This document shows, piece after piece, positions 1-64,000 of a stretch of 64,000 nt of DNA. The first letter of the stretch is position 1. Each line of letters begins with the position of its first letter. Under the pieces are notes generated by a model, which saw only the letters and a program-made list of their open reading frames with translations, was not told where the DNA came from and ran no database searches. Made by a program: the position numbers and the translations under genes. The stretch is taken from positions 32,001 to 96,000 of the forward strand of contig CAVPLM010000005.1 of the NCBI GenBank assembly GCA_963706025.1. Direction: 5' to 3'. The DNA is from an uncultured Actinomycetes bacterium. Lineage in GTDB: Bacteria; Actinomycetota; Thermoleophilia; RBG-16-64-13.

Positions 1-585
1 GATGCACGGCGAGACGGGGCGCGGCGAAGTGCTGGGCGCCACTGGTATCAGCATAAGCGACGGCGAGACCGCGCTTGGCGTCCTCGGGACGGAAAGCTCG
101 GCGCCTACCTCCTCGACGACTACCACGACGGCGCAGCTGATCTACGTGCAGGTGGCCGGCGCCGTGCGCCGCCCAGGGGTATATCGGTTGTCGCCGGATG
201 CCCGCGTGTTCCAGGCCGTGACAGAGGCCGGCGGCTTCACCGACGAGGCCGACCAGCAGGGCTTACTCTCGCCGCCCGACTTACCGATGGCTGCAGGGTG
301 TACGTCCCTCGCGTCGGGGAGACTGTCGCGGAACCGCTCGCACCGCCGTCTCAGGAGGTCGGGGGCGGGGACAGCGGTAACGGCGGGGACGCGGGGGTCG
401 TCTCGCTCAACGCCGCGACTCTCGAACAACTGGACTCCCTGCCAGGAATCGGCCCCACCATCGCACAGGACATCATCACGTATCGTGAGGCCAACGGCCC
501 GTTCACTTCCATAGACCAACTGGCCGAGGTGTCCGGCATCGGTCCTGCGAAGTTGGAGCGGATTCGTCCACTGATAGGGCTCTGA
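1..585 (+). CDS. comEA: ComEA-family DNA-uptake protein (5' truncated by window edge; apparent frameshift near 265-290)
   Basis: SLBB motif YVQVAGAVRRPGVYRL in ORF 2..514 and HhH motifs SLNAATLEQLDSLPGIGP...EVSGIGP in ORF 298..585; directly upstream of comEC. Confidence 0.85.
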   Translation, partial: DARRDGARRSAGRHWYQHKRRRDRAWRPRDGKLGAYLLDDYHDGAADLRAGGRRRAPPRGISVVAGCPRVPGRDRGRRLHRRGRPAGLTLAARLTDGCRVYVPRVGETVAEPLAPPSQEVGGGDSGNGGDAGVVSLNAATLEQLDSLPGIGPTIAQDIITYREANGPFTSIDQLAEVSGIGPAKLERIRPLIGL

Positions 586-627
586 GCGCGCCAGGCGGGC
601 CGTGAGTTGGCTGTGAGCGGGCTCTGA

Positions 628-3283
628 GTGGTTCTTGACATGCCGGTCCCTTCCTGCGCCGATCCAACCGGCTGGTTCCTGCGCCGAGCAGGCCTGGCCC
701 GGGTCACGACCTTCGCCTGCGCGCTGGGTCTGTCGGTCTCCGCCCTCGTCGGGGCTCGGCCTGCGGCCGCGGTCCTCGGTCTCACTCTCGCCCTGCTCTC
801 TGCCGTCGGAGGTCTCATGTTCTCGCGCCGGCGGCGGGCGACCGGTAGTCGCCCCCCGCTTCCGGTGGTCGTCTCCGTGGTGCTGATCGGCCTCTTTGCC
901 GGATACCTGGCGGGAAGCGTCAGGGTGGCAGCGCTGACCGACAGCCATCTGAAAGACCAGGTGGGGACATCCATCCGAGCGGAGCTGATCATCACCGGCC
1001 AGGTGCGCTCCAGCGCCGGCTGGCAGAGTGCCATAGCCTCTGTCCGAGAGACCAGCGGCGACTCTTCGAGTCCCGGGAATCCCGAGGGCGCCGCGGTCGT
1101 GCAGGTCTCTGCCCATGGCGAGAAGGTCCTACTCGAGCTCGCTCCGGCGGGGGGAGTGAGCGCTGTGTCTTTGAGCCAGGGGCAGATCGTGGTTTTCGAA
1201 GGGACCGTGCAGCTTCCGGAAGGGCCTTCTTCCTCGGGTTTCGACCAAGCGGCCTACCTGCGCAATCAGGGCGTGCAGATCGTCCTCAAAGCTGAAAGTG
1301 ATGGGATCACGGCCATCGGGCGCCGGGGTGGGGTCTCGGGTTGGTTCGATCGCCTACGTTCCTCCGCTCTGGCCCATCTGAGCCGGGGTCCCGATCGGCG
1401 GCTGGACGAGGTCCTGCAGGGGGTCGTGGTCGGCGAGACCGCCGGCATAGACAAGGCCTGGTCGGAGGCCTTCCGGCGTTCCGGGACGGCGCACATGCTT
1501 TCAGTGAGCGGTCTCCATGTGGCCAGCCTCGCCGCCATCATGATCGGCCTGGCCGGGCTGGCACGGGCTCCGAGGGGAGTGGGTTTCCTGCTCGCCGCGC
1601 TTGCTGCCCTTCTCCTGATCCCCTTTGTCGGAGCTTCCCCACCGGTGGTGCGCTCCGCGGTCATGATCGTGATCGTCCTCGCCGGTCGCTGGCTGGGGAG
1701 AGGTCGGGACCAGTGGCAGGTTCTGGCTCTGGCCGCAGTGGTAGTGCTCGCCCTCAATCCCTTTGCCTTGAGGGACGTGGGGTTTCAGCTCTCCTTCACT
1801 GCTTTCGCCGGCATGGTGGCCTTGGCCGGGCCACTGCAGAGGGCGCTCAGACGCCTGCCGGATTCCATCAGCTCCGGTCTGGCCGTCTCTGTCGCCGCCA
1901 CTCTCGGGACGGCTCCGGTCTCGCTTCTGGTCTTCGGGAGGACGTCACTGGTCGCTCCCCTGGCGAACCTGCTGGTGGTACCCATGTTGCCGGCCATCAC
2001 GGGCCTGGGCATGGCGAGCGTGTTACTGGGGTTCCTGTGGACCGGGTTCAGCACCGCGCTCGACTTCATGGCTGCCATCCCTGTGGCCTGGATAGTCCTG
2101 GCTTCGAGGCTGTTCGCGGTGGCTCCTGTCCTGGGTATCCAGGATCTGGGCAGGGCCCTGATGGCCATCGGAGGCGGCGTGGCGGTGCTACCGGTCGCAC
2201 TGGCGCTGACCGGGCGGGCGGTCACCACGCCCTTCGGCCTCGCGCTGCCTTTCTTTGCGCGCACCCTTCGCTGGTGCCGCGCTAGGCGACCGCGGGACCG
2301 CCGGTGGGCCGGGACCCTGGGAGTCGCCGTGGTCCTGGCGGCGATGCTGGTCAGCGGCGCTCTGTATCCCCAGCTCGTGCGCGGCCTCGAGACCGCGACC
2401 GCCTATGCCTCGGGAGAGCGGTGGCCCAACGGGACCGAAGTGCGGATCCTGGACGTCGGCCAGGGCAATGCCGTCCTGGTGCGCACGCCGGGACATCACG
2501 CCCTGCTTTTCGACGGAGGCCCCGCCGGTTGCGGCCTGGCTTCACAACTGCGCGGGCTTGGGGTGAGCAGGCTCGACCTGTTGGTCATCTCGCATCCTCA
2601 CGCCGACCACTTCGCGGGGCTGCTCGAAGCTGTCGACTCGCTGGAGGTCGACGCGCTCATCGACCCGACAATGGTGGTCGCGGCTCCGGCCTCGGCTCCT
2701 CTGAGGGGAGAGGGGGGAGCGAGGTCCGGATCACGGGAGGCGAGCACAATACCTGGAGCTCCGGAAGGCTCTGGCCGAGACCGGCTGCCGGTATGCCCGG
2801 GCCGTGACCGGGTCGGTGGTGGAGCTTGACGGCGTGGTGGTGCGGTTCTTCGCTCCGACGCGGCCTCTGACCATGGTCGACGGACCGGAGCCCTGGCCGT
2901 CGGGCCAGCCCACCGGTGACGAGCTGAACGGGAGCTCCCTGGTGGCGGTCGTCAGCATCGGGAACGTCGACGTGCTCATACCTGGAGACGCCGAGGCAGA
3001 CGTACTTCAGGCTTACAGCCTGCCCCCCGCCGAGGTCGCCCTTGTCCCGCACCATGGCAGCCTCGGCGCGGTCTCGACTCGGCTCTTGGACCGGCTGCAA
3101 ACGGAAGCCGCCTGCATCTCGGTGGGGGAGGAGAACTCCTTCGGCCACCCGGATCCCGCCAGCGTATCGCTCCTTCGACAAAGGGTCGCCCGCGTGCTGC
3201 GCACGGACCAATCCGGTTGGGTATCCTTTACCGTGGACGGTGACGATCTGGTGCTGGCGACGGAGAGGGGATACGGGCAGTGA
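628..3283 (+). CDS. comEC: ComEC/Rec2 competence protein with metallo-beta-lactamase domain (apparent frameshift near 2740-2800)
   Basis: Competence motif GTAHMLSVSGLHV, DVGQG, SHPHADH; second frame continues with GDAE, PHHGS, NSFGHP, RTDQSG. Confidence 0.9.
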
Positions 3284-4291
3284 ACGAGCAGGCCTACAAG
3301 CCCGACGACGGGTCCCAATCCGCCGCGAACCGTGCTCCGCTGAAGCCCGCCTACCTCATCTTGGGCGATGATCTGCCCAAGGTCGAATATGCCCTCAAAC
3401 GCCTCAAGTCCAGGATCGTGGAGCAGTCCGGCAGCGATCTCAACATCGATGAGTTCGATGCCGGGGAGCACGACGCTCTACAAGTCGTCAACGCCGCCAA
3501 CACCATGGCCTTTCTGGGCGGCACGAGGCTCGTGCTGGTGCAGAACGCGCAGGTGTGGCTCAAGGCCGACAAGTCCATCGTCGTCGGCTATCTGGAAGCC
3601 CCGGCGCCCGATGCCTGTCTCGCCCTGGTGGCGGAGAAGGTGCCCCCCGGGGACGTGTTGCGACTGGCCATGGAGAAGCACGGCGAGGTATTGGAGTTCC
3701 GAGCCCCGAGAGAGGGGGAGCTCCCCCAATGGTTGGTCCGCGAAGCAGGCCGGCGAGGGCTCAGACTGGGGCTCAACGAGGCCCGCTTCATGGTGCGACG
3801 CTGCGGGGACGATCAGAGCATCCTGCTGCGGGACCTGGAGAAGCTGCAGATCTACGCCGCCGGTCAGCCGGTCAGCGTCGACGACATCCGTCTGCTCACG
3901 ACGGCCACGATCGAAGCCAGTGTCTTCGACCTGCTCGATTCCCTTGCCCTGGGTCGGGGAGGGGCGGTCTTCTCGGCCGCCGACGACCTTCTCGCCTCGG
4001 GAGAGCGGGTCGAGGTGCTCTTCTACCGAATCCTGCAGGCACTTTCAGAACCTCAGCCGGGTGGCGGCCTTCCGGGAGGAGGGCATGAGCCGGGAGGCCA
4101 TTCAGGCCGAGCTCAAGATGAAGGCCTTCCCCACGGGCAAGTTGGTGGAGCAAGCGGCCCTGCTGGGTGCAGACGGGATCGCCCGGAGACTCGCCATCTT
4201 GGCCGACACGGATGCCCGCATGAAGGGGTCAGGCACTTTGCCGGCGGAGATGGAGCTGCAGCTATGTCTCGGCCGGATGTTGGCCGCCTGA
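3280..4291 (+). CDS. holA: DNA polymerase III delta subunit (apparent frameshift near 4038)
   Basis: PAYLILGDD, MAFLGGTRLVLV, VFDLLD motifs; C-terminus LADTDARMKGS lies in another frame; conserved comEC-holA-rpsT order. Confidence 0.85.
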
Positions 4292-4386
4292 GTGCGGGCT
4301 GAGGGCGACCTGGGCGCGACCTGGCTGCAGCTTGAGTGCGGCCTGGGTGCCGCCTGGGTGGGGAGACCTCGGTGGTGCTTAGAGGT

Positions 4387-4647
4387 CTAGAGCTGCGAGA
4401 GGAGACGCGCCACCCTCGACTTCTTGCGCGCCGCGTTGTTGCTGTGAATAGCATTGCGGGCTGCAGCTTTGTCGATGGTGGAGGTCAGCTTCTTGGCCGT
4501 TTCAGCAGCGGTGTCGGCGTCGCCGGCGGTGACGGAATCACTGAGGCGCCGGAAGTGAGTCTTGATGGACGACTTGTAGCGCAGGTTCTCCAGCCGTTGC
4601 CGCTGGGCGATACGCACCCGCTTGCGCTGCTGCTTGGTGTTAGCCAA
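4387..4647 (-). CDS. rpsT: 30S ribosomal protein S20
   Basis: MANTKQQRKR...IDKAA...IHSNNAARKKSR. Confidence 0.97.
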   Translation of the reverse strand: MANTKQQRKRVRIAQRQRLENLRYKSSIKTHFRRLSDSVTAGDADTAAETAKKLTSTIDKAAARNAIHSNNAARKKSRVARLLSQL

Positions 4648-4704
4648 TCTTCATTCCTCCCGTCTTCCCTTCAAAGTCGCAGGAGTTTAGCATAGCCCTT
4701 GCTC

Positions 4705-6387
4705 ATGGGCAATGACACGAAGAGACATCTTGCGACCGCGGCTGCCTTCCTGGTACTGGCGACCGCCGGTTCCCGGGTGCTGGGTCTGATCCGGGAGATC
4801 GTCATGGTCTCCTATCTAGGCTTGGGCGACGAGATGGGAGCCTTCACCGTCGCGAACAAGGTACCCAGCCTGATCCGCACCCTCCTGGCCGACACCGCTC
4901 TCTCCGCCGCCTTCATCCCCGTCTTCTCCGCTCTGTTGGAGAAGGGGCGCAACCGGGAGGCCTGGCAGGTGGCCTACACCGTGACCGTGCTCGCCACTGC
5001 CGTCCTGGGAGTGATCACCGTCCTGGGGATGGTTTTCGCGCCGCAAGTGGTCAAAGTGGTGGCCCCCGGATTCAGCGACAATCCGGACATCGTCGCCCTC
5101 ACCGTGCACTTGATGCGCCTGATGTTTCCCACAGTAGTGATCCTGGGGATCGCGGGCGTCTTCATGGGCATCCTCAACTCCTACAACCACTTCACCCTGC
5201 CGGCGTTGGCTCCCATCGTCTGGAACCTGGTGATCATCGGAGTGGTGGTCGCGTTCTCGGCCGGATACGGGGTCGAAGCTCTTGCGTGGGGGGTGCTCAT
5301 CGGGACGATCGTGGAGCTGCTGATGCAGATACCGGCGGTGTGGCGGAGGCGGTGGCGGCCGGCCGCCACCGCCGCGCCTGGAGGCACCGGCGTCGGAGCC
5401 GGCGCCGGCGACGCGCCCGCACCCGAGCCCGAGGGCTCCCCCTACCGGCTCGCCCTGCGCAGTCCCGAGGTGCGCCGGGTGGGCATCCTCATCGGTCCGG
5501 TGATCCTCAGCCTCGGCATCATCAACTTCAACGCCTTCATCGGGACCGTCATAGCGACTCTCATCAGCATCCCGTCTCCAGCCATCATCGAGAGGGCGTT
5601 CCGCCTGTTCCAATTGCCTCAAGGGGTTTTCGCGATCGCCATCGGCACGGTGCTGTTCCCTGCATTCTCGCGCCACGCGGCTGCCAAACGAATGGCGGAG
5701 TTTCGCGAAGACCTGTCTACCGGCATACGCCAGATCTTCTTCATGACCCTGCCTTTCGCGGCCTTCTTCTCGGTCCTGGCGGTCCCGACGGTGCGACTTA
5801 TCTACGAGCACGGCAAGGTCACGAGCAGCGATACCGAGTTGGTGGCCTCCGCCTTACTCTTCTTCAGCGTGGGCATGGCCTTCGTCAGCGTTAACACTCT
5901 GCTCAACCGGGCCTTCTACAGCATCCAGAAGCCCTGGGTGCCCCTGATCGTCGGAGTAGCGAACCTGGCGCTGAACGCGGCGCTAATGCTGCTGCTTTAC
6001 AAACCCATGGGCGTCGGCGGGATCACACTGGCCACCTCCCTGGTGAGCCTGTTCAACTTTTTCGGTCTCATGGTGCTGCTTAGCCCACGCATCGGAGGGG
6101 TAGACGCACGCCGGGTGGCCTGGTCGGCTACCCGATCGATCGTGGCCCTCATCCCCCTGGCGGCGGTTGCCTATTGGGTGTGGTGGGGGTTGGACGCCGT
6201 CCTGGGTCGTGACCTCTGGGCGCAGATCCTTTCGGTGGGTCTGGCCTACCTGGCCGGCGCCGCCGCCTATTGTCTGGCCGCCTGGTTGATGCGCATGCCC
6301 GAACTGCGCGACGTGTTGAAAGTGATCCGCCGCCGGCGCGAGCCCCGCTCCACGGACGAGGTGATCGACCTCGAGGGCGGCGGCTAG
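4705..6387 (+). CDS. murJ: Lipid II flippase MurJ (MviN)
   Basis: SRVLGLIRE, ALSAAFIPVF, RLFQLPQGVF, multi-TM profile. Confidence 0.93.
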   Translation: MGNDTKRHLATAAAFLVLATAGSRVLGLIREIVMVSYLGLGDEMGAFTVANKVPSLIRTLLADTALSAAFIPVFSALLEKGRNREAWQVAYTVTVLATAVLGVITVLGMVFAPQVVKVVAPGFSDNPDIVALTVHLMRLMFPTVVILGIAGVFMGILNSYNHFTLPALAPIVWNLVIIGVVVAFSAGYGVEALAWGVLIGTIVELLMQIPAVWRRRWRPAATAAPGGTGVGAGAGDAPAPEPEGSPYRLALRSPEVRRVGILIGPVILSLGIINFNAFIGTVIATLISIPSPAIIERAFRLFQLPQGVFAIAIGTVLFPAFSRHAAAKRMAEFREDLSTGIRQIFFMTLPFAAFFSVLAVPTVRLIYEHGKVTSSDTELVASALLFFSVGMAFVSVNTLLNRAFYSIQKPWVPLIVGVANLALNAALMLLLYKPMGVGGITLATSLVSLFNFFGLMVLLSPRIGGVDARRVAWSATRSIVALIPLAAVAYWVWWGLDAVLGRDLWAQILSVGLAYLAGAAAYCLAAWLMRMPELRDVLKVIRRRREPRSTDEVIDLEGGG

Positions 6388-6393
6388 CGGGCT

Positions 6394-7158
6394 ATGTTCA
6401 TGTTCGTCATGGCAGAGGCACAGCAGGAGAAGCATCCAAAGGAGCCTGATCAAGTTGATTGGGTAGTCGTGGAGTTCCCTCTCAAGGGTGAATGGGCCGC
6501 ACCCAACACCCCTGGCAAGCGAATACCCAGTCACGGGACCGACATGCTCGGCCAGCGCTACGCCTACGACTTCGTGCGCGTGGACCCGGCGTCCAAGGGG
6601 ATGCGTTTCTACAAGCCGAGCACTTCCCACTACCTCTTCGCAGGTGTACGCCTAGAGGATTGCTTCGGATGGGGGGAGCCCATCTATTCTCCGGTGGCAG
6701 GGGTCGTGGTCCGGGCTGAGGACGGGTGGCCCGAGCGGCAGCGGCTGCACCCGGTCAAGGACCTCGCTATCGCCCTCAAGAACGGGCTGACGTTCAACCC
6801 GAGACGGGCAACGGACCTCCGGCCCCTGGCCGGCAACCATATCATCATCGAGACGAACGACGGCTACGCCGTCTTGGCTCATGCCCGGACCGGGTCACTG
6901 AGAGTGTCCACGGGGGAGACGGTCGACCCGGGCGTCCACCTCGCCGATGTCGGCCATTCCGGAAACTCCACAGCCCCGCATCTGCACTTCCACATGATGG
7001 ACCGGCAAGATCTCCTGAAGGCCCAGGGAATTCCCTGCTGCTTCCGGGAGTACGAGGTTCTCGGAGACGAGGGGTGGATCCGGGTGCGAAACGGCATCCC
7101 CAAACACACGGAGAGGATCCGCGGGGTGCTCGGAGAACGGTTTCCGACCCGGCCTTAA
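6394..7158 (+). CDS. M23 family metallopeptidase
   Basis: QRYAYDF, GNHIII, LAH, VGHSGNSTAPHLHFH. Confidence 0.85.
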   Translation: MFMFVMAEAQQEKHPKEPDQVDWVVVEFPLKGEWAAPNTPGKRIPSHGTDMLGQRYAYDFVRVDPASKGMRFYKPSTSHYLFAGVRLEDCFGWGEPIYSPVAGVVVRAEDGWPERQRLHPVKDLAIALKNGLTFNPRRATDLRPLAGNHIIIETNDGYAVLAHARTGSLRVSTGETVDPGVHLADVGHSGNSTAPHLHFHMMDRQDLLKAQGIPCCFREYEVLGDEGWIRVRNGIPKHTERIRGVLGERFPTRP

Positions 7159-7441
7159 CCGGACGGCGGGCGGACCAGGCCGGACCCACTTCGCCTTGCG
7201 GGTCGTCTCGAAGGCATAGGCGTAGCCGACGTAGTCTCTACACGGCCGCAGTGCGTACGTGGACCTCCTGGTGCGTCCGCAAGCAAGATGGCCCCCGGTT
7301 CGGCCGCCGGCGCAGAGGTAGGCAGTGGTCGCGATTTCGAATACGTCCGTGACTTCTCCTGTCGCCTGCATCGCTGATGGCAGGTGGCCCTGGCCTGCGA
7401 GGCAGCCATTCTTGTGCGTCGATCGACCGCATCCGGTGCGG

Positions 7442-7861
7442 CTAGAGTGCGCGCATCCGGTTGTTTTTAGGGTTGTGTTCGACCTCGGCGAGACCGAGCG
7501 CCTCCAGAAGCGGGGGCATGTACATCCCGAACCGGCCGCGCAGACCCTTCTTGAGCCCGTACCAGCCACCGACGGGGTTGTCTGCAGAGCGGCCCCACGC
7601 CTCGACGGTTCCCTCAGCGGCAGGCTTCTGCTCATCAGCGCTCCCGAGAGGTACCCAGTCGCCGCGCTCCTTGAGCATCGCGTGGAGATCCTCGATGGCG
7701 CGCAACCGATAGCTGAGCACCGTCTTGCCGACGACGCACACCAGGGCGGGCGGGTCGGCGGTCTCGTCGCGGTACATCTGATATTCCGACGACCCGCTCG
7801 GTGTCTTGAGAACCCAGGGATCCTCACGACTGCCGGAGCCGCTCAAACTCGTTGCCCCCAT
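7442..7861 (-). CDS. Conserved hypothetical protein (DUF6855-like), cassette gene
   Basis: DPWVLKTP...GTVEAWGRSADNPVGGWYGL...NNRMRA; GGAGG RBS before ATG 7861; GTTAGGC core site at 7940-7934. Confidence 0.7.
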   Translation of the reverse strand: MGATSLSGSGSREDPWVLKTPSGSSEYQMYRDETADPPALVCVVGKTVLSYRLRAIEDLHAMLKERGDWVPLGSADEQKPAAEGTVEAWGRSADNPVGGWYGLKKGLRGRFGMYMPPLLEALGLAEVEHNPKNNRMRAL

Positions 7862-8159
7862 ATCTCGACCTCCACCGGTAGGGCGCATTGACACTCCGCG
7901 AATCTGCCGCCTCTATACCCGCCGGAGCGTCTCGCCTAACGCGAGAATCAGCGACGGTTGTAGGACGGGGCCCGTCCGCTCCGCGGCACGATCACGGCAG
8001 CACTCTCTTCTCTCGGGGCGCGTTCTGCATAGCCACGATCCTGCGCCAAGTGGTGTCGTCGCCGGACAGAACAAGGCCGTAGTGCTCTCGAACATCGACC
8101 GCGACGGCGCGTAGGGCGGCATTCGCGGTGCCGGAACGGCGTGCCCCCGAAGGCTCCAC

Positions 8160-8900
8160 CTACGGACTCGGAGGAAGGTGGAATAGTTGGGTCACTAGCG
8201 GGCCATAGATCAGCCCCCAGAACAAGCGGATTACCAGGGCCAAGACGAAGCCGATAAGCCAGAAGAAGGGTATCGAGTGCCGTTGAGTACGAAGGGGCTC
8301 TTTCCATAGCCGTTCCTCATCGATGAATAGTAAGGGAAGGGCAATGAAGCTGGCATAAGCAATCGTATAGTATGCGACTACCAAGGGAGAAAGCCAGAAC
8401 AGGGGCGAGAGGAGCACGGAGGTCAGCACCCCGGTGAAGATGAGACCTTCGGTAAGGCTCTTCCCGCCGGCAAAGAAGAACACCTCCCGAAACGAGGCCT
8501 GGGTCTTCCTGATGACGAAGTACGAGACGAGGGCAATCGGAATGTAGTCGCCTTGTGCCAGGATGAAGGAAGGCAGGGTCTCAGCGTGTAGACCGCCGAT
8601 ACCTTCCCCAGTGACCGTCAGACTGACTTCGAACAGCATACCGAAGAGCCAAACAAGGAAGACGTACGCAAGCGGCGCGAGGCTCCTCGGGATGGGTATC
8701 TTCTTCCTGAGATCGTATTTCGCGTTCGCCCACATCCCTGCGAGCATCAAACCGTACAGAGCAATCTCCGAAAACCAGTAGGGCGACCTGGGCTCGGGAG
8801 TACCGCCGATGTTCAGAGCCGCGAAGAGTATGCCGGCAGCCATCCAGATCCATACGTTCCATATGCCGCGTCCGTAGAGCTGTGATGATCTCGATCCCAT
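8160..8900 (-). CDS. Polytopic membrane protein of unknown function, cassette gene
   Basis: 246 aa with multiple hydrophobic segments, lower GC than backbone; GTTGGGC core site at 8961-8955. Confidence 0.7.
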   Translation of the reverse strand: MGSRSSQLYGRGIWNVWIWMAAGILFAALNIGGTPEPRSPYWFSEIALYGLMLAGMWANAKYDLRKKIPIPRSLAPLAYVFLVWLFGMLFEVSLTVTGEGIGGLHAETLPSFILAQGDYIPIALVSYFVIRKTQASFREVFFFAGGKSLTEGLIFTGVLTSVLLSPLFWLSPLVVAYYTIAYASFIALPLLFIDEERLWKEPLRTQRHSIPFFWLIGFVLALVIRLFWGLIYGPLVTQLFHLPPSP

Positions 8901-8954
8901 GGGGAGTCTCCCGAGGCGGCCTCAGGTGGCTTCGCCTGTTACGACGCCTGCGCC

Positions 8955-9034
8955 GCCCAACGAATCAGCTCAGCGGCGCGGCGCTGTCTGCCGCGTTCGC
9001 CGGAGCGCTGAGCTGGGCCCCTTCGCGTTGGTAT
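8955..9034 (-). other. Degenerate attC-like site
   Basis: GCCCAAC at 8955 followed by inverted repeat CAGCTCAGCG...CGCTGAGCTG enclosing a GC-rich inner stem; the other core box is imperfect. Confidence 0.45.
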
Positions 9035-9452
9035 CTGGGAGGCGGCGGAGACCACGCATCGAATGCCTTCGCAGCTGCCGAAGAGGCAACAGATCGCGGG
9101 ACAGGTGAAGAGCGCCGTCGTCCAGGTATCGCACCATACAGACCGCCGTGGATGGACAGAGGGAGCGGAACTCGGCTGTACCTCGCACTCCGGTCGGTAC
9201 GCTCTCGCGCAAACAGACCGAGTATCCTCGGTGCCCGAAGAACTCTTTCGCTGTATCGTTTCCGAGCAATTCAACCCCGGCCGTCCCAACAAGCGCGTGC
9301 CCATCCCGGGCCAGCAGAAAATGCTCGATGTGTTCGCCAACGTCTTCATCGGGGAGACCATTTGCCGACAAGAGTTCTCGTACCATCGGGAGTTCATCTC
9401 GGCCGGCCATGGAGAAGGTGATTCCGTCCGATGGTGTTGATGTCTCGATCAT
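8970..9452 (-). pseudogene. ArsN2-like GNAT acetyltransferase with internal deletion
   Basis: LLSANGLP, LVGTAGVE, TAKEFF, TAEFRSLCPSTAVCM; the acetyl-CoA-binding R/QxxGxG segment between GVELLG and TAKEFF is absent. Confidence 0.6.
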
Positions 9453-9507
9453 GTGATCTCCAGCGTCATTCGCGGCCCGGCAGGGACATCGCGCCTGCAG
9501 CGAATCC

Positions 9508-10293
9508 TTATGCTTCGAACGTGATTTCGGCTTCCATGAAAGTGCAGGCCTGACCGTACAATAGAACCCGATCCCCTCTCAATTCGCATTGGATAGAACC
9601 ACCTCGCTTAGAAACCTGCAGAGCACTGAGCATAGATCGATTGAGACGCCCTGCCCAATACGGCGCGAGCTGGCAATGTGCGGCTCCGGTCACTGGGTCT
9701 TCATCAACTCCGAGTTTCGGGGCGAAGAAGCGGCTCACAAAGTCGACACTATTCCCTGGCGCGGTGATGATGACTCCGCGCAAATCAAGTTGCCGAAGCA
9801 AGGACATCTCAGGCGTGATGTTTCGCACGACTTCTTCGCTCGAGAACACGAGCAGATAATCGTCTGCGGCGAGCGTTTCCACGGGCGTAGCCCCAAAGGC
9901 CCTCAGTAGCGCCGGCGGTGGATCACAAGGCACCGGCCTGCGTCCGGGGAAGTCCATCTCAAGGTCCGAGCCGGAGCGTCTGACCGAGAGCACTCCGCTC
10001 CTGGTGAAGAACGAAATGCTGTCGGCTGTGTGGTTCAGGTGAGAGAAGAGGACATGTGCAGAGGCAAGGGTTGCATGCCCACAGAGGTCGACCTCCGAGA
10101 CCGGAGTGAACCACCGTAGTTCATACCCCTCGGCAACAGGCACGAAGAAAGCCGTTTCTGACAGATTGTTCTCTTCGGCAATAGCCTGAAGTAAGGAATC
10201 CGACAGCCACGCGGCCAAGGGAACCACGGCGGCGGGGTTTCCCGCGAAAGCACGCGAGGAGAATGCATCAATCTGATACTGCTTCAGTTTCAT
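9508..10293 (-). CDS. PhzF-family isomerase/epimerase, cassette gene
   Basis: DAFSSRAFAGNPAAV, SETAF, EVDLCGHATLA, EDPVTGAAH; GTTAGAT core site at 10319-10313 just upstream. Confidence 0.92.
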   Translation of the reverse strand: MKLKQYQIDAFSSRAFAGNPAAVVPLAAWLSDSLLQAIAEENNLSETAFFVPVAEGYELRWFTPVSEVDLCGHATLASAHVLFSHLNHTADSISFFTRSGVLSVRRSGSDLEMDFPGRRPVPCDPPPALLRAFGATPVETLAADDYLLVFSSEEVVRNITPEMSLLRQLDLRGVIITAPGNSVDFVSRFFAPKLGVDEDPVTGAAHCQLAPYWAGRLNRSMLSALQVSKRGGSIQCELRGDRVLLYGQACTFMEAEITFEA

Positions 10294-10352
10294 GGAACAC
10301 CGGCGACTTGAGATCTAACGTTGGGAACGCGGGCGGCGAAGCCATCTTCGAA

Positions 10353-10430
10353 GATCACAATCTTGTCGGGATTGACCTTCATCTCACCGAGCGAGACGAC
10401 GTCTTCCGAGAACTCCACTCGACGCGGCAT
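10353..10430 (-). pseudogene. N-terminal fragment of a Phd/YefM-type antitoxin
   Basis: MPRRVEFSEDVVSLGEMKVNPDKIV with GGAGG RBS; truncated. Confidence 0.4.
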
Positions 10431-10525
10431 GGCAGCCTCCAAGCAGCACGTGAGAACTGGTGCCGGTTGTATCACCTGATGACTCTGGGAGCAACACCTC
10501 TGACAATCATTCTGCGGCACACTCA

Positions 10526-10670
10526 CTAGAGAAACCGTTCCACCACGATTTCGTCGATGTCCCGGTCCGCGACCCTGAGGTGGCGCTCGGCGACGCCCTG
10601 GCGGCGATACGCGGCGGCCACGTAGGTGCCGAGGATGCCGACGTGGTCGACGCTCTTGTTCGGCTGATCA
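10526..10670 (-). pseudogene. GNAT acetyltransferase fragment
   Basis: DHVGILGTYVAAAYRRQGVA motif A without the rest of the fold. Confidence 0.45.
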
Positions 10671-11066
10671 TTCCTTGTAGTACTGCTTGAACTCCTCTGC
10701 GGGTTCCCGGTCTGAATAGATGTAGAGCATGACTCCGTTCGGGTCGAGAATGGCGAATCCGCGATCACCCCACGGATGATCTGCAAGCAGCATGACAGGT
10801 GTAAGGCCGCTGGCAGTCATACGGTCGCACTCGGCATCTACGTCTTCCACACAGAAGTTGTACATCAGGCCTGCCGGATTGAACGCCGGAGGGCCTTGCT
10901 CCTGCGGGGCTATAAACTGCAGTTCTGATGTCTCCTTTCCGAATCGGAGGTTCACGTACCACCCGCAATCGAACGTGACCTTGGCTCCGAAATACTTCAC
11001 GTAGAAATCGCACGACTCCTCCACCTTCGCCGTCGTGATGCATGCAGACAGTGTGTGTGCGATCAT
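10668..11066 (-). CDS. VOC/glyoxalase family protein
   Basis: FYVKYFG, DHPWGDRGFAILDPNG. Confidence 0.88.
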   Translation of the reverse strand: MIAHTLSACITTAKVEESCDFYVKYFGAKVTFDCGWYVNLRFGKETSELQFIAPQEQGPPAFNPAGLMYNFCVEDVDAECDRMTASGLTPVMLLADHPWGDRGFAILDPNGVMLYIYSDREPAEEFKQYYKE

Positions 11067-11296
11067 CAGTCCTTCTCCTCTTCCAGTTTGTGCAATTGCC
11101 TGATGTGTGAACCTGCATGTATCTTCTCCAAGTCGTCCAAAAAATGAGTATTGATGTGACGCACTGTGTGCCCTTCGCCTTCAAGGACCTGGTGCTGATC
11201 ATCCAGTTCCGCTCTCGATCCCCTTTGAAGTAGCAGAGTGCATTCCACTTCACGTCGCCCCATCATGCACTCAATTACTTCTGGATTAGGCCCCAT
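11066..11296 (-). CDS. Small hypothetical protein (possibly an internally deleted DinB-like gene)
   Basis: GTTAGGC (11313-11307), then AGGAGA RBS and ATG; H-x-x-x-H-I-R-Q C-terminal motif; stop overlaps the VOC start. Confidence 0.45.
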   Translation of the reverse strand: MGPNPEVIECMMGRREVECTLLLQRGSRAELDDQHQVLEGEGHTVRHINTHFLDDLEKIHAGSHIRQLHKLEEEKD

Positions 11297-11378
11297 TGTC
11301 TCTCCTGCCTAACGTCGAGCTTGATCCTCATTTAATCCGGCATCCACGCCGGACGAAACGTAGTGGTCAACGCTCTTT

Positions 11379-11777
11379 TTATGCATTTCTTGACACCCCG
11401 CAATTCAGACACGTGGGTCTGTGTACACAAATCAGTTCTCCACAAGCTGTACATTGCCAGCGGGCGTTTTCATTCCTGACGAACTGTCTGATTCCCACTT
11501 CCTCTATCTGCATCAGGTTCTCAATCATACTCATGCCGTATTTATCTCGATATCTCTTATCAAGGTTCTTTAATCGTGAACAGGGAAAGGAATCGCAGGA
11601 ATGATCGCAGTATTTCCATTTGCGCTTGTCACAGAATCTCAAAGTACACTTCCTGCTGCATTGAGTGTTGGGGGTGAGGCAGCCATCGCATTTGTTTCTA
11701 TCACGAACAAATCCTATGCAAAGGCGGCAGTTCATTCCGCAAGGAGCTATGTCGGATACCTTGGTGCGTGTTGTCAT
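11379..11777 (-). CDS. DUF3795-like Cys-rich protein, cassette gene
   Basis: IAPCGMNCRLC...CDGC...C...FPC...MIENL...IEEVG; clearly AT-richer than backbone; begins just after the complete attC. Confidence 0.8.
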   Translation of the reverse strand: MTTRTKVSDIAPCGMNCRLCIGFVRDRNKCDGCLTPNTQCSRKCTLRFCDKRKWKYCDHSCDSFPCSRLKNLDKRYRDKYGMSMIENLMQIEEVGIRQFVRNENARWQCTACGELICVHRPTCLNCGVSRNA

Positions 11778-11800
11778 TGAGTGTAGTACCTAAGTTCTGT

Positions 11801-11864
11801 GCCTAACGTTCAAGGTGAGGAGGGCGCCGCTTTCGGCGCGTCCCTCTCGATCGAAATGTTAGAA
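11801..11864 (-). other. Complete attC site (64 bp)
   Basis: Minus strand reads TTCTAAC ATTTC GATCGAGAGGGACGCGCCGAAAGCGGCGCCCTCCTCACCTTGAAC GTTAGGC, with R''/L''/L'/R' boxes and a central hairpin. Confidence 0.85.
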
Positions 11865-11892
11865 GGCAAATTGCCGAGCAGGGACCATTTGC

Positions 11893-12078
11893 CTCGTGAC
11901 CACGCAGACGCTCTACCACCTCGGTCGTGACTGGTATGGGACGCGGATGGACCTCGATTGGCAACCGGCGACCGAGACCGAAGCGACAGACATGTTCGCG
12001 AAGCACGGGCTGGTCGGGGATTTTTGGTCGCTGGTTTAGGAGGTGCCACCGAGCACTTCGAGCGAACGCGCAGACGGT
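11893..12078. repeat. 186-bp inverted repeat, copy A (reverse complement of 14693-14878)
   Basis: Sequence comparison; the same peptide strings appear in opposite-strand ORFs 11927+ / 14086- and 11810- / 14644+. Confidence 0.93.
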
Positions 12079-12158
12079 CGTCCCTCTGGAAGGCATCCTC
12101 GCGCAACTATCCGTGTCCGTCGGTAGTATCATGGGCAGTACTCTAGGAGGTACCATAG

Positions 12159-12330
12159 ATGAGCAGATTCCCCGCTATCGTCCCCATCTCGGACTTGCGT
12201 CAGGATGCGGCGGGCGTCATCAAGCGGGCGGCGCTCTCAGGGGAGCTGGTGTTCATCACCCAGCGGGGGCGACCGGCTGCCGTCATAGTGGACGCCCAGA
12301 CCTATGAGCGCACGCAACGCCAGTACGAGC
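12159..12330 (+). pseudogene. Truncated Phd/YefM antitoxin, paralog of 15937..16212
   Basis: IVPISDLRQDA...VFITQRGR; similarity stops after about 57 aa and no toxin follows. Confidence 0.65.
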
Positions 12331-12684
12331 CGATTCGTGGTATGGCCGGCCAAGGGTGGGCTACAAGCGAACTCCGGGAATGCAGTGTTCGAGTCCGGGC
12401 TTGGCGCCTTCGAGCTGACACGACTCATCGAAGAAGAGCTCGAGCGGGCGTTTGGCGAGAAGATCCCTTCGCTGGTCAAGACGTCGACTGAGATGATCGA
12501 GATCGCGGAGACGGTCAAGAGAACCGCCGGCTCAAGCTACATCTCGCCGCCCACCTGTCCAAGTGATCGGGTCCAATCCGGTCGTGAACCGACTCTAGAG
12601 CTCCACTCGATACACTACTGCGGATACGCTTAGCGTATCCTTTGTTACACTTGAAAGGCTGCGACGCGTCGACGGGAGGTGCGC

Positions 12685-13134
12685 ATGGAACGTGACCCCG
12701 GAACCGAACTGAGTATCACACAGGCGCAGTTCCGCTTCGCCAAGGCGCTCGCCGAGATCCTCGTCTACATCGTCGTGCTCAACCTGTTCGCTGAGTTCGT
12801 GCACGCCGTAGTCATTGAGTCGTTCTCGGTCTCGCTCGTGACGGCGGTACTTCTGTGGCTGATGCTCCGTGCAACCGTGCGCCTTGAGCGCCGAATCGCA
12901 GACTACTTCCGCGAAAGGAAAGGGGTCGTGCCGCGCGTCCTGCGGTACCTGTGCGCCTGGGCGATCCTCTTCGTTAGCAAGTTCGTGATCCTCGAGGTGG
13001 TCGTATTGGTCACCGCCGGACGCGCGGCGCTCGGCCACTTCTTCGAGATCGTCGCCATCGTCGTGGCGTTGCTGGCGGCGGAGGCTGCGCTGGCCTGGGT
13101 CTACAAGAGGCTCGGCAACCGTCCGAGCGGATGA
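12685..13134 (+). CDS. Four-TM membrane protein of unknown function
   Basis: GGAGG RBS; VVLNLFAEF, IESFSVSL, ILFVSKFVILE hydrophobic segments. Confidence 0.75.
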   Translation: MERDPGTELSITQAQFRFAKALAEILVYIVVLNLFAEFVHAVVIESFSVSLVTAVLLWLMLRATVRLERRIADYFRERKGVVPRVLRYLCAWAILFVSKFVILEVVVLVTAGRAALGHFFEIVAIVVALLAAEAALAWVYKRLGNRPSG

Positions 13135-13242
13135 TCCTGAAGTTCTGGGTCCGCTGTCATCGACCGGCAAAGGTCGTTGTGTCAGTGGTCAGTCTGGTCC
13201 GATACGGGTGGTCAGTCCGTGGCCCAGGGCGGCCACTATACC

Positions 13243-13271
13243 TTGCATATTCACCACATCGTGCGTAAAAT
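13243..13271 (+). promoter_or_regulatory. Sigma-70-type promoter, probably leaderless transcript
   Basis: TTGCAT-N17-TAAAAT with ATG 7 nt downstream at 13279. Confidence 0.6.
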
Positions 13272-13278
13272 GCTCGCC

Positions 13279-14538
13279 ATGAAGCAGGACTTCCTTGCCC
13301 GTCATGCGACCGAAACCGTGCTGCAACGTCTTCAAGTCTTCCGCGTCGTGGTCGTCACCGGGGCGCGCCAGGTGGGCAAGTCGACGCTTGCGCGGCTGGT
13401 GGTCGAGCAGCTCGGTGGGTCGTACCTCACACTCGACGACCCGCTGACGCTGTCCCAGGCCGCGGGAGATGCCGATGGTCTGGTGGCTTCGACTACCGGC
13501 CTGACGGTGATCGACGAGGTCCAGCGGGTTCCCGACGTGCTGCGGGCGGTCAAGCTCTCGGTCGACCGCGACCCGACGCCCGGCCGCTTTCTGCTCACAG
13601 GCTCGGCGAACCTGCTGGGCATGCGGGCGGTCACGGAGTCGCTGGCGGGCCGGGCGGTGTACCTCGACCTGCTCCCTCTCTCGTGGTCGGAGTCGGTGGG
13701 CGGGACGCGACCCCACACTATCGACCAGGCGTTCTCCGCCCAATCGGCCGATGAGTTCGCCGCATCGTTGCCGGCCGCCGGTCCCGGCGCGGGTGAGGAC
13801 GCGCGCCGGCGGGCGCTGTGCGGCGGGATGCCGGAGGCCTTTCGCCTTGACGCGGACAGCCGTCGCGCCTGGTACGACAGCTACCGGCGCACCTTCCTCG
13901 AACGCGATCTGCGACAGCTCTCGGACATCAGCCGCGTACCGGAGTTCGGTCGCGTCCTGAGTCTCGCTCTGCTCCGGAGCGGGGGGCTGCTCAACAAGAG
14001 CGATATCGCCGCCGACGCTCAGGTGTCGCACTCCACGGTCGATCGGTACCTCAACCTCCTCCAGGTGGCCTACCAGATCTGGCTGCTACAGCCGTTCTTC
14101 CCCAACGTCACCAAACGACTGGTGAAGGCGCCGAAGCTGTACGCGATCGACAGCGGCGCGGCCGCTTGGGCCGCGAATGCGTTCGACTGGCGCGCAGCCG
14201 TGGCGTCGGCCAAAGATGGCGCGCTTATGGAGACCTTCGCGCTTTCGGACGTCATGGCGTGGGACGGGCTCTCGGGCGCGTCTCGATATCATTTCTGGCG
14301 GACGGGAGCCGGCGCTGAGGTCGACCTGGTGATCGAGCGTGGTGAAGCTGTCGTGGCGATAGAGGTCAAGAGCGCGGTGACTCTTACACGCCACGACGCC
14401 AGTGGTCTGCGTGCGCTCCGCGCCGACCTGGGTGGTCGCTTCCGGCTCGGCATCATCGCGTACCTCGGTCAGGACGTCCGGGTGGTCGATCAGACGATCG
14501 TGGCCGTGCCGCTGGCCTCGCTGCTTGGGGCGACCTGA
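13279..14538 (+). CDS. AAA+ ATPase with DUF4143 domain (AAA_14 family)
   Basis: GARQVGKST, IDEVQR, LTGS, ESLAGR, GGMP, KAPKLYAIDSG, EVDLVIE...IEVK. Confidence 0.9.
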   Translation: MKQDFLARHATETVLQRLQVFRVVVVTGARQVGKSTLARLVVEQLGGSYLTLDDPLTLSQAAGDADGLVASTTGLTVIDEVQRVPDVLRAVKLSVDRDPTPGRFLLTGSANLLGMRAVTESLAGRAVYLDLLPLSWSESVGGTRPHTIDQAFSAQSADEFAASLPAAGPGAGEDARRRALCGGMPEAFRLDADSRRAWYDSYRRTFLERDLRQLSDISRVPEFGRVLSLALLRSGGLLNKSDIAADAQVSHSTVDRYLNLLQVAYQIWLLQPFFPNVTKRLVKAPKLYAIDSGAAAWAANAFDWRAAVASAKDGALMETFALSDVMAWDGLSGASRYHFWRTGAGAEVDLVIERGEAVVAIEVKSAVTLTRHDASGLRALRADLGGRFRLGIIAYLGQDVRVVDQTIVAVPLASLLGAT

Positions 14539-14544
14539 GGGCGA

Positions 14545-14700
14545 GTTCAGGCGAAGAGCTCCGCCGCCGAGCTCGCCGGCGATGTTTCCGTCGACCCAGC
14601 TGCCCGGACCGATGAGGAACACGCTCGCTGGCTCCTCGCCGAGATGCTCGAGTGGCACTGGCGCGAGCAGAAGGTGGTCTTCTGGGAGTACTACCGTCTG
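14545..14700 (+). pseudogene. Internal fragment of a TM0106-family nuclease/helicase
   Basis: DPAARTDEEHARWLLAEMLEWHWREQKVVFWEYYRL. Confidence 0.5.
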
Positions 14701-14878
14701 CGCGTTCGCTCGAAGTGCTCGGTGGCACCTCCTAAACCAGCGACCAAAAATCCCCGACCAGCCCGTGCTTCGCGAACATGTCTGTCGCTTCGGTCTCGGT
14801 CGCCGGTTGCCAATCGAGGTCCATCCGCGTCCCATACCAGTCACGACCGAGGTGGTAGAGCGTCTGCGTGGTCACGAG
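14693..14878. repeat. 186-bp inverted repeat, copy B
   Basis: Reverse complement of 11893-12078; includes the 3' end of the merB-like gene. Confidence 0.93.
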
Positions 14879-15391
14879 CGCACCGAGGCTCAGTCCTTCT
14901 GCATCCAGCCACGAGAACACGTCTGCTTCCGACCGGAACGCCGTCATGTTCGCTCAAGTGAAGACGATGTCGTCCCAGAACTGCTTCGCGGGAACGAGGA
15001 AGTGCACGATGGCGTCGCCTTCGGCCACCCCATCGCGCACCGTAAGCGTGATCGGCTCGCCGGTCGCCGGTGAATGCGTGTGGAGCGTGCCGTCGCCAAG
15101 AATCGCGAGGATCGACAGACCGTCCCACACGCAGTTGGCGAACCACGTTCGCTCGCCGATGGTGACAAGGAAATCCGAGTCGATACCCGAGAACGGATGC
15201 GCCATTCTCACGCGATCGGTGCCAGGAACTAGCACGAGGCGATGCTCGTCTGCCAATGAGTGAAGCGCCGCCGAGGCGTGGGACTCCGCCACACCGAGCA
15301 TGTCGCCGATGGCGGCGGCCGTCGGTGCCTGTCCGGTGTCGCGAAGCGTCTGGATCACGGTCGCCCGCACCTGCCGCTCGAACGAGTCCAT
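14732..15391 (-). CDS. MerB-like organomercurial lyase family protein, probable selenoprotein (TGA at 14956-14954 read as Sec; 219 aa)
   Basis: HTH N-terminus, MAHPFS, FANCVWDG, WDDIVFT*ANMTAFRSE; ORFs 14954..15391 and 14732..14947 are in the same frame; SECIS-like hairpin follows the TGA. Confidence 0.8.
14915..14951 (-). promoter_or_regulatory. Bacterial SECIS-like hairpin
   Basis: GAACAUG/CGUGUUC lower stem, UUCC/GGAA upper stem, GGUC apical loop starting 19 nt after the UGA. Confidence 0.7.
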
Positions 15392-15548
15392 ATGGTCTGC
15401 TCCTCCGAATCGGTCGACGGCAATGGTGCTAACAATACTTCGACAGTCTGCCGGAATCCGCCTTGAAATGACCCAAAAGCGTTTTCGTCGCGACTCCTCA
15501 GCCGCCTTTCCAGGGCTCGGGAGCGTCGAGACGCGCCCGGTGTGTGAT

Positions 15549-15637
15549 GCAGTTGAGCAGCAAGCTGCAGCCCGCTGCGAGTGGATCAGAGCGTAACGCG
15601 GAGGCCGTGGTTTGTCTGCTCGAACTGCTTGTTAGGC
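15549..15637 (-). other. attC site lacking its R' core
   Basis: GCCTAAC overlaps the toxin stop codon; L'' arm GCAGTTCGAGCAG pairs with CTGCTCAACTGC (one extrahelical base); no terminal GTTRRRY. Confidence 0.7.
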
Positions 15638-15940
15638 GTCGCCGGCTTCGGCTGGCTCATCAGGAATCTGCGCCCCATGCCATGCCGCCACGACCCAGAC
15701 TGTGTTGCCCTTGACACGGTAGAAGAAGCGGTACGGGTCGACAATGACTTCGCGGAACTGGAGATCAGGGAACTCGCGAACCACGCGACCCGACTCGGGG
15801 AATTCCGCGAGCCGGGCAAGTACGGTATTCACTCTCTGCTGGAATGCCCGGGCTGCGGACGGTCTGTCTGCGCGGACATAGGCGAGAGCCGCCAGGAACT
15901 GGATCCGGGCCGGCGGCGTGAACTGGACCCTCAGGGTCAC
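15632..15940 (-). CDS. RelE/ParE-family toxin
   Basis: RLAEFPESGRVVRE, FREVIVDPYRFFYRV, VVAAWHG. Confidence 0.88.
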   Translation of the reverse strand: MTLRVQFTPPARIQFLAALAYVRADRPSAARAFQQRVNTVLARLAEFPESGRVVREFPDLQFREVIVDPYRFFYRVKGNTVWVVAAWHGAQIPDEPAEAGDA

Positions 15941-16212
15941 GACTCGCCCAGAAGCGCCTCGGCCTCCGCCATCACGGTCTCCAGGTCGTAGCCCACGCCG
16001 GCCTCGATGTCGGCCTCACCGCGCGCGAGCAGGCGCAGGATCTCGAAGTTGTGCTGGCTGCGCTCGTAGGCGCCCGCGCTGACCAGGACCGCAACAGCAC
16101 GCCCGCGCTGCGTGATGAACACCGGTTCACCGGAAGCAGATGCCCGCTTCAGGATGGCCGAAGCATCCTGACGCAGCTCGCTGATTGGGACGATGTTGGG
16201 GACTGTACTCAT
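15937..16212 (-). CDS. Phd/YefM-family antitoxin
   Basis: IVPISELRQDA, PVFITQRGRAVAVL; 4-nt overlap with toxin. Confidence 0.88.
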   Translation of the reverse strand: MSTVPNIVPISELRQDASAILKRASASGEPVFITQRGRAVAVLVSAGAYERSQHNFEILRLLARGEADIEAGVGYDLETVMAEAEALLGES

Positions 16213-16254
16213 CAATGGTACCTCCTTCACTAGCGTTCATTGTACCACTGATGA

Positions 16255-16590
16255 ACCTACGCAGCGCTGCAGGCTCGTTGAGCATCTCCTGAAACCGCAA
16301 CCGGAGTTCCTCGAACGTTCTCTCGAGCGGATCGGCCGCCGGGACTGCCCGCGGAGCACGAACAACAGCGAAAAGGCCGTACCCGTGGTGCCCTCCGAAG
16401 GTGCCGAGGAGCCGTGCGAATCCACTGGGCATGAAGCTCAAGGTGCTGGAGATGGGGCGAGAGGTGGCGAGCGGCTAGCGTGTCGAGCGTCCGCTTGAAG
16501 GCAGGACATCGGCTTCGTGGATCGCAAGACCTCCGATGACGAAGTGGTCATCGGGATTGCTCGGCTCGAACGCCATGGCCCACGAAGTCG
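16255..16590 (-). pseudogene. Degraded DUF3800-like gene
   Basis: Fragments in different frames: DHFVIGGLAIHE, LELHAQWIR, ERTFEELRLRF; GTTGGGC core upstream at 16653-16647. Confidence 0.4.
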
Positions 16591-16748
16591 ACAACGTTCT
16601 CTCCTTGCGTGTCTGGTTCTCGGTTCAGTCTACCGGCGCGTCGAAGGCCCAACCATAGGTCGTTAGTTGCAGGTGGACGATTGGCACTTCTCAGGGCTGC
16701 GCGCTTCGAATCGAGGCCCGAAAGGTGCGGTTGCCGTCCTTGACACTC

Positions 16749-17820
16749 TCACCCGGCCTGGATCTCCTCCGCCATCTCCAGAAACCGGCAGAACGCATTG
16801 GCCAGCTGCATCTGGCGGGGCGTGCGGCAATCGACCTCGAAGAGACGCGGGCTTGCCACCAGGATGCAGGTCGCCCGCGCCCGCGAGGTGGCCACGTTCA
16901 GGCGGTTGAGGCTGTAGAGGAACTCCATGCCCCGGGGGGCCAGTTCGGGCGAGGAAGTCGCCAGCGAGAAGACGACCACCGGCGCTTCCTGCCCCTGGAA
17001 CCTGTCCACGGTGCCGACACGATGGCCCGGAAGACGAGTGGTCACATCGGCCACCTGGGCGTTGTAGGGGCAGACGATGAGCACCTGCTGGGCGTCCAGC
17101 GCACTCTCCTCGCCCTGGGCGTCGACCCAGAGCACGCCGTCCGTCAGCGATTCCACCGGCCGGCCGACGGCCTCCACCTCTTCGGGGGAGGAGTTCTGGT
17201 TGCCCTCGTGCTCCACAGGCAGGAACCAGAGCCCCGCGCCTGCAAGGGGCGTCGGCCCCCGCAGAGCCTGGTTCTCGAAACCCGGTCTCGACTCCAGCCG
17301 GCCCTCGCAGAAGAGCTCGGAGGTGAAGAGACAGATATCGGGATGCAGACGCCAGGTCTCGTCGAGAAAGAGTCCGCGATCGTCGGCGATGGTCTGACGG
17401 CCCTGAAGCAGGTGCTCGAGGGCCGACACTTCCGTGCCCTCGGGATGGCTGCCTTGTTGTGGTTGCTCCAGCTGCTGAGGGTCGCCGAGGAGGACGATGC
17501 TCTGTGCCGCCTGAGCGACCGCAATGACGTTCGCGAGCGACATCTGCCCGGCTTCGTCCACGAAGAGCACGTCCACGGCATCGCGGAAGTCAGGACGCGC
17601 CCACACCCAGGCAGTGCCGGCCGCCACCTGAGCCTGGCCAACGGCGACGCACTCGAGAAGGACGGCGTTGTCGGTCAGCTCGAGTATCTCCCGGTAGGTG
17701 TCCTCCGGATCGCCTTTGACCTTCTGGGCGCAGCACAGTTCGACTCCTTCGTCCGCCAGCCGGGCGATAGCGTTGATGTCATCGACGGTGCCGAACTTGC
17801 CTTCCACCCAATGAAGATCG
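16749..17820 (-). pseudogene. C-terminal SF1 (Upf1/DNA2-like) helicase part of a TM0106-family protein
   Basis: VDEAGQ, LGDPQQL, TWRLHP, PYNAQ, GTVDRFQGQE, RLNVATSRA; Walker A and N-terminal nuclease absent. Confidence 0.75.
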
Positions 17821-17913
17821 GCCTCGTCGCGAAGCTCAGAATCCTGGGGTGGGTAGCTGTAGCGGCAGAGCGGCGAGGACGAGCCTGGCGCGCATGCTCG
17901 GACAACGCGCGAA

Positions 17914-17937
17914 GTCGGCTGCACGCGCTTGTTCGAA
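17914..17937 (-). other. attC left half-site
   Basis: TTCGAAC AAGCG CGTGCAGCCGAC 12 nt after the toxin stop; right arm missing. Confidence 0.55.
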
Positions 17938-17949
17938 CTACACTCGCGA

Positions 17950-18246
17950 TTATCGGCGGCCACGCCAGTAGTAGGGTCGCTTCCGCTGATGCGCCACGGC
18001 CAGAATCCTAAGGGAGTTTTCACGAGTCTCGTAGATGAGGCTGTACGGGAACTTGGCGAGCACGAGCTTGCGAACGTCGTTAGTGACTTGCAGGGCAGCT
18101 CCGGGGTACTGCCGGATGCGCGCGAATCCGGTATCAACCTCATCTGTGAAGATCAATCCAAGACCAGGGCTCTCGCGCTCGTAGTAGTCGACGGCGTCAT
18201 TGAACTCACGACGAGCGTCAGGGTGAACCTGCAGCACCCGCGTCAC
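17950..18246 (-). CDS. ParE/RelE-family toxin
   Basis: HPDARREF..AVDYYE..PGLG, KFPYSLIY, ILAVAHQRKRPYYW. Confidence 0.9.
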   Translation of the reverse strand: MTRVLQVHPDARREFNDAVDYYERESPGLGLIFTDEVDTGFARIRQYPGAALQVTNDVRKLVLAKFPYSLIYETRENSLRILAVAHQRKRPYYWRGRR

Positions 18247-18467
18247 TTGAGGCGAGCCCTAGCCTCAGCGATGACCTGATCCGCTGGAATGGTCTCAACG
18301 AGGCCGGCATCGATCTCCGCGCTGCGGCGTAGCACCTCTTCGACCCACAACTGCTCGACCTCAGCCTCCGAGAGGGACTCAAGGCTGCTCAGGAGTTCGT
18401 GAGCCATGGAAGCACGATCCCTGGCACTGAGCATGAGGGCTTCGCGCATCAGTTCGTCAACGGTCAT
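18243..18467 (-). CDS. Putative addiction-module antidote (TIGR02574-like)
   Basis: [21 protein letters not shown]...W.EE..RR..EI..G; overlaps toxin. Confidence 0.85.
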
Positions 18468-18547
18468 ATCACACCTCGCAAACGCCGGAATGCTCTCGCC
18501 GATATTGTACCTCGCGCATCTGACGCCGAACCCCTACCGAGTGTTGG

Positions 18548-18566
18548 TGCGAACAACCATTATCCG
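18548..18566 (-). other. Candidate attI simple site
   Basis: Minus strand CGGATAA-TGGTT-GTTCGCA (7-5-7 layout); the GTTCG core matches TTCGAAC at the end of the first cassette; flanked by direct repeats GCCGAACCCC(T)ACCGA at 18525 and 18571. Confidence 0.45.
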
Positions 18567-18716
18567 GTCTGCCGAACCCCACCGATGCAGCGCCTGGGTG
18601 TCTTCGTGGCGCCGGCTCCAGCTTCCCCCGGAAAGGGGCGGAAAGCGCTGGGAACCGCACGACGCTATGTCCCGCCCCGACCGTCGTTCGACAATAAACA
18701 GACTGTATATGCAGCC

Positions 18717-18812
18717 CTACAGAGCGTCAAGCGGGCTAGGGACAACCTGTCCGCCCCGGTTGAGCACATGGGTGTAGATCATGGTGGTACGCACATCGTT
18801 GTGGCCCAGCAG
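18717..18812 (-). pseudogene. intI: Integron integrase C-terminal remnant (31 aa)
   Basis: [31 protein letters not shown], the characteristic IntI box II and tail with catalytic His and Tyr. Confidence 0.88.
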
Positions 18813-18866
18813 TCGCCCCGTCGCCAGGCGGCGCGATCCGCCCCGTGCGCTAGAATACGTCCCCTC

Positions 18867-20687
18867 ATGGGACGCTTCGACCACATCCGCAACTTCTCCA
18901 TCATCGCCCACATCGACCATGGGAAATCCACCCTGGCCGACCGCATCCTGCAGATCACCAACACGGTGGCCGAGCGGGAGATGCGGGAGCAGGTGCTCGA
19001 CCGCATGGACCTGGAGCGTGAGCGGGGCATCACCATCAAGGCCCAAGCCGTCCGCATCTACTACCACGCCGAGGACGGCCGGGAGTATCAGTTCAACCTC
19101 ATCGACACCCCGGGCCACGTGGACTTCAGCTACGAGGTGTCCCGGAGCCTGGCCGCCTGCGAGGGAGCCATCCTGGTGGTAGACGCCACCCAAGGCGTGG
19201 AGGCGCAAACCCTGGCCAATGCTCTCCTTGCCCTCGAGAACGACCTGGAGATAGTCCCGGTGCTCAACAAGATCGACCTGCCCGGCGCCGAGCCGGAGAA
19301 GCGGGCGGAGGAGATCGCCAGCGTCATCGGCTGTCCGCGTTCCGACATCCTCCATATCTCGGCCAAGACCGGTGAAGGCGTGCCGGCGGTGCTCGAGGCG
19401 TTGGTGCATCGGATCCCGCCGCCTCAGGGCGACGCCGATGGGCCCCCGCGGGCGCTCATCTTCGATTCGGTCTACGACCAGTATCGGGGCGTCGTGGCCT
19501 TCGTGCGCGTGCGCGACGGGAGCTTCCGCAAGGACGATCCGTTGCTGGCTATGGTCACGCGGCGCCGCAGTGACATAGAAGAGGTGGGCATCTTCAGCCC
19601 CGATATGCTCAAGACCGACATTCTGCACGCCGGCGAGGTGGGCTACATCATCCCCGGCATCAAAGAAGTAGCCGATCTGCGGGTGGGCGACACCCTCACC
19701 CATGCCCAGCGGGCCGCCGCCGAGCCCCTTCCCGGCTACCGCGAAGTCACTCCCATGGTGTTCTGCGGCCTATTCCCCATCGACGGCGAGGATTACCCCG
19801 ATCTGCGCGACGCTCTGGAGAAGCTCAAGCTCAACGATGCCTCCCTCTTCTACGAGCCGGAGACGTCCAAGGCGCTGGGCTTCGGTTTCCGCTGCGGGTT
19901 CCTGGGCCTGCTGCACATGGAGATCGTCCGGGAGCGCCTGACGCGGGAGTTCGGTCTCGACCTGCTCGCCACCACCCCCAACGTGCGCTACGAGATCGAG
20001 CTGCTCACGGGAGAGGTGCTTTCCATAAGCAATCCCGTGGATTTCCCCGAATCCGGTGACATCAAGGAGGTGCGCGAGCCCTACATCGCCGCCACCATCT
20101 TGGTGCCCGCGGAATTCGTGGGTCCGGTGATGGAGCTGTGCAACGACAAGCGCGGGCGCTTCGCCCACATGGAGTACCTGACCTCCGATCGGGTACGTCT
20201 CGATTACGATCTGCCCCTGGCGGAGATCGTGCTCGACTTCTTCGACCTGCTCAAGACCCGCAGCCGCGGCTACGCCAGTCTCGATTACGAGCTCAAGGAC
20301 TTCGAGCCGGGCGACCTGGTGCGTCTCGACATCCGCATTGCCGGCGAGATCGTCGACGCCCTCAGCCTTATCGTGCACGCCGACCGCGCTTACGCCATCG
20401 GGCGGGGGCTGGCCGAGCGGCTACGCAAGAAGATCCCCCGGCAGATGTTCGAGGTGGCCATACAGGCGGCGGTGGGAAGTCGGATCATCGCCCGGGAGAG
20501 CGTGGCCCCTTTGCGCAAGGACGTGCTGGCCAAGTGCTACGGGGGCGACATCACCCGCAAGCGCAAGCTGCTGGAGAAGCAGAAAGCCGGCAAGAAGCGC
20601 ATGAAGATGGTGGGGACGGTGGAGATCCCTCAGGAGGCTTTCCTGGCGGTCCTCGATCTGGGCGAAGGGAAAGAGGGGAAGAGATGA
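18867..20687 (+). CDS. lepA: Translation elongation factor 4
   Basis: [54 protein letters not shown]. Confidence 0.98.
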
Positions 20688-20914
20688 CGGTCGAGTACAT
20701 GGTCCTGGGCGTGGTCCTGATCGTCATGGGTGCAGTGCAGGCCTGGCTGCGACATGGGCCGGGGGCCAAGGAGCTCGACGACGCGGACCGCTCGGAGCCG
20801 CGCTCTCGAGGAGCACGTAGCGGGCGCGCCTGGGAATCCTGGACCGCGATCCTCGGGGGAGTCGGCATTGCGCTTGGCATCGTCCTCGTCGTCTTGGGAG
20901 TCCTGGGTCGCTGA
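20684..20914 (+). CDS. Small two-TM membrane protein
   Basis: ATG overlaps lepA stop; two hydrophobic helices. Confidence 0.6.
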
Positions 20915-21012
20915 AAGACATGCCGGACGGGAGCCGGTGCTGACGCGTCCCCGGGCCGGAAGCGGGCGCCCGCGGATCCGCGGCGCGTACAGGGGAGGGT
21001 CTCACCTATCAC

Positions 21013-22298
21013 ATGAAACACCTCTACGTCCACATACCCTTCTGCCGGTCTCGTTGCGGCTACTGTGATTTCGTCTCCGAACCGGTGGGGCCTCACGCCC
21101 GGGCGGGGCGGGTGGAGCGGTATCTGGACGCCCTGCGGGTCGAACTCGCGGACCGCGTGGCGGGGAGCTCCGACCTGGCGGGGGTCCCGGGGGCTTCAGG
21201 GGTGGCGCGTGCCGCGGGGGTCCCCGGGGCCCGCGTCCCGGGGACCACGACCGCAGGACCCGACCAACGCGATCCTCGTCTCGACATCTTCGAGACCATC
21301 TACGTAGGGGGCGGCACTCCCACCGTCCTACCCGAGGACGGTCTGGTGACCCTCGTCCGGGAGCTATCGGGGTTTCTCGGCGGCCCCAGGGCCGAACTGA
21401 CGGTAGAGGCCAATCCAGGCACGATCGACTGCCGGCTGCTCGAGAGGCTGGCGCGTGCCGGAGCGACGCGGCTCTCCCTGGGCGTGCAGTCCTTCGCGCC
21501 GGCGCTGCGCGCGGCGCTGGGTCGCAGGGTGGCCCAGAAGGAGATCGAGGACGCCTTGGGGGCTATCGCGGAGACCGGCTGGTGCGAATGGAACATCGAC
21601 CTAGTGTTCGGGATCCCCGGGCAGACCTGGGACGACGCTGTCGCCGATCTCGAGACGGTCGTGGCCGCGGGGCCGTCCCACATCTCCCTTTACGATCTCG
21701 CGTATACAGCCGCCTTCAGCGCGCACGTCGACATGACGCGCGGGACCGGCGCGCGGCCCGGCAGCCGTCGTCTGGGCGGAGGAACACTACGCTGGGGCGG
21801 TGGCGAGACTCGAGGGGGCGGGCTATGGGCGCTACGAGGTGTCGAACTTCGCTCTACCCGGTCACGAGTGCCGGCACAACCAAGCGTACTGGAGAGGGGA
21901 GGACTACCTGGGCATCGGTGCCGCCGCCGTTTCCACGGCCGGCGGCGAGCGGTGGACCAACCCACGGTCGGTCGAGGACTACCTGGCCGGCTCCGCGGCG
22001 CGGATCGAGGTCCTTTCTCCCCGTACGCGACTGTGGGAGAAGGCCATGTTGGGTCTGCGGACAAGCGAAGGGGTCGACGAGACCGAGGTCATGCCGGTAC
22101 TCACCAGCCTCTGCCCGAGACCGGCTACTCAGCCAGGGCTGCCTGGAGAGGCACTGTGGTAAACTGCGCTTGAATCCAGGGTTCTTGGATATCAGTAACG
22201 CGGTCATCTCAGCTCTTCTGGTCTCCCCGGAGGAGTCACATCTCACACAGGCGCCGGCAGGCGATGGCACTCACAGAGCGACAAAGAACGATTCTTAA
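21013..22298 (+). CDS. hemW: Radical SAM heme chaperone HemW (apparent frameshifts near 21755 and 22105)
   Basis: LYVHIPFCRSRCGYCDF, GGGTP, EANP, YEVSNFA, HNQAYW; lepA-hemW-hrcA synteny. Confidence 0.85.
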
Positions 22299-23316
22299 CA
22301 GCGTCACCGAGCGCTACATATACACAGGGGCCCCGGTCCCGTCGAAAGAATTGGTCGGCGCGGCCGGGCTCAACGTCTCCTCGTCGACGGTGCGGAGTGA
22401 GTTCGCGCTGCTCGAGGAGAGGGGCTATCTCACTCATCCCCATACCTCCGCCGGCAGGGTTCCCACCGACCTGGGCTATCGGGAGTTCGTCGACCACCTG
22501 ATGAGCGGCGCTGGGTTGCGCCAGAGGGCTCGCCTGAGCGCCTACCCGGGAATCCTGGACGCGGTGCTCTCCGAAGATCTTGCCGGCGAGATCGACACAA
22601 CACTTCGCCAGGCCACCGATGCGATGTCGAAGGCCACCAACTTGCTGGCCCTCGCCCTCGCGCCCCGGGTGAGCGGCGCCCGCTTGTGTCACGTGGAACT
22701 CCTTGCCCTCCATCCCAGCCAGCTCATGTACGTGTTCATCGTATCGACCGGCGGCGTCATGAAAGGCGTGATCGACTGGTCGCATGCCGTCGATCCAGGT
22801 CTGGTGGAGTGGGCGCGCACCTACTTGAACGAGACCCTCAACGACCACACGCTGACTGTCCGGCTGATCCGCCGGGCGCTTGACAATCCCGAGTTGAGTC
22901 CTCGAGAAGCCGGCTTTCTTCGGGCCTTGGCGCCCGCTTTCGAGAAGCTGGTCGACGAGCATTCCCAAGAGGAGCTCTTTGTCGGCGGGGCCTCGCGGCT
23001 GTTGGCCGAACCGCGGCTGCAAGATGTCTCTTCGCTTCGCGACCTGCTCTCCCTCTTGGAGGAGCGTTTCCTCTTGCTGCAGGTACTGAGAACCGCGCTG
23101 GGGGCGGGGACGGTCGTGGTGAGGATCGGCAGCGAGCACGAAGCCACCGCCCTGCAACCGTTCTCCGTGGTGGCGGCCAGCTATGGACTGCCTCAGCGCC
23201 GGCTGGGAACCGTAAGCCTGGTGGGCCCCACCCGCATGGACTATGAGACCGCCATCGCCACGGTGCGGGAGACCGCCCAACGGCTTTCCGAACTCGTCGG
23301 GTCGCGCTACGAATGA
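22264..23316 (+). CDS. hrcA: Heat-inducible transcription repressor
   Basis: VSSSTVR, HPHTSAGRVPTDLGYR, VGPTRMDY. Confidence 0.95.
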   Translation: MALTERQRTILNSVTERYIYTGAPVPSKELVGAAGLNVSSSTVRSEFALLEERGYLTHPHTSAGRVPTDLGYREFVDHLMSGAGLRQRARLSAYPGILDAVLSEDLAGEIDTTLRQATDAMSKATNLLALALAPRVSGARLCHVELLALHPSQLMYVFIVSTGGVMKGVIDWSHAVDPGLVEWARTYLNETLNDHTLTVRLIRRALDNPELSPREAGFLRALAPAFEKLVDEHSQEELFVGGASRLLAEPRLQDVSSLRDLLSLLEERFLLLQVLRTALGAGTVVVRIGSEHEATALQPFSVVAASYGLPQRRLGTVSLVGPTRMDYETAIATVRETAQRLSELVGSRYE

Positions 23317-23327
23317 GACGCGGGTAG

Positions 23328-24485
23328 ATGAAACGCGACTACTACGAGGTCCTCGGGGTCCAGCGCGACGCCGATCTCCAGCAGATTAAGAGGGCCTACC
23401 GCAAGCTGGCGCGAGAGCATCATCCCGACGTCAACCAATGTGACCCCGAATGTGAAGAGAAGTTCAAGGAGGCCACCGAGGCCTACGAAGTGCTGTGCGA
23501 TTCGGAGAAGCGCGGGGTCTACGATGCCTACGGGCACGAGGGATTGCGTCGGAGAGGAGCGGGTGGCGGGGGCGGCTTCGGTTTCGACGACTTCCCGGGG
23601 TTCTCAGATCTCTTCGAGAACCTGTTCGGCTCCTTTGGGGGCGGTGCGTTCGCGGGCGGGGGTCCGTTCGCGGCCACTCGGCCCATGGGTCCTGCTCGGG
23701 GCGACGATCTGGCCGTCGAGGCGCAGCTTACCCTCGAGGATGCCGCCTTCGGGGTGGAGAAAGAGATCACCTTCAAAGCCCAAGGTACCTGTCCCACCTG
23801 CGAGGGCGTGGGCACGACCGATCCGTCTTCTGTCGAGAGCTGCAGCCAGTGCGGAGGCCTCGGCCGGGTACGCACCGTCCGGCGCACCATGTTGGGGCAG
23901 TTCGTGCAGACCGGTCCTTGCCCGCACTGTGCCGGACTGGGGCAGGTCATCAAGTCGCCCTGCAAGGAGTGCCGGGGCGAGGGCAGGGTGCTCGCCGAGC
24001 GCAAGGTTACCGTGCAGATACCGGCCGGCATCGATGCCGGGCAGCGTATCCGGGTGTCAGGACGAGGGGGTGCGGGCGAACGAGGCGCCCGGTCGGGCGA
24101 CCTGTACGTGCGCGTCCGGGTGGAACCGCACGAGCTTTTCGAACGCCGGGGTGACGATATCCTCTACGGCGTCCAACTCACCATGGTCCAGGCTGCCCTG
24201 GGGGCCATTCTGACCATCCCCACCCTGGATGGTGACACGGAGGTGGAATTCGCGCCTGGTACCCAGCCGGGTGAGAGAAAGGTGCTGCGGGGCAAGGGAG
24301 TGCCGCATCTGAACGGGCATGGCCGCGGCGACCAGGAGATACAGATCACGGTACTGATCCCCCACGACTTGGACGAAGAGCACCGACAACTCCTTCGGGA
24401 TTTCGACGACGCCCTCACCGAGGAGCAATACGCCCCCAAGGCTGAGGGAGTACTTCACAAGCTCCGCAACCTGTTCAACGGTTGA
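23328..24485 (+). CDS. dnaJ: Chaperone DnaJ
   Basis: [11 protein letters not shown], four CxxCxGxG repeats. Confidence 0.97.
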
Positions 24486-25726
24486 TGGTCGAGGCTTCGG
24501 CCGGCGGGAGCACCCTCGGGGACAGCGGGACGGACCGGGCCCTTCGCCTCGCCGTCCCCGCAGGCTCGGCTGATATCGTGGGGGCCGTCCTTATGGATCT
24601 TCTGGGTCCCTTCGAGCAGGAGGAGCCCGCCGAAAACGACTCAGACGGGACGGTCGTCCTGGTCTTCTATCCAGGCTCCGACGCGGCGATGACGCTCGAT
24701 GACGTGTTGGCGGCCTTGCCTGCTGAGATCCGCGAACGCGATTCGGGCCTGTTCCGGATCGAGGTAAGGGAGGTGTCTCGGGAGTGGGTCGAAGGCTGGA
24801 GGGCCCACTTCCATCCCGTTGTCGTCGGGGCGGTGCGCATCCGGCCCCCGTGGGAGCCGGCTCTGTGTGGTGGCGTTCGGTCGGCCGGCGGTATGGGGCA
24901 GAGCGGGGGGACAGGGCCGGGCCCCGGCTTGGAGCCTAGTTCCGGCCTCGTGGAAGTGGTCATCAATCCCGGACTCGGCTTCGGCACCGGTCTGCATCCG
25001 ACCACGAGGGGGGCTCTGCTGCTGCTCCAAGAAGCGCCGGGGGATACGACTCCGCAGCCGGGCGGGCGGGGCACACACCGGCTCCGAGGACCGCTGGTGG
25101 ACGCCGGGACAGGGTCCGGGGTCCTTGCCATCGCGGCTGCAAAGATGGGCTGGGCGCCGGTTCTTGCCTTCGAAAACGATCCCGTGGCCTTGGTCTCGGC
25201 CCGCGAGAACATCCAGGTGAACGGGGTTCAGGACGGCGTGGAGGTGCGTGAGATCGATGTGGCCGAGGCTCCCCTCGACCGGCTCGATGGGGCCACCGTG
25301 CTTGCGAACATGACCCTGGAACCGGTCTCTTGCCTGCTCCGGCGGCTGGGCGAAGGGCGAAACGTTCCCGAGGACGGCTCCGGCGGGGTCGCGGTAGGGG
25401 GCACAGCCGGTGTCCCCGCCCCGGGGCCCGTCGCGGCCGCGACGATCCCGGCGGCGGGCCGGCCCAGCCGCCTGGTGGTCTCGGGCATACTCGCGGGTGC
25501 GCAGGAGCGGGAGCTCCTGCGCACCGCTCGAAAATGCGGCTTCATCGCCCGGCGGCGGATCTACGAGGACGAGTGGGTAAGCCTGGAGCTTCTCCCGGCG
25601 CCGGCCCGCGGAGGCGTCCTGGCCCTGGCTGATGGCGCCGCCTCGATGTCGGCCGGCAGGGGCGGGTCGACGTCGGCCGGCGGGGGCCTCTCGGCTCCGG
25701 ACTCGGCCCCGGGGGACGGAGGCTAG
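24482..25726 (+). CDS. prmA: Ribosomal protein L11 methyltransferase
   Basis: [31 protein letters not shown]; follows dnaJ. Confidence 0.88.
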
Positions 25727-25731
25727 GCCCG

Positions 25732-27711
25732 TTGGCCCGCCACACGCCAGGTCGCGGCCGGTCCGACCGGCGCCGGGCCACATTGGTGCGGGCCGGCCTG
25801 ATCCCGCCCGGCGATCCCACCGGGCGCTCGGCCAATATCGCCGGGGTGGTAGTGCGCCGGGGCAAGAGCCTGGAGGTGGAACCCCTGTTCCAGCCCGGTC
25901 CGGCGCTGCCTTTGGAGCGAGGCTCCGTCAAACCTCAGCCCGGCGATCTGGTGCTGTTCACCTTCTCCTACGGGTTCAAGGCCCAGATCGTCCGTTCCCT
26001 GGGCAAGAGTCATGTGCTTGGCGACGTGTTGGAAGCTCTGCTGGTCGATAGCCTGGTGCAGCGGGGTTTCGGCCCCAAGGTGTTGGCGGAGGCGGCCGAA
26101 GCGGCCGAGCTCCATGCGCGACACGACTCCTACCGCGGCGATCTCCGCGATCTCTACACGTTCACCGTCGATCCGGTTATGGCTCAGGATTTCGACGATG
26201 CTCTTTCATTCGAACGAACCCCCGATGGGACCACCACCGTGTACGTCCACATCGCCGACGTTTCGTACTTCGTGCGCGAGGAGACGGCGCTGGACCGAGA
26301 GGCGCTACGGCGGGGGAACTCGGTGTATGTAGCCACGGGGGTGGAACCCATGCTGCCGCCGCAGTTGTCGTCGGGAGTCTGCTCGCTGCGGCCGGAAGAA
26401 AGCCGCAAGGCCGTGACCGTGGAGATGGAGGTGGACGACCAGGGTGGTGTGCTGCAGACCCGCTTCTATCGATCGCTCATCCGCAGCGACCGGCGGTTGG
26501 ACTACGAGCAGCTGGAACGCATGTTCAGGGGGTCCGAACCGCTGGACGAGGACCTGGCGCGGCCTCTCGAATGGGGGAGGGCGCTGGCCCGGACGTTACG
26601 AGAGATCAGGCACGAGCGAGGCAGCCTGCGCATCGAGTCGGTTGAGCCGGAATTCGAGTGGGACGAGCACGGGCAGGTGATCGCCGCCGATCCGAGTGAA
26701 GAGCTGGAGAGCCACTGGTTCATCGAGGTCTTCATGGTGCTGGCCAACGAACAGGTGGCGTCTTTTCTCGAAAGGGAGCACGTCCCTACCGTCTATCGGG
26801 TGCACGACCTGCCCGACCCCTTCCACGTTGATCACCTGCTCGACGTCCTGTCGAGCCTGGGGCTGCCCACCCCAGTCTTCGACCCGATGGCGGCCACGCC
26901 GCAGGAGATCCGTCGCGTCACTCGAGAGACCGCGGACTGGGTCGATCGCTACACGCCCGCGGGCCGGGGCAAGGCCGCGCTGGTGCAGCAGGTGCTTCGC
27001 GCCCAGGCCCGGGCGGTCTATCAGATTGCCAACATCGGCCACTTCGGACTGGCCTCCCAGAGCTACTGCCACTTCACGTCGCCTATTCGCCGCTATCCCG
27101 ATCTGCTGGTGCACCGGGGGTTGTTGGCGCAACTGGGTCTGGGTCCGGCGCCCACCACCTCGGTGCTTGGCGATTGGGCCGAGCACTGCTCCCAGACCGA
27201 GCGCGAAGCCGCCAAGATCGAACTGAAGGCCGATGACATAGCGCTCAGCCATTTGTTGAGGCGACGCCTGGACGAGGAAGGTTGGCAGGAGAGCCGCTTC
27301 GAGGGTCAGGTTCTGAGCCTGACCCGGCGGGGGATGTTCGTCCTTTTCGACCGCCTGTTCCAGGGCTATCTCTCGGTGCGGGAGCTTCCCCTGGACCAAT
27401 ACGAGCTCAACGACCTGGAGACGGCGCTGGAGGGCAGACGTTCCGGCAAGGCCTACAAGATCGCCGATATCTTGCCGGTGCGCGTCGTCGCCGTGGACGA
27501 AGCCCGGGGGAGGGTCGACCTGACCTTGGCCGAGGGCGCGGACGGGGAAGACGACCGCGACTCCGGGGCCGCGCCCGGACGGACGTCCGTCCGGGCGCCC
27601 GGAGGCCGGGATGGATCGCGAGGCCGCCACGGCGGGCCTCGCAAGACCCGGTCGCCTCGGACCCGCTCGGCTCGGACGACACGTCCGCCTCAAGCCCGCG
27701 GCAAACGATAG
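25732..27711 (+). CDS. rnr: RNase R / RNase II family exoribonuclease
   Basis: TVDP..AQDFDDA, VHIADVS, HFTSPIRRYPDL, S1 domain, basic tail; upstream of smpB. Confidence 0.88.
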   Translation: MARHTPGRGRSDRRRATLVRAGLIPPGDPTGRSANIAGVVVRRGKSLEVEPLFQPGPALPLERGSVKPQPGDLVLFTFSYGFKAQIVRSLGKSHVLGDVLEALLVDSLVQRGFGPKVLAEAAEAAELHARHDSYRGDLRDLYTFTVDPVMAQDFDDALSFERTPDGTTTVYVHIADVSYFVREETALDREALRRGNSVYVATGVEPMLPPQLSSGVCSLRPEESRKAVTVEMEVDDQGGVLQTRFYRSLIRSDRRLDYEQLERMFRGSEPLDEDLARPLEWGRALARTLREIRHERGSLRIESVEPEFEWDEHGQVIAADPSEELESHWFIEVFMVLANEQVASFLEREHVPTVYRVHDLPDPFHVDHLLDVLSSLGLPTPVFDPMAATPQEIRRVTRETADWVDRYTPAGRGKAALVQQVLRAQARAVYQIANIGHFGLASQSYCHFTSPIRRYPDLLVHRGLLAQLGLGPAPTTSVLGDWAEHCSQTEREAAKIELKADDIALSHLLRRRLDEEGWQESRFEGQVLSLTRRGMFVLFDRLFQGYLSVRELPLDQYELNDLETALEGRRSGKAYKIADILPVRVVAVDEARGRVDLTLAEGADGEDDRDSGAAPGRTSVRAPGGRDGSRGRHGGPRKTRSPRTRSARTTRPPQARGKR

Positions 27712-27912
27712 CCGGCGCGGGCGGCCGTCGGTGCCGCACCCAGCGGCTTGGCGGGCGCCGGTCGGACCCGATCGGCGCACCCGCCCGTGGGGGTCGCCTG
27801 GTCCGCGGCCGCTGCCGTGGCGCCCCGGGGTCCCTTTCGCCGCGGCAAGTCGGAAACAGGACAACCCAGGACGCGCGCCGGCCGGTTCCCCCTCGGCTAT
27901 ACTCCGTGGACT

Positions 27913-28383
27913 ATGAGACCCATCGGCATCAAGCTCATCGCGCAGAACAAGAAGGCCTACCACGACTATCACATCGAGGAGACGCTGGAGGCCGGCATCG
28001 CCCTGACCGGCACCGAGGTCAAGTCACTCCGCGCCGGTCGGGTCAACCTGCGCGACTCCTATGCCGCCGTGGAGAAGGGCGAGTTGTTCCTCGTCGGGAC
28101 CCACATCAGCCCCTACGAACAGGGGAACATCTTCAACCACGATCCTCTTCGGTCCCGTAAGCTGCTGGTCCACGCTCGGGAACTACGCCGCCTGTACGGG
28201 AAGGTGCAGGTGGCGGGCTACACCTTGGTGCCCACCAAGCTGTACTTCAAGGATGGTCGGATCAAGGTGGAGATCGGACTGGCCAAGGGCAAGACCACCT
28301 ACGACAAGCGCCAGACCTTGGCCAAGAAAGAAGCCCAGCGCGACATGGAGAGGGCTTTCCGCTCGCGCGATCGCGAGGAATAG
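27913..28383 (+). CDS. smpB: SsrA-binding protein
   Basis: [31 protein letters not shown]. Confidence 0.97.
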
Positions 28384-28417
28384 CGGGCGCGGGACTCAGC
28401 GTCTTTGCCGCAAAGAC

Positions 28418-28687
28418 TCACAGAGGGCGGTAGACATCCGCTCGATGCCAGGTCCGCACGACCAGCACGAGTTTCGCGTCGTCGTTCACGGCATACACCA
28501 CGCGGTATGCGCCTCGACGGGCCGACCAGTATCCGGAGAGTTGCCGGCTCAGGGGTTTGCCGACCCGCCTCGGTTGCTCGACAAGGGCGCCGGTGATGAA
28601 CTCAACTACCGCCGCCGCGACCGGGCCGGGAATACGTTCGAGGGACCGGGCGGCACTGGCCGAGACCCGGAGTTCGAACGGGCTCAA
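28418..28687 (-). CDS. RelE-family toxin
   Basis: PRRVGKPL, WSARRGAYRVVY, HRADVYR. Confidence 0.88.
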   Translation of the reverse strand: MSPFELRVSASAARSLERIPGPVAAAVVEFITGALVEQPRRVGKPLSRQLSGYWSARRGAYRVVYAVNDDAKLVLVVRTWHRADVYRPL

Positions 28688-28956
28688 CGCGCCAAGAAAC
28701 GCGCGCGTAGCTCAGCGGACGTAAGATAGGCGCCGGTTTCCAACTCCTGCCTCGCTGTCTGGATCTCCTGGAGAGCGTTGGGGCTGGAGAGCAGATCGAG
28801 GGTCTCCTCGAGAGTCTCCAGGTCGTCCGGGCTCATGATGATCGCCGCCGCTCGGCCATTCCGCGTAAGGATCACCCGATCGTGCTCGGCTTCGACCTGG
28901 TCGATGATCTCCGAGAGATGAGCTTTGACTCTCGCCAAAGGTACTGTTCTGTCCAT
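28684..28956 (-). CDS. Phd/YefM antitoxin
   Basis: VKAHLSEIID.V, ILTRNGRAAAIIMS, LEETL. Confidence 0.88.
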   Translation of the reverse strand: MDRTVPLARVKAHLSEIIDQVEAEHDRVILTRNGRAAAIIMSPDDLETLEETLDLLSSPNALQEIQTARQELETGAYLTSAELRARFLAR

Positions 28957-28974
28957 GACCATAATTATAGTCAT
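28955..28974 (-). promoter_or_regulatory. Palindromic TA operator overlapping a TATAAT -10 box
   Basis: ATGACTATAATTATGGTCAT near-perfect palindrome; ATG 7 nt after TATAAT. Confidence 0.65.
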
Positions 28975-29204
28975 ATTCTCCCCGAGGGTCCAGTCGACGG
29001 AATCCGGCCCGTTTGGCCTGGGGAGAGCCTAGCCCGGGGCCTCGAGGTAGGCCGTACAACCAAGGGCTGAGTCTGGCGCGTTGGTGCCACTGTAGGCCGA
29101 GGGCGTGGGGCCCAGGGGCTCTCGCAAGGTCGTCCGGACCGGGGTGCTGTATACTTGCATAGCTCAGATGGCGCGGTTTCAGGGACCGGGCGTCTGGGCC
29201 TCGT

Positions 29205-29568
29205 GGGGGCGACATGGTTTCGACGGGGCTCATGTCTGAGTTTGGGTAGCGAGCCGAGATCCCGGCCGTTCTCGTTAAACAGGCTGGAAAACAACAATTG
29301 CCAAACCTGAATTGGCTCTGGCCGCTTAGTCTGACTAAGACTTAAGCGCCTGTCGCGCCTCCCGTGCCTGCCGGGGAGGGCCGCGGCATAAACCAGGCGG
29401 GCTTACTCTCGGCGAGCACCGCCGGCGTCGGGGGGACATTCAGGTGGTTGGCCGGACGCACCCAGCTCCTACGGGGGCGCGAGGCGAGAAACGTAGTAGG
29501 GGCTACGCTCGTAGAAACCTGGGCCAGACGGGTTTCGGACGGGGGTTCGATTCCCCCCGCCTCCACCA
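29205..29568 (+). ncRNA. ssrA: tmRNA; tag peptide AKPELALAA (29300-29329)
   Basis: GGGGGCGAC...TTCGAC 5' end, GGGTTCGATTCCC...CTCCACCA 3' end, tag ending LALAA, near smpB. Confidence 0.96.
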
Positions 29569-29790
29569 TTCGGGATCGCTCGATCTCGCGACGATCGCGC
29601 TGCGGCCGCACTTGTGCGTCCCCTTGTACCCCCCGACCCGGGTGACGGCCACCCGCTTTGTGCTCATGGCATAGTCTCGTCGTGAGACAGGGGAATCGTC
29701 ATCTTTCTCGAATCTTCTCCTGTCGGAGGTCAGCCTCGGCCTAGTTTGGGCATGTCGGATTCGAATCGGCCGCCTCGGAGGGAGAATGGT

Positions 29791-30237
29791 ATGACTAGGG
29801 GCATGATCACGGCAGTGGCGGTGATCGTCGTGATAGTGCTGGCGGCTGTGGCGGGCGGACTGATCTGGGGATGTGAGAGCTGCGGCACCGACGGGACGAG
29901 TAGCAGCTCGACCAGCGCCGGCGCGGGCACGACGGTCGCAGAGGCGACCACCACCGTCCCGGAGTCGAGCACCACCACGGCTGGTGTGACCACCACCATG
30001 GCTAGTGTAACCACCACCAGCACTATCCAGTCGACGACCACGACGATCGGGCCCGTCACCTCCACGACTTCAGTGACTGCGAGCCCCGATACGTCCACCC
30101 CCGCTCCGAGCGACATCACCGCCGGTGGGGGCGGTACGGCCGGCCTTGGGGCAGGAATGTGGGCGCTCGTCGCGCTGGCGGCGGTTCTGTGTCTCGGCCT
30201 CGTAGGATCCGCTGTTCGGCTGTACCAGAAGGGTTAG
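29791..30237 (+). CDS. Ser/Thr-rich exported protein with C-terminal sortase-type signal
   Basis: N-terminal hydrophobic helix, Thr/Ser tract, PSDITAGGGGTAG, TM segment, basic tail. Confidence 0.75.
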   Translation: MTRGMITAVAVIVVIVLAAVAGGLIWGCESCGTDGTSSSSTSAGAGTTVAEATTTVPESSTTTAGVTTTMASVTTTSTIQSTTTTIGPVTSTTSVTASPDTSTPAPSDITAGGGGTAGLGAGMWALVALAAVLCLGLVGSAVRLYQKG

Positions 30238-30374
30238 CAGCGCTGGAGCCCGCGCCCACGTTGGTGGTCGGCGAGGCCGGGGCCACCGGGACATCGTCGG
30301 CGCAACAAGATCGGCTCAGGCGGATTGCCAGTGGCTCTACCCACATCACAGTGTTTCGATCTCAGAAGAATATA

Positions 30375-30403
30375 TTGCACTCTGCGTACACCAATTGTAT
30401 AAT
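30375..30403 (+). promoter_or_regulatory. Sigma-70-type promoter
   Basis: TTGCAC-N17-TATAAT. Confidence 0.7.
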
Positions 30404-30454
30404 CGCGATGAGCAGTCTCGCCGGATCTGTGGTGGAAGCAGCAGACGAAGCGAG

Positions 30455-30548
30455 ATCGGGGTGCAGTGACCTCATAGGACCAGCATCGGTTGCCCGGGAG
30501 TGCGGCGCACTCCAGTCCTCTGAGAGAGCGAGTGGTGAGACCGACCCG
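30455..30548 (+). ncRNA. c-di-GMP-II-like riboswitch
   Basis: Kink-turn-like GCAGTGA...GAGC, stem CTCATAGGAC/GTCCTCTGAG, CACT/AGTG pseudoknot pair, conserved 3' GAGCGAGTGGTGAGACCGACC; lies in the 5' UTR. Confidence 0.6.
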
Positions 30549-30606
30549 GATGCCCGGCAAGATGGCCGGGCGACCACGACGGAACGCTCTCTAGGAGGGG
30601 TGACTG

Positions 30607-31293
30607 GTGAGAACCGTTGGACCACGAGTTCGGAATCACCCGACTCTCGCGTTACTGGTGCTAGTTCTAGGCTTGATCCTGGCGCTCTCCTTTGCGACCT
30701 CGGCCATGGCCGAGGAACCACCGAGCAATGGTCAGGCCCTTGCCGCTCCTACGGCCGGCGTTCCCTGGCTGGGCAATGGCAGCGAGAACAACTGCGAATT
30801 CGGCGGAACCCTCCACTGGATCTTGACGCCGGGGGGAACTGCAACCATTCTCTCCGGAACTCTGCACGTGGAGTTTGCAGGCGGGCCCCCGAGGAGTTTC
30901 CCGGGCTATTTCCCGTCGGGTCAGGGGAACGGAGCGATGCATTTCGACAGCGTCGGCTCGACGCAGGTCGTAAGTGCATCCGCAACCTTCGATTACGAAG
31001 GGACGCCCAAGGACCAACTCCTGACCATCAGCCATTCGACGAGCAATACCACGAGTACCAGCGCCACAAGCACGACTCAAGGTGGCGAGACCACGTTGCC
31101 CTCGAGCGAATCCACCACGACGTCGACTACCTCGTATCCCCTGACGTCGACCCCTACCCCGAGCAATATCCAGACCGGCGGCGGCGGCACGGCCGGCCCG
31201 GGAGCGGGTGTATGGTCGCTGGCTGCCTTGACCGCGGTTCTGGGTATCGGGCTCTTTGCTTCCGCGCTATGGGCCCGTCACAAGGTGAGATAG
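30607..31293 (+). CDS. Secreted protein with small beta domain, Thr-rich stalk and C-terminal sortase-type signal
   Basis: Signal peptide ending AMA, LHWILT, LLTISH, PSNIQTGGGGTAG, TM segment, RHKVR. Confidence 0.78.
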   Translation: MRTVGPRVRNHPTLALLVLVLGLILALSFATSAMAEEPPSNGQALAAPTAGVPWLGNGSENNCEFGGTLHWILTPGGTATILSGTLHVEFAGGPPRSFPGYFPSGQGNGAMHFDSVGSTQVVSASATFDYEGTPKDQLLTISHSTSNTTSTSATSTTQGGETTLPSSESTTTSTTSYPLTSTPTPSNIQTGGGGTAGPGAGVWSLAALTAVLGIGLFASALWARHKVR

Positions 31294-31315
31294 CGAGTCC
31301 GGCCGGCGGCCCCGG

Positions 31316-32056
31316 ATGAGAAGACGCGAATACATGCGGGCCCAGAGGCGTCGCAAGCGCAGAAGACGCGCGCTTGCGACGCTCCTCCTGGTTTCGGCGT
31401 TAGTGGTCGGAGGGGCGACTACCACCATGGTTATCCGGGAGTCGCAGGCCTCGGGAGCGTTGCCCTCCGGCCCCTCGGCAGTTGCCTCGTCCGTCCAAGC
31501 GACGACTACTACTTCCACCGTCCCACCTTCGTCCACCACGACTGCCGGCTTCGCCGCCGTCTCGACGACATCGACCACGCCCTCGACCACTTCCACGACC
31601 CTCTATGTTCACGCGATCCCGGATCCGGTTCGGATCGTCATCCCGGCGATCGATGTGGATGCGGAACTCATCCATGTCGGCCTGCGCGAGAACGGGGACA
31701 TGGAAGTGCCGCCCTTCGGTCTTGCCGCTTGGTACAAGCTGGGACCGGCACCCGGAGCCGGCGGTCCGGCTGTGATCGTGGCCCACGTGGACACCAAGAA
31801 GGGTCCGGACGTCTTCTATGACCTGAAGAATCTGGAACCGGGTGATCAGATCCTGGTCTACGGTGACAACGGCGCCCCGGCCTCCTTCGTCGTGGACTCC
31901 AAGGAGCAGCAACTCAAGAGCGAGTTGCCCACGGACCGCATCTGGAACGACACCTGGGAGCCGGTCATCAGGCTCATCACGTGCGGGGGGGACTTCGACC
32001 GCAGCTCGGGTCACTATCTCTCCAATGTGATCGTCTACGGGCACCTCGTAAGGTAA
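31316..32056 (+). CDS. Class F sortase
   Basis: RIVIPAIDV, GPAPG, VIVAHVD, VF..L..L..GD, LITCGG, HYLSNVIVY. Confidence 0.88.
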   Translation: MRRREYMRAQRRRKRRRRALATLLLVSALVVGGATTTMVIRESQASGALPSGPSAVASSVQATTTTSTVPPSSTTTAGFAAVSTTSTTPSTTSTTLYVHAIPDPVRIVIPAIDVDAELIHVGLRENGDMEVPPFGLAAWYKLGPAPGAGGPAVIVAHVDTKKGPDVFYDLKNLEPGDQILVYGDNGAPASFVVDSKEQQLKSELPTDRIWNDTWEPVIRLITCGGDFDRSSGHYLSNVIVYGHLVR

Positions 32057-32123
32057 GGCCAGCCCGACCTGTCCGCAGCCTTCCCACAGTCTTGCGACAG
32101 AAGGTACTTGGCCCTATACTGCG

Positions 32124-32214
32124 GCCTTGAACAGGCAGCCCCGCCGCACTGAAGGCGCGTGCGGGGTGTAGCCGGGCTTCTGGCAGCAGGCACGTGAGCT
32201 CTGCGGGACGTGGT
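32124..32214 (+). ncRNA. NiCo (czcD) riboswitch-like aptamer
   Basis: Ordered motifs TGAACAGGC...GCCGGGC...GGCAGCAG...CTGCGGGAC just after a TATACT -10 box (32115) and upstream of a CDF transporter. Confidence 0.65.
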
Positions 32215-32233
32215 GTTCCCGCGGGGCTTTTTT
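32198..32233 (+). terminator. Intrinsic terminator of the riboswitch expression platform
   Basis: GCTCTGCGGGA / TTCCCGCGGGGC stem followed by T6; overlaps the aptamer 3' strand. Confidence 0.7.
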
Positions 32234-32251
32234 GCGTGTTTGGAGGTCGAG

Positions 32252-33235
32252 ATGGGGTCAGCCAAGAAGAAGACCAGAGTAGCCGCGCTGTCAGTGGCCT
32301 CCAACAGCCTGCTCATCATCCTCAAGGTGGCGGTTGGTCTGCTTACCGGATCGGTGGCGATACTGTCCGAAGCCATCCACTCAGGTGTAGATCTTGTTGC
32401 TGCTTTGATCGCCCTTTTCGCGGTTCGCGCCTCCAGTCGCGAGGCCGACGATAGACATCCCTACGGCCACGGCAAGTTCGAGAACATCTCGGGCACCATC
32501 GAGGCGCTGCTGATCTTCGTGGCCGCGGCCTGGATCATCTACGAAGCGGTGAAGAAGCTGATCCATCCTCAGGCCATCGAGATGCCCGGCTGGGGGGTGG
32601 CGGTCATGCTGGTGTCGGCGCTTGTGAACACCTTTGTCTCGAGGCGATTGTTCAAGGTGGGTAAGGAGACCGACTCGGTGGCTTTGCAGGCCGATGCCTG
32701 GCACCTGCGCACGGACGTCTACACGTCGGTCGGGGTCATGGTCGGACTGCTGGTGATCTGGGTCGGAGGGGCGTTATGGCCCGGACTCAATCTGACTTGG
32801 CTGGACCCGGCCGTGGCCATCCTGGTCGCTTGCCTCATCATGAAAGCCGCCTACGATCTGACCCGGGAGTCGGCACGGGATCTTCTCGACGTGAGCCTGC
32901 CCGATCAGGATGTCGAGTGGATCCATGGTTTTGTGGCCGAAAGATGGCCGGCAGTGCGCAGCTTTCACAACCTGCGGACGCGCAAGGCCGGCTCCACCCG
33001 CTTCATCGATTTCCACGTGGTCGTCGACGACCGCATGTCGGTGGCGGAGGCCCACGCTCTGGCCGACGAGATCGTGGTGGCCATCAAAGAGCGGGTGCCT
33101 GAATCCCGAGTCTACATCCACGTGGAGCCCTGTGACTACGAGTGCAGGGCCTCGTGCGTGACGGGATGTGCCGTGGACGAGGAGGCGCGCGAGCAGGGGC
33201 GGTCACAGGCACCGTCTAAGTCCCCGCCGGTGTGA
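32252..33235 (+). CDS. Cation diffusion facilitator (FieF/CzcD family) with Cys-rich tail
   Basis: SEAIHSGVD, HPYGHGKFE, DAWHLRTD, HNLRTRKAG, IHVEPC...C...C...C. Confidence 0.93.
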   Translation: MGSAKKKTRVAALSVASNSLLIILKVAVGLLTGSVAILSEAIHSGVDLVAALIALFAVRASSREADDRHPYGHGKFENISGTIEALLIFVAAAWIIYEAVKKLIHPQAIEMPGWGVAVMLVSALVNTFVSRRLFKVGKETDSVALQADAWHLRTDVYTSVGVMVGLLVIWVGGALWPGLNLTWLDPAVAILVACLIMKAAYDLTRESARDLLDVSLPDQDVEWIHGFVAERWPAVRSFHNLRTRKAGSTRFIDFHVVVDDRMSVAEAHALADEIVVAIKERVPESRVYIHVEPCDYECRASCVTGCAVDEEAREQGRSQAPSKSPPV

Positions 33236-33382
33236 GTAAATAGCTCGGTCTAAGCGATTCCAGGACCCCGTCCCCGAGGGCAAGCAGGTGCGGGCGCGCA
33301 CGGGCCGGCCCAGAAAGCAGTTTTGCAGTGTGCCGCCTTCGGGCATACTGATAGCCTGTCCAACCAGACCAAGGAGGCGGCA

Positions 33383-35734
33383 GTGACCAGCAGCGAGCCG
33401 GGACGGGAGCCGGGTCAAGGGGGCGGGGCTGCACCTGAGGCCGCGGCGACTCCGCCGGCCGCAGTGACCGAGCCGTCCGCGCCGGCCGCGGCGACTCCGC
33501 CGGCCGCGGCCTCCCCCGGGCGGGCCTTGATCGAGGATGCGCTCCGAGCCGGGGCGCCTGCTCTTGACGAAGACGCCGGCAAGCAGTTCTTCGCGGCCTA
33601 CGGCATCGCCGTGCCTCAGGGCGGGACCGTGAAGACGGTCGACGAAGCCGTCCGGCTTGCCGGCGAGATCGGCTACCCCGTGGTCATGAAGGGGTCGTCC
33701 ACCCAGGTCCAGCACAAGACCGACGCCGGACTGGTGCTGCTGGGCGTCGCCGACGAGACCGAGGTCCGCGAGGCCTATCGGACGCTCGAATCCCGGGCCG
33801 CGACGGCCGGGGCCACGCTCGATGGCGTTCTGGTGGAGCACATGGTCAGGGGTAAGCGGGAATTCGTGGTCGGCCTCTCTCGCGACCTTCTCTTCGGACC
33901 GGTGGTCATGTTCGGCCTGGGCGGCATCTACACGGAGGCGCTGCACGATGTGGCGTTCGCCGTGGCTCCCGTGTCCGAGACCGACGCGTACGAGCTCATG
34001 GACCAGATCGAAGCCAAGGTCCTACTGGGCCCGGTCCGGGGCGAGCCGGCCGTCGATCGGAGCGTGTTGGCCAGGATAATCATGGCCGTGGGCCGGATGG
34101 CAGAGGATCACCCCGAGATCAGCGAGATCGACGTCAATCCCCTGCTCATCGACGGAGCCACCCCGGTGGCGGTGGACGCCCTCATCGCGGTGGGTAAGCC
34201 GGTAGAGGTGTCGACCCGACCTCCGGCCGATATCTCGCGCCTCGATGCCCTGGTGGCCCCGCGCAGCGTGGCGGTGGTCGGCGCTTCTGCCGATACGGCC
34301 AAGTGGGGGGGATGCTGGTGGCGAACCTGCGGCTGGGCGAATTCCCGGGCCCCATCTATCTGGTCAATCCCAAGGGAGGGACGATCCTGGGCCTTCCGGT
34401 CCACGCCAGTGTGTCCGAGCTTCCGGAAGCCCCCGATCTGGTCATCGTGGCCGTGCATTCGTCCTTGGTAAACGGCGTGGTGGAGGAGTGCGGCCGCAAG
34501 GGGGTGGGAGCGGTCGTGGTGGTATCCGCCGGGTTCTCCGAGGTAGGTCCGGAGGGCAGGGCGATGGAAGACGGGATGGTCGACATCGCCGAGAGGTACG
34601 GCATGGCTCTCGTGGGCCCGAACTGCATGGGCGTCATCTCCTCTCACCACAAGCTCTACGGAACAGGGTTCATGCTGGTTCGGCCGGCGCCGGGCGGGGC
34701 GAGCATGGTGTCGCAGTCCGGCAACCTGGGTCTGCAGCTGCTGGTGTCCGCGGAACGGCGCAAGGGTGGGGTGGGCAAGTTCATAGGCGTGGGGAACGAG
34801 GCCATGATCGACGCGGTGGACTTCATAAACTACCTGCACACCGACCCCGAGACCAACACCATAGTCGCCTACATGGAGGGCTTCGACGACGGCCGGCGCC
34901 TGCTGGACGTGATGAAGCGCACCACGCTGGACAAACCCGTGGTGGTGCTGCGCGGCGGGATGAGTGACTACGGCAAGAAAGCGGCCGCTTCCCACACCGG
35001 GGCGTTGACCTCGTCCACCGCCGTGTTCCAGGCGGCGGCGCGACAATCGGGCCTGATAGTGGTCACCGATCCCGACGAATTCATGGATCTCACCTTCGCC
35101 CTTGCCTATATGCCCCTCCCTCCGGGGAGGAGGGTGGCGGTAGCTACTCTGGGAGGGGGCTGGGGCGTGCTGGTGTCGGACGAGATCTCCCGCTGCGGGC
35201 TTCAGCTCGCGGAGTTGTCGCCCGATGTGATCGAGAGCTTGAACAAGGTCTTGCCTCCTTTCTGGAGCCACTCCAACCCGGTGGACATGGTGGCGACCGT
35301 TACCCCGGGCGCGCCGGAGACCGTGGTGGAGACGCTGGTAGCCAGCGAGGGGGTGGACGCGGTGATAGTCATGGGAGTGGTGGGCTCTATGAGCGAGAGT
35401 CGCCGGGCCATCACGGAGATAGAAGGCTTGAAAGCGGCGTGCGAAGGGGCAAAAGGCGCCGGCGCCGTCTGCCTGCGGCGACGAGGAGCAGGCCGAGCCG
35501 GAACTGAGCGAGCGGGAATTGGCCTTCATCAAACAGAACGCGATACTCATGGACCGCTACTGCAAGCCCATCGCCAACATATCGCAGAAGCCCATGAGCC
35601 AGGCCGTCTTCTCCGTGGGGGGGCGCTACTCGACCTTCGTTCTTCCCTCCCCGCTTCGAGGAGTGCGGATCCTGGGCAAGATGGCGGCCTACAGCGCGTA
35701 TCTGCAGAAGAACGACAGGAGCCTGCGCTGCTGA
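33383..35734 (+). CDS. Acetate/acyl-CoA ligase (ADP-forming), beta-alpha fused order (apparent frameshifts near 34310 and 35470)
   Basis: ATP-grasp GYPVVMK, HKTDAG, EIDVNPL; then VAVVGAS, GPNCMG, SQSG, AAASHTGAL, NPVD. Confidence 0.82.
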
Positions 35735-35748
35735 GCCGCGGAGCATCG

Positions 35749-37015
35749 TTGCCCGACGGCATAGCCCGACAGATCGAGGCCGAGGGGGGTCGAGTCACTT
35801 TCGCCCGCTTCATGGAACTGGCGCTGACCCACCCCACTGAGGGGTACTACACGCGGGCCGAACCTCTCCTCGGGCCGCAGGGGCACTTCAGCACCGCCCC
35901 GCGGTTATTGCCGTTCTTCAACCGGGCGGTAGCCAGGCTGCTTGCCGAGTTGGTGGACTCATGGAGCGTGGCATGTGCGACCGGCGCCGGGTCGGCAGGT
36001 ATCGGCGGCGAGCTGCCGGGTTCGGTGATCGAGTTGGGAGGGGGAGAGGGGGACCTGGCCGGCGCCGTGCTGCGGACGTGGGAGGACACCCGTCCCGATC
36101 TGCGCTCACTCGTGGTCTACAGCATAGTGGAGATCGGAGCAGGACTGCGCGCCCGCCAGGACGGGGCCTTGTCAGAGGCAAGGAGACAGGGCTGGAAGGT
36201 GCGCTGGGCGGCCGACCTGCTCGTAGCCGCGACCGGGACCCGACCGTGCGTGATCCTCGGTAACGAGTTCGTCGACGCACTGCCGGTGCATCTGGTGGAC
36301 GTGCAGGGTCGGCGACCGCGCGAGGCATGGGTGACCATCGATCGCGCCGTCGGCGATGGTGCGAGTGGGAGTGGGCATGTGGAGGCGCGACCGACCGAGA
36401 TCTGGGAGGACGTCTCCCAGGAGGCCGAAGCCGAACTGCTGGCCCTATTCGGGACCGCCGAAACGGAGGCCTTGCGGTCGCTCAGTCGCGACGGCGTCAT
36501 CGAGGTGCGGCCCGCCCTCCGGGCCGCTGATGGACCAGATCACCGCCGTCATGCCGTCGGGCTGCCTACTCACCATCGACTACGGGGAGTGGGGGGTGAC
36601 GTCGCCTGCCGAAGATGCTTACTGCGGGCGCGACTCCACGAGAGGGAACGCCTACGGGCGCACCATCCGCGGGTATTTCCGGCACCAGCTCGCGCTCGAC
36701 CCCTACATTCGCGTGGGCTTTCAGGACCTGACGGCCGACGTTGACTTCAGAGCTATGGACCTTCACGGTCGCGAGGCCGGGTTCGAGACGGTGCTCTTCA
36801 CGACCGTCGCTGCTCTGCTCACGGCCGATGGAGGCGGGGAACGATTGGCATACCTGCTCGAACGTGCGACCTCACCGTCCGGGGAGGCACTCGAGGCCGA
36901 TCACGAGGCGCAGGTGTTGGCGGGTCTCTTGGATCCCCAAGGGCTCGGGGGAGCGTACAAAGTGATGCTCCAGGTCAGGGACTGGGGGGCCAATCAGCAG
37001 GAGCGGCAGCCGTAG
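35749..37015 (+). CDS. SAM-dependent methyltransferase, MidA/NDUFAF7 family (apparent frameshift near 36520)
   Basis: TFARFMELAL...GYY, ELGGGEG, NEFVDALPV, IDYG, QDLTADVDF. Confidence 0.82.
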
Positions 37016-38318
37016 TGGTGGTAGTGGCTGGAGCATAGACCGCGCGGTCGCCCGAGCGGGTGAGCTTCAATCCCAAGTCGGAGCTCAGACGGGCCAGACG
37101 ATTCAGGATCACATCGGCCTCGTTCCCGGTGACGGGAGCTGGGACGCCGGTGGCCTCGCTCAGGTAGACGGGTACGACCTCGACGTACGGCGGCTCCCCA
37201 GGCTTCATGGCTACCTGGAGAACAAAGGTCTCTCCCGTTTCCCGGGAGTGGTGGTCCCAGACGAAATCGCCCAGGCTGTAGGCGATCAGTCTGTCTCGGT
37301 AGAGTTCTAGGCCTTGGATGACATGGGGATGGTGACCCAGGACGAGATCGGCCCCCGCGTCGATCGCCTGGTGGGCGAGTCTGCGCTGCTCCTGATTCGC
37401 CCGGCCCGTGTACTCCTTACCCCAGTGGAAGCTCACGACGACGAAGTCGGCTTTCTCCTGGGCTGAGGCGATCGCGGCCAGCAGCTTCTTGTGGTCTGGG
37501 GTGGTGGGATTGATCCCGGCTCGATCGGCGGTAGCGGCAAAACCGGGATGGATCAACTCCGTGAAGGCAAGGACCGCCACGATGCCGGCCGGGGTGAGGA
37601 GCAAGGCCGGCGCCTGCGCCGCTTCCGCGTCGGCGCCGGCGCCCGCGTGATTCACGCCTGCCTCGTCCAGCCGGTCGATCGTGTCGAGGAGGGCGGTGGG
37701 GCCGAAGTCGACGGCGTGGTTGTTCGCAAGGCTCACCACGTCGACGCCGGCTGCTGCCAGTCCGTCGACTAGAGCCGGGCGGCCGAGGAAGGTGTACTCC
37801 TTGTGGGGGTCGGGCGTGCCCCGGTCGGAGAGGGGCGATTCCAGGTTCACGAAGGCCAGGTGCGCTTCTTCGAGCAGAGGTCTGACCTTGGCGAAGACCG
37901 CCTCGCCGCCGTGCTCGTCGACAAAGGTGCCTACTCGCCGGTCGCCGAGCACGTCGCCGCCGGCGGCGACCGTGAGCGCGGGAGGTGGCGCTTCGGTCGT
38001 GGTGGTCGTGGAGGTAGTGGTCGTGGAAGCCGTGGTGGAGGAGGTCGTGGTCGAAGCGCTGGTGGAGGTGGCGGCCGGAGCGACAGTCGCAGTGGTGGCC
38101 GCTGCCAAGGTGTCCCCGAAGCCCGGCGAGGTGCCGGAGGAGCTCAGCGCGCTTATGGGTGTGGTCCCGGCCTCAGCGCTGATCGAAGAGCTCCCGTCGG
38201 CCCCCTGGGAGGAGTGGCAGCCGGCAAGCGCGATCGCGGCCGCCCAGAACACGACCGCCAGCACCACCAATCTGCGATCGGTGAAGCGCGACCCTCCGGG
38301 TGTGTTCTTGGGCCCCAT
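36975..38318 (-). CDS. CapA/PGA_cap family metallophosphoesterase lipoprotein
   Basis: Lipobox ALAGC, GGDV, VNLE, SLANNH, HWG, GHHPHV, YSLGDF. Confidence 0.88.
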   Translation of the reverse strand: MGPKNTPGGSRFTDRRLVVLAVVFWAAAIALAGCHSSQGADGSSSISAEAGTTPISALSSSGTSPGFGDTLAAATTATVAPAATSTSASTTTSSTTASTTTTSTTTTTEAPPPALTVAAGGDVLGDRRVGTFVDEHGGEAVFAKVRPLLEEAHLAFVNLESPLSDRGTPDPHKEYTFLGRPALVDGLAAAGVDVVSLANNHAVDFGPTALLDTIDRLDEAGVNHAGAGADAEAAQAPALLLTPAGIVAVLAFTELIHPGFAATADRAGINPTTPDHKKLLAAIASAQEKADFVVVSFHWGKEYTGRANQEQRRLAHQAIDAGADLVLGHHPHVIQGLELYRDRLIAYSLGDFVWDHHSRETGETFVLQVAMKPGEPPYVEVVPVYLSEATGVPAPVTGNEADVILNRLARLSSDLGLKLTRSGDRAVYAPATTTTTAAAPADWPPSP

Positions 38319-38418
38319 GCCTGTGAGTATAATAGCCGAGCCTGCCCGGTAGGCGACTATGGTGCCGCGGCGGAGAGGGTCGAAGAGTATTCTCGTCACT
38401 CGAGGCGTCTGAGGAGCA

Positions 38419-39486
38419 ATGCGACCGGTCGGCAGAGGAGATAGAGGCAAGCGTGTGGTCGACGTCCAGACGCGTCTGGCGGCCCTTGACTACTTCCTGG
38501 GCCGGGAGGGCGCCGACGGCATGTTCGGCCCCCACACCGAGAGCGCGATCCGCGCGTTCCAGCAACAGAGGCTTCTGGTCGCCGACGGCGTGGTCGAGGA
38601 CAACACCTGGACCGAGCTCGTCGAGGCCGGGTACGAGCCGGGAGAGCGTCTTCTGTACCTACGCGTGCCCTACATGCGCGGGGACGACGTGCTCTATCTA
38701 CAGCGTCGGCTGAACGAGCTGGGATTCGACTCCGGCCCCGTGGACGGCATCTTCGGTCCGCCACTTGAGGAGGCGGTGACCGATTTCCAGCGGAACGCCG
38801 GGCTCAATGTCGACGGGATCGTGGGAGAGACGACCCTAGACCGGCTTCGTCGCCTCCGTCAGGTGAACCAGTCCGAGCACTTGGGCGGCATCCCCGACCG
38901 GATGGACGGGTACGTGGGACGGCGTTCCCTCCCGGGGCTGCGGGTGAGCATCGAACCTGCGCCTCTCGGCCTGGAGCGAGGCGCTTCGGGGGAACCCGGC
39001 CGGATTGAAAGCGGTCTTAGCCTGGCTCTGGGGACGCGGTTGGCCGACCTCCTTGAAGGTGCGGGAGCTCTGGTCTGCCTGCTCCAAAGCGAAGTCGATT
39101 CTCTGTCCCTATACGAGCAGACTGAAGCCGCCAGCGCTTGGGAACCCGATATCCACGTGTGTCTCCGTCACAGCCACAATCCGTGTCCGCGGGCCCAGGG
39201 GGCCGCTGCCTTCTACTTCGCCAATGCCGTGTATCACTCCAGGGGAGGAAGACGGCTGGCCGGTTACATCGTCGACGCACTGAGCCGGGAACTGGGCCGG
39301 GTGGACCTCCACAAGCACGGTCGGAACTACGCCTGCATGCGGGAAGTGAAGCCCCTGGCCGTTTTGGTCGAACCCGGCTTTATCAGCCACCCTCAGGAGG
39401 GCCGGCTACTGGCCGATCCGGTGGTCATCGGACGAGAAGCGGTTGCGATCATCCACGGCATCGAGGCCTATCTGGCGAGACTCTAA
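38419..39486 (+). CDS. CwlM-like protein: two peptidoglycan-binding domains plus a degenerate Amidase_3 domain
   Basis: DG.FGP.T..A...FQ repeats, GERLLYL, GDDV..LQ.RL; amidase region has IEPAP where IDPGH is expected. Confidence 0.75.
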   Translation: MRPVGRGDRGKRVVDVQTRLAALDYFLGREGADGMFGPHTESAIRAFQQQRLLVADGVVEDNTWTELVEAGYEPGERLLYLRVPYMRGDDVLYLQRRLNELGFDSGPVDGIFGPPLEEAVTDFQRNAGLNVDGIVGETTLDRLRRLRQVNQSEHLGGIPDRMDGYVGRRSLPGLRVSIEPAPLGLERGASGEPGRIESGLSLALGTRLADLLEGAGALVCLLQSEVDSLSLYEQTEAASAWEPDIHVCLRHSHNPCPRAQGAAAFYFANAVYHSRGGRRLAGYIVDALSRELGRVDLHKHGRNYACMREVKPLAVLVEPGFISHPQEGRLLADPVVIGREAVAIIHGIEAYLARL

Positions 39487-39626
39487 GCGTCTCCGCGAGC
39501 CTGCGTGGGCGGGAGCTCCGCCGAGGTCCGGGTTGGTATGCGCCGAGGAAAATGGTAAAGTGCGCAGAACTTCGAGACGAGCGGCGTGAAGCGGCTCCGG
39601 CCCCGTAAGCGACCAGGGAGGCTCCG

Positions 39627-40775
39627 ATCAACACCGGCACGTCAGGCGGCATCGGGCGACGTCTCATCCCAATCCTTCTCATCCTTGCCGTCATCACCTT
39701 GGTCTGCAGTGAGGCCGTACGGGCTGAGCCCGCGGCGATCACGAAGGCCAAGAACGAGGCTGAAGCCCTCGCGGAACGCATCGACGAACTGAACAATCAA
39801 CTCGAGGCCGTGGTCGAGGACTACAACTACGCCACGGAGAAGCTGAGCCAGACCAAGGCGGCTATCGAGGACAAGCGGGCCAAGCTGGCGCAGGCCGAGG
39901 CCGACCTAGAGGTTCTGCGCGCCCAGCTGACCGAGCGGGTGGTGCAAATCTACAAGCAAGGCGACCTGAGCACGCTCGACATGCTGGTGGGCGCCTCTTC
40001 CTTCTCAGACCTCATCAACCGCCTCGACATGCTCGAGCGCATGAGCGCCCAAGACAACGAGATGCTTGAAGAGGTCGATGCCTATCGGACCCGGGTGTCC
40101 GATCGCGAGAGCGAGCTGGCGGCTCAGCTCGAAGAAGAGAAGGTACTGGCAGCCGAAGCTGAGTCTGCCAAGACCAAGGTGGAGGAGACTCTCGTCGCCA
40201 ACGAGCGTGCGCTGGAGGGCAAAGAAGCCCAGATAGCGCAGCTGCAGAAGGAGGAGGCTGCCCGACAGGCGCGGCTGGCCGCTGAAGCCAGGGCCAGAGC
40301 CGCCGCAGCGGCTGCCGCGGCCAAGAAAGCGGCAGCGGCCACTGCCTTGGCCAAGAAGGCGGCCGCTGCCAACAAGTCGGGCTCGGGTGGCTCCACCAGC
40401 GTCAACGTCTCGGTGCCGGACTCGGCCAGCGCCGGCGATGTGGTCTCGATAGCCATGGAGTATCTCGGGTGCCGGTATGTGTGGGCCGGCGCTAGTCCCG
40501 ATGGTTTCGACTGCTCGGGCTTCGTCATGTACGTGTACAAGAAGGTCGGCGTCGGCCTGCCCCACTCCAGTCGTATGCAGTACGGGGCCGGCGTGGCCGT
40601 CTCGAGAGGCGACCTCAAGCCGGGCGACCTTGTCTTCTTCTACAACCCCATCCACCACGTGGGCATCTACATCGGTGACGGCAAGATGATCCACGCCGCC
40701 GGCGTGGGCAAAGGGGTGCGCATCGACAGCGCCTGGCGCAGCAGCTACTACGGCGCCTGCCGCATCATCCTGTAG
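39627..40775 (+). CDS. NlpC/P60 peptidoglycan endopeptidase with coiled coil (start uncertain: ATC 39627 or TTG 39699)
   Basis: YVWAGASPDGFDCSG, PGDLVFF, HVGIYIG..MIHA. Confidence 0.92.
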   Translation: MNTGTSGGIGRRLIPILLILAVITLVCSEAVRAEPAAITKAKNEAEALAERIDELNNQLEAVVEDYNYATEKLSQTKAAIEDKRAKLAQAEADLEVLRAQLTERVVQIYKQGDLSTLDMLVGASSFSDLINRLDMLERMSAQDNEMLEEVDAYRTRVSDRESELAAQLEEEKVLAAEAESAKTKVEETLVANERALEGKEAQIAQLQKEEAARQARLAAEARARAAAAAAAAKKAAAATALAKKAAAANKSGSGGSTSVNVSVPDSASAGDVVSIAMEYLGCRYVWAGASPDGFDCSGFVMYVYKKVGVGLPHSSRMQYGAGVAVSRGDLKPGDLVFFYNPIHHVGIYIGDGKMIHAAGVGKGVRIDSAWRSSYYGACRIIL

Positions 40776-41810
40776 ATGCCCTTCGGCATGGGGATCCCGG
40801 CCGTCTACTACCATCCCTCGTTCCTGAAGCACGAGACGGGCGATCACCCTGAGAGCAAAGAGCGTCTCGTGGTCGCCAGGCAGACTCTGCTCGAAAGCGG
40901 GCTGGAATTGGAGTGGGTCACGCCCGAACCGGCATCGGTGGCGGCGATCGCGCGAGTGCACGACCGGGACTATATCGACTCAGTCCGGCAGACGGCCGAG
41001 AGCGGTGGGGGTTGGCTAGACTGGGACACCGCCGTGTCCCCTCATTCGTATGAAGCGGCACTTCTGGCCGCCGGTTCTGGTATCACGGCTGCCGAGCGCT
41101 GTCTTTCGACGGGGCAACTGGCCTTCATGCTCGTGCGGCCACCCGGCCACCACGCCACCCGTTCGCGGGGGATGGGATTCTGCCTTTTCAACAACATCGC
41201 GGTCGCTGCCGCCCACGCTTTGGAAGAATTGGGCTTGGAGCGGGTGCTCATCGCGGACTGGGACGTGCATCACGGGAACGGCACCCAGGCTACGTTCTAT
41301 GACGATCCCCGAGTGTTGTTCCTCAGCATCCATCAAGGCGGTCACTTTCCCGGGACTGGGCTCGCAAGAGAAGTTGGAAGTGGTGAGGGCGCCGGATTCA
41401 CCGTAAACGTCCCCCTGCACGGAGGTGATTCGGACGGGGCTGTACTCCTGGCCTTCGAGTCGCTCCTTTCGCCGCTCACGCGGGCCTTCAGACCTCAGCT
41501 CATCCTTGTTTCCGCCGGGTACGATCCCCAGAAGGGAGATCCTCTGGGCGACCTACGCTATTCGGAAGCGGCGTTCCAATGGATGGCCGCCCGTTTGCTG
41601 GCGCTCGCTCAGGACGTGGGCGCCGCCGGCCCCCTTTGTTTCCTGGAGGGTGGCTATGTACCGCATATGCTGGCGGCGTCGATCGTCGCCACCCTCAGAG
41701 GCTTGGGAGGCGAGGCTCCGCCGTTCGAGCGCGTGATCTCTGACGATGAGCGGGCCGATGTGTTGGGGACTCTGGAGGCCGTGAAACCCTACTGGCAAGG
41801 GGTGCTCTAG
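40776..41810 (+). CDS. Histone deacetylase family (Zn-dependent) deacylase
   Basis: HPE, RPPGHHA, GFCLFNN, DWDVHHGNGTQ, SAGYD, LEGGY. Confidence 0.93.
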   Translation: MPFGMGIPAVYYHPSFLKHETGDHPESKERLVVARQTLLESGLELEWVTPEPASVAAIARVHDRDYIDSVRQTAESGGGWLDWDTAVSPHSYEAALLAAGSGITAAERCLSTGQLAFMLVRPPGHHATRSRGMGFCLFNNIAVAAAHALEELGLERVLIADWDVHHGNGTQATFYDDPRVLFLSIHQGGHFPGTGLAREVGSGEGAGFTVNVPLHGGDSDGAVLLAFESLLSPLTRAFRPQLILVSAGYDPQKGDPLGDLRYSEAAFQWMAARLLALAQDVGAAGPLCFLEGGYVPHMLAASIVATLRGLGGEAPPFERVISDDERADVLGTLEAVKPYWQGVL

Positions 41811-41899
41811 CTCAGGATCCTCTCAAGTCTGAGGCGGTTTGCACCGACACATGGAGAGGACGGGTAGTCGAGACGCGGACCCGGGAGGGTCTGGGGTTT

Positions 41900-42988
41900 A
41901 TGAAGACTATAGATGAGCTACTGCAGAAGGTGGTCGAGGCGGGCGCCTCCGACCTGCACCTCAAAGTGGGTAGTCCTCCGACGATCCGGGTGGACGGTGA
42001 ACTGGATGAACTCGACGAGCCGTCTTGCACACCCGAGGACACCAAGGATTACGCCGCCTCCCTCATGAGTGAGAAACAGATCCGGCGTTTCAGCGAGACC
42101 AACGAGATCGACTTCGCCTACAGCGCGCCCAGTGTCGGCCGCTACCGGATCAATGTCTACCGCCAACGAGGGACCATCTCCATCGCTTTGCGCCAGGTGG
42201 TCACCCGCGTGCCCACCTTCGCCGAACTGAACCTGCCCCCGGTGGTACAGAAGCTGTCCCTGGAGCCGCGAGGCATGGTGCTGGTGACCGGGACCACGGG
42301 CTCCGGCAAGACCACCACTCTGGCCGCCATGATCGACCACATCAACAATCGTCTGCGCAGGCACATCGTCACCATCGAGGATCCCATCGAGATCCTTCAC
42401 CAGGACCGCCGCTGCATCGTGAACCAGCGCGAGGTAGGCCTCGACACCGAGAACTACTCCTCGGCGCTCAAGTACGTGCTGCGGCAGGACCCGGACATCA
42501 TCCTCATAGGGGAGATGCGTGACCAGGAGACCGTGCGCACGGCTCTGACGGCAGCTCAGACCGGACACTTCGTCCTCAGCACCCTGCACACCATCGACGT
42601 GGCTGAGACTGTGAACCGGATCATCGACTTCTTCCCGCTCTATCAGCAGAAGCAGGTGCGCATCATGTTGGCCGGCTCACTCAGGGGCATCATCTCCCAG
42701 AGGCTGCTCGTGCGGGCGGACGGCATAGGCCGGGTCCCGGCGGTGGAAGTCATGGTCATGACGGGCCGCATCCGCGACCTGATCCTCGATCCAGGACAGA
42801 CGCACAATATCCGGACCGCCGTCCAGGAAGGCGACTTCTACGGCATGCAGACCTTCGATCAGAGCCTGCTCGGTCTGTTCGAGAGAGACATGGTCACGCT
42901 CGAGGACGCCCAACTGATGGCCACCAGTCCGCATGACTTCCGCCTGCTGGTGCAGTCACACGGTCACGAGGTACCGGTTCTGGACTAG
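41900..42988 (+). CDS. pilT: PilT/PilU-family type IV pilus retraction ATPase
   Basis: ASDLHL, GTTGSGKTT, TIEDPIE, LRQDPD, GEMRD, TGH..LSTLH, GMQTFDQ. Confidence 0.9.
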   Translation: MKTIDELLQKVVEAGASDLHLKVGSPPTIRVDGELDELDEPSCTPEDTKDYAASLMSEKQIRRFSETNEIDFAYSAPSVGRYRINVYRQRGTISIALRQVVTRVPTFAELNLPPVVQKLSLEPRGMVLVTGTTGSGKTTTLAAMIDHINNRLRRHIVTIEDPIEILHQDRRCIVNQREVGLDTENYSSALKYVLRQDPDIILIGEMRDQETVRTALTAAQTGHFVLSTLHTIDVAETVNRIIDFFPLYQQKQVRIMLAGSLRGIISQRLLVRADGIGRVPAVEVMVMTGRIRDLILDPGQTHNIRTAVQEGDFYGMQTFDQSLLGLFERDMVTLEDAQLMATSPHDFRLLVQSHGHEVPVLD

Positions 42989-42995
42989 GGTCGTT

Positions 42996-43442
42996 TCAGG
43001 TCCGGGTCCGCGACGCCTTGGCCTCGCCATCGCGCGGGGAGCGGGTATCCATCTGACCTCGCGCGGTCGCGCGCTGCTTCTCCTTGCCGCTGAAGCCCAC
43101 CAGCCAATTGATCGTGCCGGCGAGCACAGAGATGAACACCGCCATGGCCAGTACCCACGCGAAGCTGTCGGCCGAAAGTGACGCACCCACCCAAACGAAC
43201 AGTTGCAGGACGAGAGTGTTCACCAGCACTGTGAGCACGGCGCTTACGATGGCGACCACGGGTTTACTCCGCGCCCGGCGCAGCGGACGGACGAGACTGT
43301 TCAGAAAGCCCAAGAGCAAGGCCACTATCACCGCCGCCCAAACGGCCTCCACCCGGAATCTGCCGCCGGCCACCGAATCGACAAGGTAGAGCGCCAAGAA
43401 GATGGCGAGGCTGTTCGCCGTCCAGCGAAGCCAGAACTTCAC
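42996..43442 (-). CDS. Four-TM phage-holin-like membrane protein (YvlD/DUF360 type)
   Basis: LLGFLNSLVRP; four hydrophobic helices; GTG overlaps the WYL stop. Confidence 0.7.
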   Translation of the reverse strand: MKFWLRWTANSLAIFLALYLVDSVAGGRFRVEAVWAAVIVALLLGFLNSLVRPLRRARSKPVVAIVSAVLTVLVNTLVLQLFVWVGASLSADSFAWVLAMAVFISVLAGTINWLVGFSGKEKQRATARGQMDTRSPRDGEAKASRTRT

Positions 43443-45511
43443 GCCGTGCTCCTCGAATAGCGGCTCATGAGCAGCGCGGCGGACTCTCTGACCCGCCGGC
43501 GCGCCGAAGCAGGTCGCTCGAGGACCGCTTCTCCCAAGAAACGTATCACTTCGCGGGCGATCCATGACTCGTCGAGGTATGGGATCCGAGCGATCAGGGA
43601 GTCTTCAGGGCCGGGTTCCCAGCCGGTCCCCCGATCCTCAAGATAGGTCCGCCAGTGGGGCGCCAAGCGCACCGTTGCCCAGTGAGCCCGGCTGTCGGGC
43701 GAGAAGGCCTGTCCCTGCTGCCGCGAGACAAGATCGACCTCGGGACGCGGGGCGAAGGTATTCTCGGTGGCGTGGGCACTGCGGACGCGTTCCAGCTTGA
43801 ACGTCCGCTGGTGCCCGGCCTTCAGGCAATAGCCCTCCAGGTACCATCCGTCCGGGGAACGGAAGAGCAAGTAGGGCTCCACCTGGCGTTCGCTCAGTTC
43901 GTCTCGCGAAGCGGTGAAGTACTCCATGACGACGATCTTCCGATCGCGGATGGCGTGAGTGAGCACCTCGACGATGCGGGGGTCGGCCGGCAACACGTCG
44001 TCGACGATGATGGCTCCCTCGCGGGAACCCTCCCCGATGAGCGCAAAGACCTTTGCCCGCACGGAAGCCAGAGACTCGATGCCCTCAAGCGTGATCGCCT
44101 CACCTATGAGGTCGAGGGCAAGCAGAAGCGCGCGGGCCATGAGGGACGAGAGCCGGGCGGGCTGGCTGAACGTGTCGGCCATGACATCGCGGACGACTTC
44201 GACCCCTTCTTCGGTGGCCTCAGCGGTCAAGGCGTACGTTCCCCCCCCGAAGTTGACCAGATTGATGAGCTGAAGGTCCGCCTCGACCTCTGCCCGGGTG
44301 AGGCCCAGGTCGGTCTTCAGCGCTCTCCACGTGACTACCTCCGGCCGGCGTTCGTCGACCAGATAGTTGAGCAGCGCGATGGCCCGCGCGAGATGCTCCG
44401 GAGCGATCGGCTCGGCCTCTCCCGGTGCCACTCGGTTCGAAAGACGAGGGCGCGGGGGGCGGCCGCGAGCGGCCGCCCCCCCTTCAGCCGTGGCCTCCTC
44501 GGTCACCACCTCTGCGTGAGCCCGGCAGACATCCTCGAGGCGCCGGCGCAACTCCCCACGAAGGGACGCGGGTTCGAGCAGTTCGCCGCAGCCGCCGAGG
44601 CCGACCACCCAGGAGAGGAGGACGATCTCGTCCGCATAGGGCACGGTGAACCGCGTGTAGCCTTCACCGTCGTCGCCGAGCAAGCCAACGTGTGGCTGTA
44701 GTCTGGTGACCCACCAAGCTAGGCCCTCACTCACCTTTATGGTAGCCGTTCCCTTCACCGCGCCGAGCAGCCAAGGAGGGCGAGCCCGGTATCTTTCCGG
44801 ATCGTAGTCGGCCGGGACGGAGAAATCGCGCACCTTCTCGGTGCGAAAACGAACGATCCCCTGGATCCTGCCCACGCGGAACGTGCGGATGGCCTGGCGC
44901 TTGTGGTCGAAACCCACGACGTACCAACGACCCTGGATGAGGAAGAGGTTGTACGGCTCGAAGGTACGTTCCTCGAGGCTCCCGTCGGCGGAGGGGTAGT
45001 GGAAACACACCGTCTTGCCCCGGTTCAGCGCGTCCTCCAGTCGGGCCAACTGCCTTCCCGCCCGCTGAGCGTCTTCGTCGGGCGCGACGGCCACCGGCAG
45101 CTGTTCCAGCTGGTCCCGGATTGGGTCCGGTTTCCCATGGGAGATCGCGGTGAGGGCCAGACGCAAGGGCCTTGCATACGCGAACCGACCGTCAAGTGCC
45201 GCCAACGCTACTGCCAAAGCGCGCGACTCGGCCGGCGTGAAGTCGACGCGAGGAAGGTGGAAATCCTCCGCCGGCAAGAAATAGAGCTGGCTCTCGGCCA
45301 TCTCGGCTTCGGTGATGCCCTTGATCTCTATCCCGATCTCAGCGAGACCGGCTCGGTCGCCAAAGAAGCGCCGGGCGAAAGTATCGTCGCTCATCTCGGC
45401 ATAGCCCTCGACCGACTCCTGGATCTCACGGCTCGTGAAAGGGCGCGGTTGGCTCAGAAGAAACGAAACGAGCGACAACTGGCGTATGAGCTTGTCCTCA
45501 TCGCGACTCAT
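43439..45511 (-). CDS. Fused double HTH-WYL-WCX regulator (PafBC-like)
   Basis: RRFFGDR..L..IG; first WYL EPYNL..GRWY..FRVGRI; second WYL EPYLL..WYL..FKLERV. Confidence 0.88.
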   Translation of the reverse strand: MSRDEDKLIRQLSLVSFLLSQPRPFTSREIQESVEGYAEMSDDTFARRFFGDRAGLAEIGIEIKGITEAEMAESQLYFLPAEDFHLPRVDFTPAESRALAVALAALDGRFAYARPLRLALTAISHGKPDPIRDQLEQLPVAVAPDEDAQRAGRQLARLEDALNRGKTVCFHYPSADGSLEERTFEPYNLFLIQGRWYVVGFDHKRQAIRTFRVGRIQGIVRFRTEKVRDFSVPADYDPERYRARPPWLLGAVKGTATIKVSEGLAWWVTRLQPHVGLLGDDGEGYTRFTVPYADEIVLLSWVVGLGGCGELLEPASLRGELRRRLEDVCRAHAEVVTEEATAEGGAAARGRPPRPRLSNRVAPGEAEPIAPEHLARAIALLNYLVDERRPEVVTWRALKTDLGLTRAEVEADLQLINLVNFGGGTYALTAEATEEGVEVVRDVMADTFSQPARLSSLMARALLLALDLIGEAITLEGIESLASVRAKVFALIGEGSREGAIIVDDVLPADPRIVEVLTHAIRDRKIVVMEYFTASRDELSERQVEPYLLFRSPDGWYLEGYCLKAGHQRTFKLERVRSAHATENTFAPRPEVDLVSRQQGQAFSPDSRAHWATVRLAPHWRTYLEDRGTGWEPGPEDSLIARIPYLDESWIAREVIRFLGEAVLERPASARRRVRESAALLMSRYSRSTA

Positions 45512-45583
45512 GCCGTAAGACTAGCGCAGAAGTGCCAGGCGGGTCAGCACCCGTCCGGGTCGGGCTCTACAATGGTGGGCAGC

Positions 45584-48559
45584 ATGGAGCGATCACCGGA
45601 CAACAGTAGTGCGGAGGCTGGGCCGGGGCTCACCCTTGTCCTCGGTCCTCCGAATTCGGGCAAGATGGGCTACGCTCTTGAGTGGTGGCGGGAGAGGCTC
45701 CCCTTCAGTCCGGTCGCGGTGGCGCCCACCGTGCCCGATGCCCAGGAACTCACCGTCGAAATGGTCCGGCGCGTGGGCGCCCTCGTCGGGCAATCGCCTG
45801 CACTTACGTTCGACGGCCTGGTACGCACCATCATCGGACGGCCTTTGCAGCCCCCGGGGGAGTTCCAGCGCGCTCTCATCATGGGCCGGATCCTACGAGA
45901 AACACCCCTACGCTCGCTGAGCGGGATGGCTTCGATGCCGGGGGCCGTCGCTACGCTCGCGAGGTTGCTGCAGCAGCTGGGCGAGAGCGGTAGAGGCCCG
46001 GACGACCTGTACGGCATCCTGAGCCTTTGGGCAGGGGAAGAGCCGGGTGCGGCCGGATTGGCCGCGGATATCCGGCATCTCCACGAAGCGTATGTTGCTG
46101 CCTGTGCCACCTGGGGCCTGACCGACCGCCCGGCGGCAGCTCGGGAGGCTGTGGTTCGGGCAGCCGGCTGGACCAGGCCCTTGGTACTGTACGGGTTCAC
46201 GTCCTTCACCACCGTGCAGCGGAGTCTCGTCGAGACGCTGTCCAGGGATGCCCAGATCCTGGTCACGCTACCCCATGAGCCGACCCGACCCACCAATCTC
46301 AGCACCTCCTCCGAGGTCGCGGGATGGAGGGCGATCGCCGCCGAGGTGGTCGAACTGCCCCTGCAGATCCGGGCTTACTCTTCGCCGGTGATCGCCTATC
46401 TCGAGCGCCACTTCATGACCGATCTGCCTCTGCCCGAGCCCCCTCCGCCGTCGTCGGGTCCGCAGGGGGTGCGTTTCCTGCTCGCCTCCGGACAGCGGAA
46501 CGAAGCCGAACTGGTCGCCCAGCATATCTCCGGTCTCATACGCGAAGGCTTCAGGCCGGGAGATATCGCCGTCGTCGTCCGTCGGTTGCGGACCTGGAGC
46601 AGCCTGCTCAGGCAGGTGTTCGAGTCGTGTGGCATCCCGTATCGGATCGATGACACCCGCACGCTGGGAGAGACCGGGCTTGGTCACGCGCTTCTGAGCA
46701 TTCTGCGCGGGGTGCTGAGCGATGATGCGGAAGCGATCTTGGCCTACCTTCGCAGCCCCTACAGCGGGCTGACGCCGGAGATGGTCGCCGATCTAGAACT
46801 GCGATACAGGCGAGGGACGCGCTATGGGGCCAGGGTGGTGGCGGATATCGGAGAGGAACTGTGCCCGGGATCGCTCGCTCCCCTTTGGGCGATCATCACG
46901 GCTGATCCCGACCTGACGGGTATCGACCCGGCTGGACTGGAAGATGTGTGCCGGCGGATGCTGGAAGCAAGCATCCAACTGGGGATGGCGGGCGATCAGG
47001 AGCTGGAAGAAGAGGCCCGCGCCTTCCGAGCCTTGGTCGGAGCAGCGAAGGCCATGCGCGGACTGGTCGGCAGTGGCGACGGCGCGGCCCGGCTCGAGGC
47101 CGAGTTGGTGCTTCACGTACTTGCCGGAGTCCCGATTCCGGGTAGCCGGAGCGAGGATACGGACGCGGTGCAGGTCCTCAGCGTTCAGCGAGCGCGGGCT
47201 CGTCGCTTCGCCGTGGTCGCAGTGTTGGGACTGACGGAAGGGGAGTTCCCGGGACACTCCGACCCTCCGTCCCTGCTCACCCCGGCCCAACGGGCCCGTC
47301 TCGATTCGTTGGGAGGCGGAGGTCTCTTCGTCCCTGAGACGAACCAGGAGGCCGCTCTTTTCGTGAGCGCCCTCTCTCGGGCCTGGCAGCTGCTGCTTCT
47401 GAGCGCGCGGGACGCGGATGACGGCGGCGGAGAAGTCCTGCCCTCCCGGTTCTGGTCGTTGTCGAAAGAGCTGCTGGGGGTGGCCGATCGTGACAACGAG
47501 ACGCGTACCCTGGCCGAGGTGGTGTTCGGAGTGGAGGCGGCCCCGTCGCTCAGACACTACCTGCGCGCATGCGCGGCTCAGGGTTGCTCTCCCCACCCGG
47601 GCGTCTGGCCCGACGCGGACCGCAGACGAGCGCGCGCGTGGCGGCGCGCCCCGGCGCGCCTCACCGAGCAGGTGATCCTCGATGAGTTGGCGGCGACCGT
47701 GAGCTTCGCCCCGTCGTCTCTGGAGGCGTACCTCACCTGTCCCTTCGCTTGGTTCGTGGATCGGGTGATCGGGGTCGAGGAGCTGGAACCGGAGCTGGAC
47801 GCGCGGTCCACGGGGCAGTTGCTCCACAGCGTTCTCAGCCTCACCTATCAAGAGCTGGCCTCCCGTGATGCGCTGCCGCTCTGCCCGGAGGGCGTCGCGG
47901 AAGCGGAACTCCTGGCCTTTGCGGCTATCGAACGCCTTGTGGGGGACGACGGATGCCCCGGGACTGCCGCAGAGAAGCGTTTGGCCGTGTGGAGACTCAA
48001 GAGGATGGTCCGGCACCTTTTTCAGATGGAGAGTGCCGCGGCGGGCGCGCTGGTCATGGTGGAGACGGAGTCGGCCATCGGTGGTCGAGAGGGGGTCGAT
48101 ATCGGGGGACTCAGGATCAGGGGGCGCATCGACCGGATCGACGCCGATCCTCAGGGACGAGCTCTCTTCGTGCTCGACTACAAGAGCGGGACGGTCGCCG
48201 AGTTCTCCAGCCTTGGGACCGAACGGGCCCTACAGCTGCCTCTGTACCTGATGGCACTGGCTGCGGAGCGGCCGGAGGCGCAGGTCATCGGCGGGGCCTA
48301 TCTTTCTCCTCTCCAGAAGCGGCGCTCGGGCTTGGTCTATGCCGGCTCCGAAGACCTCCTGGGCGCGGGGAGGCAAGGTTGTCGGGTGGTCGACCCGGTG
48401 GACTTGGAGAGGCTGTTCGGAGAGACCCGCGCCCTCGCGTGCGCTGCGGCGGCAGGCATGCGCGCCGGCGCGATAGCGCCGCGCCTCGAACGCGATTGCC
48501 CGCCCTGGTGCGGAATGGGACCCGTCTGCCGCGCCCGTCCGGGAGGGTACCGATCGTGA
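45584..48559 (+). CDS. AddB/AdnA-like helicase-nuclease subunit
   Basis: GPPNSGK, DIAVVVR, SSLEAYLTCPF, RGRIDRID, DYKSG, LQLPLY, CPPWC..VC. Confidence 0.85.
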   Translation: MERSPDNSSAEAGPGLTLVLGPPNSGKMGYALEWWRERLPFSPVAVAPTVPDAQELTVEMVRRVGALVGQSPALTFDGLVRTIIGRPLQPPGEFQRALIMGRILRETPLRSLSGMASMPGAVATLARLLQQLGESGRGPDDLYGILSLWAGEEPGAAGLAADIRHLHEAYVAACATWGLTDRPAAAREAVVRAAGWTRPLVLYGFTSFTTVQRSLVETLSRDAQILVTLPHEPTRPTNLSTSSEVAGWRAIAAEVVELPLQIRAYSSPVIAYLERHFMTDLPLPEPPPPSSGPQGVRFLLASGQRNEAELVAQHISGLIREGFRPGDIAVVVRRLRTWSSLLRQVFESCGIPYRIDDTRTLGETGLGHALLSILRGVLSDDAEAILAYLRSPYSGLTPEMVADLELRYRRGTRYGARVVADIGEELCPGSLAPLWAIITADPDLTGIDPAGLEDVCRRMLEASIQLGMAGDQELEEEARAFRALVGAAKAMRGLVGSGDGAARLEAELVLHVLAGVPIPGSRSEDTDAVQVLSVQRARARRFAVVAVLGLTEGEFPGHSDPPSLLTPAQRARLDSLGGGGLFVPETNQEAALFVSALSRAWQLLLLSARDADDGGGEVLPSRFWSLSKELLGVADRDNETRTLAEVVFGVEAAPSLRHYLRACAAQGCSPHPGVWPDADRRRARAWRRAPARLTEQVILDELAATVSFAPSSLEAYLTCPFAWFVDRVIGVEELEPELDARSTGQLLHSVLSLTYQELASRDALPLCPEGVAEAELLAFAAIERLVGDDGCPGTAAEKRLAVWRLKRMVRHLFQMESAAAGALVMVETESAIGGREGVDIGGLRIRGRIDRIDADPQGRALFVLDYKSGTVAEFSSLGTERALQLPLYLMALAAERPEAQVIGGAYLSPLQKRRSGLVYAGSEDLLGAGRQGCRVVDPVDLERLFGETRALACAAAAGMRAGAIAPRLERDCPPWCGMGPVCRARPGGYRS

Positions 48560-51500
48560 GGACGACCGCGGACATGGCGTTGTCGGACGTTCAAGAAGCA
48601 GCGGCGTTCGACACCAACGAGCGGGTCCTCGTGGCGGCCGGCGCAGGGAGCGGAAAGACTCGACTGCTGGTGGCGTGCTTCGTCCGTGCCTTGGTCGACG
48701 AGGGTCTGCCGCCGGAGCGCTTGGTAGCCGTGACCTTCACGCGGAAGGCCGCCGCCGAACTGATGACCCGCATCCGGGGGCGACTGCAAGATCTCGGGCA
48801 CCCCGGCCTAGCCCTTGCCCTGGACGCGGCCACCGTCGGTACCATCCACAGCCTCTGCGCGGGGCTGCTGCGGGAGCGTCCCCTTGAGGCCGGAGTCGAC
48901 CCAGCCTTCTCCATCCTCGAGGCCGAGGCGGCAGCTCTGGTCAAACGGGAAGTACGCGACAAGGTCTGGGATCAGGCCGTCGAGGGAGCAGAAGAGGCGG
49001 AGTTGGATGTCCTCGGCTCCCACAGTGGACTCCTGCGGGAGGAAGTCGTCTCTCTGTACGAGCGACTGCGCGGCGCCGGGCAGGAGCGACCGCGGTTGAT
49101 GATCCCGCCGGGCAGGCCGGCGGAGCACGCCCGCACGGCGCTCGCGGAGGCCGTCCGCGAAGCCTTGAGCGCCGGATCGGCGGTGTCTCGCCGGTCGATC
49201 TCTCTGGAATCCGACCTGGCGGTATTGGAGAAGTGCCTCTCCTGGATAGACGACCCGGACCCGGCGCTCGATCCAGAAGATCAGTTGCGTTTGAGCGAGA
49301 GCTTCTTTCCAAGCAGGAAGACGTCGTCCGTGGAGCCCTATTTCGAGCCGGTCAGAGCAGCCCTCACCATCTATAGGTGCTCTCTTGCCGAGCATCAGCT
49401 TCGACCGGTCGTCGCGGCAGTGAACGATCTGCTCGCTCGTTTCCACCGGGCCTACGAAGCCTACAAGCGGGAACGGAGCCTGCTGGACTTCACCGACCTG
49501 GAATTGCGCGCCCGGGCCCTGCTCCGCGAGGAGGGGGGATCGGCAGCGGAGGCCGATGCGCCGGGCCCACGGGTCATGATCGACGAATTCCAGGACACCA
49601 ACGAACTGCAGTGTTCGATACTCGAAGGGCTCGGAGCTTCGAGACTGCTCATGGTCGGAGATGAACGCCAGAGCATCTACCGTTTTCGGGGGGCCGATGT
49701 CGAAGTGTTCAGGCGCAGAGAAGCCGAGTTCGAACTCCAGGGCGGGCACAACAAGGGGCCGAGCGGTTCCATCCATCGGCTGGTCGTCAACTACCGCAGT
49801 CGCGCCGAAATACTGGCTTTCATCAACCGGCTGTTCGCAGACGAGCGCTTCTTCGGTTCCCGGTTCGTCGCCCTCGGGTATGGCCGCGACGACCATGGCC
49901 GAGACGAGCATGACTGCGACGGACACGGCCGCGACAGGCCGAGCGTCGGCGGTGCTGCGGATCCTGGACTCGGACGTCCGCCGGTGGCCGTCGAGGTCCT
50001 GGCGGTGGAGCGTTTGGAGAAACCCGGGCCCGATGCGCGGTCGCGTCTCATGCAGGAGGCTGAGGCGCAGGCCGTCGCCTCGTGTGTCCGGCGGCTGCTG
50101 GACGAAGAGCGCTGGGAGCCCCGCGAGATCGTGGTGCTGACCCCGGCTCAGACGCACGTCGATCTGTACCAGCAGGCTCTCCTGGACCGCGGGGTGGAGG
50201 TGTACGTCGTAGGGGGCAAGGGCTACTACGGCAGGGATGAAATAGCCGATCTGACGGCGTTGCTGAGGCTACTGGTCAATCCCCATGACGATCTGGGGCT
50301 GGTCACGGTCCTGAGGTCGCCGATAGTCGGGTTATCCGACGATGGTCTTTACCTGCTCGGAAGCGAGGCCCGCGCGAGGAGGGCCCGATCCCTCTGGGAG
50401 GTGGTCCGCGAGGGAGCGATCCCCGGTATCGGTGAAGCCGATCGGGAGCTCCTCTTCGATTTCGTGGCGCGACTCATGGTTCTCAGGCGCCGGGTCGGGA
50501 GGCCGGGGCTGGCCCGACTGATCGACGATGCGGTGAGCGACTGCGGCTACGATGTCTGTCTCCTCACCTCGACCGAGGGGAGGCGCCGGTTCGCCAATGT
50601 GCGCAAGCTGATGCGCATCGCCGACGACTATGAAGCCCTGCGGGGCCCCGACTTGGCCGGCTTCGTAAGCGCCATCGAGTCCATGGGCGACCTCAGCGAC
50701 AAGGAAGGCAGCGCTCCTACTTTGGCCGAGGGAGAGAACGTGGTGCGGGTGATGACCGTCCACCAAGCCAAGGGTCTCGAATTCCCGGTAGTCGTCCTGG
50801 CCGGTCTCGGTTCGGACGTGCCCCGGGGTAGCCGTCCTCGCTTCGCTTTGAGCGGCGACGGACGCATGGGGGTCTTCCTCAAGGGCTCCGGGCACAAGAC
50901 GTACGAGTCGGGTGATCTCAGCTGGGGTCCGGCCGCCGAGATAGTCGCTGAGGAGACAGCCAAGGAACGGGAGGAAGACGTCCGCCTGCTGTACGTGGCC
51001 ATGACCCGGGCGGAGGAGCGACTCGTGCTCGTGGGAGCCAAGCCGGTTGGGAAAGGACTGGACGGTTGCCGCATAGGTCGCATAGCCATGGCCCTGGGCT
51101 TCGACACGCTGCCCGGAGTGGACACGACCGTACCCGTCGAAGGACTCGACGCGATCGTGGTCGGCGCGACCGCTTCTGCCGCGGAAACCGAGGGGAGGCA
51201 TGGTGCAGGAGCCGAGCGGGAGCAGGCGCTTTCAGCCGGACCAGGCCGGCAGGAAGCGCAGGAACCTCCGGGTCCCTGTCCCAGTTTCGTGGAATGCGCG
51301 TCCCGGGGAGCCAGTCCGCGGCAAGTCAGCTTCTCCGCACTCGCTCTCTACCTGCGTTGTCCGAGGCGGTTCTATTTGGAGAGGTTGCTGGGTCTCCAGC
51401 TCGATCCGGTCGGAACGCCTGTTTCCTCTGGAACGAGGTCTAGCCGGTATGGGGAGGAGCCAGACAGCGGGCCGGAGACTCCTTCCGCAGAAGAGGAACT

Positions 51501-52170
51501 GATCGACGAAGGGGAGACCCAGTCCGGTCGCACCGTCGGCCTCATCGTCCACGCGTTACTCGAACGACATGCGCTCGACGAGGAGTGCCCGGCCCCCGAT
51601 CTCCTTCGCCTGGAGGCGGCCGACTCGGCTCAGCAGGTGGCCGCCGATGTCTGCCTCTCGGAGGCCGACCAGGAGCGCGCCCTCTCCCTGACCCAGGCTT
51701 TCTGGCGTTCGCCCTTCCCGAGAGATCAAGCCCTTGCCCGTGCTACCCGGGAGACGTCGTTCGTGTTCACCCTGGACGACACCATCGTGTCCGGGGTGAT
51801 GGACCTGATGTGGCTGGACGAGGGCGTCTGCCACATCGTGGACTACAAGACCAACGCCCTCGATGGGCGCGCGCTCGCCGAGGTGGCCGCCGGCTATGAG
51901 CTACAGGGAGCCGTCTATGCTCTGGCCGCGCTCCGAGCGGGTGCCGAGGCCGTGCTGATGCACTTCTTGTTCCTGGAACGGCCGGAGGCCCCCGTAAGCC
52001 GATCGTTCGATCGGGGCGATGAGCCACGCCTGGAGTCCATGCTCGAACAAGTGCTTGGCCGGATGAGGCAGGGTGACTTCGCCGCGCAGCCTGGAGGAGA
52101 TTGCCCTCGCTGCTCGGTCGGGACGCTCTGTGCAGGAATGGCCGGCTCCATCGGTCATGGTATACAATAG
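48556..52170 (+). CDS. AddA/AdnB-like UvrD helicase-nuclease subunit
   Basis: AGAGSGKT, TFTRKAA, IDEFQD, VGDERQSIYRFRGA, NYRS, TVHQAKGLEF, LYVAMTRA, DYKT. Confidence 0.9.
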   Translation: MRTTADMALSDVQEAAAFDTNERVLVAAGAGSGKTRLLVACFVRALVDEGLPPERLVAVTFTRKAAAELMTRIRGRLQDLGHPGLALALDAATVGTIHSLCAGLLRERPLEAGVDPAFSILEAEAAALVKREVRDKVWDQAVEGAEEAELDVLGSHSGLLREEVVSLYERLRGAGQERPRLMIPPGRPAEHARTALAEAVREALSAGSAVSRRSISLESDLAVLEKCLSWIDDPDPALDPEDQLRLSESFFPSRKTSSVEPYFEPVRAALTIYRCSLAEHQLRPVVAAVNDLLARFHRAYEAYKRERSLLDFTDLELRARALLREEGGSAAEADAPGPRVMIDEFQDTNELQCSILEGLGASRLLMVGDERQSIYRFRGADVEVFRRREAEFELQGGHNKGPSGSIHRLVVNYRSRAEILAFINRLFADERFFGSRFVALGYGRDDHGRDEHDCDGHGRDRPSVGGAADPGLGRPPVAVEVLAVERLEKPGPDARSRLMQEAEAQAVASCVRRLLDEERWEPREIVVLTPAQTHVDLYQQALLDRGVEVYVVGGKGYYGRDEIADLTALLRLLVNPHDDLGLVTVLRSPIVGLSDDGLYLLGSEARARRARSLWEVVREGAIPGIGEADRELLFDFVARLMVLRRRVGRPGLARLIDDAVSDCGYDVCLLTSTEGRRRFANVRKLMRIADDYEALRGPDLAGFVSAIESMGDLSDKEGSAPTLAEGENVVRVMTVHQAKGLEFPVVVLAGLGSDVPRGSRPRFALSGDGRMGVFLKGSGHKTYESGDLSWGPAAEIVAEETAKEREEDVRLLYVAMTRAEERLVLVGAKPVGKGLDGCRIGRIAMALGFDTLPGVDTTVPVEGLDAIVVGATASAAETEGRHGAGAEREQALSAGPGRQEAQEPPGPCPSFVECASRGASPRQVSFSALALYLRCPRRFYLERLLGLQLDPVGTPVSSGTRSSRYGEEPDSGPETPSAEEELIDEGETQSGRTVGLIVHALLERHALDEECPAPDLLRLEAADSAQQVAADVCLSEADQERALSLTQAFWRSPFPRDQALARATRETSFVFTLDDTIVSGVMDLMWLDEGVCHIVDYKTNALDGRALAEVAAGYELQGAVYALAALRAGAEAVLMHFLFLERPEAPVSRSFDRGDEPRLESMLEQVLGRMRQGDFAAQPGGDCPRCSVGTLCAGMAGSIGHGIQ

Positions 52171-52201
52171 GCGACCGCGCCAGGGCGGGAACGCATGAGG
52201 G

Positions 52202-52278
52202 CGGGGTGTAGCGCAGCCTGGTAGCGCGCATCGTTCGGGACGATGAGGTCCCGGGTTCAAATCCCGGCACCCCGACCA
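52202..52278 (+). tRNA. tRNA-Pro(CGG)
   Basis: Cloverleaf, anticodon loop TT CGG GA, encoded CCA. Confidence 0.96.
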
Positions 52279-52380
52279 TGGACAGCAATGAGCCGCGATC
52301 GCGGCTCTCTGTCTTTCTGGTGGCTCCCGCCGGAGGCTCGCCGTCGCGTAGGCGGCCCGTCCTCGCGCAGAGAGCCCGCG

Positions 52381-53598
52381 CTAGGGATTCTGCACGTAGA
52401 TGACCACGAGGACGTGTCCTCCGGCCTCGTCCGGCGGTACCCACTCGACGCCATCTTCCTGGTCCCCAGAGGGAAGCAAGGTGGAGGTCGTGAAGTTCCA
52501 GTTCATGACGGCGGGTTGAGGGGCCCTGTCGGCGGCAAGCACACAAAGGTCTCTCTTGTTTTCGAGCAGGCGGGCATTGGCCTCGGCAGCTCCTGCCGGC
52601 GGCGCCACGATCAGGCCGACTACGAGCCCTACGGAGGTTGCTATGGAGCGCACCAGGTCGACCAACTCCTCTGCGTCTTCCCGGGGAAGGTAAGCCGCGA
52701 ACGTCGGGCCTCCCAGCCAGAGGCTTGCATCCAATGGCGTCAGCCCTGTGAAAGTGGTGATCTGAGAAGCGACGTCCTCCACTTGCTTGGCGGAGACCAC
52801 TCCAGTCTCGTCACCGGCCGAGGTCTCGCTGGTGGACTCGGTAGCGGTCGAGCTGACCTCAGTGGATCCAGAGTCGTCAGACTGCTCCGGGGCGGCAGCC
52901 ATGAAGGCAAGGTACGCGGGAGCCTCGGCGTCGCCAAGCTCGGCGACCATGGCCTTCTTGTCCACCGTGAACACGGGCTCGGCGAGTCCTGACGCCGCCA
53001 TGGGGACAGTAGACTCCGTGCCACCCGCGGCAACGTCCGTCGCCGTCGTGGTCGCCGCGGCCGCCGTGGTGCTGGTGGCGCTGAGCGTCGCCTCCCGGGT
53101 AGTGTTGTCGGACGCCTGTTCCGCGGCCGCGACGGGCTGGGAGGTATCCCCACCCTCTGTGGAGAGGTCGTTGCCCGACCGGACCACTCCGTACCCTATT
53201 ACTGCCGCCAAGAGCGCGACCACCGCGATGGTGGCGGGAATCCAGGGTCTGATCCTTTTGTTCCACGTGGCCGACCAGCCTTTCGGCTCTTCCTTTCGCG
53301 GCGCAGCTACCGGCTGAGAGGGGAACAAGACCTCGCCGAGTACTCGATCCTCGAGATCGATCGGGGGGTCGTCGAGATAGGTCTCTTGCAGGAAGGTGAC
53401 CACGCTCTGCTGGGTGCGCAGGCGGGCGGCGCATTCGGGGCATTCTCGGAGGTGGCTCTGGATCGCGGCCTTGGCTTCGGGAGCCGCTCGCCCGTCCAGA
53501 TAGTCGACGGCCAGTTCGGCCCACTCATCCAGGTGGCCGGAAGGCACGGGCATAGACGCCCGTCCGTGACCGTCTTTTTCGTTGCCCCTTGACATCAT
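52381..53598 (-). CDS. Membrane-anchored zinc-finger anti-sigma factor (zf-HC2)
   Basis: YLDG...HLRECPEC, single TM, extracytoplasmic domain; overlaps the sigma gene. Confidence 0.85.
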   Translation of the reverse strand: MMSRGNEKDGHGRASMPVPSGHLDEWAELAVDYLDGRAAPEAKAAIQSHLRECPECAARLRTQQSVVTFLQETYLDDPPIDLEDRVLGEVLFPSQPVAAPRKEEPKGWSATWNKRIRPWIPATIAVVALLAAVIGYGVVRSGNDLSTEGGDTSQPVAAAEQASDNTTREATLSATSTTAAAATTTATDVAAGGTESTVPMAASGLAEPVFTVDKKAMVAELGDAEAPAYLAFMAAAPEQSDDSGSTEVSSTATESTSETSAGDETGVVSAKQVEDVASQITTFTGLTPLDASLWLGGPTFAAYLPREDAEELVDLVRSIATSVGLVVGLIVAPPAGAAEANARLLENKRDLCVLAADRAPQPAVMNWNFTTSTLLPSGDQEDGVEWVPPDEAGGHVLVVIYVQNP

Positions 53599-54299
53599 CC
53601 ATCTTCCCCTATTGTGCCCTGTCGTGTGACGCCGTCCCCATGCCCGGGGTTCCGTGCGCCCGGCAAGTCATAACCGGCCTCGATCAAGGCGGCAGCAAGC
53701 GCCTCGCGAGCTCGAAAGATGCGGGACTTGATGGTCCCTTCTTGCACACCCAGGATCTCGGCGGCCTCGTTGTAAGGGAAGCCCAGTAGGTCACAGAGCA
53801 CCACGGCGAAACGGAAGCCTTCGTTCAGACTCATTAATGCTTGACGGAGGGGATCGGATAGGCCGTCGAGTGCCGGATCGGTGCCTTGCCGGCCCGATCC
53901 CACGACAGCCCCGGATCCGGATGGGCTGGAGAGATCAGCGATGATCTCGGCGTCCATCGGCTCCGGTCTCTGGCGACGAAGGTGATCGTAAGCCGCGTTC
54001 ACCACGATGCGATGCAACCAGGTGGTGAAACGCGCTTCTCCCTTGAAGGAATCCAGGCTCCGAAAGGCCTTGATGAAGGCTTCCTGAGAAACGTCGGCCG
54101 CATCCCAGGGATTTCCCAGCGTGCGCAAAGCCAGGTTGTATACGCGGCGCTCATGGCGCCGGTAGAGCTCGGTCACGGCGTCGCTATCGCCTTCACGGGC
54201 GCGTTGGACAAGATGGGCGTCCGCATCCCGCACTTGTTCGATCGCACTCAAGCTGACTCTGGACTCCTCTGGCTCGAATCGGCCTGTATGACCTCTCAT
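53595..54299 (-). CDS. ECF RNA polymerase sigma factor
   Basis: DAADVSQEAF, FTTWLHRIVVN, Y.E.AEILG...GTIKSRIFRAR. Confidence 0.92.
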   Translation of the reverse strand: MRGHTGRFEPEESRVSLSAIEQVRDADAHLVQRAREGDSDAVTELYRRHERRVYNLALRTLGNPWDAADVSQEAFIKAFRSLDSFKGEARFTTWLHRIVVNAAYDHLRRQRPEPMDAEIIADLSSPSGSGAVVGSGRQGTDPALDGLSDPLRQALMSLNEGFRFAVVLCDLLGFPYNEAAEILGVQEGTIKSRIFRAREALAAALIEAGYDLPGARNPGHGDGVTRQGTIGEDG

Positions 54300-54477
54300 T
54301 CTAACAGCGCCGTCGCCGCAAAGGCCCCGGTGCTCGAGTGCCTTAAGCGCCCCTGCGTCCTCGGCGCCGGCGGACTCCCTGCCCTACGGGACTCGCGCAG
54401 CCTTCGCGCCAGAGAGCCCTCGTCGCTATGGTAACGTCGATCGGGAACGATATCGGTGCAAGGAGGTGACGGTACCC

Positions 54478-54867
54478 ATGGCAGAGGAAGAGGAAAGCGG
54501 ACCGGATGTTGATGAAGCGGAGATGATGCAACAGCTGCGCCAGGAACTGCAGAACCTGACGGTGAGCGACCACCTGCTCTTCATGATGCACTCCTTGTCG
54601 GCGCTGGCGGTCGATCGCCTGGGTCTGACGGGGGAGGCGGGCGCCCGCCGGGACCTGGACGAGGCGCGGCTCGCCATCGACGCCTTCAAAGCTCTGGTCG
54701 AGTTGGTGGGAAGAGTGCGGCCGCCGGAGGAGATGGCCGTTCACCGAGACGTGCTTTCGCAACTGCAGATGAACTACGTCGGCGTCCTTGGCGGCGGCGG
54801 GTCCGAAGACGCGCCGGCCGACACGCCGGCCGACGCGCCGGCGGACACGCCGGGGAGCGAAGACTGA
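54478..54867 (+). CDS. Small conserved protein (DUF1844-like)
   Basis: LGL....[20 protein letters not shown]; 12-bp repeat tail. Confidence 0.6.
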
Positions 54868-54974
54868 CGGCTCCCGCGTGGTAGGCTGTTTCGGAAGCGG
54901 GGCCCGAGGTGGGTTGCCGTCGGATCGAGGCCATCGCGAGGAGCTGCGCGGCCGCACGTCCCTGAAGGAGGAGC

Positions 54975-55835
54975 ATGTCGGTCCAGATTGGCATCATCGG
55001 TGGGAGCGGGCTCTACGACATGGAGGAACTGACGGACCGCAGGAGGTCCGGCTGTCGACGCCGTTCGGCGACCCGAGCGGGCCCTATGTGACCGCGACGC
55101 TGCGCGGGCGTCGCGTAGCGTTCCTGGCCCGGCACGGGGCCGGCCACCGGATCCTGCCGTCGGAGCTGAACTTCCGCGCCAACATCTACGGATTCAAGCT
55201 TCTCGGCGTCGAGCGGATCTTCTCGGCGAGCGCGGTCGGCAGCCTCAAAGAAGAGTACCCACCGCTCGACGTGGTCGTGCCGGACCAGTTCTTCGACAGG
55301 ACCCGCGGGCGGATCAGCACCTTCTTCGGCGGCGGCATCGCAGGGCACGTGTCGTTCGCGCACCCGGTCTGCCCCGATCTGAGCCGGATAGCGTTCGAGT
55401 CGGCGCAGGCGGCGGGCGCGCACGCCCACAGGGGCGGCACCTACGTGTGCATAGAGGGGCCCCAGTTCTCGACGCTGGCCGAGTCGCAGCTCTACCGGAG
55501 CTGGGGAATGGACGTCATCGGGATGACGAACCTTCAGGAAGCGAAGCTGGCCCGCGAAGCCGAGATCTGCTACACGACCATCGCGCTCGTCACCGATTAC
55601 GACTGCTGGCATCCCGAGCACGATCACGTGACCGTGGACATGATCGTCGCGAACCTGCATCCGGAACGCCGAGATGGCGCAGAAGCTGATCGCGGAGGCT
55701 GTCGGGCGCGTGCCGGACGAGCGCGGCTGCGCGTGCGCCAGCGCGCTGGCGGCGGCGATCATCACGAGCCCCGACGCGATTCCCGCGGACACGAAGCGGG
55801 ATCTCGCCCCGATCATCGGCAAGTACGTCAGGTGA
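54975..55835 (+). CDS. mtnP: S-methyl-5'-thioadenosine phosphorylase (apparent frameshifts near 55035 and 55660)
   Basis: [58 protein letters not shown]. Confidence 0.88.
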
Positions 55836-55842
55836 GGTGCGC

Positions 55843-56760
55843 ATGAACCCGATTCTGGCCGTCGGTTCGGTGGCGTTCGATACCATCAAGAACCCGTTCG
55901 GTGAGGCGTCGCGCGTTGTCGGGGGCTCGGCCACGTACTTCTCCGTGGCGGCGTCGTTCTTCACCGAGGTGAGACTCGTGGCCGTGGTTGGCGAGGACTT
56001 CGCGGGCCGGGGTGCGTCCGTGTTCGAGGGGCGTCCGATCGATCTTGCCGGTCTGCAGACCGTGCCCGGCGAGACCTTCCGCTGGAAGGGAGAGTACGGG
56101 TTCGACCTGAACACGCGGGAGACGATCTATACGAAACTGAACGTCTTCGAGCAGTTTGAGCCCGTCATACCCCAGGCCTACCGCTCGTCCCCGTTCGTGT
56201 TCCTGGGCAACATCCATCCCCGGCTCCAGCTCGACGTCCTGGACCAGGTGAAGGCGCCTCGTCTGGTGGCTGCCGATACGATGAACTACTGGATCGAGCG
56301 CACGCCGGATGACCTGCGCGAGGTGCTGAAGCGCGTCGACGTGCTGATCATCAACGATTCCGAGGCGAGGGAACTGTCGCATGAGGCCAACCTCGTCAAG
56401 GCCGCGCGCGCCATCCGGTCGATGGGGCCTTGCACGGTCGTCATCAAGCGCGGCGAGCACGGCGTACTGATGACGTGTCCGGGTGAAGGAGAGTTCTTCG
56501 CGGCGCCCGCCATGCCGCTCGAGGAGGTCTTCGATCCGACGGGGGCCGGCGACACGTTTGCCGGCGGCTTCATCGGCTCACTCGCAGCGTGCGGCGAGAA
56601 CACCGACGCCGCGATGGCGCGCGCCATCATCTACGGCAGCACGCTCGCGTCGTTCGCGGTCGAAGACTTCAGCCTGGATCGTCTCCTGCGCCTGACGCAG
56701 GACGAGATCAGGGACCGCTTCCGCCAATTCAAGCGCCTGACCTATTTCGACGAGGGCTAG
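55843..56760 (+). CDS. PfkB-family sugar/nucleoside kinase
   Basis: [31 protein letters not shown]. Confidence 0.92.
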
Positions 56761-56928
56761 CCGACCCTCTAGTCTCTCCGTCCGGCTGCGGCGCGTGCCT
56801 GCGTGAACTGCGAGTGCGGCTGGGTCTTGGCGGGGGCCCGGAGCCGGCGGCCGGACGCGCGCCGTTACGGAAGCCTCCCGGCCGCCCGACGATGAGGCCG
56901 CCGGCGTGTCCCGGCGCCGGCCCGAGGA

Positions 56929-57306
56929 TCACTCGCCGGAGGAGGCCTCCTCGGGCTTTCCTTCGGCCGGGTACTCCACCACAAGCCCGTCCCCTTCGCG
57001 ACGAACGACGGTGTTCTGAATATGCGCAAGCACTGAAGACTTGCGGGTGTCGTCGGACTCACCCGCGAGCTTGACATCCATCTCCAGCACGTTCCCGTAC
57101 AGTTGCTCGACGAGCCTAATGGACTCCTCCGGGGTCAACTGAAGCGGCTTGAGAAGCGAGGCGACCTTGGCCAGGATGCCCTTGAGTGCTGTGAGCGACT
57201 CACCCTCCTGCATGTCGGTATCGCCCGTCCGGCGTTGTTGCTCGTCCTCCGGTTGACCGTCACGCCGGTCATCCCGCCGGTCATCCCGTCGGTCCCTCCT
57301 GCTCAC
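56929..57306 (-). CDS. Hypothetical protein
   Basis: GTG overlaps the epimerase stop; N-terminal RRDD repeats followed by a helical domain. Confidence 0.55.
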   Translation of the reverse strand: MSRRDRRDDRRDDRRDGQPEDEQQRRTGDTDMQEGESLTALKGILAKVASLLKPLQLTPEESIRLVEQLYGNVLEMDVKLAGESDDTRKSSVLAHIQNTVVRREGDGLVVEYPAEGKPEEASSGE

Positions 57307-58238
57307 GGTAGTTTCCCCTTGGTCTGCCTGCGGTAGAAATCCACTGCCTCTGCCACCCCTTCGTTCAGACCCACCTTCCATATCCACCCCAACTCTCTCC
57401 CGGCCTTGGAGGCGTCCAAGGCGATATGCTCGACCTCTCCCGGCCGTACGGCGGCGAACACCGGCTCAGTATCCGAACCTACGGCCGCGCGTACGGTCTC
57501 GAATACCTCCAGGTCGCTCACCTCGATGCCTCGTCCAAGATTGTAGACGCCGCAGGCCGGGCTGTTAAGGGCGATGATGTTCGCTTCTACGATGTCGGCC
57601 ACGTAGCAGTAGTCGCGCGTCTTGGTGCCGTCACCGAATATCACCGGCTGCTGCCCGGTCAGCAACTGCAGAGAGAAGATGGCCACTACCCCCGCTTCCC
57701 CGTGAGGATCCTGCCTGGGACCATAGACGTTGGGATACCGGAGCACGATGTAATCGAGACCGTGATTGGCGTGATAAGCGAAAAGATAGTGCTCGACCGT
57801 ATGCTTGCTCACTCCGTACGGCGAGATGGGGTCGATAGGATGATCCTCGTCCACCGGCAGGTAGCTCGGCTCCCCGAAAAGGGCTCCTCCCGTCCCCGCG
57901 TACATGATCTTCCGTACGCGGTGTTCCCGGCAGCATTCGAGCAGGTTGAGCGAGCCCAGGATATTGATGGAGGCGTCGTAGGCGGGTTCTCGCACGGACC
58001 GGGTAACGTCGATGTGGGCCGCGTGGTGAATGACCAGCTCCGGTCGTTCGACGCGAAAGACACGATGAAGATCCTGGTCACAGATGTCGGTCTCGTAGAA
58101 GACCGCGCCCCCGGGTAGGTTCTCCCGCTTGCCGGTGACCAGGTTGTCCACGATGGCGACCTGATGGCCCAGGGCGAGCAGGCGATCGCTCAGGTGCGAG
58201 GCGATGAAGCCGGCTCCTCCGGTGACCAGTATCTTCAA
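57303..58238 (-). CDS. NAD-dependent epimerase/dehydratase (UDP-glucose 4-epimerase-like)
   Basis: VTGGAGFI, YGVSK, RYPNVYGPRQ, GDGTKTRDY. Confidence 0.93.
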   Translation of the reverse strand: MKILVTGGAGFIASHLSDRLLALGHQVAIVDNLVTGKRENLPGGAVFYETDICDQDLHRVFRVERPELVIHHAAHIDVTRSVREPAYDASINILGSLNLLECCREHRVRKIMYAGTGGALFGEPSYLPVDEDHPIDPISPYGVSKHTVEHYLFAYHANHGLDYIVLRYPNVYGPRQDPHGEAGVVAIFSLQLLTGQQPVIFGDGTKTRDYCYVADIVEANIIALNSPACGVYNLGRGIEVSDLEVFETVRAAVGSDTEPVFAAVRPGEVEHIALDASKAGRELGWIWKVGLNEGVAEAVDFYRRQTKGKLP

Positions 58239-58366
58239 ACCCGCTCCTCCCTGCCGTGCCGTGGTCGCCTTTCGACGGCTCCAGTGTAGTCCACAAACGC
58301 CCGCAAGGTCAGGCCGTGGGGCGATACGCTATACTCTCGCGGCCGAAGCCGGAGACGCACGGACGA

Positions 58367-58443
58367 CGGGACGTGGCGCAGCCTGGTAGCGCACCTGCTT
58401 TGGGAGCAGGGGGTCGGAGGTTCAAATCCTCTCGTCCCGACCA
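58367..58443 (+). tRNA. tRNA-Pro(TGG)
   Basis: Cloverleaf, TT TGG GA loop, CCA. Confidence 0.96.
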
Positions 58444-58474
58444 TGGTTCGGTTGGAGCAGCAGGACATGCGCAG

Positions 58475-58547
58475 GCGGGTGTAGCTCAGTTGGCAGAGCA
58501 TCGGCCTTCCAAGCCGTTTGTCGCGGGTTCGAATCCCGTCGCCCGCT
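58475..58547 (+). tRNA. tRNA-Gly(TCC)
   Basis: Cloverleaf, CT TCC AA loop. Confidence 0.95.
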
Positions 58548-58587
58548 CTTTCGCCGGTCGAAAGCCACAGCGGCCGCGACGGCATGT

Positions 58588-58661
<74 letters not shown>

Positions 58662-58880
58662 CCTTTGTTGTAGGTATTTTCTCTCGGAACGGGGTCCGTT
58701 CCTCTCTCCATCCGCGCCATATGCTAGGCGTTTACGATGGGCGACTTTGAGGCGTGGGCTCGAAAGGGAGACCCTCTCGTCTGAGTTTCGTTCACTCTCC
58801 CGGCCGGCCGTTTTTGACAAGCTCATCCATGACGCGTAGTTTTGGCGTGTCGAGGAGAGCAGATTTGTTGGAGGCCACCT

Positions 58881-60491
58881 ATGCGGTTACCTACGAGGGG
58901 CGGCTCTTGCGTCGCTTTCCTTTGTGTCCCAGTTCTGGTCCTTTTTCTGCTTTTCACTTCGTCCGCCTTGGCAGTTTCTTCCTTCTCGGATGTCCCCGAC
59001 ACCCATCCCTACGCGCCGGCCATCAACGACCTCAAGGGTCGAGGCATCATCAGCGGGTTCGCAGACGGGACCTTCCAGCCGAACAGTCAGATGACCCGGC
59101 AGCAGTTGGCGAAGGTGATCGTGAAGACCCTGGGGCTGACAGTTACCGGGGACGAGACCTGCCCGTTCAGCGACGTCGGTCAGGGGTTGAGTGCCGGCGA
59201 TCCCTTCTACCCGGACAAATACGTTGCCGTTTGTGCGGTGGCCGGCATCACGACGGGCAAGACAGCATCGGCCTTTGACCCTAATGGCGATGTGACGCGG
59301 GCCCAGCTCATCACCATGGTGGCCCGGGCCGCGGGGTTGGCGGACCCACCCGCATCCTACGTGCCTCCCTTCGGCGACTTCAGTGAGGCTCACTACCCGT
59401 GGGCGCGGAAAGCGGCCTACGCAGGACTGCTCGACGGCCTGCAGGGCATGGGACCGAGCTTCAATTTCTTCGCCTCCGCCACGAGGGGAGAGGTGGCGGA
59501 GGTGCTGACAGGTGACAGGCGCTACGGCGTGGACTACTCCATGACCAAAGTCGACTGGCCCACCTTCTTCCGCCGGCTCAAAGCCTCCGGCCGCGATTTC
59601 GTCGGGCGCTATCTACCGTGGAAGGGGGCCGCGTGGCGGCAGGTCAGCAAGGCCGAACTCCAGGCGGCGACCGCCGCCGGTGTCGACTTCTTCTTCTGGT
59701 TCGAGGACTCCGACAACCACTTCGCGGCCCGTAACGGCTTCGCGCAGGGAGCGGCGGATGCTCAGGAAGCTCTGCGCGCCCTCGAGAGGCTCGGTGTCCC
59801 GACCGACACCCCTGTCTACTACACGGTCGACTTCCCCGCCTCGGACGGTAGTGAGATCGACGCCTACTTCCGGGGCGTCGTCTCGGTGGTACCCGTCTCC
59901 CAAGTGGGCGTCTATGGCAACTACGTGACCATCGACTGGATCTACGAGCATGGCCTTGCGACCTACTTCTGCCAATCAAACGCTTGGCCTCAGCCGCAGG
60001 GCTGGCATCCCCAGGCCCAGATGCGTCAGGACGTGACCGGGCTCTGGATCGGCGGTGTCCATTGCGACAGGCTCACGGTGACGGCGGATGACTTCGGCCA
60101 GTGTCGCCGCCGGGAGCAGTCCGACCCGCGATTCCACTACACCGGCACCTGGTCCAGCATCGGCCAGACCCTCGCCTCCGGGGGCAGCTACAGAAGGTCG
60201 TCTACGCCTGGGGCCTCGGTCACCGTCTACTTCCATGGCACCCGCCTGGACTGGATGGCGGTGAAGGGCCTCACCCCCGGGGTGGCCGACGTCTACCTCG
60301 ACGGAGTGAAGAAGGCGACAATCGACCTGGCCGCCCCGGCATCCACCTACCAGGTGAACGCCTGGTCTACCGGCAGCCTCCCCGAGGGCGACCACATGGT
60401 GGAGATCGTCCGCAGCTCAAGCAGCACCACGGGCAAGTACCTCACCCTCGATGCCCTGGACGTCTGGGGGACGATGAGGACCGGGCCGTAG
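58881..60491 (+). CDS. SLH-domain protein with DUF1906 (GH25-like) hydrolase and C-terminal beta-sandwich domain
   Basis: FSDV..HPY, G.F.P....TRQQ, TRAQ, TRGE SLH motifs; FVGRY, G..DA, PVYYTVD, GVYG. Confidence 0.8.
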   Translation: MRLPTRGGSCVAFLCVPVLVLFLLFTSSALAVSSFSDVPDTHPYAPAINDLKGRGIISGFADGTFQPNSQMTRQQLAKVIVKTLGLTVTGDETCPFSDVGQGLSAGDPFYPDKYVAVCAVAGITTGKTASAFDPNGDVTRAQLITMVARAAGLADPPASYVPPFGDFSEAHYPWARKAAYAGLLDGLQGMGPSFNFFASATRGEVAEVLTGDRRYGVDYSMTKVDWPTFFRRLKASGRDFVGRYLPWKGAAWRQVSKAELQAATAAGVDFFFWFEDSDNHFAARNGFAQGAADAQEALRALERLGVPTDTPVYYTVDFPASDGSEIDAYFRGVVSVVPVSQVGVYGNYVTIDWIYEHGLATYFCQSNAWPQPQGWHPQAQMRQDVTGLWIGGVHCDRLTVTADDFGQCRRREQSDPRFHYTGTWSSIGQTLASGGSYRRSSTPGASVTVYFHGTRLDWMAVKGLTPGVADVYLDGVKKATIDLAAPASTYQVNAWSTGSLPEGDHMVEIVRSSSSTTGKYLTLDALDVWGTMRTGP

Positions 60492-60595
60492 ACGGGGCCG
60501 AACCAGAAGCCACGCTTGGCCGTTGGGGGCGTCTGCTTCTATCGCGCCCTCAAGAGCGGTACAGTGAAGAGAAGGACGATGCCAGGGGGAGGACC

Positions 60596-61630
60596 ATGAT
60601 GAACTTGAAGCCGGCCGTTCGCACCTCTCTCGGTGGTGGGCACCGGCGGAGACTAGCAATCAGTCTGGGCGCCGGGGCTATCGTACTGCTGGCCTTCATG
60701 GTGTCCATCGCATCGCCGGCCGTTGCCGCCTCCAGCTTCCCCGACGTTTCCGCTTCCCATCCCTACTACACAGCTATCGAGGGCATGGCCACGCGGGGCA
60801 TCATAGAGGGATACACCGATGGCACCTTCGGCCCCTCCGACCTCGTCAAGCGCCAACAGTTCGCCAAGATGATCGTTCTCACCATGGGATATGAGCCGAC
60901 CGAGAGCGACTGGTGTCCCTTCCCCGGCGTGGAACACATACCGGGTGACCTGTATCCGTTCCACTATGTCGCCAAGGCCGCTTCCACTGGACTGACCACG
61001 GGATACACAAACGGCACCTTCGGCCCGGACAACCCGATCACCCGTCAGCAGGTGATAACCATGGTGGTGCGAGCCGGAGGCTCAAAGCTGGAGACTCCTC
61101 CCCTGGAGTGGGGGGGCCTCTTCAATTATGGAAACCCCACGCACGGCGAGAACACTCGCATAGCCGAGTTCAACAGCCTTCTTGAGGGGCTGGAGGGACC
61201 AGCGGCGTATTGGGACGCTACCCAGTACGCCACACGGGGTGAGTGCGCCCAGATGCTATGGAGCCTGACCGCGTATCTCGTGGAAAAGAGGACGTACGAG
61301 ACCGTAGATGTTCTGACGACCTATGAGCGGTTGAGCGCGAACCACGAAGCGCGGTTGATAGACGTGCGTGAGCCCGCCGAGTGGGCGGCGACGGGTGTTC
61401 CCCCGGGAGCGTTGCTCGTCCCTCTGGCGGAGGTCGAAGGCCGAGCCCCTGCCGAACTAGCATGGAACAGGCCCGTCTACGTGATCTGTAAGAGCGGCAC
61501 CCGCAGCCGGCAAGCCGCCGAAACACTGATTCGGTTGGGATTCACTGAGGTGTACAACGTGGACGGAGGCATTCAGGCCTGGCTACAAGCCGGGCTGCCG
61601 GTTGAGATCTACGAGGAACCCTGCGGCTGA
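60596..61630 (+). CDS. SLH-domain protein fused to a rhodanese domain
   Basis: Signal peptide, three SLH repeats, LIDVREPAEW, ICKSGTRS, NVDGGIQAW. Confidence 0.82.
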   Translation: MMNLKPAVRTSLGGGHRRRLAISLGAGAIVLLAFMVSIASPAVAASSFPDVSASHPYYTAIEGMATRGIIEGYTDGTFGPSDLVKRQQFAKMIVLTMGYEPTESDWCPFPGVEHIPGDLYPFHYVAKAASTGLTTGYTNGTFGPDNPITRQQVITMVVRAGGSKLETPPLEWGGLFNYGNPTHGENTRIAEFNSLLEGLEGPAAYWDATQYATRGECAQMLWSLTAYLVEKRTYETVDVLTTYERLSANHEARLIDVREPAEWAATGVPPGALLVPLAEVEGRAPAELAWNRPVYVICKSGTRSRQAAETLIRLGFTEVYNVDGGIQAWLQAGLPVEIYEEPCG

Positions 61631-62043
61631 GGGTAGAACCCCCTGCCGGTCGGCGGGGAAGCGCAATTCGGCGAGTGGAGGGCCAAGGCACCCGGGGTAA
61701 TCTTGGAAGCCACTCGGATCGTTCTCGCAAGTGAACACGTTCAGCCATGACGAAGGCCCCCTTCGGTAGCGTTCACGCTCGGCCGGCGGGGGCCTCGTCG
61801 TCGCGGTATAGGTGAATCCGTTATACTGCTAGGCGCTTGCTAGGCGACCAGCCGTCAGAAGGCGTCAGGGCGCGGCAGACAAGGGCGCGAGGGGTTTGAA
61901 AAGTCCCTGCACAGAGCACCAATCCGGCATGAGGCGTCAGAGCGCGGCAGGGCCTGGACTGGACTTCTAATCCGTGGGTCGCAGGTTCGAATCCTGCCAG
62001 GCGCGCCTTCGGACCGGTGCAGGGTCACCGGAGTGGAGAACGT

Positions 62044-62117
62044 GGTGAACGTAGCTCAGACGGTAGAGCACTGGGTTGTGGCCCCAGCGGTCGCGGGTTC
62101 AAGTCCCGTCGTTCACC
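62044..62117 (+). tRNA. tRNA-His(GTG)
   Basis: G-1, cloverleaf, TT GTG GC loop. Confidence 0.94.
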
Positions 62118-62129
62118 CCTCGGGCGTGA

Positions 62130-62209
62130 GCGGGTGTGGCGGAATGGCAGACGCGCATGATTTAGGATCATGTGTCTTTGACGTGGAGGTTCGAGTCCTC
62201 TCACCCGCA
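62130..62209 (+). tRNA. tRNA-Leu(TAG)
   Basis: Long variable arm, TT TAG GA loop. Confidence 0.94.
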
Positions 62210-62248
62210 TTCGAGTAGCCCTGACCCGTACCCAGAGAAAGGACGGAC

Positions 62249-63661
62249 GTGAAGACGACCCTCAGCGAGCGCGAAGGAAACACGGTCAAATTTGCGGTCG
62301 AGGTTTCCAGTGAGGAGCTGCAGGAAGCCTTCAACAAGAACCTGAGAGAACTGGTGCGCGAAGCGCGGATACCCGGATTCCGGCCCGGCAAGGCGCCGGC
62401 GGCCATGGTCCGTCAACGGATGGGGGATGAAGCCATCCTGGCGAACACCGTGGAGGAGTCCATGTCCGGCTGGTTCACAGCCGCCGTGATGGAGCTGGGT
62501 CTCGACCCGGTGGACCGCCCCGAGATCGAGCTCGACGACGACGACCCCGAACTCGGCAAGACTCTGGGCTTCACGGCGAAAGTCACGGTGATGCCGGAAG
62601 TGGTCCTGGGCGAATACAAGGGCGTGGAGGCTCCCAAAGAACCGGTCGAGGTTGAGGACCGGGAAGTCGATGCCCAGATGGAGCGGCTGCAGAACGAGTT
62701 CGCGGAACTGCGGCCGGTGACGGGCAGGCCGGCGCAGGCGGGTGACTTCGTCACCGTCGATTTCCGTTCGTCCTTGGACGGCGTCCCGGTCGAGGGCTTC
62801 GATGCCGGCGACTTCGTGTTCGAAGTGGGCGGGGGCCGGATCTTCCCCGAGATCGAGGAGCAGATCCTGGGCATGAACGCGGGCGAGGAGCGCACCTTCC
62901 CCTTGACGCTGCCGGAAGGCGTCGGCCCAGCCGGCGCAGAGGGCAAGACCGTCGACTTCACGATGGCATTGAAAGAGGTCAAGGAAAAAGTACTTCCCCG
63001 TCTTTCCGACCAATGGGCCTCCGAAGTGAGCGAGTTCGCCACTCTCCTCGAGCTGCGCCTGGATATTCGCGGCAAGCTTCAGGCGGGCAAAGCCTACGCC
63101 TCCGACCAGCGCTTCCGGTCTCTGGCGGTCAAGGCGGTCACCGACAACGCCACGCTGGATCTGCCCGATGTGGTGGTACGCGAGCAGGCTGAGGAGATGG
63201 TGGGCGACTTCAAACGTTCTCTCGAGTCGCAGGGTGCCTCCTTGGAGGCATACCTCGAGGCCACCGGGGCCACGGTCGAGCAGATGATCGATGATCTGAA
63301 GCCGCAAGCAGCCAACAACGTGAAGACGGGCCTTGTGCTGGACGCGGTGGCGAGAGCCGAAGGTATCGTGGCCGGCGACGAGGAGATAAGCGCCGCGGTG
63401 GGCCAGATGGCCGCCGCGGGCCGGGTGGACGCCAAGTCGTTCGAGGCCCGGCTGCGTAAGAGCGGTCGTATCGAGCCGGTGAGATGGCAGATAGTCCGCG
63501 ACAAAGCGGCCAACTTCATCGCGGCGAACGCCGTGGCCGTGACGCCGACGCGGCATCGGAAGCCTGGGCAGCGCCTGGCCGAGCCGGTTCTGGAGGAACC
63601 AACCGCCGCCGAGCTTGCCGAGGCCGGGCCGGCTGCCGATACTCCTGCAGAAGGTACTTGA
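62249..63661 (+). CDS. tig: Trigger factor
   Basis: [14 protein letters not shown]-like domain; upstream of clpP. Confidence 0.95.
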
Positions 63662-63684
63662 GTCTACGCGGAAAGGATGAGGCC

Positions 63685-64000
63685 GTGAGTCCACTGATCC
63701 CGATGGTGGTCGAGCAGACCAGCCGCGGCGAGCGGGCGTTCGACATCTACTCGCGCCTGCTCAACGAACGCATCATCTTCCTGGGCACGCCCATCAACGA
63801 CCAGGTGGCCAACCTGGTCGTGGCTCAACTCCTGCATCTGGAGTCGGACGATCCTGACAAGGACATCTCCCTCTACATCAACAGTCCGGGCGGAAACGTC
63901 TACGCCGGGCTGGCCATCTACGACACCATGCAGTTCATCAAGCCCGACATCTCGACCATCTGCGTCGGTATCGCCATGTCGATGGGCGCTCTCCTACTTG
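63685..64000 (+). CDS. clpP: ATP-dependent Clp protease proteolytic subunit (3' truncated by window edge)
   Basis: [41 protein letters not shown]. Confidence 0.97.

Follow-up and report, generated by a model that had tools for sequence, protein, structure and literature searches.

Contents of the murJ-lepA interval

The window, i.e., the whole 64-kb stretch of DNA analysed, carried a variable interval between the core genes murJ and lepA (Table 1). The island had been placed between these two genes, and this position held; its start was moved to the murJ stop (6387) to include the M23 peptidase gene, because this gene was unmatched in any fetched locus. The core genes had about 65% GC, and both comEC and pilT were encoded in the window. 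In addition, holA and hemW were matched in split frames. A TAGAAT box, conserved in relatives, lay 7 nt 5' of the lepA ATG, and we infer that it is a leaderless lepA promoter. Among the 21 loci nearest by HrcA, 20 were labelled Actinomycetota (4 Thermoleophilia, 8 Actinomycetes, 8 to the phylum only) and one was unlabelled; Solirubrobacterales were the next nearest named neighbours. By HrcA sequence, the host phylum is Actinomycetota. The class is probably Thermoleophilia, and the description of the host as actinomycete-like was thus kept for the phylum but not for actinomycetes in the narrow sense.

Table 1. Features of the murJ-lepA interval and its flanks in the window.
Feature	Position	Strand	Remarks
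murJ	4699..6387	+	Core gene, distal flank; TIGR01695
M23 peptidase gene	6394..7158	+	In variable interval; no tblastn match in L001-L021
Deacetylase-gene remnant, 54 nt	7183..7236	-	PF00850; 87-89% identity to L001, L002, L016
DUF6855 gene	7442..7940	-	Behind right half attC (core 7940); PF21619, E 7.7e-72
246-aa hydrophobic hypothetical cassette gene	8160..8900	-	No family
Atypical attC	8955..9033	-	Right half intact, left irregular; model 8955-9018, 21.5 bits, E 0.0012; hairpin z -2.4
ArsN2-like acetyltransferase gene	8970..9452	-	NF040501, E 9.5e-21, two stretches, below family cut-off
PhzF-family cassette	9508..10319	-	Begins at core 10319, ends in damaged left half attC
Left half attC	about 10640-10666	-	After glyoxalase cassette
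Two-gene cassette: 76-aa hypothetical and glyoxalase	10668..11296	-	Left half attC follows
Damaged full-length attC	11307..11385	-	R'' AAC reads AAA; by inspection; hairpin z -1.6; no model match
DUF3795-like cassette gene	11379..11777	-	46% GC
Complete attC (the only one)	11801..11864	-	27.6 bits, E 2.5e-5; bottom-strand hairpin z -2.0
Block with inverted 3'-end copy of MerB-like gene	11893..14878		Copy 189 nt at 99.5%
MerB-like gene	14732..15391	-	Likely selenocysteine at in-frame TGA (codon 146)
attI-like site B (second head)	15424..15451	-	Crossover G at 15433; no tail or -35 box
attC without R' box	15542..15637	-	15.9 bits, E 0.049
Phd antitoxin and ParE toxin cassette	15632..16230	-	PF02604, PF05016
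Superfamily 1 helicase gene, 3' fragment	16749..17900	-	AAA_11/AAA_12; 5' boundary approximate
Left half attC fused to helicase fragment	17905..17945	-	By inspection
First cassette: addiction-module antitoxin and ParE toxin	17950..18467	-	PF09720, PF05016
attI-like site A (GCAGAC-N12-GTT)	18545..18572	-	Crossover G at 18554
Predicted cassette promoter, TTGACG-17 nt-TACAGT	18702..18730	-	Consensus match; straddles intI stop
intI 3' remnant	18717..18812	-	Last 31 codons (18720-18812) and stop (18717-18719)
lepA	18867..20687	+	Core gene, proximal flank; TIGR01393, E 1.5e-290

Over 699 nt, the first cassette shared 77% identity with the block that follows the second head in the relative L017, and its 5' end, GTTCGCA, agreed with the complement of its R'' in 6 of the 7 positions. 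The helicase fragment corresponded to MkoA in PADLOC, in its C-terminal part only. The block at 11893-14878 carried on the plus strand genes for Phd, a DUF1697 fragment, a hypothetical protein and an AAA_14-DUF4143 ATPase, the last of which matched PADLOC PDC-S01 (E 1.6e-122). The deacetylase gene that left a remnant here filled the murJ-lepA interval in L001, L002, L014 and L016. Rfam returned no family in the interval. The atlas look-alikes of the 246-aa hypothetical protein were mostly from Chloroflexota, which is a weak lead.

The MerB-like gene seemed to be broken by its TGA codon. Among 150 homologs, 71 stopped at the TGA position, and Cys was found there in 64 of the 76 that read through. 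The codon lined up with a Cys of MerB in PDB chains, so the in-frame TGA stands at a conserved Cys, and the homology continued beyond it. Only the centroid fold showed a small hairpin, 19 nt past the TGA (z 0.16). Judged from the alignment, the gene likely encodes a MerB-like selenoprotein.

The integrase remnant, the predicted promoter and the recombination sites

The preliminary description reported an IntI tail on the minus strand. The 31-aa peptide matched TIGR02249 at model positions 285-315 of 315 (E 3.4e-12, 46 bits), whereas the XerC and XerD models reached no further than its first 16-18 residues (E about 1e-3, 18-21 bits). By sequence it is the C-terminus of an integron integrase and not of XerC/XerD, in line with the report. 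The start of lepA (18867, plus strand) was 55 nt from the tail, and full-length IntI queries gave nothing further in the window (no other match better than E 0.19), indicating that the remaining intI is absent and not frameshifted. With 31 of about 320 codons kept, the window has no intact IntI that includes the integron-specific insertion domain, and the proposed loss of most of intI was supported. A split-integrase model, in which the N-terminal half of intI lies at the other end of the island, was rejected, as no second IntI match was present in the window. Beside lepA, about 35 nt resembling an empty-site spacer were retained.

The view of the tail as a leftover of the lost gene was revised. 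The last IntI codons read as a -35 box, and a -10-like box followed 17 nt on, just past the stop. The two boxes, separated by exactly 17 nt, occurred in all six tails (window, L005, L008, L011 and two in L017). Mean pairwise identity was 79% and 80% for the boxes themselves, 45% over the first 13 bases of the spacer, and 33% farther downstream. The surviving tail is therefore predicted to hold the cassette promoter, and would not be random debris. The -35 box sits in codons that are conserved by IntI anyway, and in the L005 and L008 tails (2/6) the -10 box has C for the first T, which should weaken it. Three sigma70-like sites, this one included, were found in 7100-18900, near the chance mean of 2.0 in 11.8 kb. 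The regular expression for the promoter was derived from the six tails, which it matched by construction, and it gave 3 more matches in 1.99 Mb. The promoter geometry was also seen in L018, which has no IntI codons there and was left out of the tail count; the Gemmatirosa integron was without this -10 box. Toxin-antitoxin cassettes usually bring their own promoter, so the first cassette may not need the predicted one.

An attI-like site had been proposed and was found at 18572-18545 (site A), but a second candidate at 15451-15424 (site B) had been overlooked. Both looked intact by sequence. The motif of site A recurred in L017 and, in the complete Gemmatirosa integron, ahead of the first cassette; it had 8 matches in the 2.05 Mb searched, 4 of them in integron heads.

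The attC sites were searched with a covariance model trained on 17 sites from other organisms, with none from the window; it is not the model of IntegronFinder, and its E-values are rough. A rule-based scan, used only for choosing training sites, gave 1 site inside the interval and 6 weak ones outside. Over 64 kb the model gave nine matches at E ≤ 10, of which the top three were all in the interval with the bottom strand on plus, as expected, and the best match outside reached 9.2 bits. The site described as complete (11801-11864) ranked first, and the sites described as broken at 15549-15637 and 8955-9034 made up the other two. For the fragment at 17914-17937, a left half-site was recognised by inspection and its full-length counterpart was visible in L017, but neither a model match nor folding (z -0.12) was obtained; folding z-scores of attC half-sites are uninformative. 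A CALIN is defined by two or more attC sites on one strand in a 4-kb span, and by our own model 11801-11864 and 8955-9018 lay 2.8 kb apart, with no functional intI nearby within the window.

Five GTTRRRY cores (7940, 8961, 10319, 11313 and 16653) stood where they had been listed, but they were not enriched and the one at 16653 was followed by no recognised gene. Nine cores were counted on the minus strand against a shuffle mean of 6.75, and 70 of 300 shuffles were equally high. Generic cores, being at chance level, were dropped as integron evidence. Only the GTTAGRY subset, a pattern picked post hoc, stood out; it occurred 4 times inside the interval and not on either strand of the 52 kb outside (6/300 shuffles).

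Heads and hosts across relatives

The comparison covered 17 relatives with the lepA 5' end in view. Rows L003, L004, L007 and L021, whose loci did not include lepA, were left out, as were L022-L052, which were distant and gave no IntI match; the intervals of L012, L013, L015 and L017, in which murJ was out of view, were seen in part only. The gap was empty (67-86 nt) in 4 relatives and variably filled in 13; among the 13 with murJ also in view, 4 were empty and 9 filled with differing genes. This is variable content between syntenic core genes, as in gene-transfer hotspots. IntI tails of differing length and of two sequence types lay behind lepA in L005, L008, L011 and L017, and L017 had two tail-bearing heads in one array. 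A whole intI was found at murJ-lepA in none of the 17. Leave-one-out profile searches of 1.02 Mb recovered the six tails from one another, at E 1e-10 to 0.011, with identities of 50/68 (window-L005), 47/67 (L011-L017a) and 41/68 (L005-L011). L015 was not counted as an extra tail, as its single tblastn match was weak (E 0.004) and was missed by the DNA profile. The attC model gave only one site in the relatives, in L008 (19.1 bits), and none in L017.

The tails were scattered on the host tree, and the sister rows L005 and L011 bore different types. Furthermore, the flanking core genes gave conflicting trees. The murJ of L018 grouped with L001, but its lepA and hrcA grouped with L006 (p-AU 4e-78). 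In lepA-5', L011 grouped with the window, which hrcA rejected (p-AU 3e-4); lepA-5' alone did not reject L005+L011 (p-AU 0.155). Three of the four AU tests rejected congruence, for groups that were named after the identities had been seen and with no control loci; MAG chimeras may mimic recombination.

In the window and in L008, the intI remnant and the attC sites were on one strand and the attI-like site was past the intI stop, which bore out the co-oriented layout. This layout had been called Treponema-type; it is not restricted to Treponema, as Gemmatirosa kalamazoonensis (L054) has a complete integron of this layout, with 15 attC sites. Read-through products of the longer intI copies P0259, P0235 and P0127 matched the post-stop leader of the window, two of them as far as the attI-like site, which assigns the leader to this intI subfamily. 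The link is carried by the leader match, since placing the 31 aa by score was weak (P0256 ranked 27 of 157). Full-length IntI of the same subfamily formed a 30-row clade (SH-aLRT 95), with P0256 reaching 474 bits on TIGR02249; it did not group with the Gemmatirosa IntI in a tree without Treponema IntI.

A proposed trimmed-head account and known integron systems

With modest confidence, we favour an insertion hotspot at which co-oriented integron heads were trimmed to the promoter and swapped between relatives, with most attC sites broken. In this subfamily, intI would be transcribed toward attI, with the -35 box in its last codons and the -10 box just past them. A head as seen here consists of an intI tail, a leader of about 150 nt, an attI-like site and cassettes, directly behind the putative lepA promoter. 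Deletion from the 5' side of intI would proceed until the promoter is reached, leaving tails of about 10 to 80 codons and captured genes that may still be transcribed without a local recombinase; as P0259 retains 265 residues of IntI, trimming does not always run to the end. Pieces would then be swapped among relatives through homologous recombination within lepA or murJ, with DNA uptake as the probable first step, and a newer head would come to stand ahead of an older one. Further deletions have left mostly half attC sites, so most cassettes of the window are no longer excisable. The outcome would be a frozen, partly domesticated cassette array under a borrowed promoter. Compared with the preliminary description, the integron origin, the loss of intI, the eroding array and the Actinomycetota host were retained, as was the position of the insertion; the one-time landing was replaced by a lineage-wide hotspot with stacked heads and two tail types.

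A single ancestral integron behind lepA might instead have decayed vertically to a CALIN, the tails being neutral leftovers bounded by the lepA promoter. All tail-bearing relatives do share position and strand, the tails of the window, L005 and L008 are 68-75% alike, and the four empty loci share one side of a branch, which would fit a single loss. In Xanthomonas, a locus-bound integron likewise has an often truncated intI (10.1101/2025.06.18.660453). However, this history appears unlikely, because the two tail types cross the tree, two heads occur in the L017 array and two attI-like sites in the window, and the two closest relatives of the window are without a tail. Moreover, 6/6 tails fall in the last quarter of the gene, for which the probability is about 3e-4 if ends are uniform and independent (lengths are approximate and tails not fully independent). 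Live satellite integrons, in which an intact IntI elsewhere in the chromosome loads cassettes into promoter-attI sites in trans, are considered more doubtful. Full-length IntI of the subfamily exists (the 30-row clade and P0256), P0256 suggests an intact intI elsewhere in the relative L012, and the attI-like sites of the window look intact. Against this, only one complete attC is left, and the window and L017 share their first cassette behind head A at just 77% identity, so that nothing new was loaded there for long. Assembly artefacts of a long-read metagenome contig, as the source of the intI truncation and the patchwork, are very improbable. In their favour, the split-frame holA and hemW point to indel errors, and the 189-nt inverted copy at 99.5% is such as fold-back errors give. 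Against them, the same kind of junction recurs at differing points in four other assemblies, and the stretch of about 35 nt beside lepA resembles the empty-site spacer; artefacts could account for the inverted block or single damaged bases and not for the head.

In the IntegronFinder 2.0 report, Actinobacteria had no complete integron, one In0 and a few CALINs, a gap called intriguing (PMC9024848). A permafrost study describes integrons as virtually absent in Actinomycetota (PMC13323075), and a review counts Actinomycetota among the integron-bearing phyla (PMC8618304). In the literature searched, with most subscription journals and supplements outside it, no paper was found on integrons in Thermoleophilia or Gaiellales, nor, in the same scope, on a promoter in the last codons of intI. 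Integron heads were found here in 5/18 genomes of one clade, at the single murJ-lepA locus; together with the matching full-length integrase subfamily, this suggests that the gap is partly one of cultured-genome sampling.

The trimmed-head account makes murJ-lepA a testable case for the origin and lasting expression of CALINs, in which intI trimming halts at a last-codon promoter. A more tentative idea is that the lineage has a split integron system of its own, with intact IntI of a distinct co-oriented subfamily elsewhere in the chromosome and IntI-less promoter-attI heads at hotspots such as murJ-lepA. Cassettes would be loaded into the heads in trans, and transformation would pass the heads from one species to another. 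If this is true, integrons could no longer be called nearly absent from Actinomycetota, and a route would be shown by which a host keeps the promoter and landing site of an integron but sheds the local recombinase.

The chromosomal integron of Xanthomonas has a divergent layout, and the Pc of class 1 integrons lies on the strand opposite to intI1. The Xanthomonas integron at ilvD is also locus-bound, with intI mostly deleted or truncated and frozen arrays, and in X. arboricola an intI allele was replaced through recombination; it differs in its gammaproteobacterial host, and the available text mentions neither trimming to a promoter nor stacked heads (10.1101/2025.06.18.660453). In class 1 integrons the cassette promoter is likewise embedded in the integrase coding sequence, but in the 5' end of intI1 (PMC8876359), whereas the site predicted in the window has the sense orientation and spans the stop codon at the 3' end of intI. 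Relics of intI were reported by Cury et al. (2016, PMC4889954), who found them near 15/279 CALINs and describe the inverted-integrase group as paraphyletic. Those CALINs resemble the window in having an attC cluster with only an intI relic; here, the relic recurs lineage-wide at one locus and always ends at the predicted promoter, attI-like sites are present and heads can be stacked. In the Treponema inverted-integrase integrons (PMC3607928) and in Gemmatirosa, intI is likewise transcribed toward attI and along the cassettes, and Gemmatirosa shares the GCAGAC-N12/13-GTT site with the window; unlike the window, both have a whole intI and intact arrays. Finally, the MGE-free transfer hotspots of Oliveira et al. 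(2017, PMC5635113) are also core-flanked variable intervals with homologous recombination at the flanks; they were defined within species, while murJ-lepA was compared between species and its cargo is integron heads.

The integrase tail and its array

The element in the window is real, integron-derived and co-oriented, in a member of the Actinomycetota. The IntI tail reported in the preliminary description proved to be an integron-integrase C-terminus (it matches TIGR02249 positions 285–315 of 315, E 3.4e-12), with the lepA start 55 nt upstream on the opposite strand. The Xer models covered just the first 16–18 residues of the peptide, indicating that the tail was IntI, not XerC/D. No further integrase piece was found within the 64-kb window with full-length integrase queries.

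The attC covariance model was a bottom-strand model of 17 sites from class 1 and class 2 integrons, Kovacikia and Gemmatirosa, and returned nine hits across the 64 kb at E ≤ 10. The complete attC and two others proposed before were the three best hits, and the best hit beyond the interval reached 9.2 bits. These three hits were oriented for minus-strand cassettes, and the intI tail lay on the minus strand too, in agreement with the co-oriented layout described earlier. At a fourth proposed site, the left half of an attC was present and nothing beyond it. All five proposed GTTRRRY cores exist, but the motif as such occurred at chance level (9 versus a shuffle mean of 6.75); GTTAGRY was counted four times inside the interval and never outside it in the window.

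From lepA, on the minus strand, the intI tail was followed by a leader of about 150 nt, attI-like site A, an antitoxin–ParE cassette, a half attC, a helicase fragment, a Phd–ParE cassette, an attC without R', attI-like site B and a MerB-like gene. Beyond an inverted 3-kb block and then the complete attC stood the DUF3795, glyoxalase, PhzF, ArsN2-like, membrane-protein and DUF6855 genes. Between these genes, the attC sites were mostly halves or damaged copies. The GC content was 46–57% in several array genes versus about 65% in murJ and lepA. A deacetylase gene cut down to 54 nt, of which four relatives had a longer or whole copy, closed the array, and the M23 gene beyond this remnant was matched in no relative. 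By inspection, breakpoints often lay inside attC sites (17905, 15549, 14690, 10640, 9490), with left halves fused to gene fragments; attC hairpins may be prone to deletion.

Features of the window and their coordinates
Feature	Position	Strand	Remark
intI tail	18720–18812	-	
Palindrome ATACAG-T-CTG	18707–18695	-	imperfect
attI-like site A	18545–18572	-	crossover G 18554
attC left half	17914–17937		
attC	15542–15637		15.9 bits, third best hit
attI-like site B	15424–15451	-	crossover G 15433
MerB-like gene	14732–15391	-	directly behind site B
Inverted duplication	11893–12081 and 14690–14878		MerB-like 3' end
AAA_14-DUF4143 ATPase	13177–14538	+	matches candidate defence family PDC-S01, E 1.6e-122
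attC, complete	11801–11864		27.6 bits, top hit
attC	8955–9018		21.5 bits, second best hit
holA	3280–4302		split across frames
hemW	21013–22173		split across frames
tmRNA	29205–29568	+	tag AKPELALAA
c-di-GMP-II riboswitch	30450–30555	+	near start of gene pair ending in class F sortase
Weak tRNA match	61934–62005	+	31 bits, not called by ARAGORN

The near-perfect inverted duplication, which encloses the 3-kb plus-strand gene block, is either a recent rearrangement or an assembly fold-back; one of its ends lies within an apparently decayed attC. The frame splits in holA and hemW suggest uncorrected assembly indels, and the weak tRNA match is possibly a degenerate tRNA. In the MerB-like gene, a TGA lies in frame where Cys is conserved, and it aligns with a MerB cysteine. 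Among 150 MerB-like homologs, 71 stopped at the TGA codon, and 64 of the 76 running through had Cys there. The gene is probably not broken and likely encodes a selenoprotein. A MerB-like family appears in a table of prokaryotic selenoproteins (PMC9312934), possibly the family of the window gene.

Recurrence at the locus and stacked heads

The preliminary description spoke of an actinomycete-like chromosome, and a host within the Actinomycetota was supported by record titles. The close named homologs of the window HrcA were in Thermoleophilia (78–82%). Scanning GTDB genomes with HrcA yielded 52 loci, and 20 of the 21 closest were labelled Actinomycetota by record title (4 Thermoleophilia, 8 Actinomycetes, 8 phylum only); the next nearest named loci were Solirubrobacterales, again by title.

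Among 17 relatives with the lepA 5' end visible, the murJ–lepA gap was 67–86 nt in four and was filled by differing genes in the rest. In four relatives, an IntI tail came immediately after the lepA promoter and had the strand of the window tail. About 80 codons, decayed, were left in L005, about 40 in L008, and about 10–15 in L011 and L017; none had a whole intI at this locus. In L017, a second tail with leader and attI-like site stood 4.2 kb deeper in the interval. In leave-one-out profile searches, each of the six tails was retrieved by the others. They formed at least two sequence types, out of step with the host tree: the sisters L005 and L011 carried different types, and the two closest relatives of the window had no tail. 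It is new that such heads recur within a lineage at a single hotspot, and so are the stacked heads.

The toxin–antitoxin cassette after the second head of L017 was the same as the first cassette of the window (77% over 699 nt), and this level of identity suggests that head A, the one at lepA, has long been inactive. In L008, an attC lay just after the head; this site (6594–6529, minus strand), almost directly behind the attI-like site, marks an empty first cassette. Full-length members of the integrase subfamily exist, and one of them, P0256, may stand for an intact intI elsewhere in the genome of a relative, that of locus L012. Furthermore, three proteins (P0135, P0138, P0241) are IntI tails of the subfamily fused to peptides resembling tRNA or tmRNA 3' ends read in antisense, hinting at heads at further insertion sites.

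The murJ of L018 grouped with L001, and its lepA and hrcA with L006 (p-AU 4e-78). hrcA rejected two groupings from murJ or lepA-5' (p-AU 7e-4 and 3e-4), and a fourth AU test was not significant (0.155). With comEC and pilT also present in the window, this incongruence is most simply explained by exchange through homologous recombination in the flanking genes, which would stack the heads. The strength of this reading is limited by possible chimeric contigs and by the scope of the comparison, which covered hrcA, murJ and lepA. The hotspots of Oliveira et al. fit such exchange (PMC5635113).

A predicted promoter across the intI stop

The tail might be kept for a box that it contains, as part of a predicted cassette promoter straddling the intI stop. 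Each of the six tails has TTGACG, TGGACA or TCGACG at its last Leu-Asp codons, and exactly 17 nt later TACAGT or a near variant. The mean likeness between tails was 79–80% in the boxes, 45% in the first 13 spacer bases and 33% in the downstream DNA. The blind consensus scan listed three such sites in 11.8 kb, this one among them, with 2.0 expected by chance, so that the evidence is conservation, not consensus match. However, the -35 falls in codons conserved anyway, the -10 box is weakened in two tails, head B (further in) lacks the -35, and Gemmatirosa, with the attI motif in common, lacks the -10. The new predicted promoter would explain the survival of the tail.

The window leader was matched by read-through products of longer integrase copies, two of which reached the attI-like site, indicating that tail, predicted promoter and attI-like site belong to one integrase subfamily (30 rows) whose intI is transcribed toward attI. 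The -10-like box overlaps the imperfect palindrome, whose reverse complement is similar to the left portion of the attI-like motif; the palindrome may bind an integrase or a repressor.

Comparison with known integrons

Integrons were described as very rare in Actinobacteria genomes (PMC9024848, PMC13323075). No report of Thermoleophilia integrons, or of a promoter spanning the stop codon of intI, was found in the literature searched, and supplementary survey tables might list such genomes. The co-oriented layout has been described for Treponema (PMC3607928), and the co-oriented group was given as paraphyletic (PMC4889954). Gemmatirosa shows this layout too: a complete co-oriented integron (L054, 8001–16969), whose attC sites are similar and number at least 15, lies on the 1.1-Mb plasmid of Gemmatirosa kalamazoonensis, which is unannotated. 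In Xanthomonas, locus-bound arrays with truncated intI were reported (10.1101/2025.06.18.660453). The element of the window has the layout of an inverted-integrase integron. It is not a complete integron; in its present state it counts as a CALIN that retains a relic of intI.

Follow-up and report, generated by a model that had tools for sequence, protein, structure and literature searches.

The DNA analysed here, referred to as the window, is a stretch of 64,000 nucleotides from an uncultured Actinomycetes bacterium. On its minus strand it very probably carries an intact gene for a selenoprotein of 219 amino acids from the MerB superfamily. The role of this protein as a lyase is inferred. The clade to which it belongs is characterized by a T-U motif and is distinct from the MerB-like selenoprotein SaoL; one subclade is borne on integron cassettes. 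A selenocysteine (Sec) enzyme of this length had been proposed in the initial annotation. Comparison with homologous loci, a covarying hairpin and the Sec genes of the host support this proposal, with the lyase activity only inferred. No experiment stands behind the selenium content or the enzyme activity, and the Sec reading is supported by sequence comparison alone. The gene and the sequence just before it have the following features:

14732..15391, minus strand: complete MerB-like gene with predicted Sec codon, 219 aa; ATG at 15391-15389, terminal TAG at 14734-14732
14954-14956, minus strand: UGA codon 146, predicted to encode Sec, equivalent to MerB Cys159 in the alignment to MerB2 (5c17) and MerB (3f2g)
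15400..15406, minus strand: Shine-Dalgarno-like GGAGGAG, 8 nt 5' of the ATG, recognized from the sequence

Two open reading frames had been called separately on the minus strand, one of 145 aa (15391..14954, stop included) and one of 71 aa (14947..14732). They lie in the same frame, as had been noted in the initial annotation, and are separated only by the spacer TGA-GCG-AAC. The region from 15391 to 14732 is a single frame with the TGA at 14954-14956 as the sole in-frame TGA before the terminal TAG. Reading this TGA as U gives 219 aa with the sequence ...WDDIVFT-U-ANMTAFRSE..., and the protein holds every column that is conserved in 81 Sec-type rows. In an alignment of nine rows including the window, the motif GGAGGAG is also present in loci L030 and L032 and, two alignment columns off, in L029. 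L031 has GGGGGAG, L037 and L040 have GGAGGAT, and only an AGGA core is found in L033 and L034. A promoter scan of 14500-15700 revealed no sigma-70-like site. No sequencing run contains at least half of the words of 14650-15450, and no RNA run is listed for this region. Of four runs compared with it at 85% likeness, the raw-read run gave 0 reads. Contigs of related organisms in X1 and X4 span the TGA area, and no alternative letter occurs at 14954-14956 among the rows listed, which leave out 21 others; these data bear neither on expression nor on the base call.

For the comparative analysis, we used the best 80 of 150 matching loci. The column of the predicted Sec is TGA in all 80 distinct homologous loci that hold it, which come from at least nine phyla, and it is never TAA or TAG. 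The hosts include Actinomycetota, Acidobacteriota, Methylomirabilota, Gemmatimonadota and others, and a member of the clade from Geomonas exists. The residues before the TGA are always [FYHV]-T in these 80 loci, and about 74 conserved codons follow on its 3' side. The true stop lies 72-76 codons past the TGA in 74 of 79 loci and is mixed in type (TGA 45, TAG 30, TAA 4). Among 41 related genomes, each of the five full-length matches contains one TGA.

These data bear directly on the possibility that the TGA is an ordinary stop, so that the region would encode two separate products of 145 and 71 aa or a pseudogene broken by a nonsense mutation. Gene callers and RefSeq give members of the clade in this form: WP_230997545.1 is annotated as a 145-aa protein, and of the best 120 database homologues (604 matches in all) 108 have exactly 145 aa and 118 end at or before the Sec column. 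The ATG three codons past the TGA in the window also speaks for this possibility. However, an ATG at this codon occurs in only 7 of the 80 loci, and one within 12 codons in only 9. The Pfam domain and the MerB alignment continue through the TGA, and a 145-aa product would be without the equivalent of Cys159. At the downstream columns G170, L181, R189, G210 and L211 the residue is kept with a codon entropy of 1.8-2.3 bits. Since residues are conserved while synonymous sites vary, and ATG restarts are rare, the part downstream of the UGA is translated as far as can be judged from these alignments. The explanation as an ordinary stop or pseudogene is contradicted by the comparative data and was rejected; we give it hardly any credence.

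Another explanation would be that the UGA is recoded as Trp or Cys, either by a variant code or by near-cognate read-through. Trp is found at the Sec column in the database records P0002 and P0009 and in the cluster representatives P0126 and P0189. In P0002, however, Trp also occupies the position of the window's terminal stop, so this record looks like an artefact of translation with TGA as Trp. Which residue pairs with the UGA had been named beforehand as a check; like the other refuting conditions named in the initial annotation, it came out in favour of the Sec reading. In 35 of 38 more distant full-length homologues it is Cys, with Arg in one and Trp in two, whose records may have been translated with TGA as Trp. 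In addition, the same gene ends with a genuine TGA stop in 45 of about 80 loci, and both a covarying SECIS and the full set of Sec genes were found. A reading as Trp was rejected, because homologues have Cys and TGA also terminates the same gene; recoding as either residue appears extremely improbable.

The Cys-type homologues are annotated as "alkylmercury lyase family" proteins (220-235 aa, e.g., P0124 and P0125). They have the same length and architecture as the window protein and are 26-40% identical to it. They carry Cys at the Sec column, and at the column of Asp90 they vary (D, C, E and others). Among the best 150 cluster representatives, Sec-type sequences number about 69, Cys-type sequences 51 and those with Trp 2. 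In a tree calculated with IQ-TREE, 33 of 34 Sec rows formed a single group apart from the Cys-type homologues (SH-aLRT 88); this grouping rests on a quick search only.

Directly 3' of the UGA, a hairpin with a loop starting with G had been described in the initial annotation at a distance of 19 nt. It is present, with its loop beginning 19 nt past the UGA, and it is conserved and covarying in homologues:

14915..14951, minus strand: SECIS-like hairpin GAACAUG/ACGGCG/UUCC-GGUC-GGAA/GCAGA/CGUGUUC, from the centroid fold
14938-14935, 14934-14931 and 14930-14927, minus strand: apical hairpin, consisting of UUCC, the GGUC loop and GGAA

The fold energy of the single sequence is unremarkable (z = 0.27; 116 of 200 shuffles reached an equal or better energy), and Rfam contains nothing that matches the hairpin, the sole match being a chance one (E 0.28). 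The evidence for the element is comparative. The apical hairpin doubles as codons for F152-R153-S154-E155, and these codons are frozen as UUC-CGG-UCG-GAR (TTC 80/81, CGG 78/81, TCG in 75 of 76 Ser codons, GAA or GAG 80/81). The codon entropy of Arg153 is 0.23 bits, compared with 2.36 and 2.27 bits at two other conserved Arg columns, and that of Ser154 is 0.10 bits, compared with 1.79 bits at Ser68. The stem reaches a covariation score of 0.250, in contrast to a mean of 0.137 for shuffled alignments, and this score was reached by none of 500 shuffles; slid controls gave at most 0.121. The covarying pairs, which extend the apical stem, are 17-32 (CG 38, UA 16, GC 9) and 16-33 (GC 35, GU 14, CG 12). 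In locus L055 the apical stem itself carries a natural compensating change (UUUC/GAAA). Because the TGA is kept in all loci, synonymous sites are frozen and stem pairs covary, the hairpin is not a product of chance. The lower stem GAACAUG/CGUGUUC is specific to the subclade of the window.

In E. coli, the SECIS of fdhF is a stem-loop located directly after the UGA within the open reading frame, with a G-rich apical loop about 20 nt past the UGA, as in the window gene. GGUC is also the apical loop of fdhF. The window element differs from that of fdhF in that its apical hairpin hardly varies across phyla and is at the same time the coding sequence of the conserved F-R-S-E peptide. The four residues, which are fixed as both RNA and protein, represent a clean case of dual coding.

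Ribosomes would thus be predicted to read the UGA at 14954-14956 as Sec, helped by the SECIS within the reading frame, with SelB, tRNA-Sec, SelA and SelD of the host serving the decoding. A search of the genome for selA, selB, selC and selD had been proposed as a test, and all four were found above the cut-offs of their profiles. The scores are 506 bits for selA, 304 bits for selB and 79 bits for the tRNA-Sec gene selC, whose anticodon is TCA. selD (388 bits) is located on the same contig and has its own TGA, i.e., it is Sec-containing. It shows a similar hairpin, CCCCAA-GGAC-UUGGGG, at the same distance from its UGA. Of ten other carrier genomes tested, nine contain selA; it was not found in G046. 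Among 41 related genomes, 30 contain selA, which co-occurs with the MerB-like Sec gene in all five cases. As selA is common among the relatives anyway, this co-occurrence is only weak evidence.

The relation to MerB is seen at the level of the domain. Residues 67-187 match Pfam MerB (PF03243) with an E-value of 4.6e-22 and 78.8 bits against a cut-off of 27, and the match spans the TGA. The family profile finds the structures of MerB2 (5c17, E 2.6e-24) and MerB (3f2g, E 9.3e-15), with about 170 homologous residues. In this alignment C87, D90 and U146 correspond to Cys96, Asp99 and Cys159 of MerB, and none of the 81 Sec-type rows deviates at C87 or D90. According to the alignment, these three residues are at the positions of the catalytic triad of MerB. 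Two proposals made from the letters alone are consistent with this: that the motif FANCVWD holds the first Cys and the Asp, and that the UGA takes the place of the second Cys. The window protein is thus homologous to MerB and MerB2 (PDB 1s6l, 3f2g, 5c17) and shares the triad positions. It differs from them by Sec instead of Cys159, by an added conserved C-terminal stretch and by the lack of a mer context. The aligned part of MerB contains nothing that corresponds to the C-terminal extension (residues ~195-219, W-x-x-x-A-x-x-x-F-x-x-x-G-L-x-G-x-F-W). The NCBIfam equivalog models of MerB, NF009710 and NF033555, were not reached (23.1 vs 193 bits and 20.2 vs 200 bits). With scores so far below these cut-offs, the protein is not an orthologue of characterised MerB.

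The initial annotation had remarked on the absence of a mer operon, which was confirmed: merA, merR, merT and merP are not found near the gene, its neighbours are unrelated, and no MerA was detected in the genome at the cut-off (best match 371 vs 454 bits). When 529 flanking open reading frames from the 80 loci were clustered, the biggest cluster occurred in 7 loci and no shared partner was seen. The top clusters comprise histidine kinase, radical SAM, GlmS-like, ABC ATPase, Cu/Zn SOD, GNAT, Usp, ACPS and laccase-like proteins. The neighbourhoods give no pointer to substrate or function.

In the proposed mechanism, Sec146 would replace the catalytic Cys159 of MerB and sit together with Cys87 and Asp90. 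In the protein, a thiolate and a selenolate may together bind a soft metal or metalloid; the substrate is unknown. The carbon-metal bond would then be cleaved by protonolysis, as inferred from MerB, and the enzyme may act alone, without a mer operon. By our own reasoning, the very tight Hg-Se bond might hinder product release.

Alternatively, the protein could be a selenoprotein with the MerB fold that is not a lyase but serves in binding, trafficking or sensing of a metal or metalloid (e.g., Hg, Cu, As, Se) via Cys87 and Sec146. This remains possible, and we consider it rather unlikely. It would agree with the missing MerA, the absence of mer or ars neighbours, the unmet NCBIfam cut-offs and the unmatched C-terminal extension. 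A winged-helix domain, matched only weakly at residues 10-53 (E 0.2), points in the same direction. In addition, MerB was described to bind other metals and to become a copper binder by the change of one residue, according to the available portion of the preprint (Haft and Gwadz, bioRxiv 10.1101/2022.07.06.499078). However, Asp90, the counterpart of the MerB proton donor Asp99, is invariant in all 81 Sec-type rows and varies in the Cys-type homologues, which fits catalysis better than mere binding. It is also known that Sec usually sits at catalytic sites.

A Sec-containing MerB-like family had been mentioned in the initial annotation as already described. Such a family exists, but it is a different clade from that of the window gene. 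According to the accessible text (Haft and Gwadz, 2023; bioRxiv 10.1101/2022.07.06.499078), SaoL (NF040728) is encoded in the SAO locus and is a selenoprotein resembling MerB, described as an organometallic lyase. As far as this text allows a comparison, both share the PF03243 fold family, Sec at the position of MerB Cys159, and the Cys and Asp counterparts of Cys96 and Asp99; both are routinely cut at the UGA in databases, and both substrates are unknown. The motif of SaoL is C-U in this source, in contrast to [FY]-T-U in the present clade, where T-U is found in 81 of 81 rows. The lengths differ as well: the same text gives an average of about 197 aa for truncated SaoL entries and 213 aa for the full protein, compared with 145 and 219 aa here. 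NF040728 (cut-off 140 bits) matched neither the window protein nor anything in the genome at E <= 10, and it gave 43.7 and 37.9 bits with two members of the clade. Clustering of the neighbours in the 80 loci, which did not include searches with individual Sao families, revealed no nine-gene SAO neighbourhood. Unlike SaoL, the present gene stands alone in varied contexts or occurs as an integron cassette.

Reviews from 2022 and 2026 recognise, in their available parts, one MerB-like selenoprotein family, which they equate with SaoL/NF040728. The GOS and ISME J 2016 papers are cited for the MerB-like family, and the words "MerB" and "alkylmercury" are absent from their main text. The main text of deep-Sep and BSepDB mentions no MerB, lyase or mercury; their supplementary tables may list the T-U clade. 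In the literature searched, which was limited to main texts without supplementary tables and in part to portions of them, no earlier description of the T-U clade was found.

Database entries of this clade that stop at 145 aa and miss a catalytic residue number in the hundreds. Surveys of merB-like genes in soils, sediments and paddies may consequently count or miss a selenoenzyme. Besides SaoL, this is a second MerB-type lineage with Sec predicted in place of the same catalytic Cys, which suggests a recurring advantage of selenolate at the metal site of MerB. The MerB-like Sec gene offers an easily expressed single-gene model for testing this advantage. A bearing on mercury cycling is possible, considering the Geomonas member of the clade and the anaerobe Geobacter bemidjiensis. 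The role of the MerB homologues of the latter in its methylmercury degradation is still open according to a review (PMC10114901); its genes were not compared with those of the clade.

The cassette nature of the gene was analyzed in the window and in its relatives. The relevant features of the window are:

15427..15640, minus strand: attC-like site of the upstream ParE/Phd cassette, R'' GCCTAAC at 15637-15631 and R' GTTAGCA at 15433-15427
14672..14731, minus strand: remnant of the MerB-like gene's own attC, 5' half only, from alignment with the attC of relatives
11893..12099, plus strand: second, incomplete copy of the gene's 3' end (residues ~171-219) in inverted orientation, together with the attC start
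15632..16230, minus strand: cassette with Phd/YefM antitoxin (16230..15937; PF02604, E 2.8e-17) and ParE toxin (15940..15632; PF05016, E 9.5e-15), assigned by Pfam
18720..18812, minus strand: integron integrase remnant, last 31 codons (TIGR02249 positions 284-315, 42 bits)

In the initial annotation the gene had been placed inside an integron array. This is correct for close relatives: in L040 and L037 it lies between attC sites at 2879-2972 and 3663-3756, in arrays of 10 and 9 sites. Directly 3' of the stop codon, the relatives L030, L031, L037, L039 and L040 have an attC that scores 62-84 bits with the attC covariance model R1, which was built from some of the sites it scores here. An integron-integrase match is located upstream, co-oriented and 0-22 kb off, in four of five carrier genomes searched (G047-G050, corresponding to L030, L031, L037 and L040). 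Three of these integrases are above the family cut-off; the one of G047 (L030) is a truncated 5' part with 241 bits. The pairing of integrase and gene contigs was assumed from contig numbers that match the record names, and for L030 the coordinates are also in agreement. In several Actinomycetota MAGs, the gene is a genuine integron cassette located downstream of intI. Since the bacterial SECIS travels within the reading frame, a recoded gene can be an integron cassette, and the cassette of this subclade, including the copy in the window, would carry its own SECIS. No report of a selenoprotein as an integron cassette was found in the literature searched, some of which was available only in part.

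A more far-reaching reading sees in the T-U clade organometal lyases that work independently of a mer operon in anoxic soils and sediments, and that perhaps demethylate methylmercury. With its SECIS within the reading frame, the gene would form a self-contained unit, spread by integrons between phyla that can already decode Sec. We regard this reading as speculative and unlikely. If it were true, Sec would give a very high affinity at trace levels of the substrate. The turnover of methylmercury in the environment would then involve a so far overlooked participant, which merB surveys register only as truncated fragments, and no selenoprotein would have been known as an integron cassette before this one.

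In the window itself, the array claimed by the initial annotation is eroded to one significant attC and a stump of intI. A simple search for attC 15-mers was at chance level (3 matches vs 1.72 expected), so that the covariance model was needed. R1 detected its sole significant attC of the window at 15531-15640 (23.2 bits, E 1.8e-4). On its 5' side the MerB-like cassette is bounded by the G|TT at 15433/15432: the similarity with L030 and L031 begins exactly at 15433, the G of GTTAGCA, and GTTAGC is conserved there. Homology to relatives that are 87-90% identical is confined to 15433 to about 14700 and ends at 14690-14717. The R'' of the gene's own attC is degenerate (GGTGCCACC vs GGTGCTAAC in relatives), the site is cut near 14690-14672, and R1 gave only 6.2 bits (E 3.4) at 14641-14730. 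The array of the window is decayed. With a degenerate attC of its own and only a stump of intI left, this copy of the gene is probably no longer mobile.

The intI remnant lies upstream of the minus-strand genes and is co-oriented with them. Its 31 residues agree without exception with the end of an IntI frame located on contig C3, and 114 nt are 97% identical to C3:452845-452958. The same Phd/ParE pair that precedes the gene in the window is found on its other side in L040. The second partial copy of the gene forms an inverted repeat of 207 nt with the first (11893..12099 vs 14672-14878), whose arms are 96% complementary. It shows 98% protein identity over residues 171-219 and, by blastn, 99.5% identity over 189 nt.

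The two minus-strand open reading frames of 145 aa and 71 aa lie in the same frame and are separated only by TGA-GCG-AAC, exactly as the initial annotation had read them. Translation of TGA as U gives a 219-aa product containing FWDDIVFT-U-ANMTAFRSE, and a GGAGGAG box is located 8 nt 5' of its ATG. The hairpin proposed directly 3' of the UGA was also recovered exactly, as the centroid structure predicted for the 62 nt that follow the UGA.

15391..14954, minus strand: open reading frame of 145 aa, stop included
14954-14956, minus strand: in-frame TGA (codon 146), from the reading of the open reading frame
14951..14915, minus strand: hairpin
14947..14732, minus strand: open reading frame of 71 aa

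The read-through protein matches the Pfam family MerB (PF03243) with E 4.6e-22 over residues 67-187, a stretch which spans the TGA. In alignments to solved structures, U146 pairs with the Cys of MerB2 (5c17) and with Cys159 of MerB (3f2g), and C87 and D90 pair with MerB Cys96 and Asp99, in agreement with the earlier proposal that the UGA replaces the second MerB Cys. A profile of 55 family members left this pairing unchanged (MerB2 5c17, E 2.6e-24; MerB 3f2g, E 9.3e-15). The NCBIfam MerB models stay far below their cut-offs (23 vs 193 bits and 20 vs 200 bits), and no model of NCBIfam release 20.0 claims the protein. Judged by sequence comparison, it is a relative of the characterised MerB and not an orthologue.

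The prediction of selenocysteine (Sec) at UGA 146 is almost certainly correct, and the selenoprotein reading is as secure as comparative genomics allows. A scan of one genome per species revealed 150 relatives, the best 80 of which were combined with three loci from relatives into a set of 83 distinct loci, L024 and L029 being one locus. Three of them lack the UGA column: L089 reaches a contig end, residues 111-175 are deleted in L090, and L093 breaks off behind residue 138, at an integron cassette site (attC). In each of the remaining 80 loci, TGA stands at this alignment position, directly preceded by F, Y, H or V and then T. The real stop lies 72-76 codons past the UGA in 74 of 79 loci and is TGA in 45, TAG in 30 and TAA in 4; a further locus runs on for 300 codons without a stop. 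The record titles name Actinomycetota, Acidobacteriota, NC10/Methylomirabilota, Desulfobacterota, Chloroflexota, Gemmatimonadota, Marinimicrobia, Gammaproteobacteria and Bacteroidetes. Among 41 related genomes (own included) the gene is present in 5, with one internal TGA in each. Among 5.8 billion proteins, a word-indexed search returned 604 matches; of the best 120, with identities from 94% to 61%, 108 are exactly 145 aa long and 118 end at or before the UGA column. The two database proteins that run through, P0002 and P0009, have W in this column. Since W also stands at the position of the terminal stop in P0002, its sequence points to a translation of TGA as W.

Downstream of the UGA, G170, L181, R189, G210 and L211 are kept as residues while their codons are free (entropy 1.8-2.3 bits), and the segment is inferred to be translated. 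A separate gene at this place, starting from an ATG such as that at codon +3, is untenable, because only 7 of the 80 loci have an ATG at this codon and 9 have one within 12 codons.

The initial annotation had named Trp, or no conserved Cys, in homologs as refuting evidence. When 38 homologs of full length (26-40% identical) were aligned, the UGA column held Cys in 35, W in 2 and R in 1. With HMMER, 1.84 billion cluster representatives were searched exhaustively; of the 1227 relatives recovered, the best 150 were classed by a script with simple patterns. About 69 end at the UGA column (71 were flagged, two being full-length proteins that merely end in T), 51 have Cys and 2 have Trp there, 4 show single other letters, probably pattern mis-hits, and 22 are fragments without class. 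In a quick IQ-TREE tree, 33 of the 34 Sec rows, i.e., aligned members with UGA in this column, form one group (SH-aLRT 88, branch not starred); the Sec row L082 was placed near two Cys rows.

One sequence alone cannot carry the selenoprotein claim, because the energy of the hairpin is ordinary for its composition (z = 0.27; equalled or bettered by 116 of 200 shuffles). Codons +6 to +9 after the UGA were counted over 81 distinct rows, window included.

Codons after the UGA and codon entropy of hairpin and control columns
Codon +6: TTC in 80 of 81
Codon +7: CGG in 78 of 81, AGG in the other 3
Codon +8: TCG in 75 of 76 Ser
Codon +9: GAA or GAG in 80 of 81
Phe152: 0.10 bits (control Phe67, 0.74)
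Arg153: 0.23 bits (controls Arg9, 2.36, and Arg189, 2.27)
Ser154: 0.10 bits (control Ser68, 1.79)

This freezing is not codon bias, since conserved control columns in the same alignment have higher entropy. The frozen bases form UUCC-GGUC-GGAA with the loop G23-C26, with positions counted from the UGA's U. The loop varies in five rows, but G23 and G24 are invariant. The stem extends outward with covariation (pair 17-32: CG 38, UA 16, GC 9, UG 3; pair 16-33: GC 35, GU 14, CG 12), and the covariation score of 0.250 compares with 0.137 for shuffles, none of 500 reaching it, and at most 0.121 for slid partners. The SECIS of this clade is dual-coding. It resembles the E. coli fdhF element. In the locus L055 both sides of pair 21-28 are changed (UUUC/GAAA) at the cost of Glu to Lys; this one natural double change in the apical stem (L055:701-754) places the substitution in the F-R-S-E motif.

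The selenocysteine machinery, which the initial annotation had proposed to look for, was found complete for selA (506 bits), selB (304 bits), tRNA-Sec (79 bits, anticodon TCA) and selD (388 bits) in the host genome, a MAG of 30 contigs (92% complete, 7.3% contamination). The selD gene is located on the contig of the window but outside it (C5:742679-743602), has its own in-frame TGA and is itself a selenoprotein (SHGSG-U-ACK); the hairpin that follows, CCCCAA-GGAC-UUGGGG, carries its loop one base farther from the UGA. Of the 10 further carrier genomes tested, 9 encode selA; the exception, where no selA was found, is G046, to which L055 belongs. Co-occurrence with selA gives only weak support, because the base rate is high: it is present in 30 of the 41 relatives, including all 5 carriers.

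Reviews, as far as available, describe one MerB-like selenoprotein family, now equated with SaoL (NF040728) and its C-U motif. According to Haft and Gwadz (bioRxiv 10.1101/2022.07.06.499078), SaoL marks a nine-gene SAO locus in anaerobes and its Sec is aligned to MerB Cys159. The present clade has T-U instead of C-U. Unlike SaoL with its nine-gene locus, it lacks a conserved neighbourhood; the most widely shared cluster of flanking genes occurs at 7 of 80 loci, with no mer, ars or sao theme. The SaoL model has no match in the window's genome and reaches 43.7 and 37.9 bits (cut-off 140) on two other clade members. The clade is a second Sec-bearing MerB-like lineage, widespread and unannotated; in RefSeq, the Geomonas sp. 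RF6 member is a 145-aa 'alkylmercury lyase family protein'. No description of the T-U clade was found in the literature searched, which was available in part and without supplementary tables.

Taken as a whole, a Sec-type MerB-like enzyme is highly likely. The evidence covers the MerB fold family, the triad positions and Sec at one of them, and the lyase step is inferred. As in MerB, a soft metal would be held between Cys87 and Sec146, and Asp90 could act as the acid in protonolysis of a carbon-metal bond, the substrate being unknown. The chief alternative is a role in binding or trafficking. Cys87 is kept in 81 of 81 Sec rows; catalysis is supported because Asp90 is equally strictly retained there, while it varies among Cys forms. 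The absence of a mer operon beside the gene, noted earlier, was confirmed, and no MerA exceeds the cut-off genome-wide (best 371 vs 454 bits). Outside the window, C5:1128505-1129793 encodes a MerA-like flavoprotein disulfide reductase that contains 2 TGA and 1 TAG and is split over several frames, probably a pseudogene.

In some lineages the gene is carried by integrons. Between the window and 87-90% identical relatives, DNA homology extends only from 15433 to ~14700 and the flanks are unrelated. The 5' limit is the G of GTTAGCA, a boundary common to the loci L030, L033 and L040; 3' of the stop, relatives have GGTGCTAAC-AAGCGC...GCGCGGTGCGTTAGGC, an attC of ~90 nt. A covariance model of 12 such sites gave 42 matches in 7 of 83 loci, 39 in the gene's orientation. 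L040 has 10 attC sites in 6.6 kb with the gene between 2879-2972 and 3663-3756, and L037 is arranged likewise. Other L040 cassettes encode GNAT, Phd/ParE, a MazF-like toxin, a 2'-5' RNA ligase-like protein and unknowns. All 5 carrier genomes searched have integron-integrase matches, 4 over the family cut-off. For L030 (a truncated 5' part, 241 bits), L031, L037 and L040 the integrase match is co-oriented with the gene and 0-22 kb upstream of it, on the contig presumed to be the gene's from the agreement of contig numbers with record names and, for L030, from fitting coordinates; that of the L093 genome was not placeable on the gene's contig. The integrons at L030, L031, L037 and L040 belong to Actinomycetota MAGs (Thermoleophilia and others). 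In them intI is co-oriented with the cassettes, arrays extend at least 22 kb from intI, and the attC sites of ~90 nt are very uniform within each genome.

The placement inside an integron array, claimed for the window itself, holds for L040 and L037; in the window the context is one of decay, with a single significant attC and 31 codons of intI.

15531-15640: significant attC (E 1.8e-4) behind a ParE/Phd pair, with R' = GTTAGCA at 15433-15427
11797-11867, 8951-9021 and 17632-17679: marginal attC sites (E 0.06-0.16)
11893-12099 and 14672-14878: arms of an inverted repeat (207 nt, 96% over the arms; 189 nt at 99.5%)
18720-18812: intI remnant of 31 codons, identical to the end of the IntI frame on contig C3

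Of the attC belonging to the gene itself, only a degenerate half (6.2 bits) is left; it ends within the inverted repeat, and the repeat's other arm (11893-12099) duplicates part of the 3' end of the gene. The repeat has the look of either an inversion involving two copies of the cassette or a MAG assembly artefact. The 2.6 kb between its arms encode a DUF1697 fragment, an unknown ORF and a DUF4143 AAA ATPase; no other gene of the variable block is on the plus strand. A diverged partial copy (12145-12312, 73% DNA identity) of the Phd antitoxin gene 16059-16226 adjoins the partial MerB-like copy and is cassette debris. The C3 IntI frame is itself N-terminally incomplete, without the first ~100 model positions, and its 3' end (frame C3:452227-452958) shares 97% DNA identity with window 18699-18812. 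The variable block (~7.4-18.2 kb) is bounded by core genes: an M23 peptidase gene at one end, lepA at the opposite end. Its minus-strand genes include a DUF6855 protein (7442-7894), a PhzF-like isomerase (9508-10293), a glyoxalase-family protein (10668-11066) and a truncated SF1 helicase (AAA_12, 16749-18143). The lepA frame (18399-20687) has a 5' end ~150 codons beyond the need of the LepA domains, overlapping the intI stump on the opposite strand, and this extension is probably untranslated.

Follow-up and report, generated by a model that had tools for sequence, protein, structure and literature searches.

On the minus strand of a 64,000-nucleotide stretch of DNA from an uncultured Actinomycetes bacterium (the window), two short open reading frames lie almost end to end. 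One encodes 145 aa (15391-14954, stop included) and the other 71 aa (14947-14732). The question was whether these are two small genes, the halves of a broken gene, or a single gene in which an in-frame UGA is read as selenocysteine (Sec). The original prediction had chosen the last of these, with a MerB-like lyase as the product and an integron array as its setting. Minus strand 15391-14735 was confirmed to be a single frame with the TGA at 14956-14954 as its sole interruption, and nothing but TGA GCG AAC separated the two ORFs. When the TGA was read as U, a product of 219 residues was obtained (...FWDDIVFT-U-ANMTAFRSE...), with the stop TAG at 14734-14732. The complete gene of 219 codons plus TAG (14732-15391, minus strand) was supported by a PF03243 match across the UGA, by the structural model and by its fold matches. 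A Shine-Dalgarno-like GGAGGAG (15400-15406, minus strand) was located 8 nt 5' of the ATG and was kept in the upstream alignment. We consider it very probable that a single gene occupies the locus and encodes a 219-residue MerB-fold selenoprotein with a Cys87/Asp90/Sec146 site and a probable role in carbon-metal protonolysis, and that this gene, which belongs to a large Sec/Cys family, is carried as a fossil cassette.

Codon 146 and the hairpin behind it

Homologs were collected to see what stood at the column of the UGA. A database protein search gave 604 homologs at E ≤ 0.001, and the best 120 were inspected for length. Exactly 145 aa were found in 108 of the 120, covering 66% of the query, and the terminus ...FT was present in all five of those whose sequence was inspected. 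One protein of 145 aa (P0075) still carries the RefSeq name 'alkylmercury lyase family protein'. When genomes were scanned with each species represented once, 219 relatives were obtained, from which 80 loci were kept for DNA comparison. The loci came from MAGs labelled Acidobacteriota, Actinomycetota, Gemmatimonadota, Chloroflexota, NC10 and others. TGA with a conserved in-frame continuation was found at the column in 76 of the 80 (74 together with L048 and L069). The remaining four were L083, which had Cys at the column and no FRSE motif, L073, which was cut off by a contig edge, and the broken copies L074 and L077. Together with the window, TGA was present in 77/77 complete genes from many phyla, and TAA or TAG was never found in its place. 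The terminal stops of the same 77 genes were TGA in 45, TAG in 28 and TAA in 4.

When 1.84 billion representatives were searched with a profile, 3993 hits were obtained at E ≤ 0.001, of which 332 were at E ≤ 1e-30. Among the best 150 of the 3993 hits (50% identity representatives), 71 had Cys at the column and 69 ended exactly there. The rest showed Trp (2) or other residues and gaps (8), with one Gly row. The homologs thus held UGA or Cys, as predicted, rather than Trp or a column without conserved Cys. Sequencing-run contigs of relatives covered the UGA codon, and no variant, neither TGC nor TGG, was listed there, which is a weak test with 13 differences unlisted. The sequencing-run search for this stretch listed no RNA run and only DNA runs with a small share.

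The hairpin directly 3' of the UGA was analysed as a putative SECIS element (14915-14951, minus strand) by its fold, covariation and synonymous constraint. RNAfold on 71 nt around the hairpin gave the predicted structure as the centroid. It consisted of a lower stem GAACAUG/CGUGUUC (14951-14945 with 14921-14915, minus strand), an upper stem UUCC/GGAA and a loop GGUC from 19 nt after the UGA. The stability was not above chance (z = +0.84), and 159 of 200 shuffles folded at least as well. This meant that the window sequence alone did not prove the hairpin, and its support was comparative. A gapless alignment of 54 nt from the UGA was made for 75 genes, in which nt 19-30, counted from the U of UGA, were nearly invariant (UUCC GGUC GGAA) and corresponded to the codons for Phe-Arg-Ser-Glu. 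The 8-bp helix of nt 15-22 with 27-34 was paired at 87.8%, compared to at most 59.1% when it was slid. Compensatory change was found in 6/8 helix pairs, and 0/500 shuffles reached any of these measures. The window copy keeps the stem by a one-base bulge, and its conserved apical hairpin (14941-14925, minus strand) comprises G16-C32, C17-G31, the bulged G18, UUCC/GGAA and the loop GGUC.

Codon usage in the same genes showed a constraint of the same kind. The Arg codon of FRSE was CGG in 74/77 genes, compared to 31% of Arg codons elsewhere in these genes. The Ser codon was TCG in 70/77 (42% elsewhere) and the Glu codon was GAA in 56/77 (31% elsewhere). The residues flanking FRSE co-varied as Ala...Gly, Gly...Pro/Ala and Leu...Glu, as required by the stem pairing. 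The lower stem, however, was paired in only 45% of cells across the family and was specific to close relatives. Of the hairpin as it had been predicted, the upper stem and the loop were therefore retained with covariation, and the lower stem was lineage-specific. When 14700-15100 was compared with Rfam at E ≤ 10, no SECIS family was found, just a chance riboswitch-like match. The E. coli fdhF element likewise has a G-rich tetraloop at a distance of about 19 nt from its UGA, and a bulge beneath the loop.

The genome was searched for selA, selB, selC and selD, on which the translation of such a gene would depend, and all four were encoded. tRNA-Sec (selC) was found with 79.1 bits and was called SeC with anticodon tca by ARAGORN. 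SelA gave 449.7 bits, the SelB wing domain 65.8 bits, and SelD, which has its own single in-frame TGA, 388 bits. SelA was also present in 5/5 other family-carrying genomes tested, and in the genome with the Cys form it appeared in two frames. The comparison across genes showed that recoding at UGA-146 is conserved and that the site is provided with a SECIS, in a Sec-competent host. By the established scheme of bacterial Sec decoding, SelB with Sec-tRNA(Sec) would bind the hairpin, which begins about 13 nt 3' of the UGA and has the apical stem UUCC/GGAA and the GGUC loop, coded by the Phe-Arg-Ser-Glu codons. UGA-146 would then be read as Sec and not as a stop.

Two other readings of the TGA were weighed against these data. 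The locus might be a pseudogene, in which a nonsense mutation has inactivated a MerB-like gene, or it might consist of two small genes without relation to each other. Gene callers give the two ORFs separately, the surrounding array is decayed, and L074 and L077 show that truly broken copies occur. The window also contains, at 11893-12099 on the plus strand, a truncated second copy of the 3' end of the gene. This inverted copy of 207 nt (96%), identified as an inverted-repeat match and by sequence comparison, contains the last ~49 codons of the gene and 60 nt downstream, including a stub of an attC site, and is without the UGA or the SECIS. However, the same TGA is kept in every complete gene and never exchanged for another stop. 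The 73 codons 3' of the TGA are kept in frame, with W185, Y186, R189, F215 and W216 invariant in the alignment, and both the Pfam domain and the modelled fold, with pLDDT 97.5, extend across the stop. A pseudogene is highly improbable on this evidence, and the same low weight is given to an alternative code with UGA as Trp or Gly, or to unspecific read-through. The Trp reading draws on W at the column in P0002 and P0009 (database proteins) and, within the best 150 representatives, on two rows with W and one with G. P0002 extends beyond the usual C-terminus of the family through a second W, which fits the use of a TGA=Trp code by a pipeline, and the Trp and Gly entries look like TGA translated in this way. 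Moreover, the same genes end in TGA more often than in any other stop codon, the usual alternative residue is Cys, and the codon is followed by a SECIS with covariation in a host with the full Sec machinery. The gene is thus almost certainly one for a selenoprotein, as judged from sequence comparison, and the 219-aa Sec enzyme proposed for the read-through frame was supported by the conserved TGA, the covariation of the SECIS and the Sec machinery of the genome.

For selenium biology, the family would offer a large set of proteins with Sec at a metal-ligand position and a natural Sec/Cys comparison. Its SECIS is compact, with a stem that would dictate the peptide Phe-Arg-Ser-Glu. An annotation rule follows the same pattern, namely that TGA and the FRSE codons come after a PF03243 protein of 145 aa with the terminus ...FT. 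This rule would correct hundreds of entries.

Fold, active site and predicted chemistry

The Pfam model PF03243 (MerB) matched the 219-aa protein with 78.8 bits (gathering threshold 27) and 4.6e-22. The match spanned residues 67-187 and profile positions 1-126/126, and it ran across the UGA. The protein was composed of an N-terminal helical (winged-helix-like) part and the MerB core. A PDB sequence search matched MerB2 5c17 (E 2.1e-07) and MerB chains. In the alignments to 5c17 and 3f2g, residue 146 (UGA, 14954-14956, minus strand) was paired with MerB Cys159, and this position was TGA or Cys in the homologs. In the alignments to MerB/MerB2 chains, Cys87 (15131-15133, minus strand) and Asp90 (15124-15122, minus strand) of the FANCVWD motif were paired with Cys96 and Asp99. 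Both placements had been proposed beforehand, the UGA at the second catalytic Cys and FANCVWD as the first catalytic pair, and both were borne out by the alignments. In a family alignment (A5), C87, W89 and D90 were invariant in 40/40 sequences, as was Thr145, and the Cys-Asp-Sec triad was invariant in the 39 Sec-form sequences aligned.

The structure was modelled with AlphaFold2 using 40 family sequences as input, and one compact fold was obtained with pLDDT 97.5 and pTM 0.93. When the model was compared with the PDB by Foldseek, ranks 1-11 were all MerB/MerB2, with E-values from 8.8e-10 to 3.1e-06. The top match was 5c17 with TM 0.70/0.74, and the MerB/MerB2 matches ranged from 0.58 to 0.74 in TM with an identity of 16-24%. 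These results made it highly likely that the protein has a MerB-type active site and fold.

By homology, Cys87, Asp90 and Sec146 would be the counterparts of MerB Cys96, Asp99 and Cys159, and protonolysis of a carbon-metal bond would be the most likely chemistry. The selenolate and the thiolate would bind the metal of an organomercurial or of another organometal(loid), and Asp90 would protonate the leaving carbon. The metal product would leave by exchange with cellular thiols, since the host is without MerA. An Hg-Se bond could slow the release of the product.

The surroundings of the gene were consistent with the predicted absence of a mer operon. MerA above cut-off was absent from the host genome, where the best match reached 371 bits compared to 454 bits, and the host assembly contained one MerB-family gene in total. 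No mer genes were found among conserved neighbours in the window and the 76 loci. Among the ORFs within 3.5 kb of the 76 loci there was no conserved neighbour gene at all, and the largest cluster covered 9/76 loci. Examples of neighbour clusters that could be named by Pfam were a histidine kinase, Cu/Zn superoxide dismutase, radical SAM, a GlmS-like amidotransferase and a sigma-70 factor. The nameable clusters are housekeeping or lineage-specific genes. Classical organomercurial detoxification would be incomplete in this host because of the lack of MerA above cut-off and of a mer neighbour.

The protein could therefore be a selenoprotein with a role other than that of an organomercurial lyase, such as the cleavage of another organometal(loid) (As, Sn, Pb, Sb), transfer or sequestering of metal or selenium, or a redox function. 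The curated NCBIfam MerB models NF009710 and NF033555 gave 23.1 and 20.2 bits compared to cut-offs of 193 and 200 bits. These scores were far under the cut-offs, which meant that the protein was not an ortholog of characterised MerB and that its substrate may differ. Among the best 150 representatives, the column equivalent to Asp99 was occupied by Cys and not by Asp in many Cys-form relatives, so that the active-site chemistry varies within the family. In the accessible part of their preprint, Haft and Gwadz voice the same caveat on substrate and function for another MerB-like selenoprotein, SaoL (bioRxiv 10.1101/2022.07.06.499078). However, the catalytic triad did not vary among the aligned Sec forms and the fold was that of MerB. 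To our knowledge, no activity other than that of MerB has been characterised biochemically for this fold. On balance, we lean slightly towards organometal lyase activity as the predicted function. Methylmercury or organomercurials as the natural substrate are a tentative prediction that falls somewhat short of an even chance, and a role away from organomercurials keeps a substantial minority share, a little smaller still.

Relation to SaoL and MerB

According to the accessible part of the preprint by Haft and Gwadz (bioRxiv 10.1101/2022.07.06.499078), SaoL is MerB-like and carries its Sec in a CU motif, its database entries are truncated, and it belongs to the nine-gene SAO locus of strict anaerobes. 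In the available text of one review (PMC9312934), SaoL was the only MerB-like selenoprotein in the table, and in that of a second (PMC13188914, AEM 2026) it was again the only one, tied to NF040728 and the CU motif. The present protein resembled SaoL in its MerB fold, in Sec in place of the Cys159-equivalent ligand and in the existence of rare Cys-form relatives. However, the SaoL model NF040728 gave no match to the protein at E ≤ 1 (NCBIfam release 20.0). SaoL has Cys-Sec, whereas this family has Thr-Sec (FT-U-AN; the T-U family). SaoL lies in the nine-gene SAO neighbourhood, whereas the neighbours in the window were toxin-antitoxin and unrelated genes, as judged without Sao HMMs. The T-U family also differs from SaoL in its occurrence in MAGs of many phyla, in the lack of a conserved neighbour and in its occasional state as an integron cassette. 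Identity as SaoL was rejected on the missing NF040728 match, on T-U instead of C-U and on the missing conserved neighbourhood. The earlier statement that Sec-containing MerB-like families had been described was thus true of SaoL and did not extend to this protein. Beside SaoL and distinct from it, the T-U family makes up a second MerB-like clade with Sec, and in some cases its gene is an integron cassette.

With MerB and MerB2 (3f0o, 3f0p, 5c17; NF009710, NF033555), the protein shared the fold, the Cys-x-x-Asp motif and the position of the second ligand. It differed from them in having Sec for Cys159, in the absence of an equivalent of the adjacent Cys160, and in the absence of a mer operon and MerA.

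The literature search, which covered a part of the literature and left outside it supplements that could list the family, gave no description of a T-U clade or of a Sec-encoding integron cassette. In the accessible text of PMC1382264, only a selenocysteine lyase cassette was mentioned. It is conceivable, and we put it forward with some reserve, that the T-U proteins form a previously unrecognised second clade of Sec-dependent MerB-type lyases, which would be common among the bacteria of soils and sediments, systematically shortened to 145 residues by public annotation, perhaps able to contribute to the degradation of organomercurials such as methylmercury without a mer operon, and the first with a selenoprotein gene seen as an integron cassette. 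If this is true, the clade would be invisible to merB surveys because annotation cuts its proteins to 145 residues. Mercury-gene surveys that require all three catalytic residues would presumably drop proteins truncated before the third. A Sec clade spread over many phyla could then be an uncounted reservoir of organometal-cleaving capacity.

Cassette copies in relatives and in the window

The gene had been predicted to lie inside an integron array and to move horizontally as a cassette. An attC covariance model was built from nine sites of L016, L023 and L026, in whose alignment 11/19 predicted pairs showed compensatory change. On the 80 loci, the model gave 44 matches at E ≤ 0.01 in 7 loci, and nine of these were the training sites. 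The matches were distributed over L016 (6), L017 (4), L019 (2), L023 (9), L025 (6), L026 (13 and 1 opposite-strand echo) and L077 (3), and all were on the strand of the gene except the echo in L026. In L016, L017, L023, L025 and L026, an attC site (E 3.7e-09 to 1.1e-23) began within about 10 nt of the stop of the gene. The gene was thus an intact cassette, with attC directly after it, in 5/80 relatives. In L026, it was flanked on either side by an attC site of 87 nt, the two sites being near-identical, and the upstream site ended with GTTAGCC 39 nt before the start codon. In L016, a truncated IntI-like gene was located immediately upstream on the same strand. The relatives resembled sedentary chromosomal integrons or CALIN-type arrays in that the gene lay between GTTAG-type cores, and their attC sites of 84-90 nt had R and L boxes and extrahelical bases, as in integron cassettes. 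As judged from these sites, the T-U gene is an integron cassette in some Actinomycetota and in one NC10 genome.

The window copy retained parts of this arrangement. GTTAGCA at 15427-15433 (minus strand), 42 nt 5' of the ATG, was the inferred 5' cassette boundary (R' core), and the homology of the window with L016, L017 and L018, which lie in other genomic contexts, began at this GTTAGCA, at -42. Equivalent cores were GTTAGCA at -43 in L016 and at -36 in L019, and GTTAGCC at -39 in L025 and L026. The core position in L026 was the R' end of the preceding attC. A GTTRRRY-type 5' core common to different genomic contexts was therefore present at the window gene. On the other side, alignment with L015-L017 and comparison with the attC of L026 revealed a stub of the cassette's own attC at 14689-14727 (minus strand). 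Its 5' half (about 38 nt) was left, with AAC of R'' changed to ACC, and its 3' half was lost. The stub gave 7.4 bits and E 7.7 with the attC model, which was not significant alone. The only significant site in the window was the attC of the upstream Phd/ParE cassette (15540-15637, minus strand; 23.7 bits, E 3.9e-05). This site, read from 15637 to 15540, contained the ParE stop codon inside the R'' box, and its R' box was degenerate.

A stop-ended remnant of the C-terminus of an integron integrase was found at 18717-18815 (minus strand) from its translation and a TIGR02249 match. The match comprised model positions 284-315 (32 positions; E 1.5e-10) at C5:50720-50815, equal to 18720-18815 in the window. 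The remnant was on the strand of the cassettes, as in L016, and abutted lepA at the high-coordinate end of the segment. In class 1 integrons, intI is divergent from the cassettes. A match to TIGR02249 above its cut-off was located on another contig (C3:452293-452937, 319.6 bits, model positions 101-315). The window shared toxin-antitoxin cassettes, small genes on the same strand and the intI remnant with chromosomal integrons.

The setting in an array was thus supported by the intI remnant, the one significant attC and the GTTAGCA boundary, but the array is decayed and the gene's own attC is a stub. In the same way, movement as a cassette was supported by the intact copies in relatives, but the copy in the window is a fossil. 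By these remains, the window gene is a fossil cassette within a decayed chromosomal array and not part of an active integron. With about 32 residues left of the integrase and a stub of the attC, the selenoprotein cassette is probably immobile in the window. For the study of mobile elements, the family would represent a recoded gene as an integron cassette, whose usefulness is set by the translation machinery of the recipient. Since the SECIS lies inside the coding sequence, such a cassette, if this is true, would be functional only in Sec-decoding recipients.

Simpler scans for attC were also performed. A strict consensus scan (RYYYAAC ... GTTRRRY with paired ends) gave 0 sites, and two relaxed fold-based scans gave 7 and 3 sites compared to 5-12 and 2-8 in shuffled sequence. 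Sites that were later recovered with the covariance model had escaped these crude scans. The motif AACAAGCGCWTC (2 mismatches) was enriched, with 21 copies compared to 6.6 expected, yet the copies were scattered through housekeeping genes, and for this reason the enrichment was not used as evidence. The motif GCCTAACG (1 mismatch) was not enriched across the window, with 27 copies compared to 43 expected.

The segment of the window bounded by lepA at one end and by murJ with an M23 peptidase (up to 7158) at the other contained small genes, mostly on the minus strand. They included DUF6855, a PhzF-like gene, a glyoxalase, Phd and ParE pairs, a DUF4143 ATPase and a truncated helicase. Three exact copies of GCCTAACG were present, all at 7934-11808 on the plus strand, and the GC content fell to 0.51-0.60 between 8 and 12 kb of the window.

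Partial second copy of the selenoprotein gene

A 207-nt inverted repeat was found between positions 11893-12099 (+) and 14672-14878 of the window, with 96% complementarity. The copy at 11893-12099 was a truncated second version of the selenoprotein gene (14732-15391, -), which comprised its last ~49 codons and 60 nt downstream. It was directly preceded by a well-formed attC-like hairpin (11801-11870) and was followed by a Phd antitoxin gene. The inverted repeat suggested a cassette duplication or a rearrangement inside the array.

Probable broken genes and integron integrase sequences

A short segment at 14540-14700 (+), flanked by the DUF4143 and selenoprotein genes, had a translation that included EEHARWLLAEMLEWHWREQKVVFWEYYRL, which, judged from the sequence, looked like a piece of a larger protein. 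Together with a helicase gene truncated at its 5' end (16749-18143, -), this fragment pointed to an array that holds several broken genes. A C-terminal remnant of an integron integrase was located at 18717-18815 (-), where it abutted the 5' region of lepA; the remainder of intI was absent at this site. Just downstream of the remnant were an antitoxin-like ORF (18243-18533, -) and a ParE/RelE-like ORF (17950-18258, -), both named from their sequences alone. Another integron integrase match was present on a different contig of the source genome (G000:C3:452293-452937, +), with a TIGR02249 score of 319.6 bits, above the cut-off. The match covered model positions 101-315 in an open frame of 237 aa, and this integrase may be short at its N-terminus. 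Elsewhere in the window, a tmRNA gene with the tag AKPELALAA (29205-29568, +) adjoined smpB (27748-28383), which was an ordinary arrangement.

Selenocysteine machinery and Cys-form relatives

The selD gene was located outside the window on the same contig (G000:C5:742679-743602, -), with a score of 388 bits. It contained one in-frame TGA, which meant that selenophosphate synthetase was a selenoprotein too in the source genome. In the genome of L083 (G001:C10:114434-115482), the sole fetched relative with Cys instead of TGA at the Sec column, the selA match spanned two reading frames (model positions 1-221 and 220-366). This split reflected either a frameshifted gene or an assembly error. In many full-length Cys-form representatives (e.g., P0128, P0129, and P0133), the column equivalent to the catalytic Asp99 of MerB held Cys, not Asp. 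Such relatives are predicted to carry a three-Cys version of the MerB active site.
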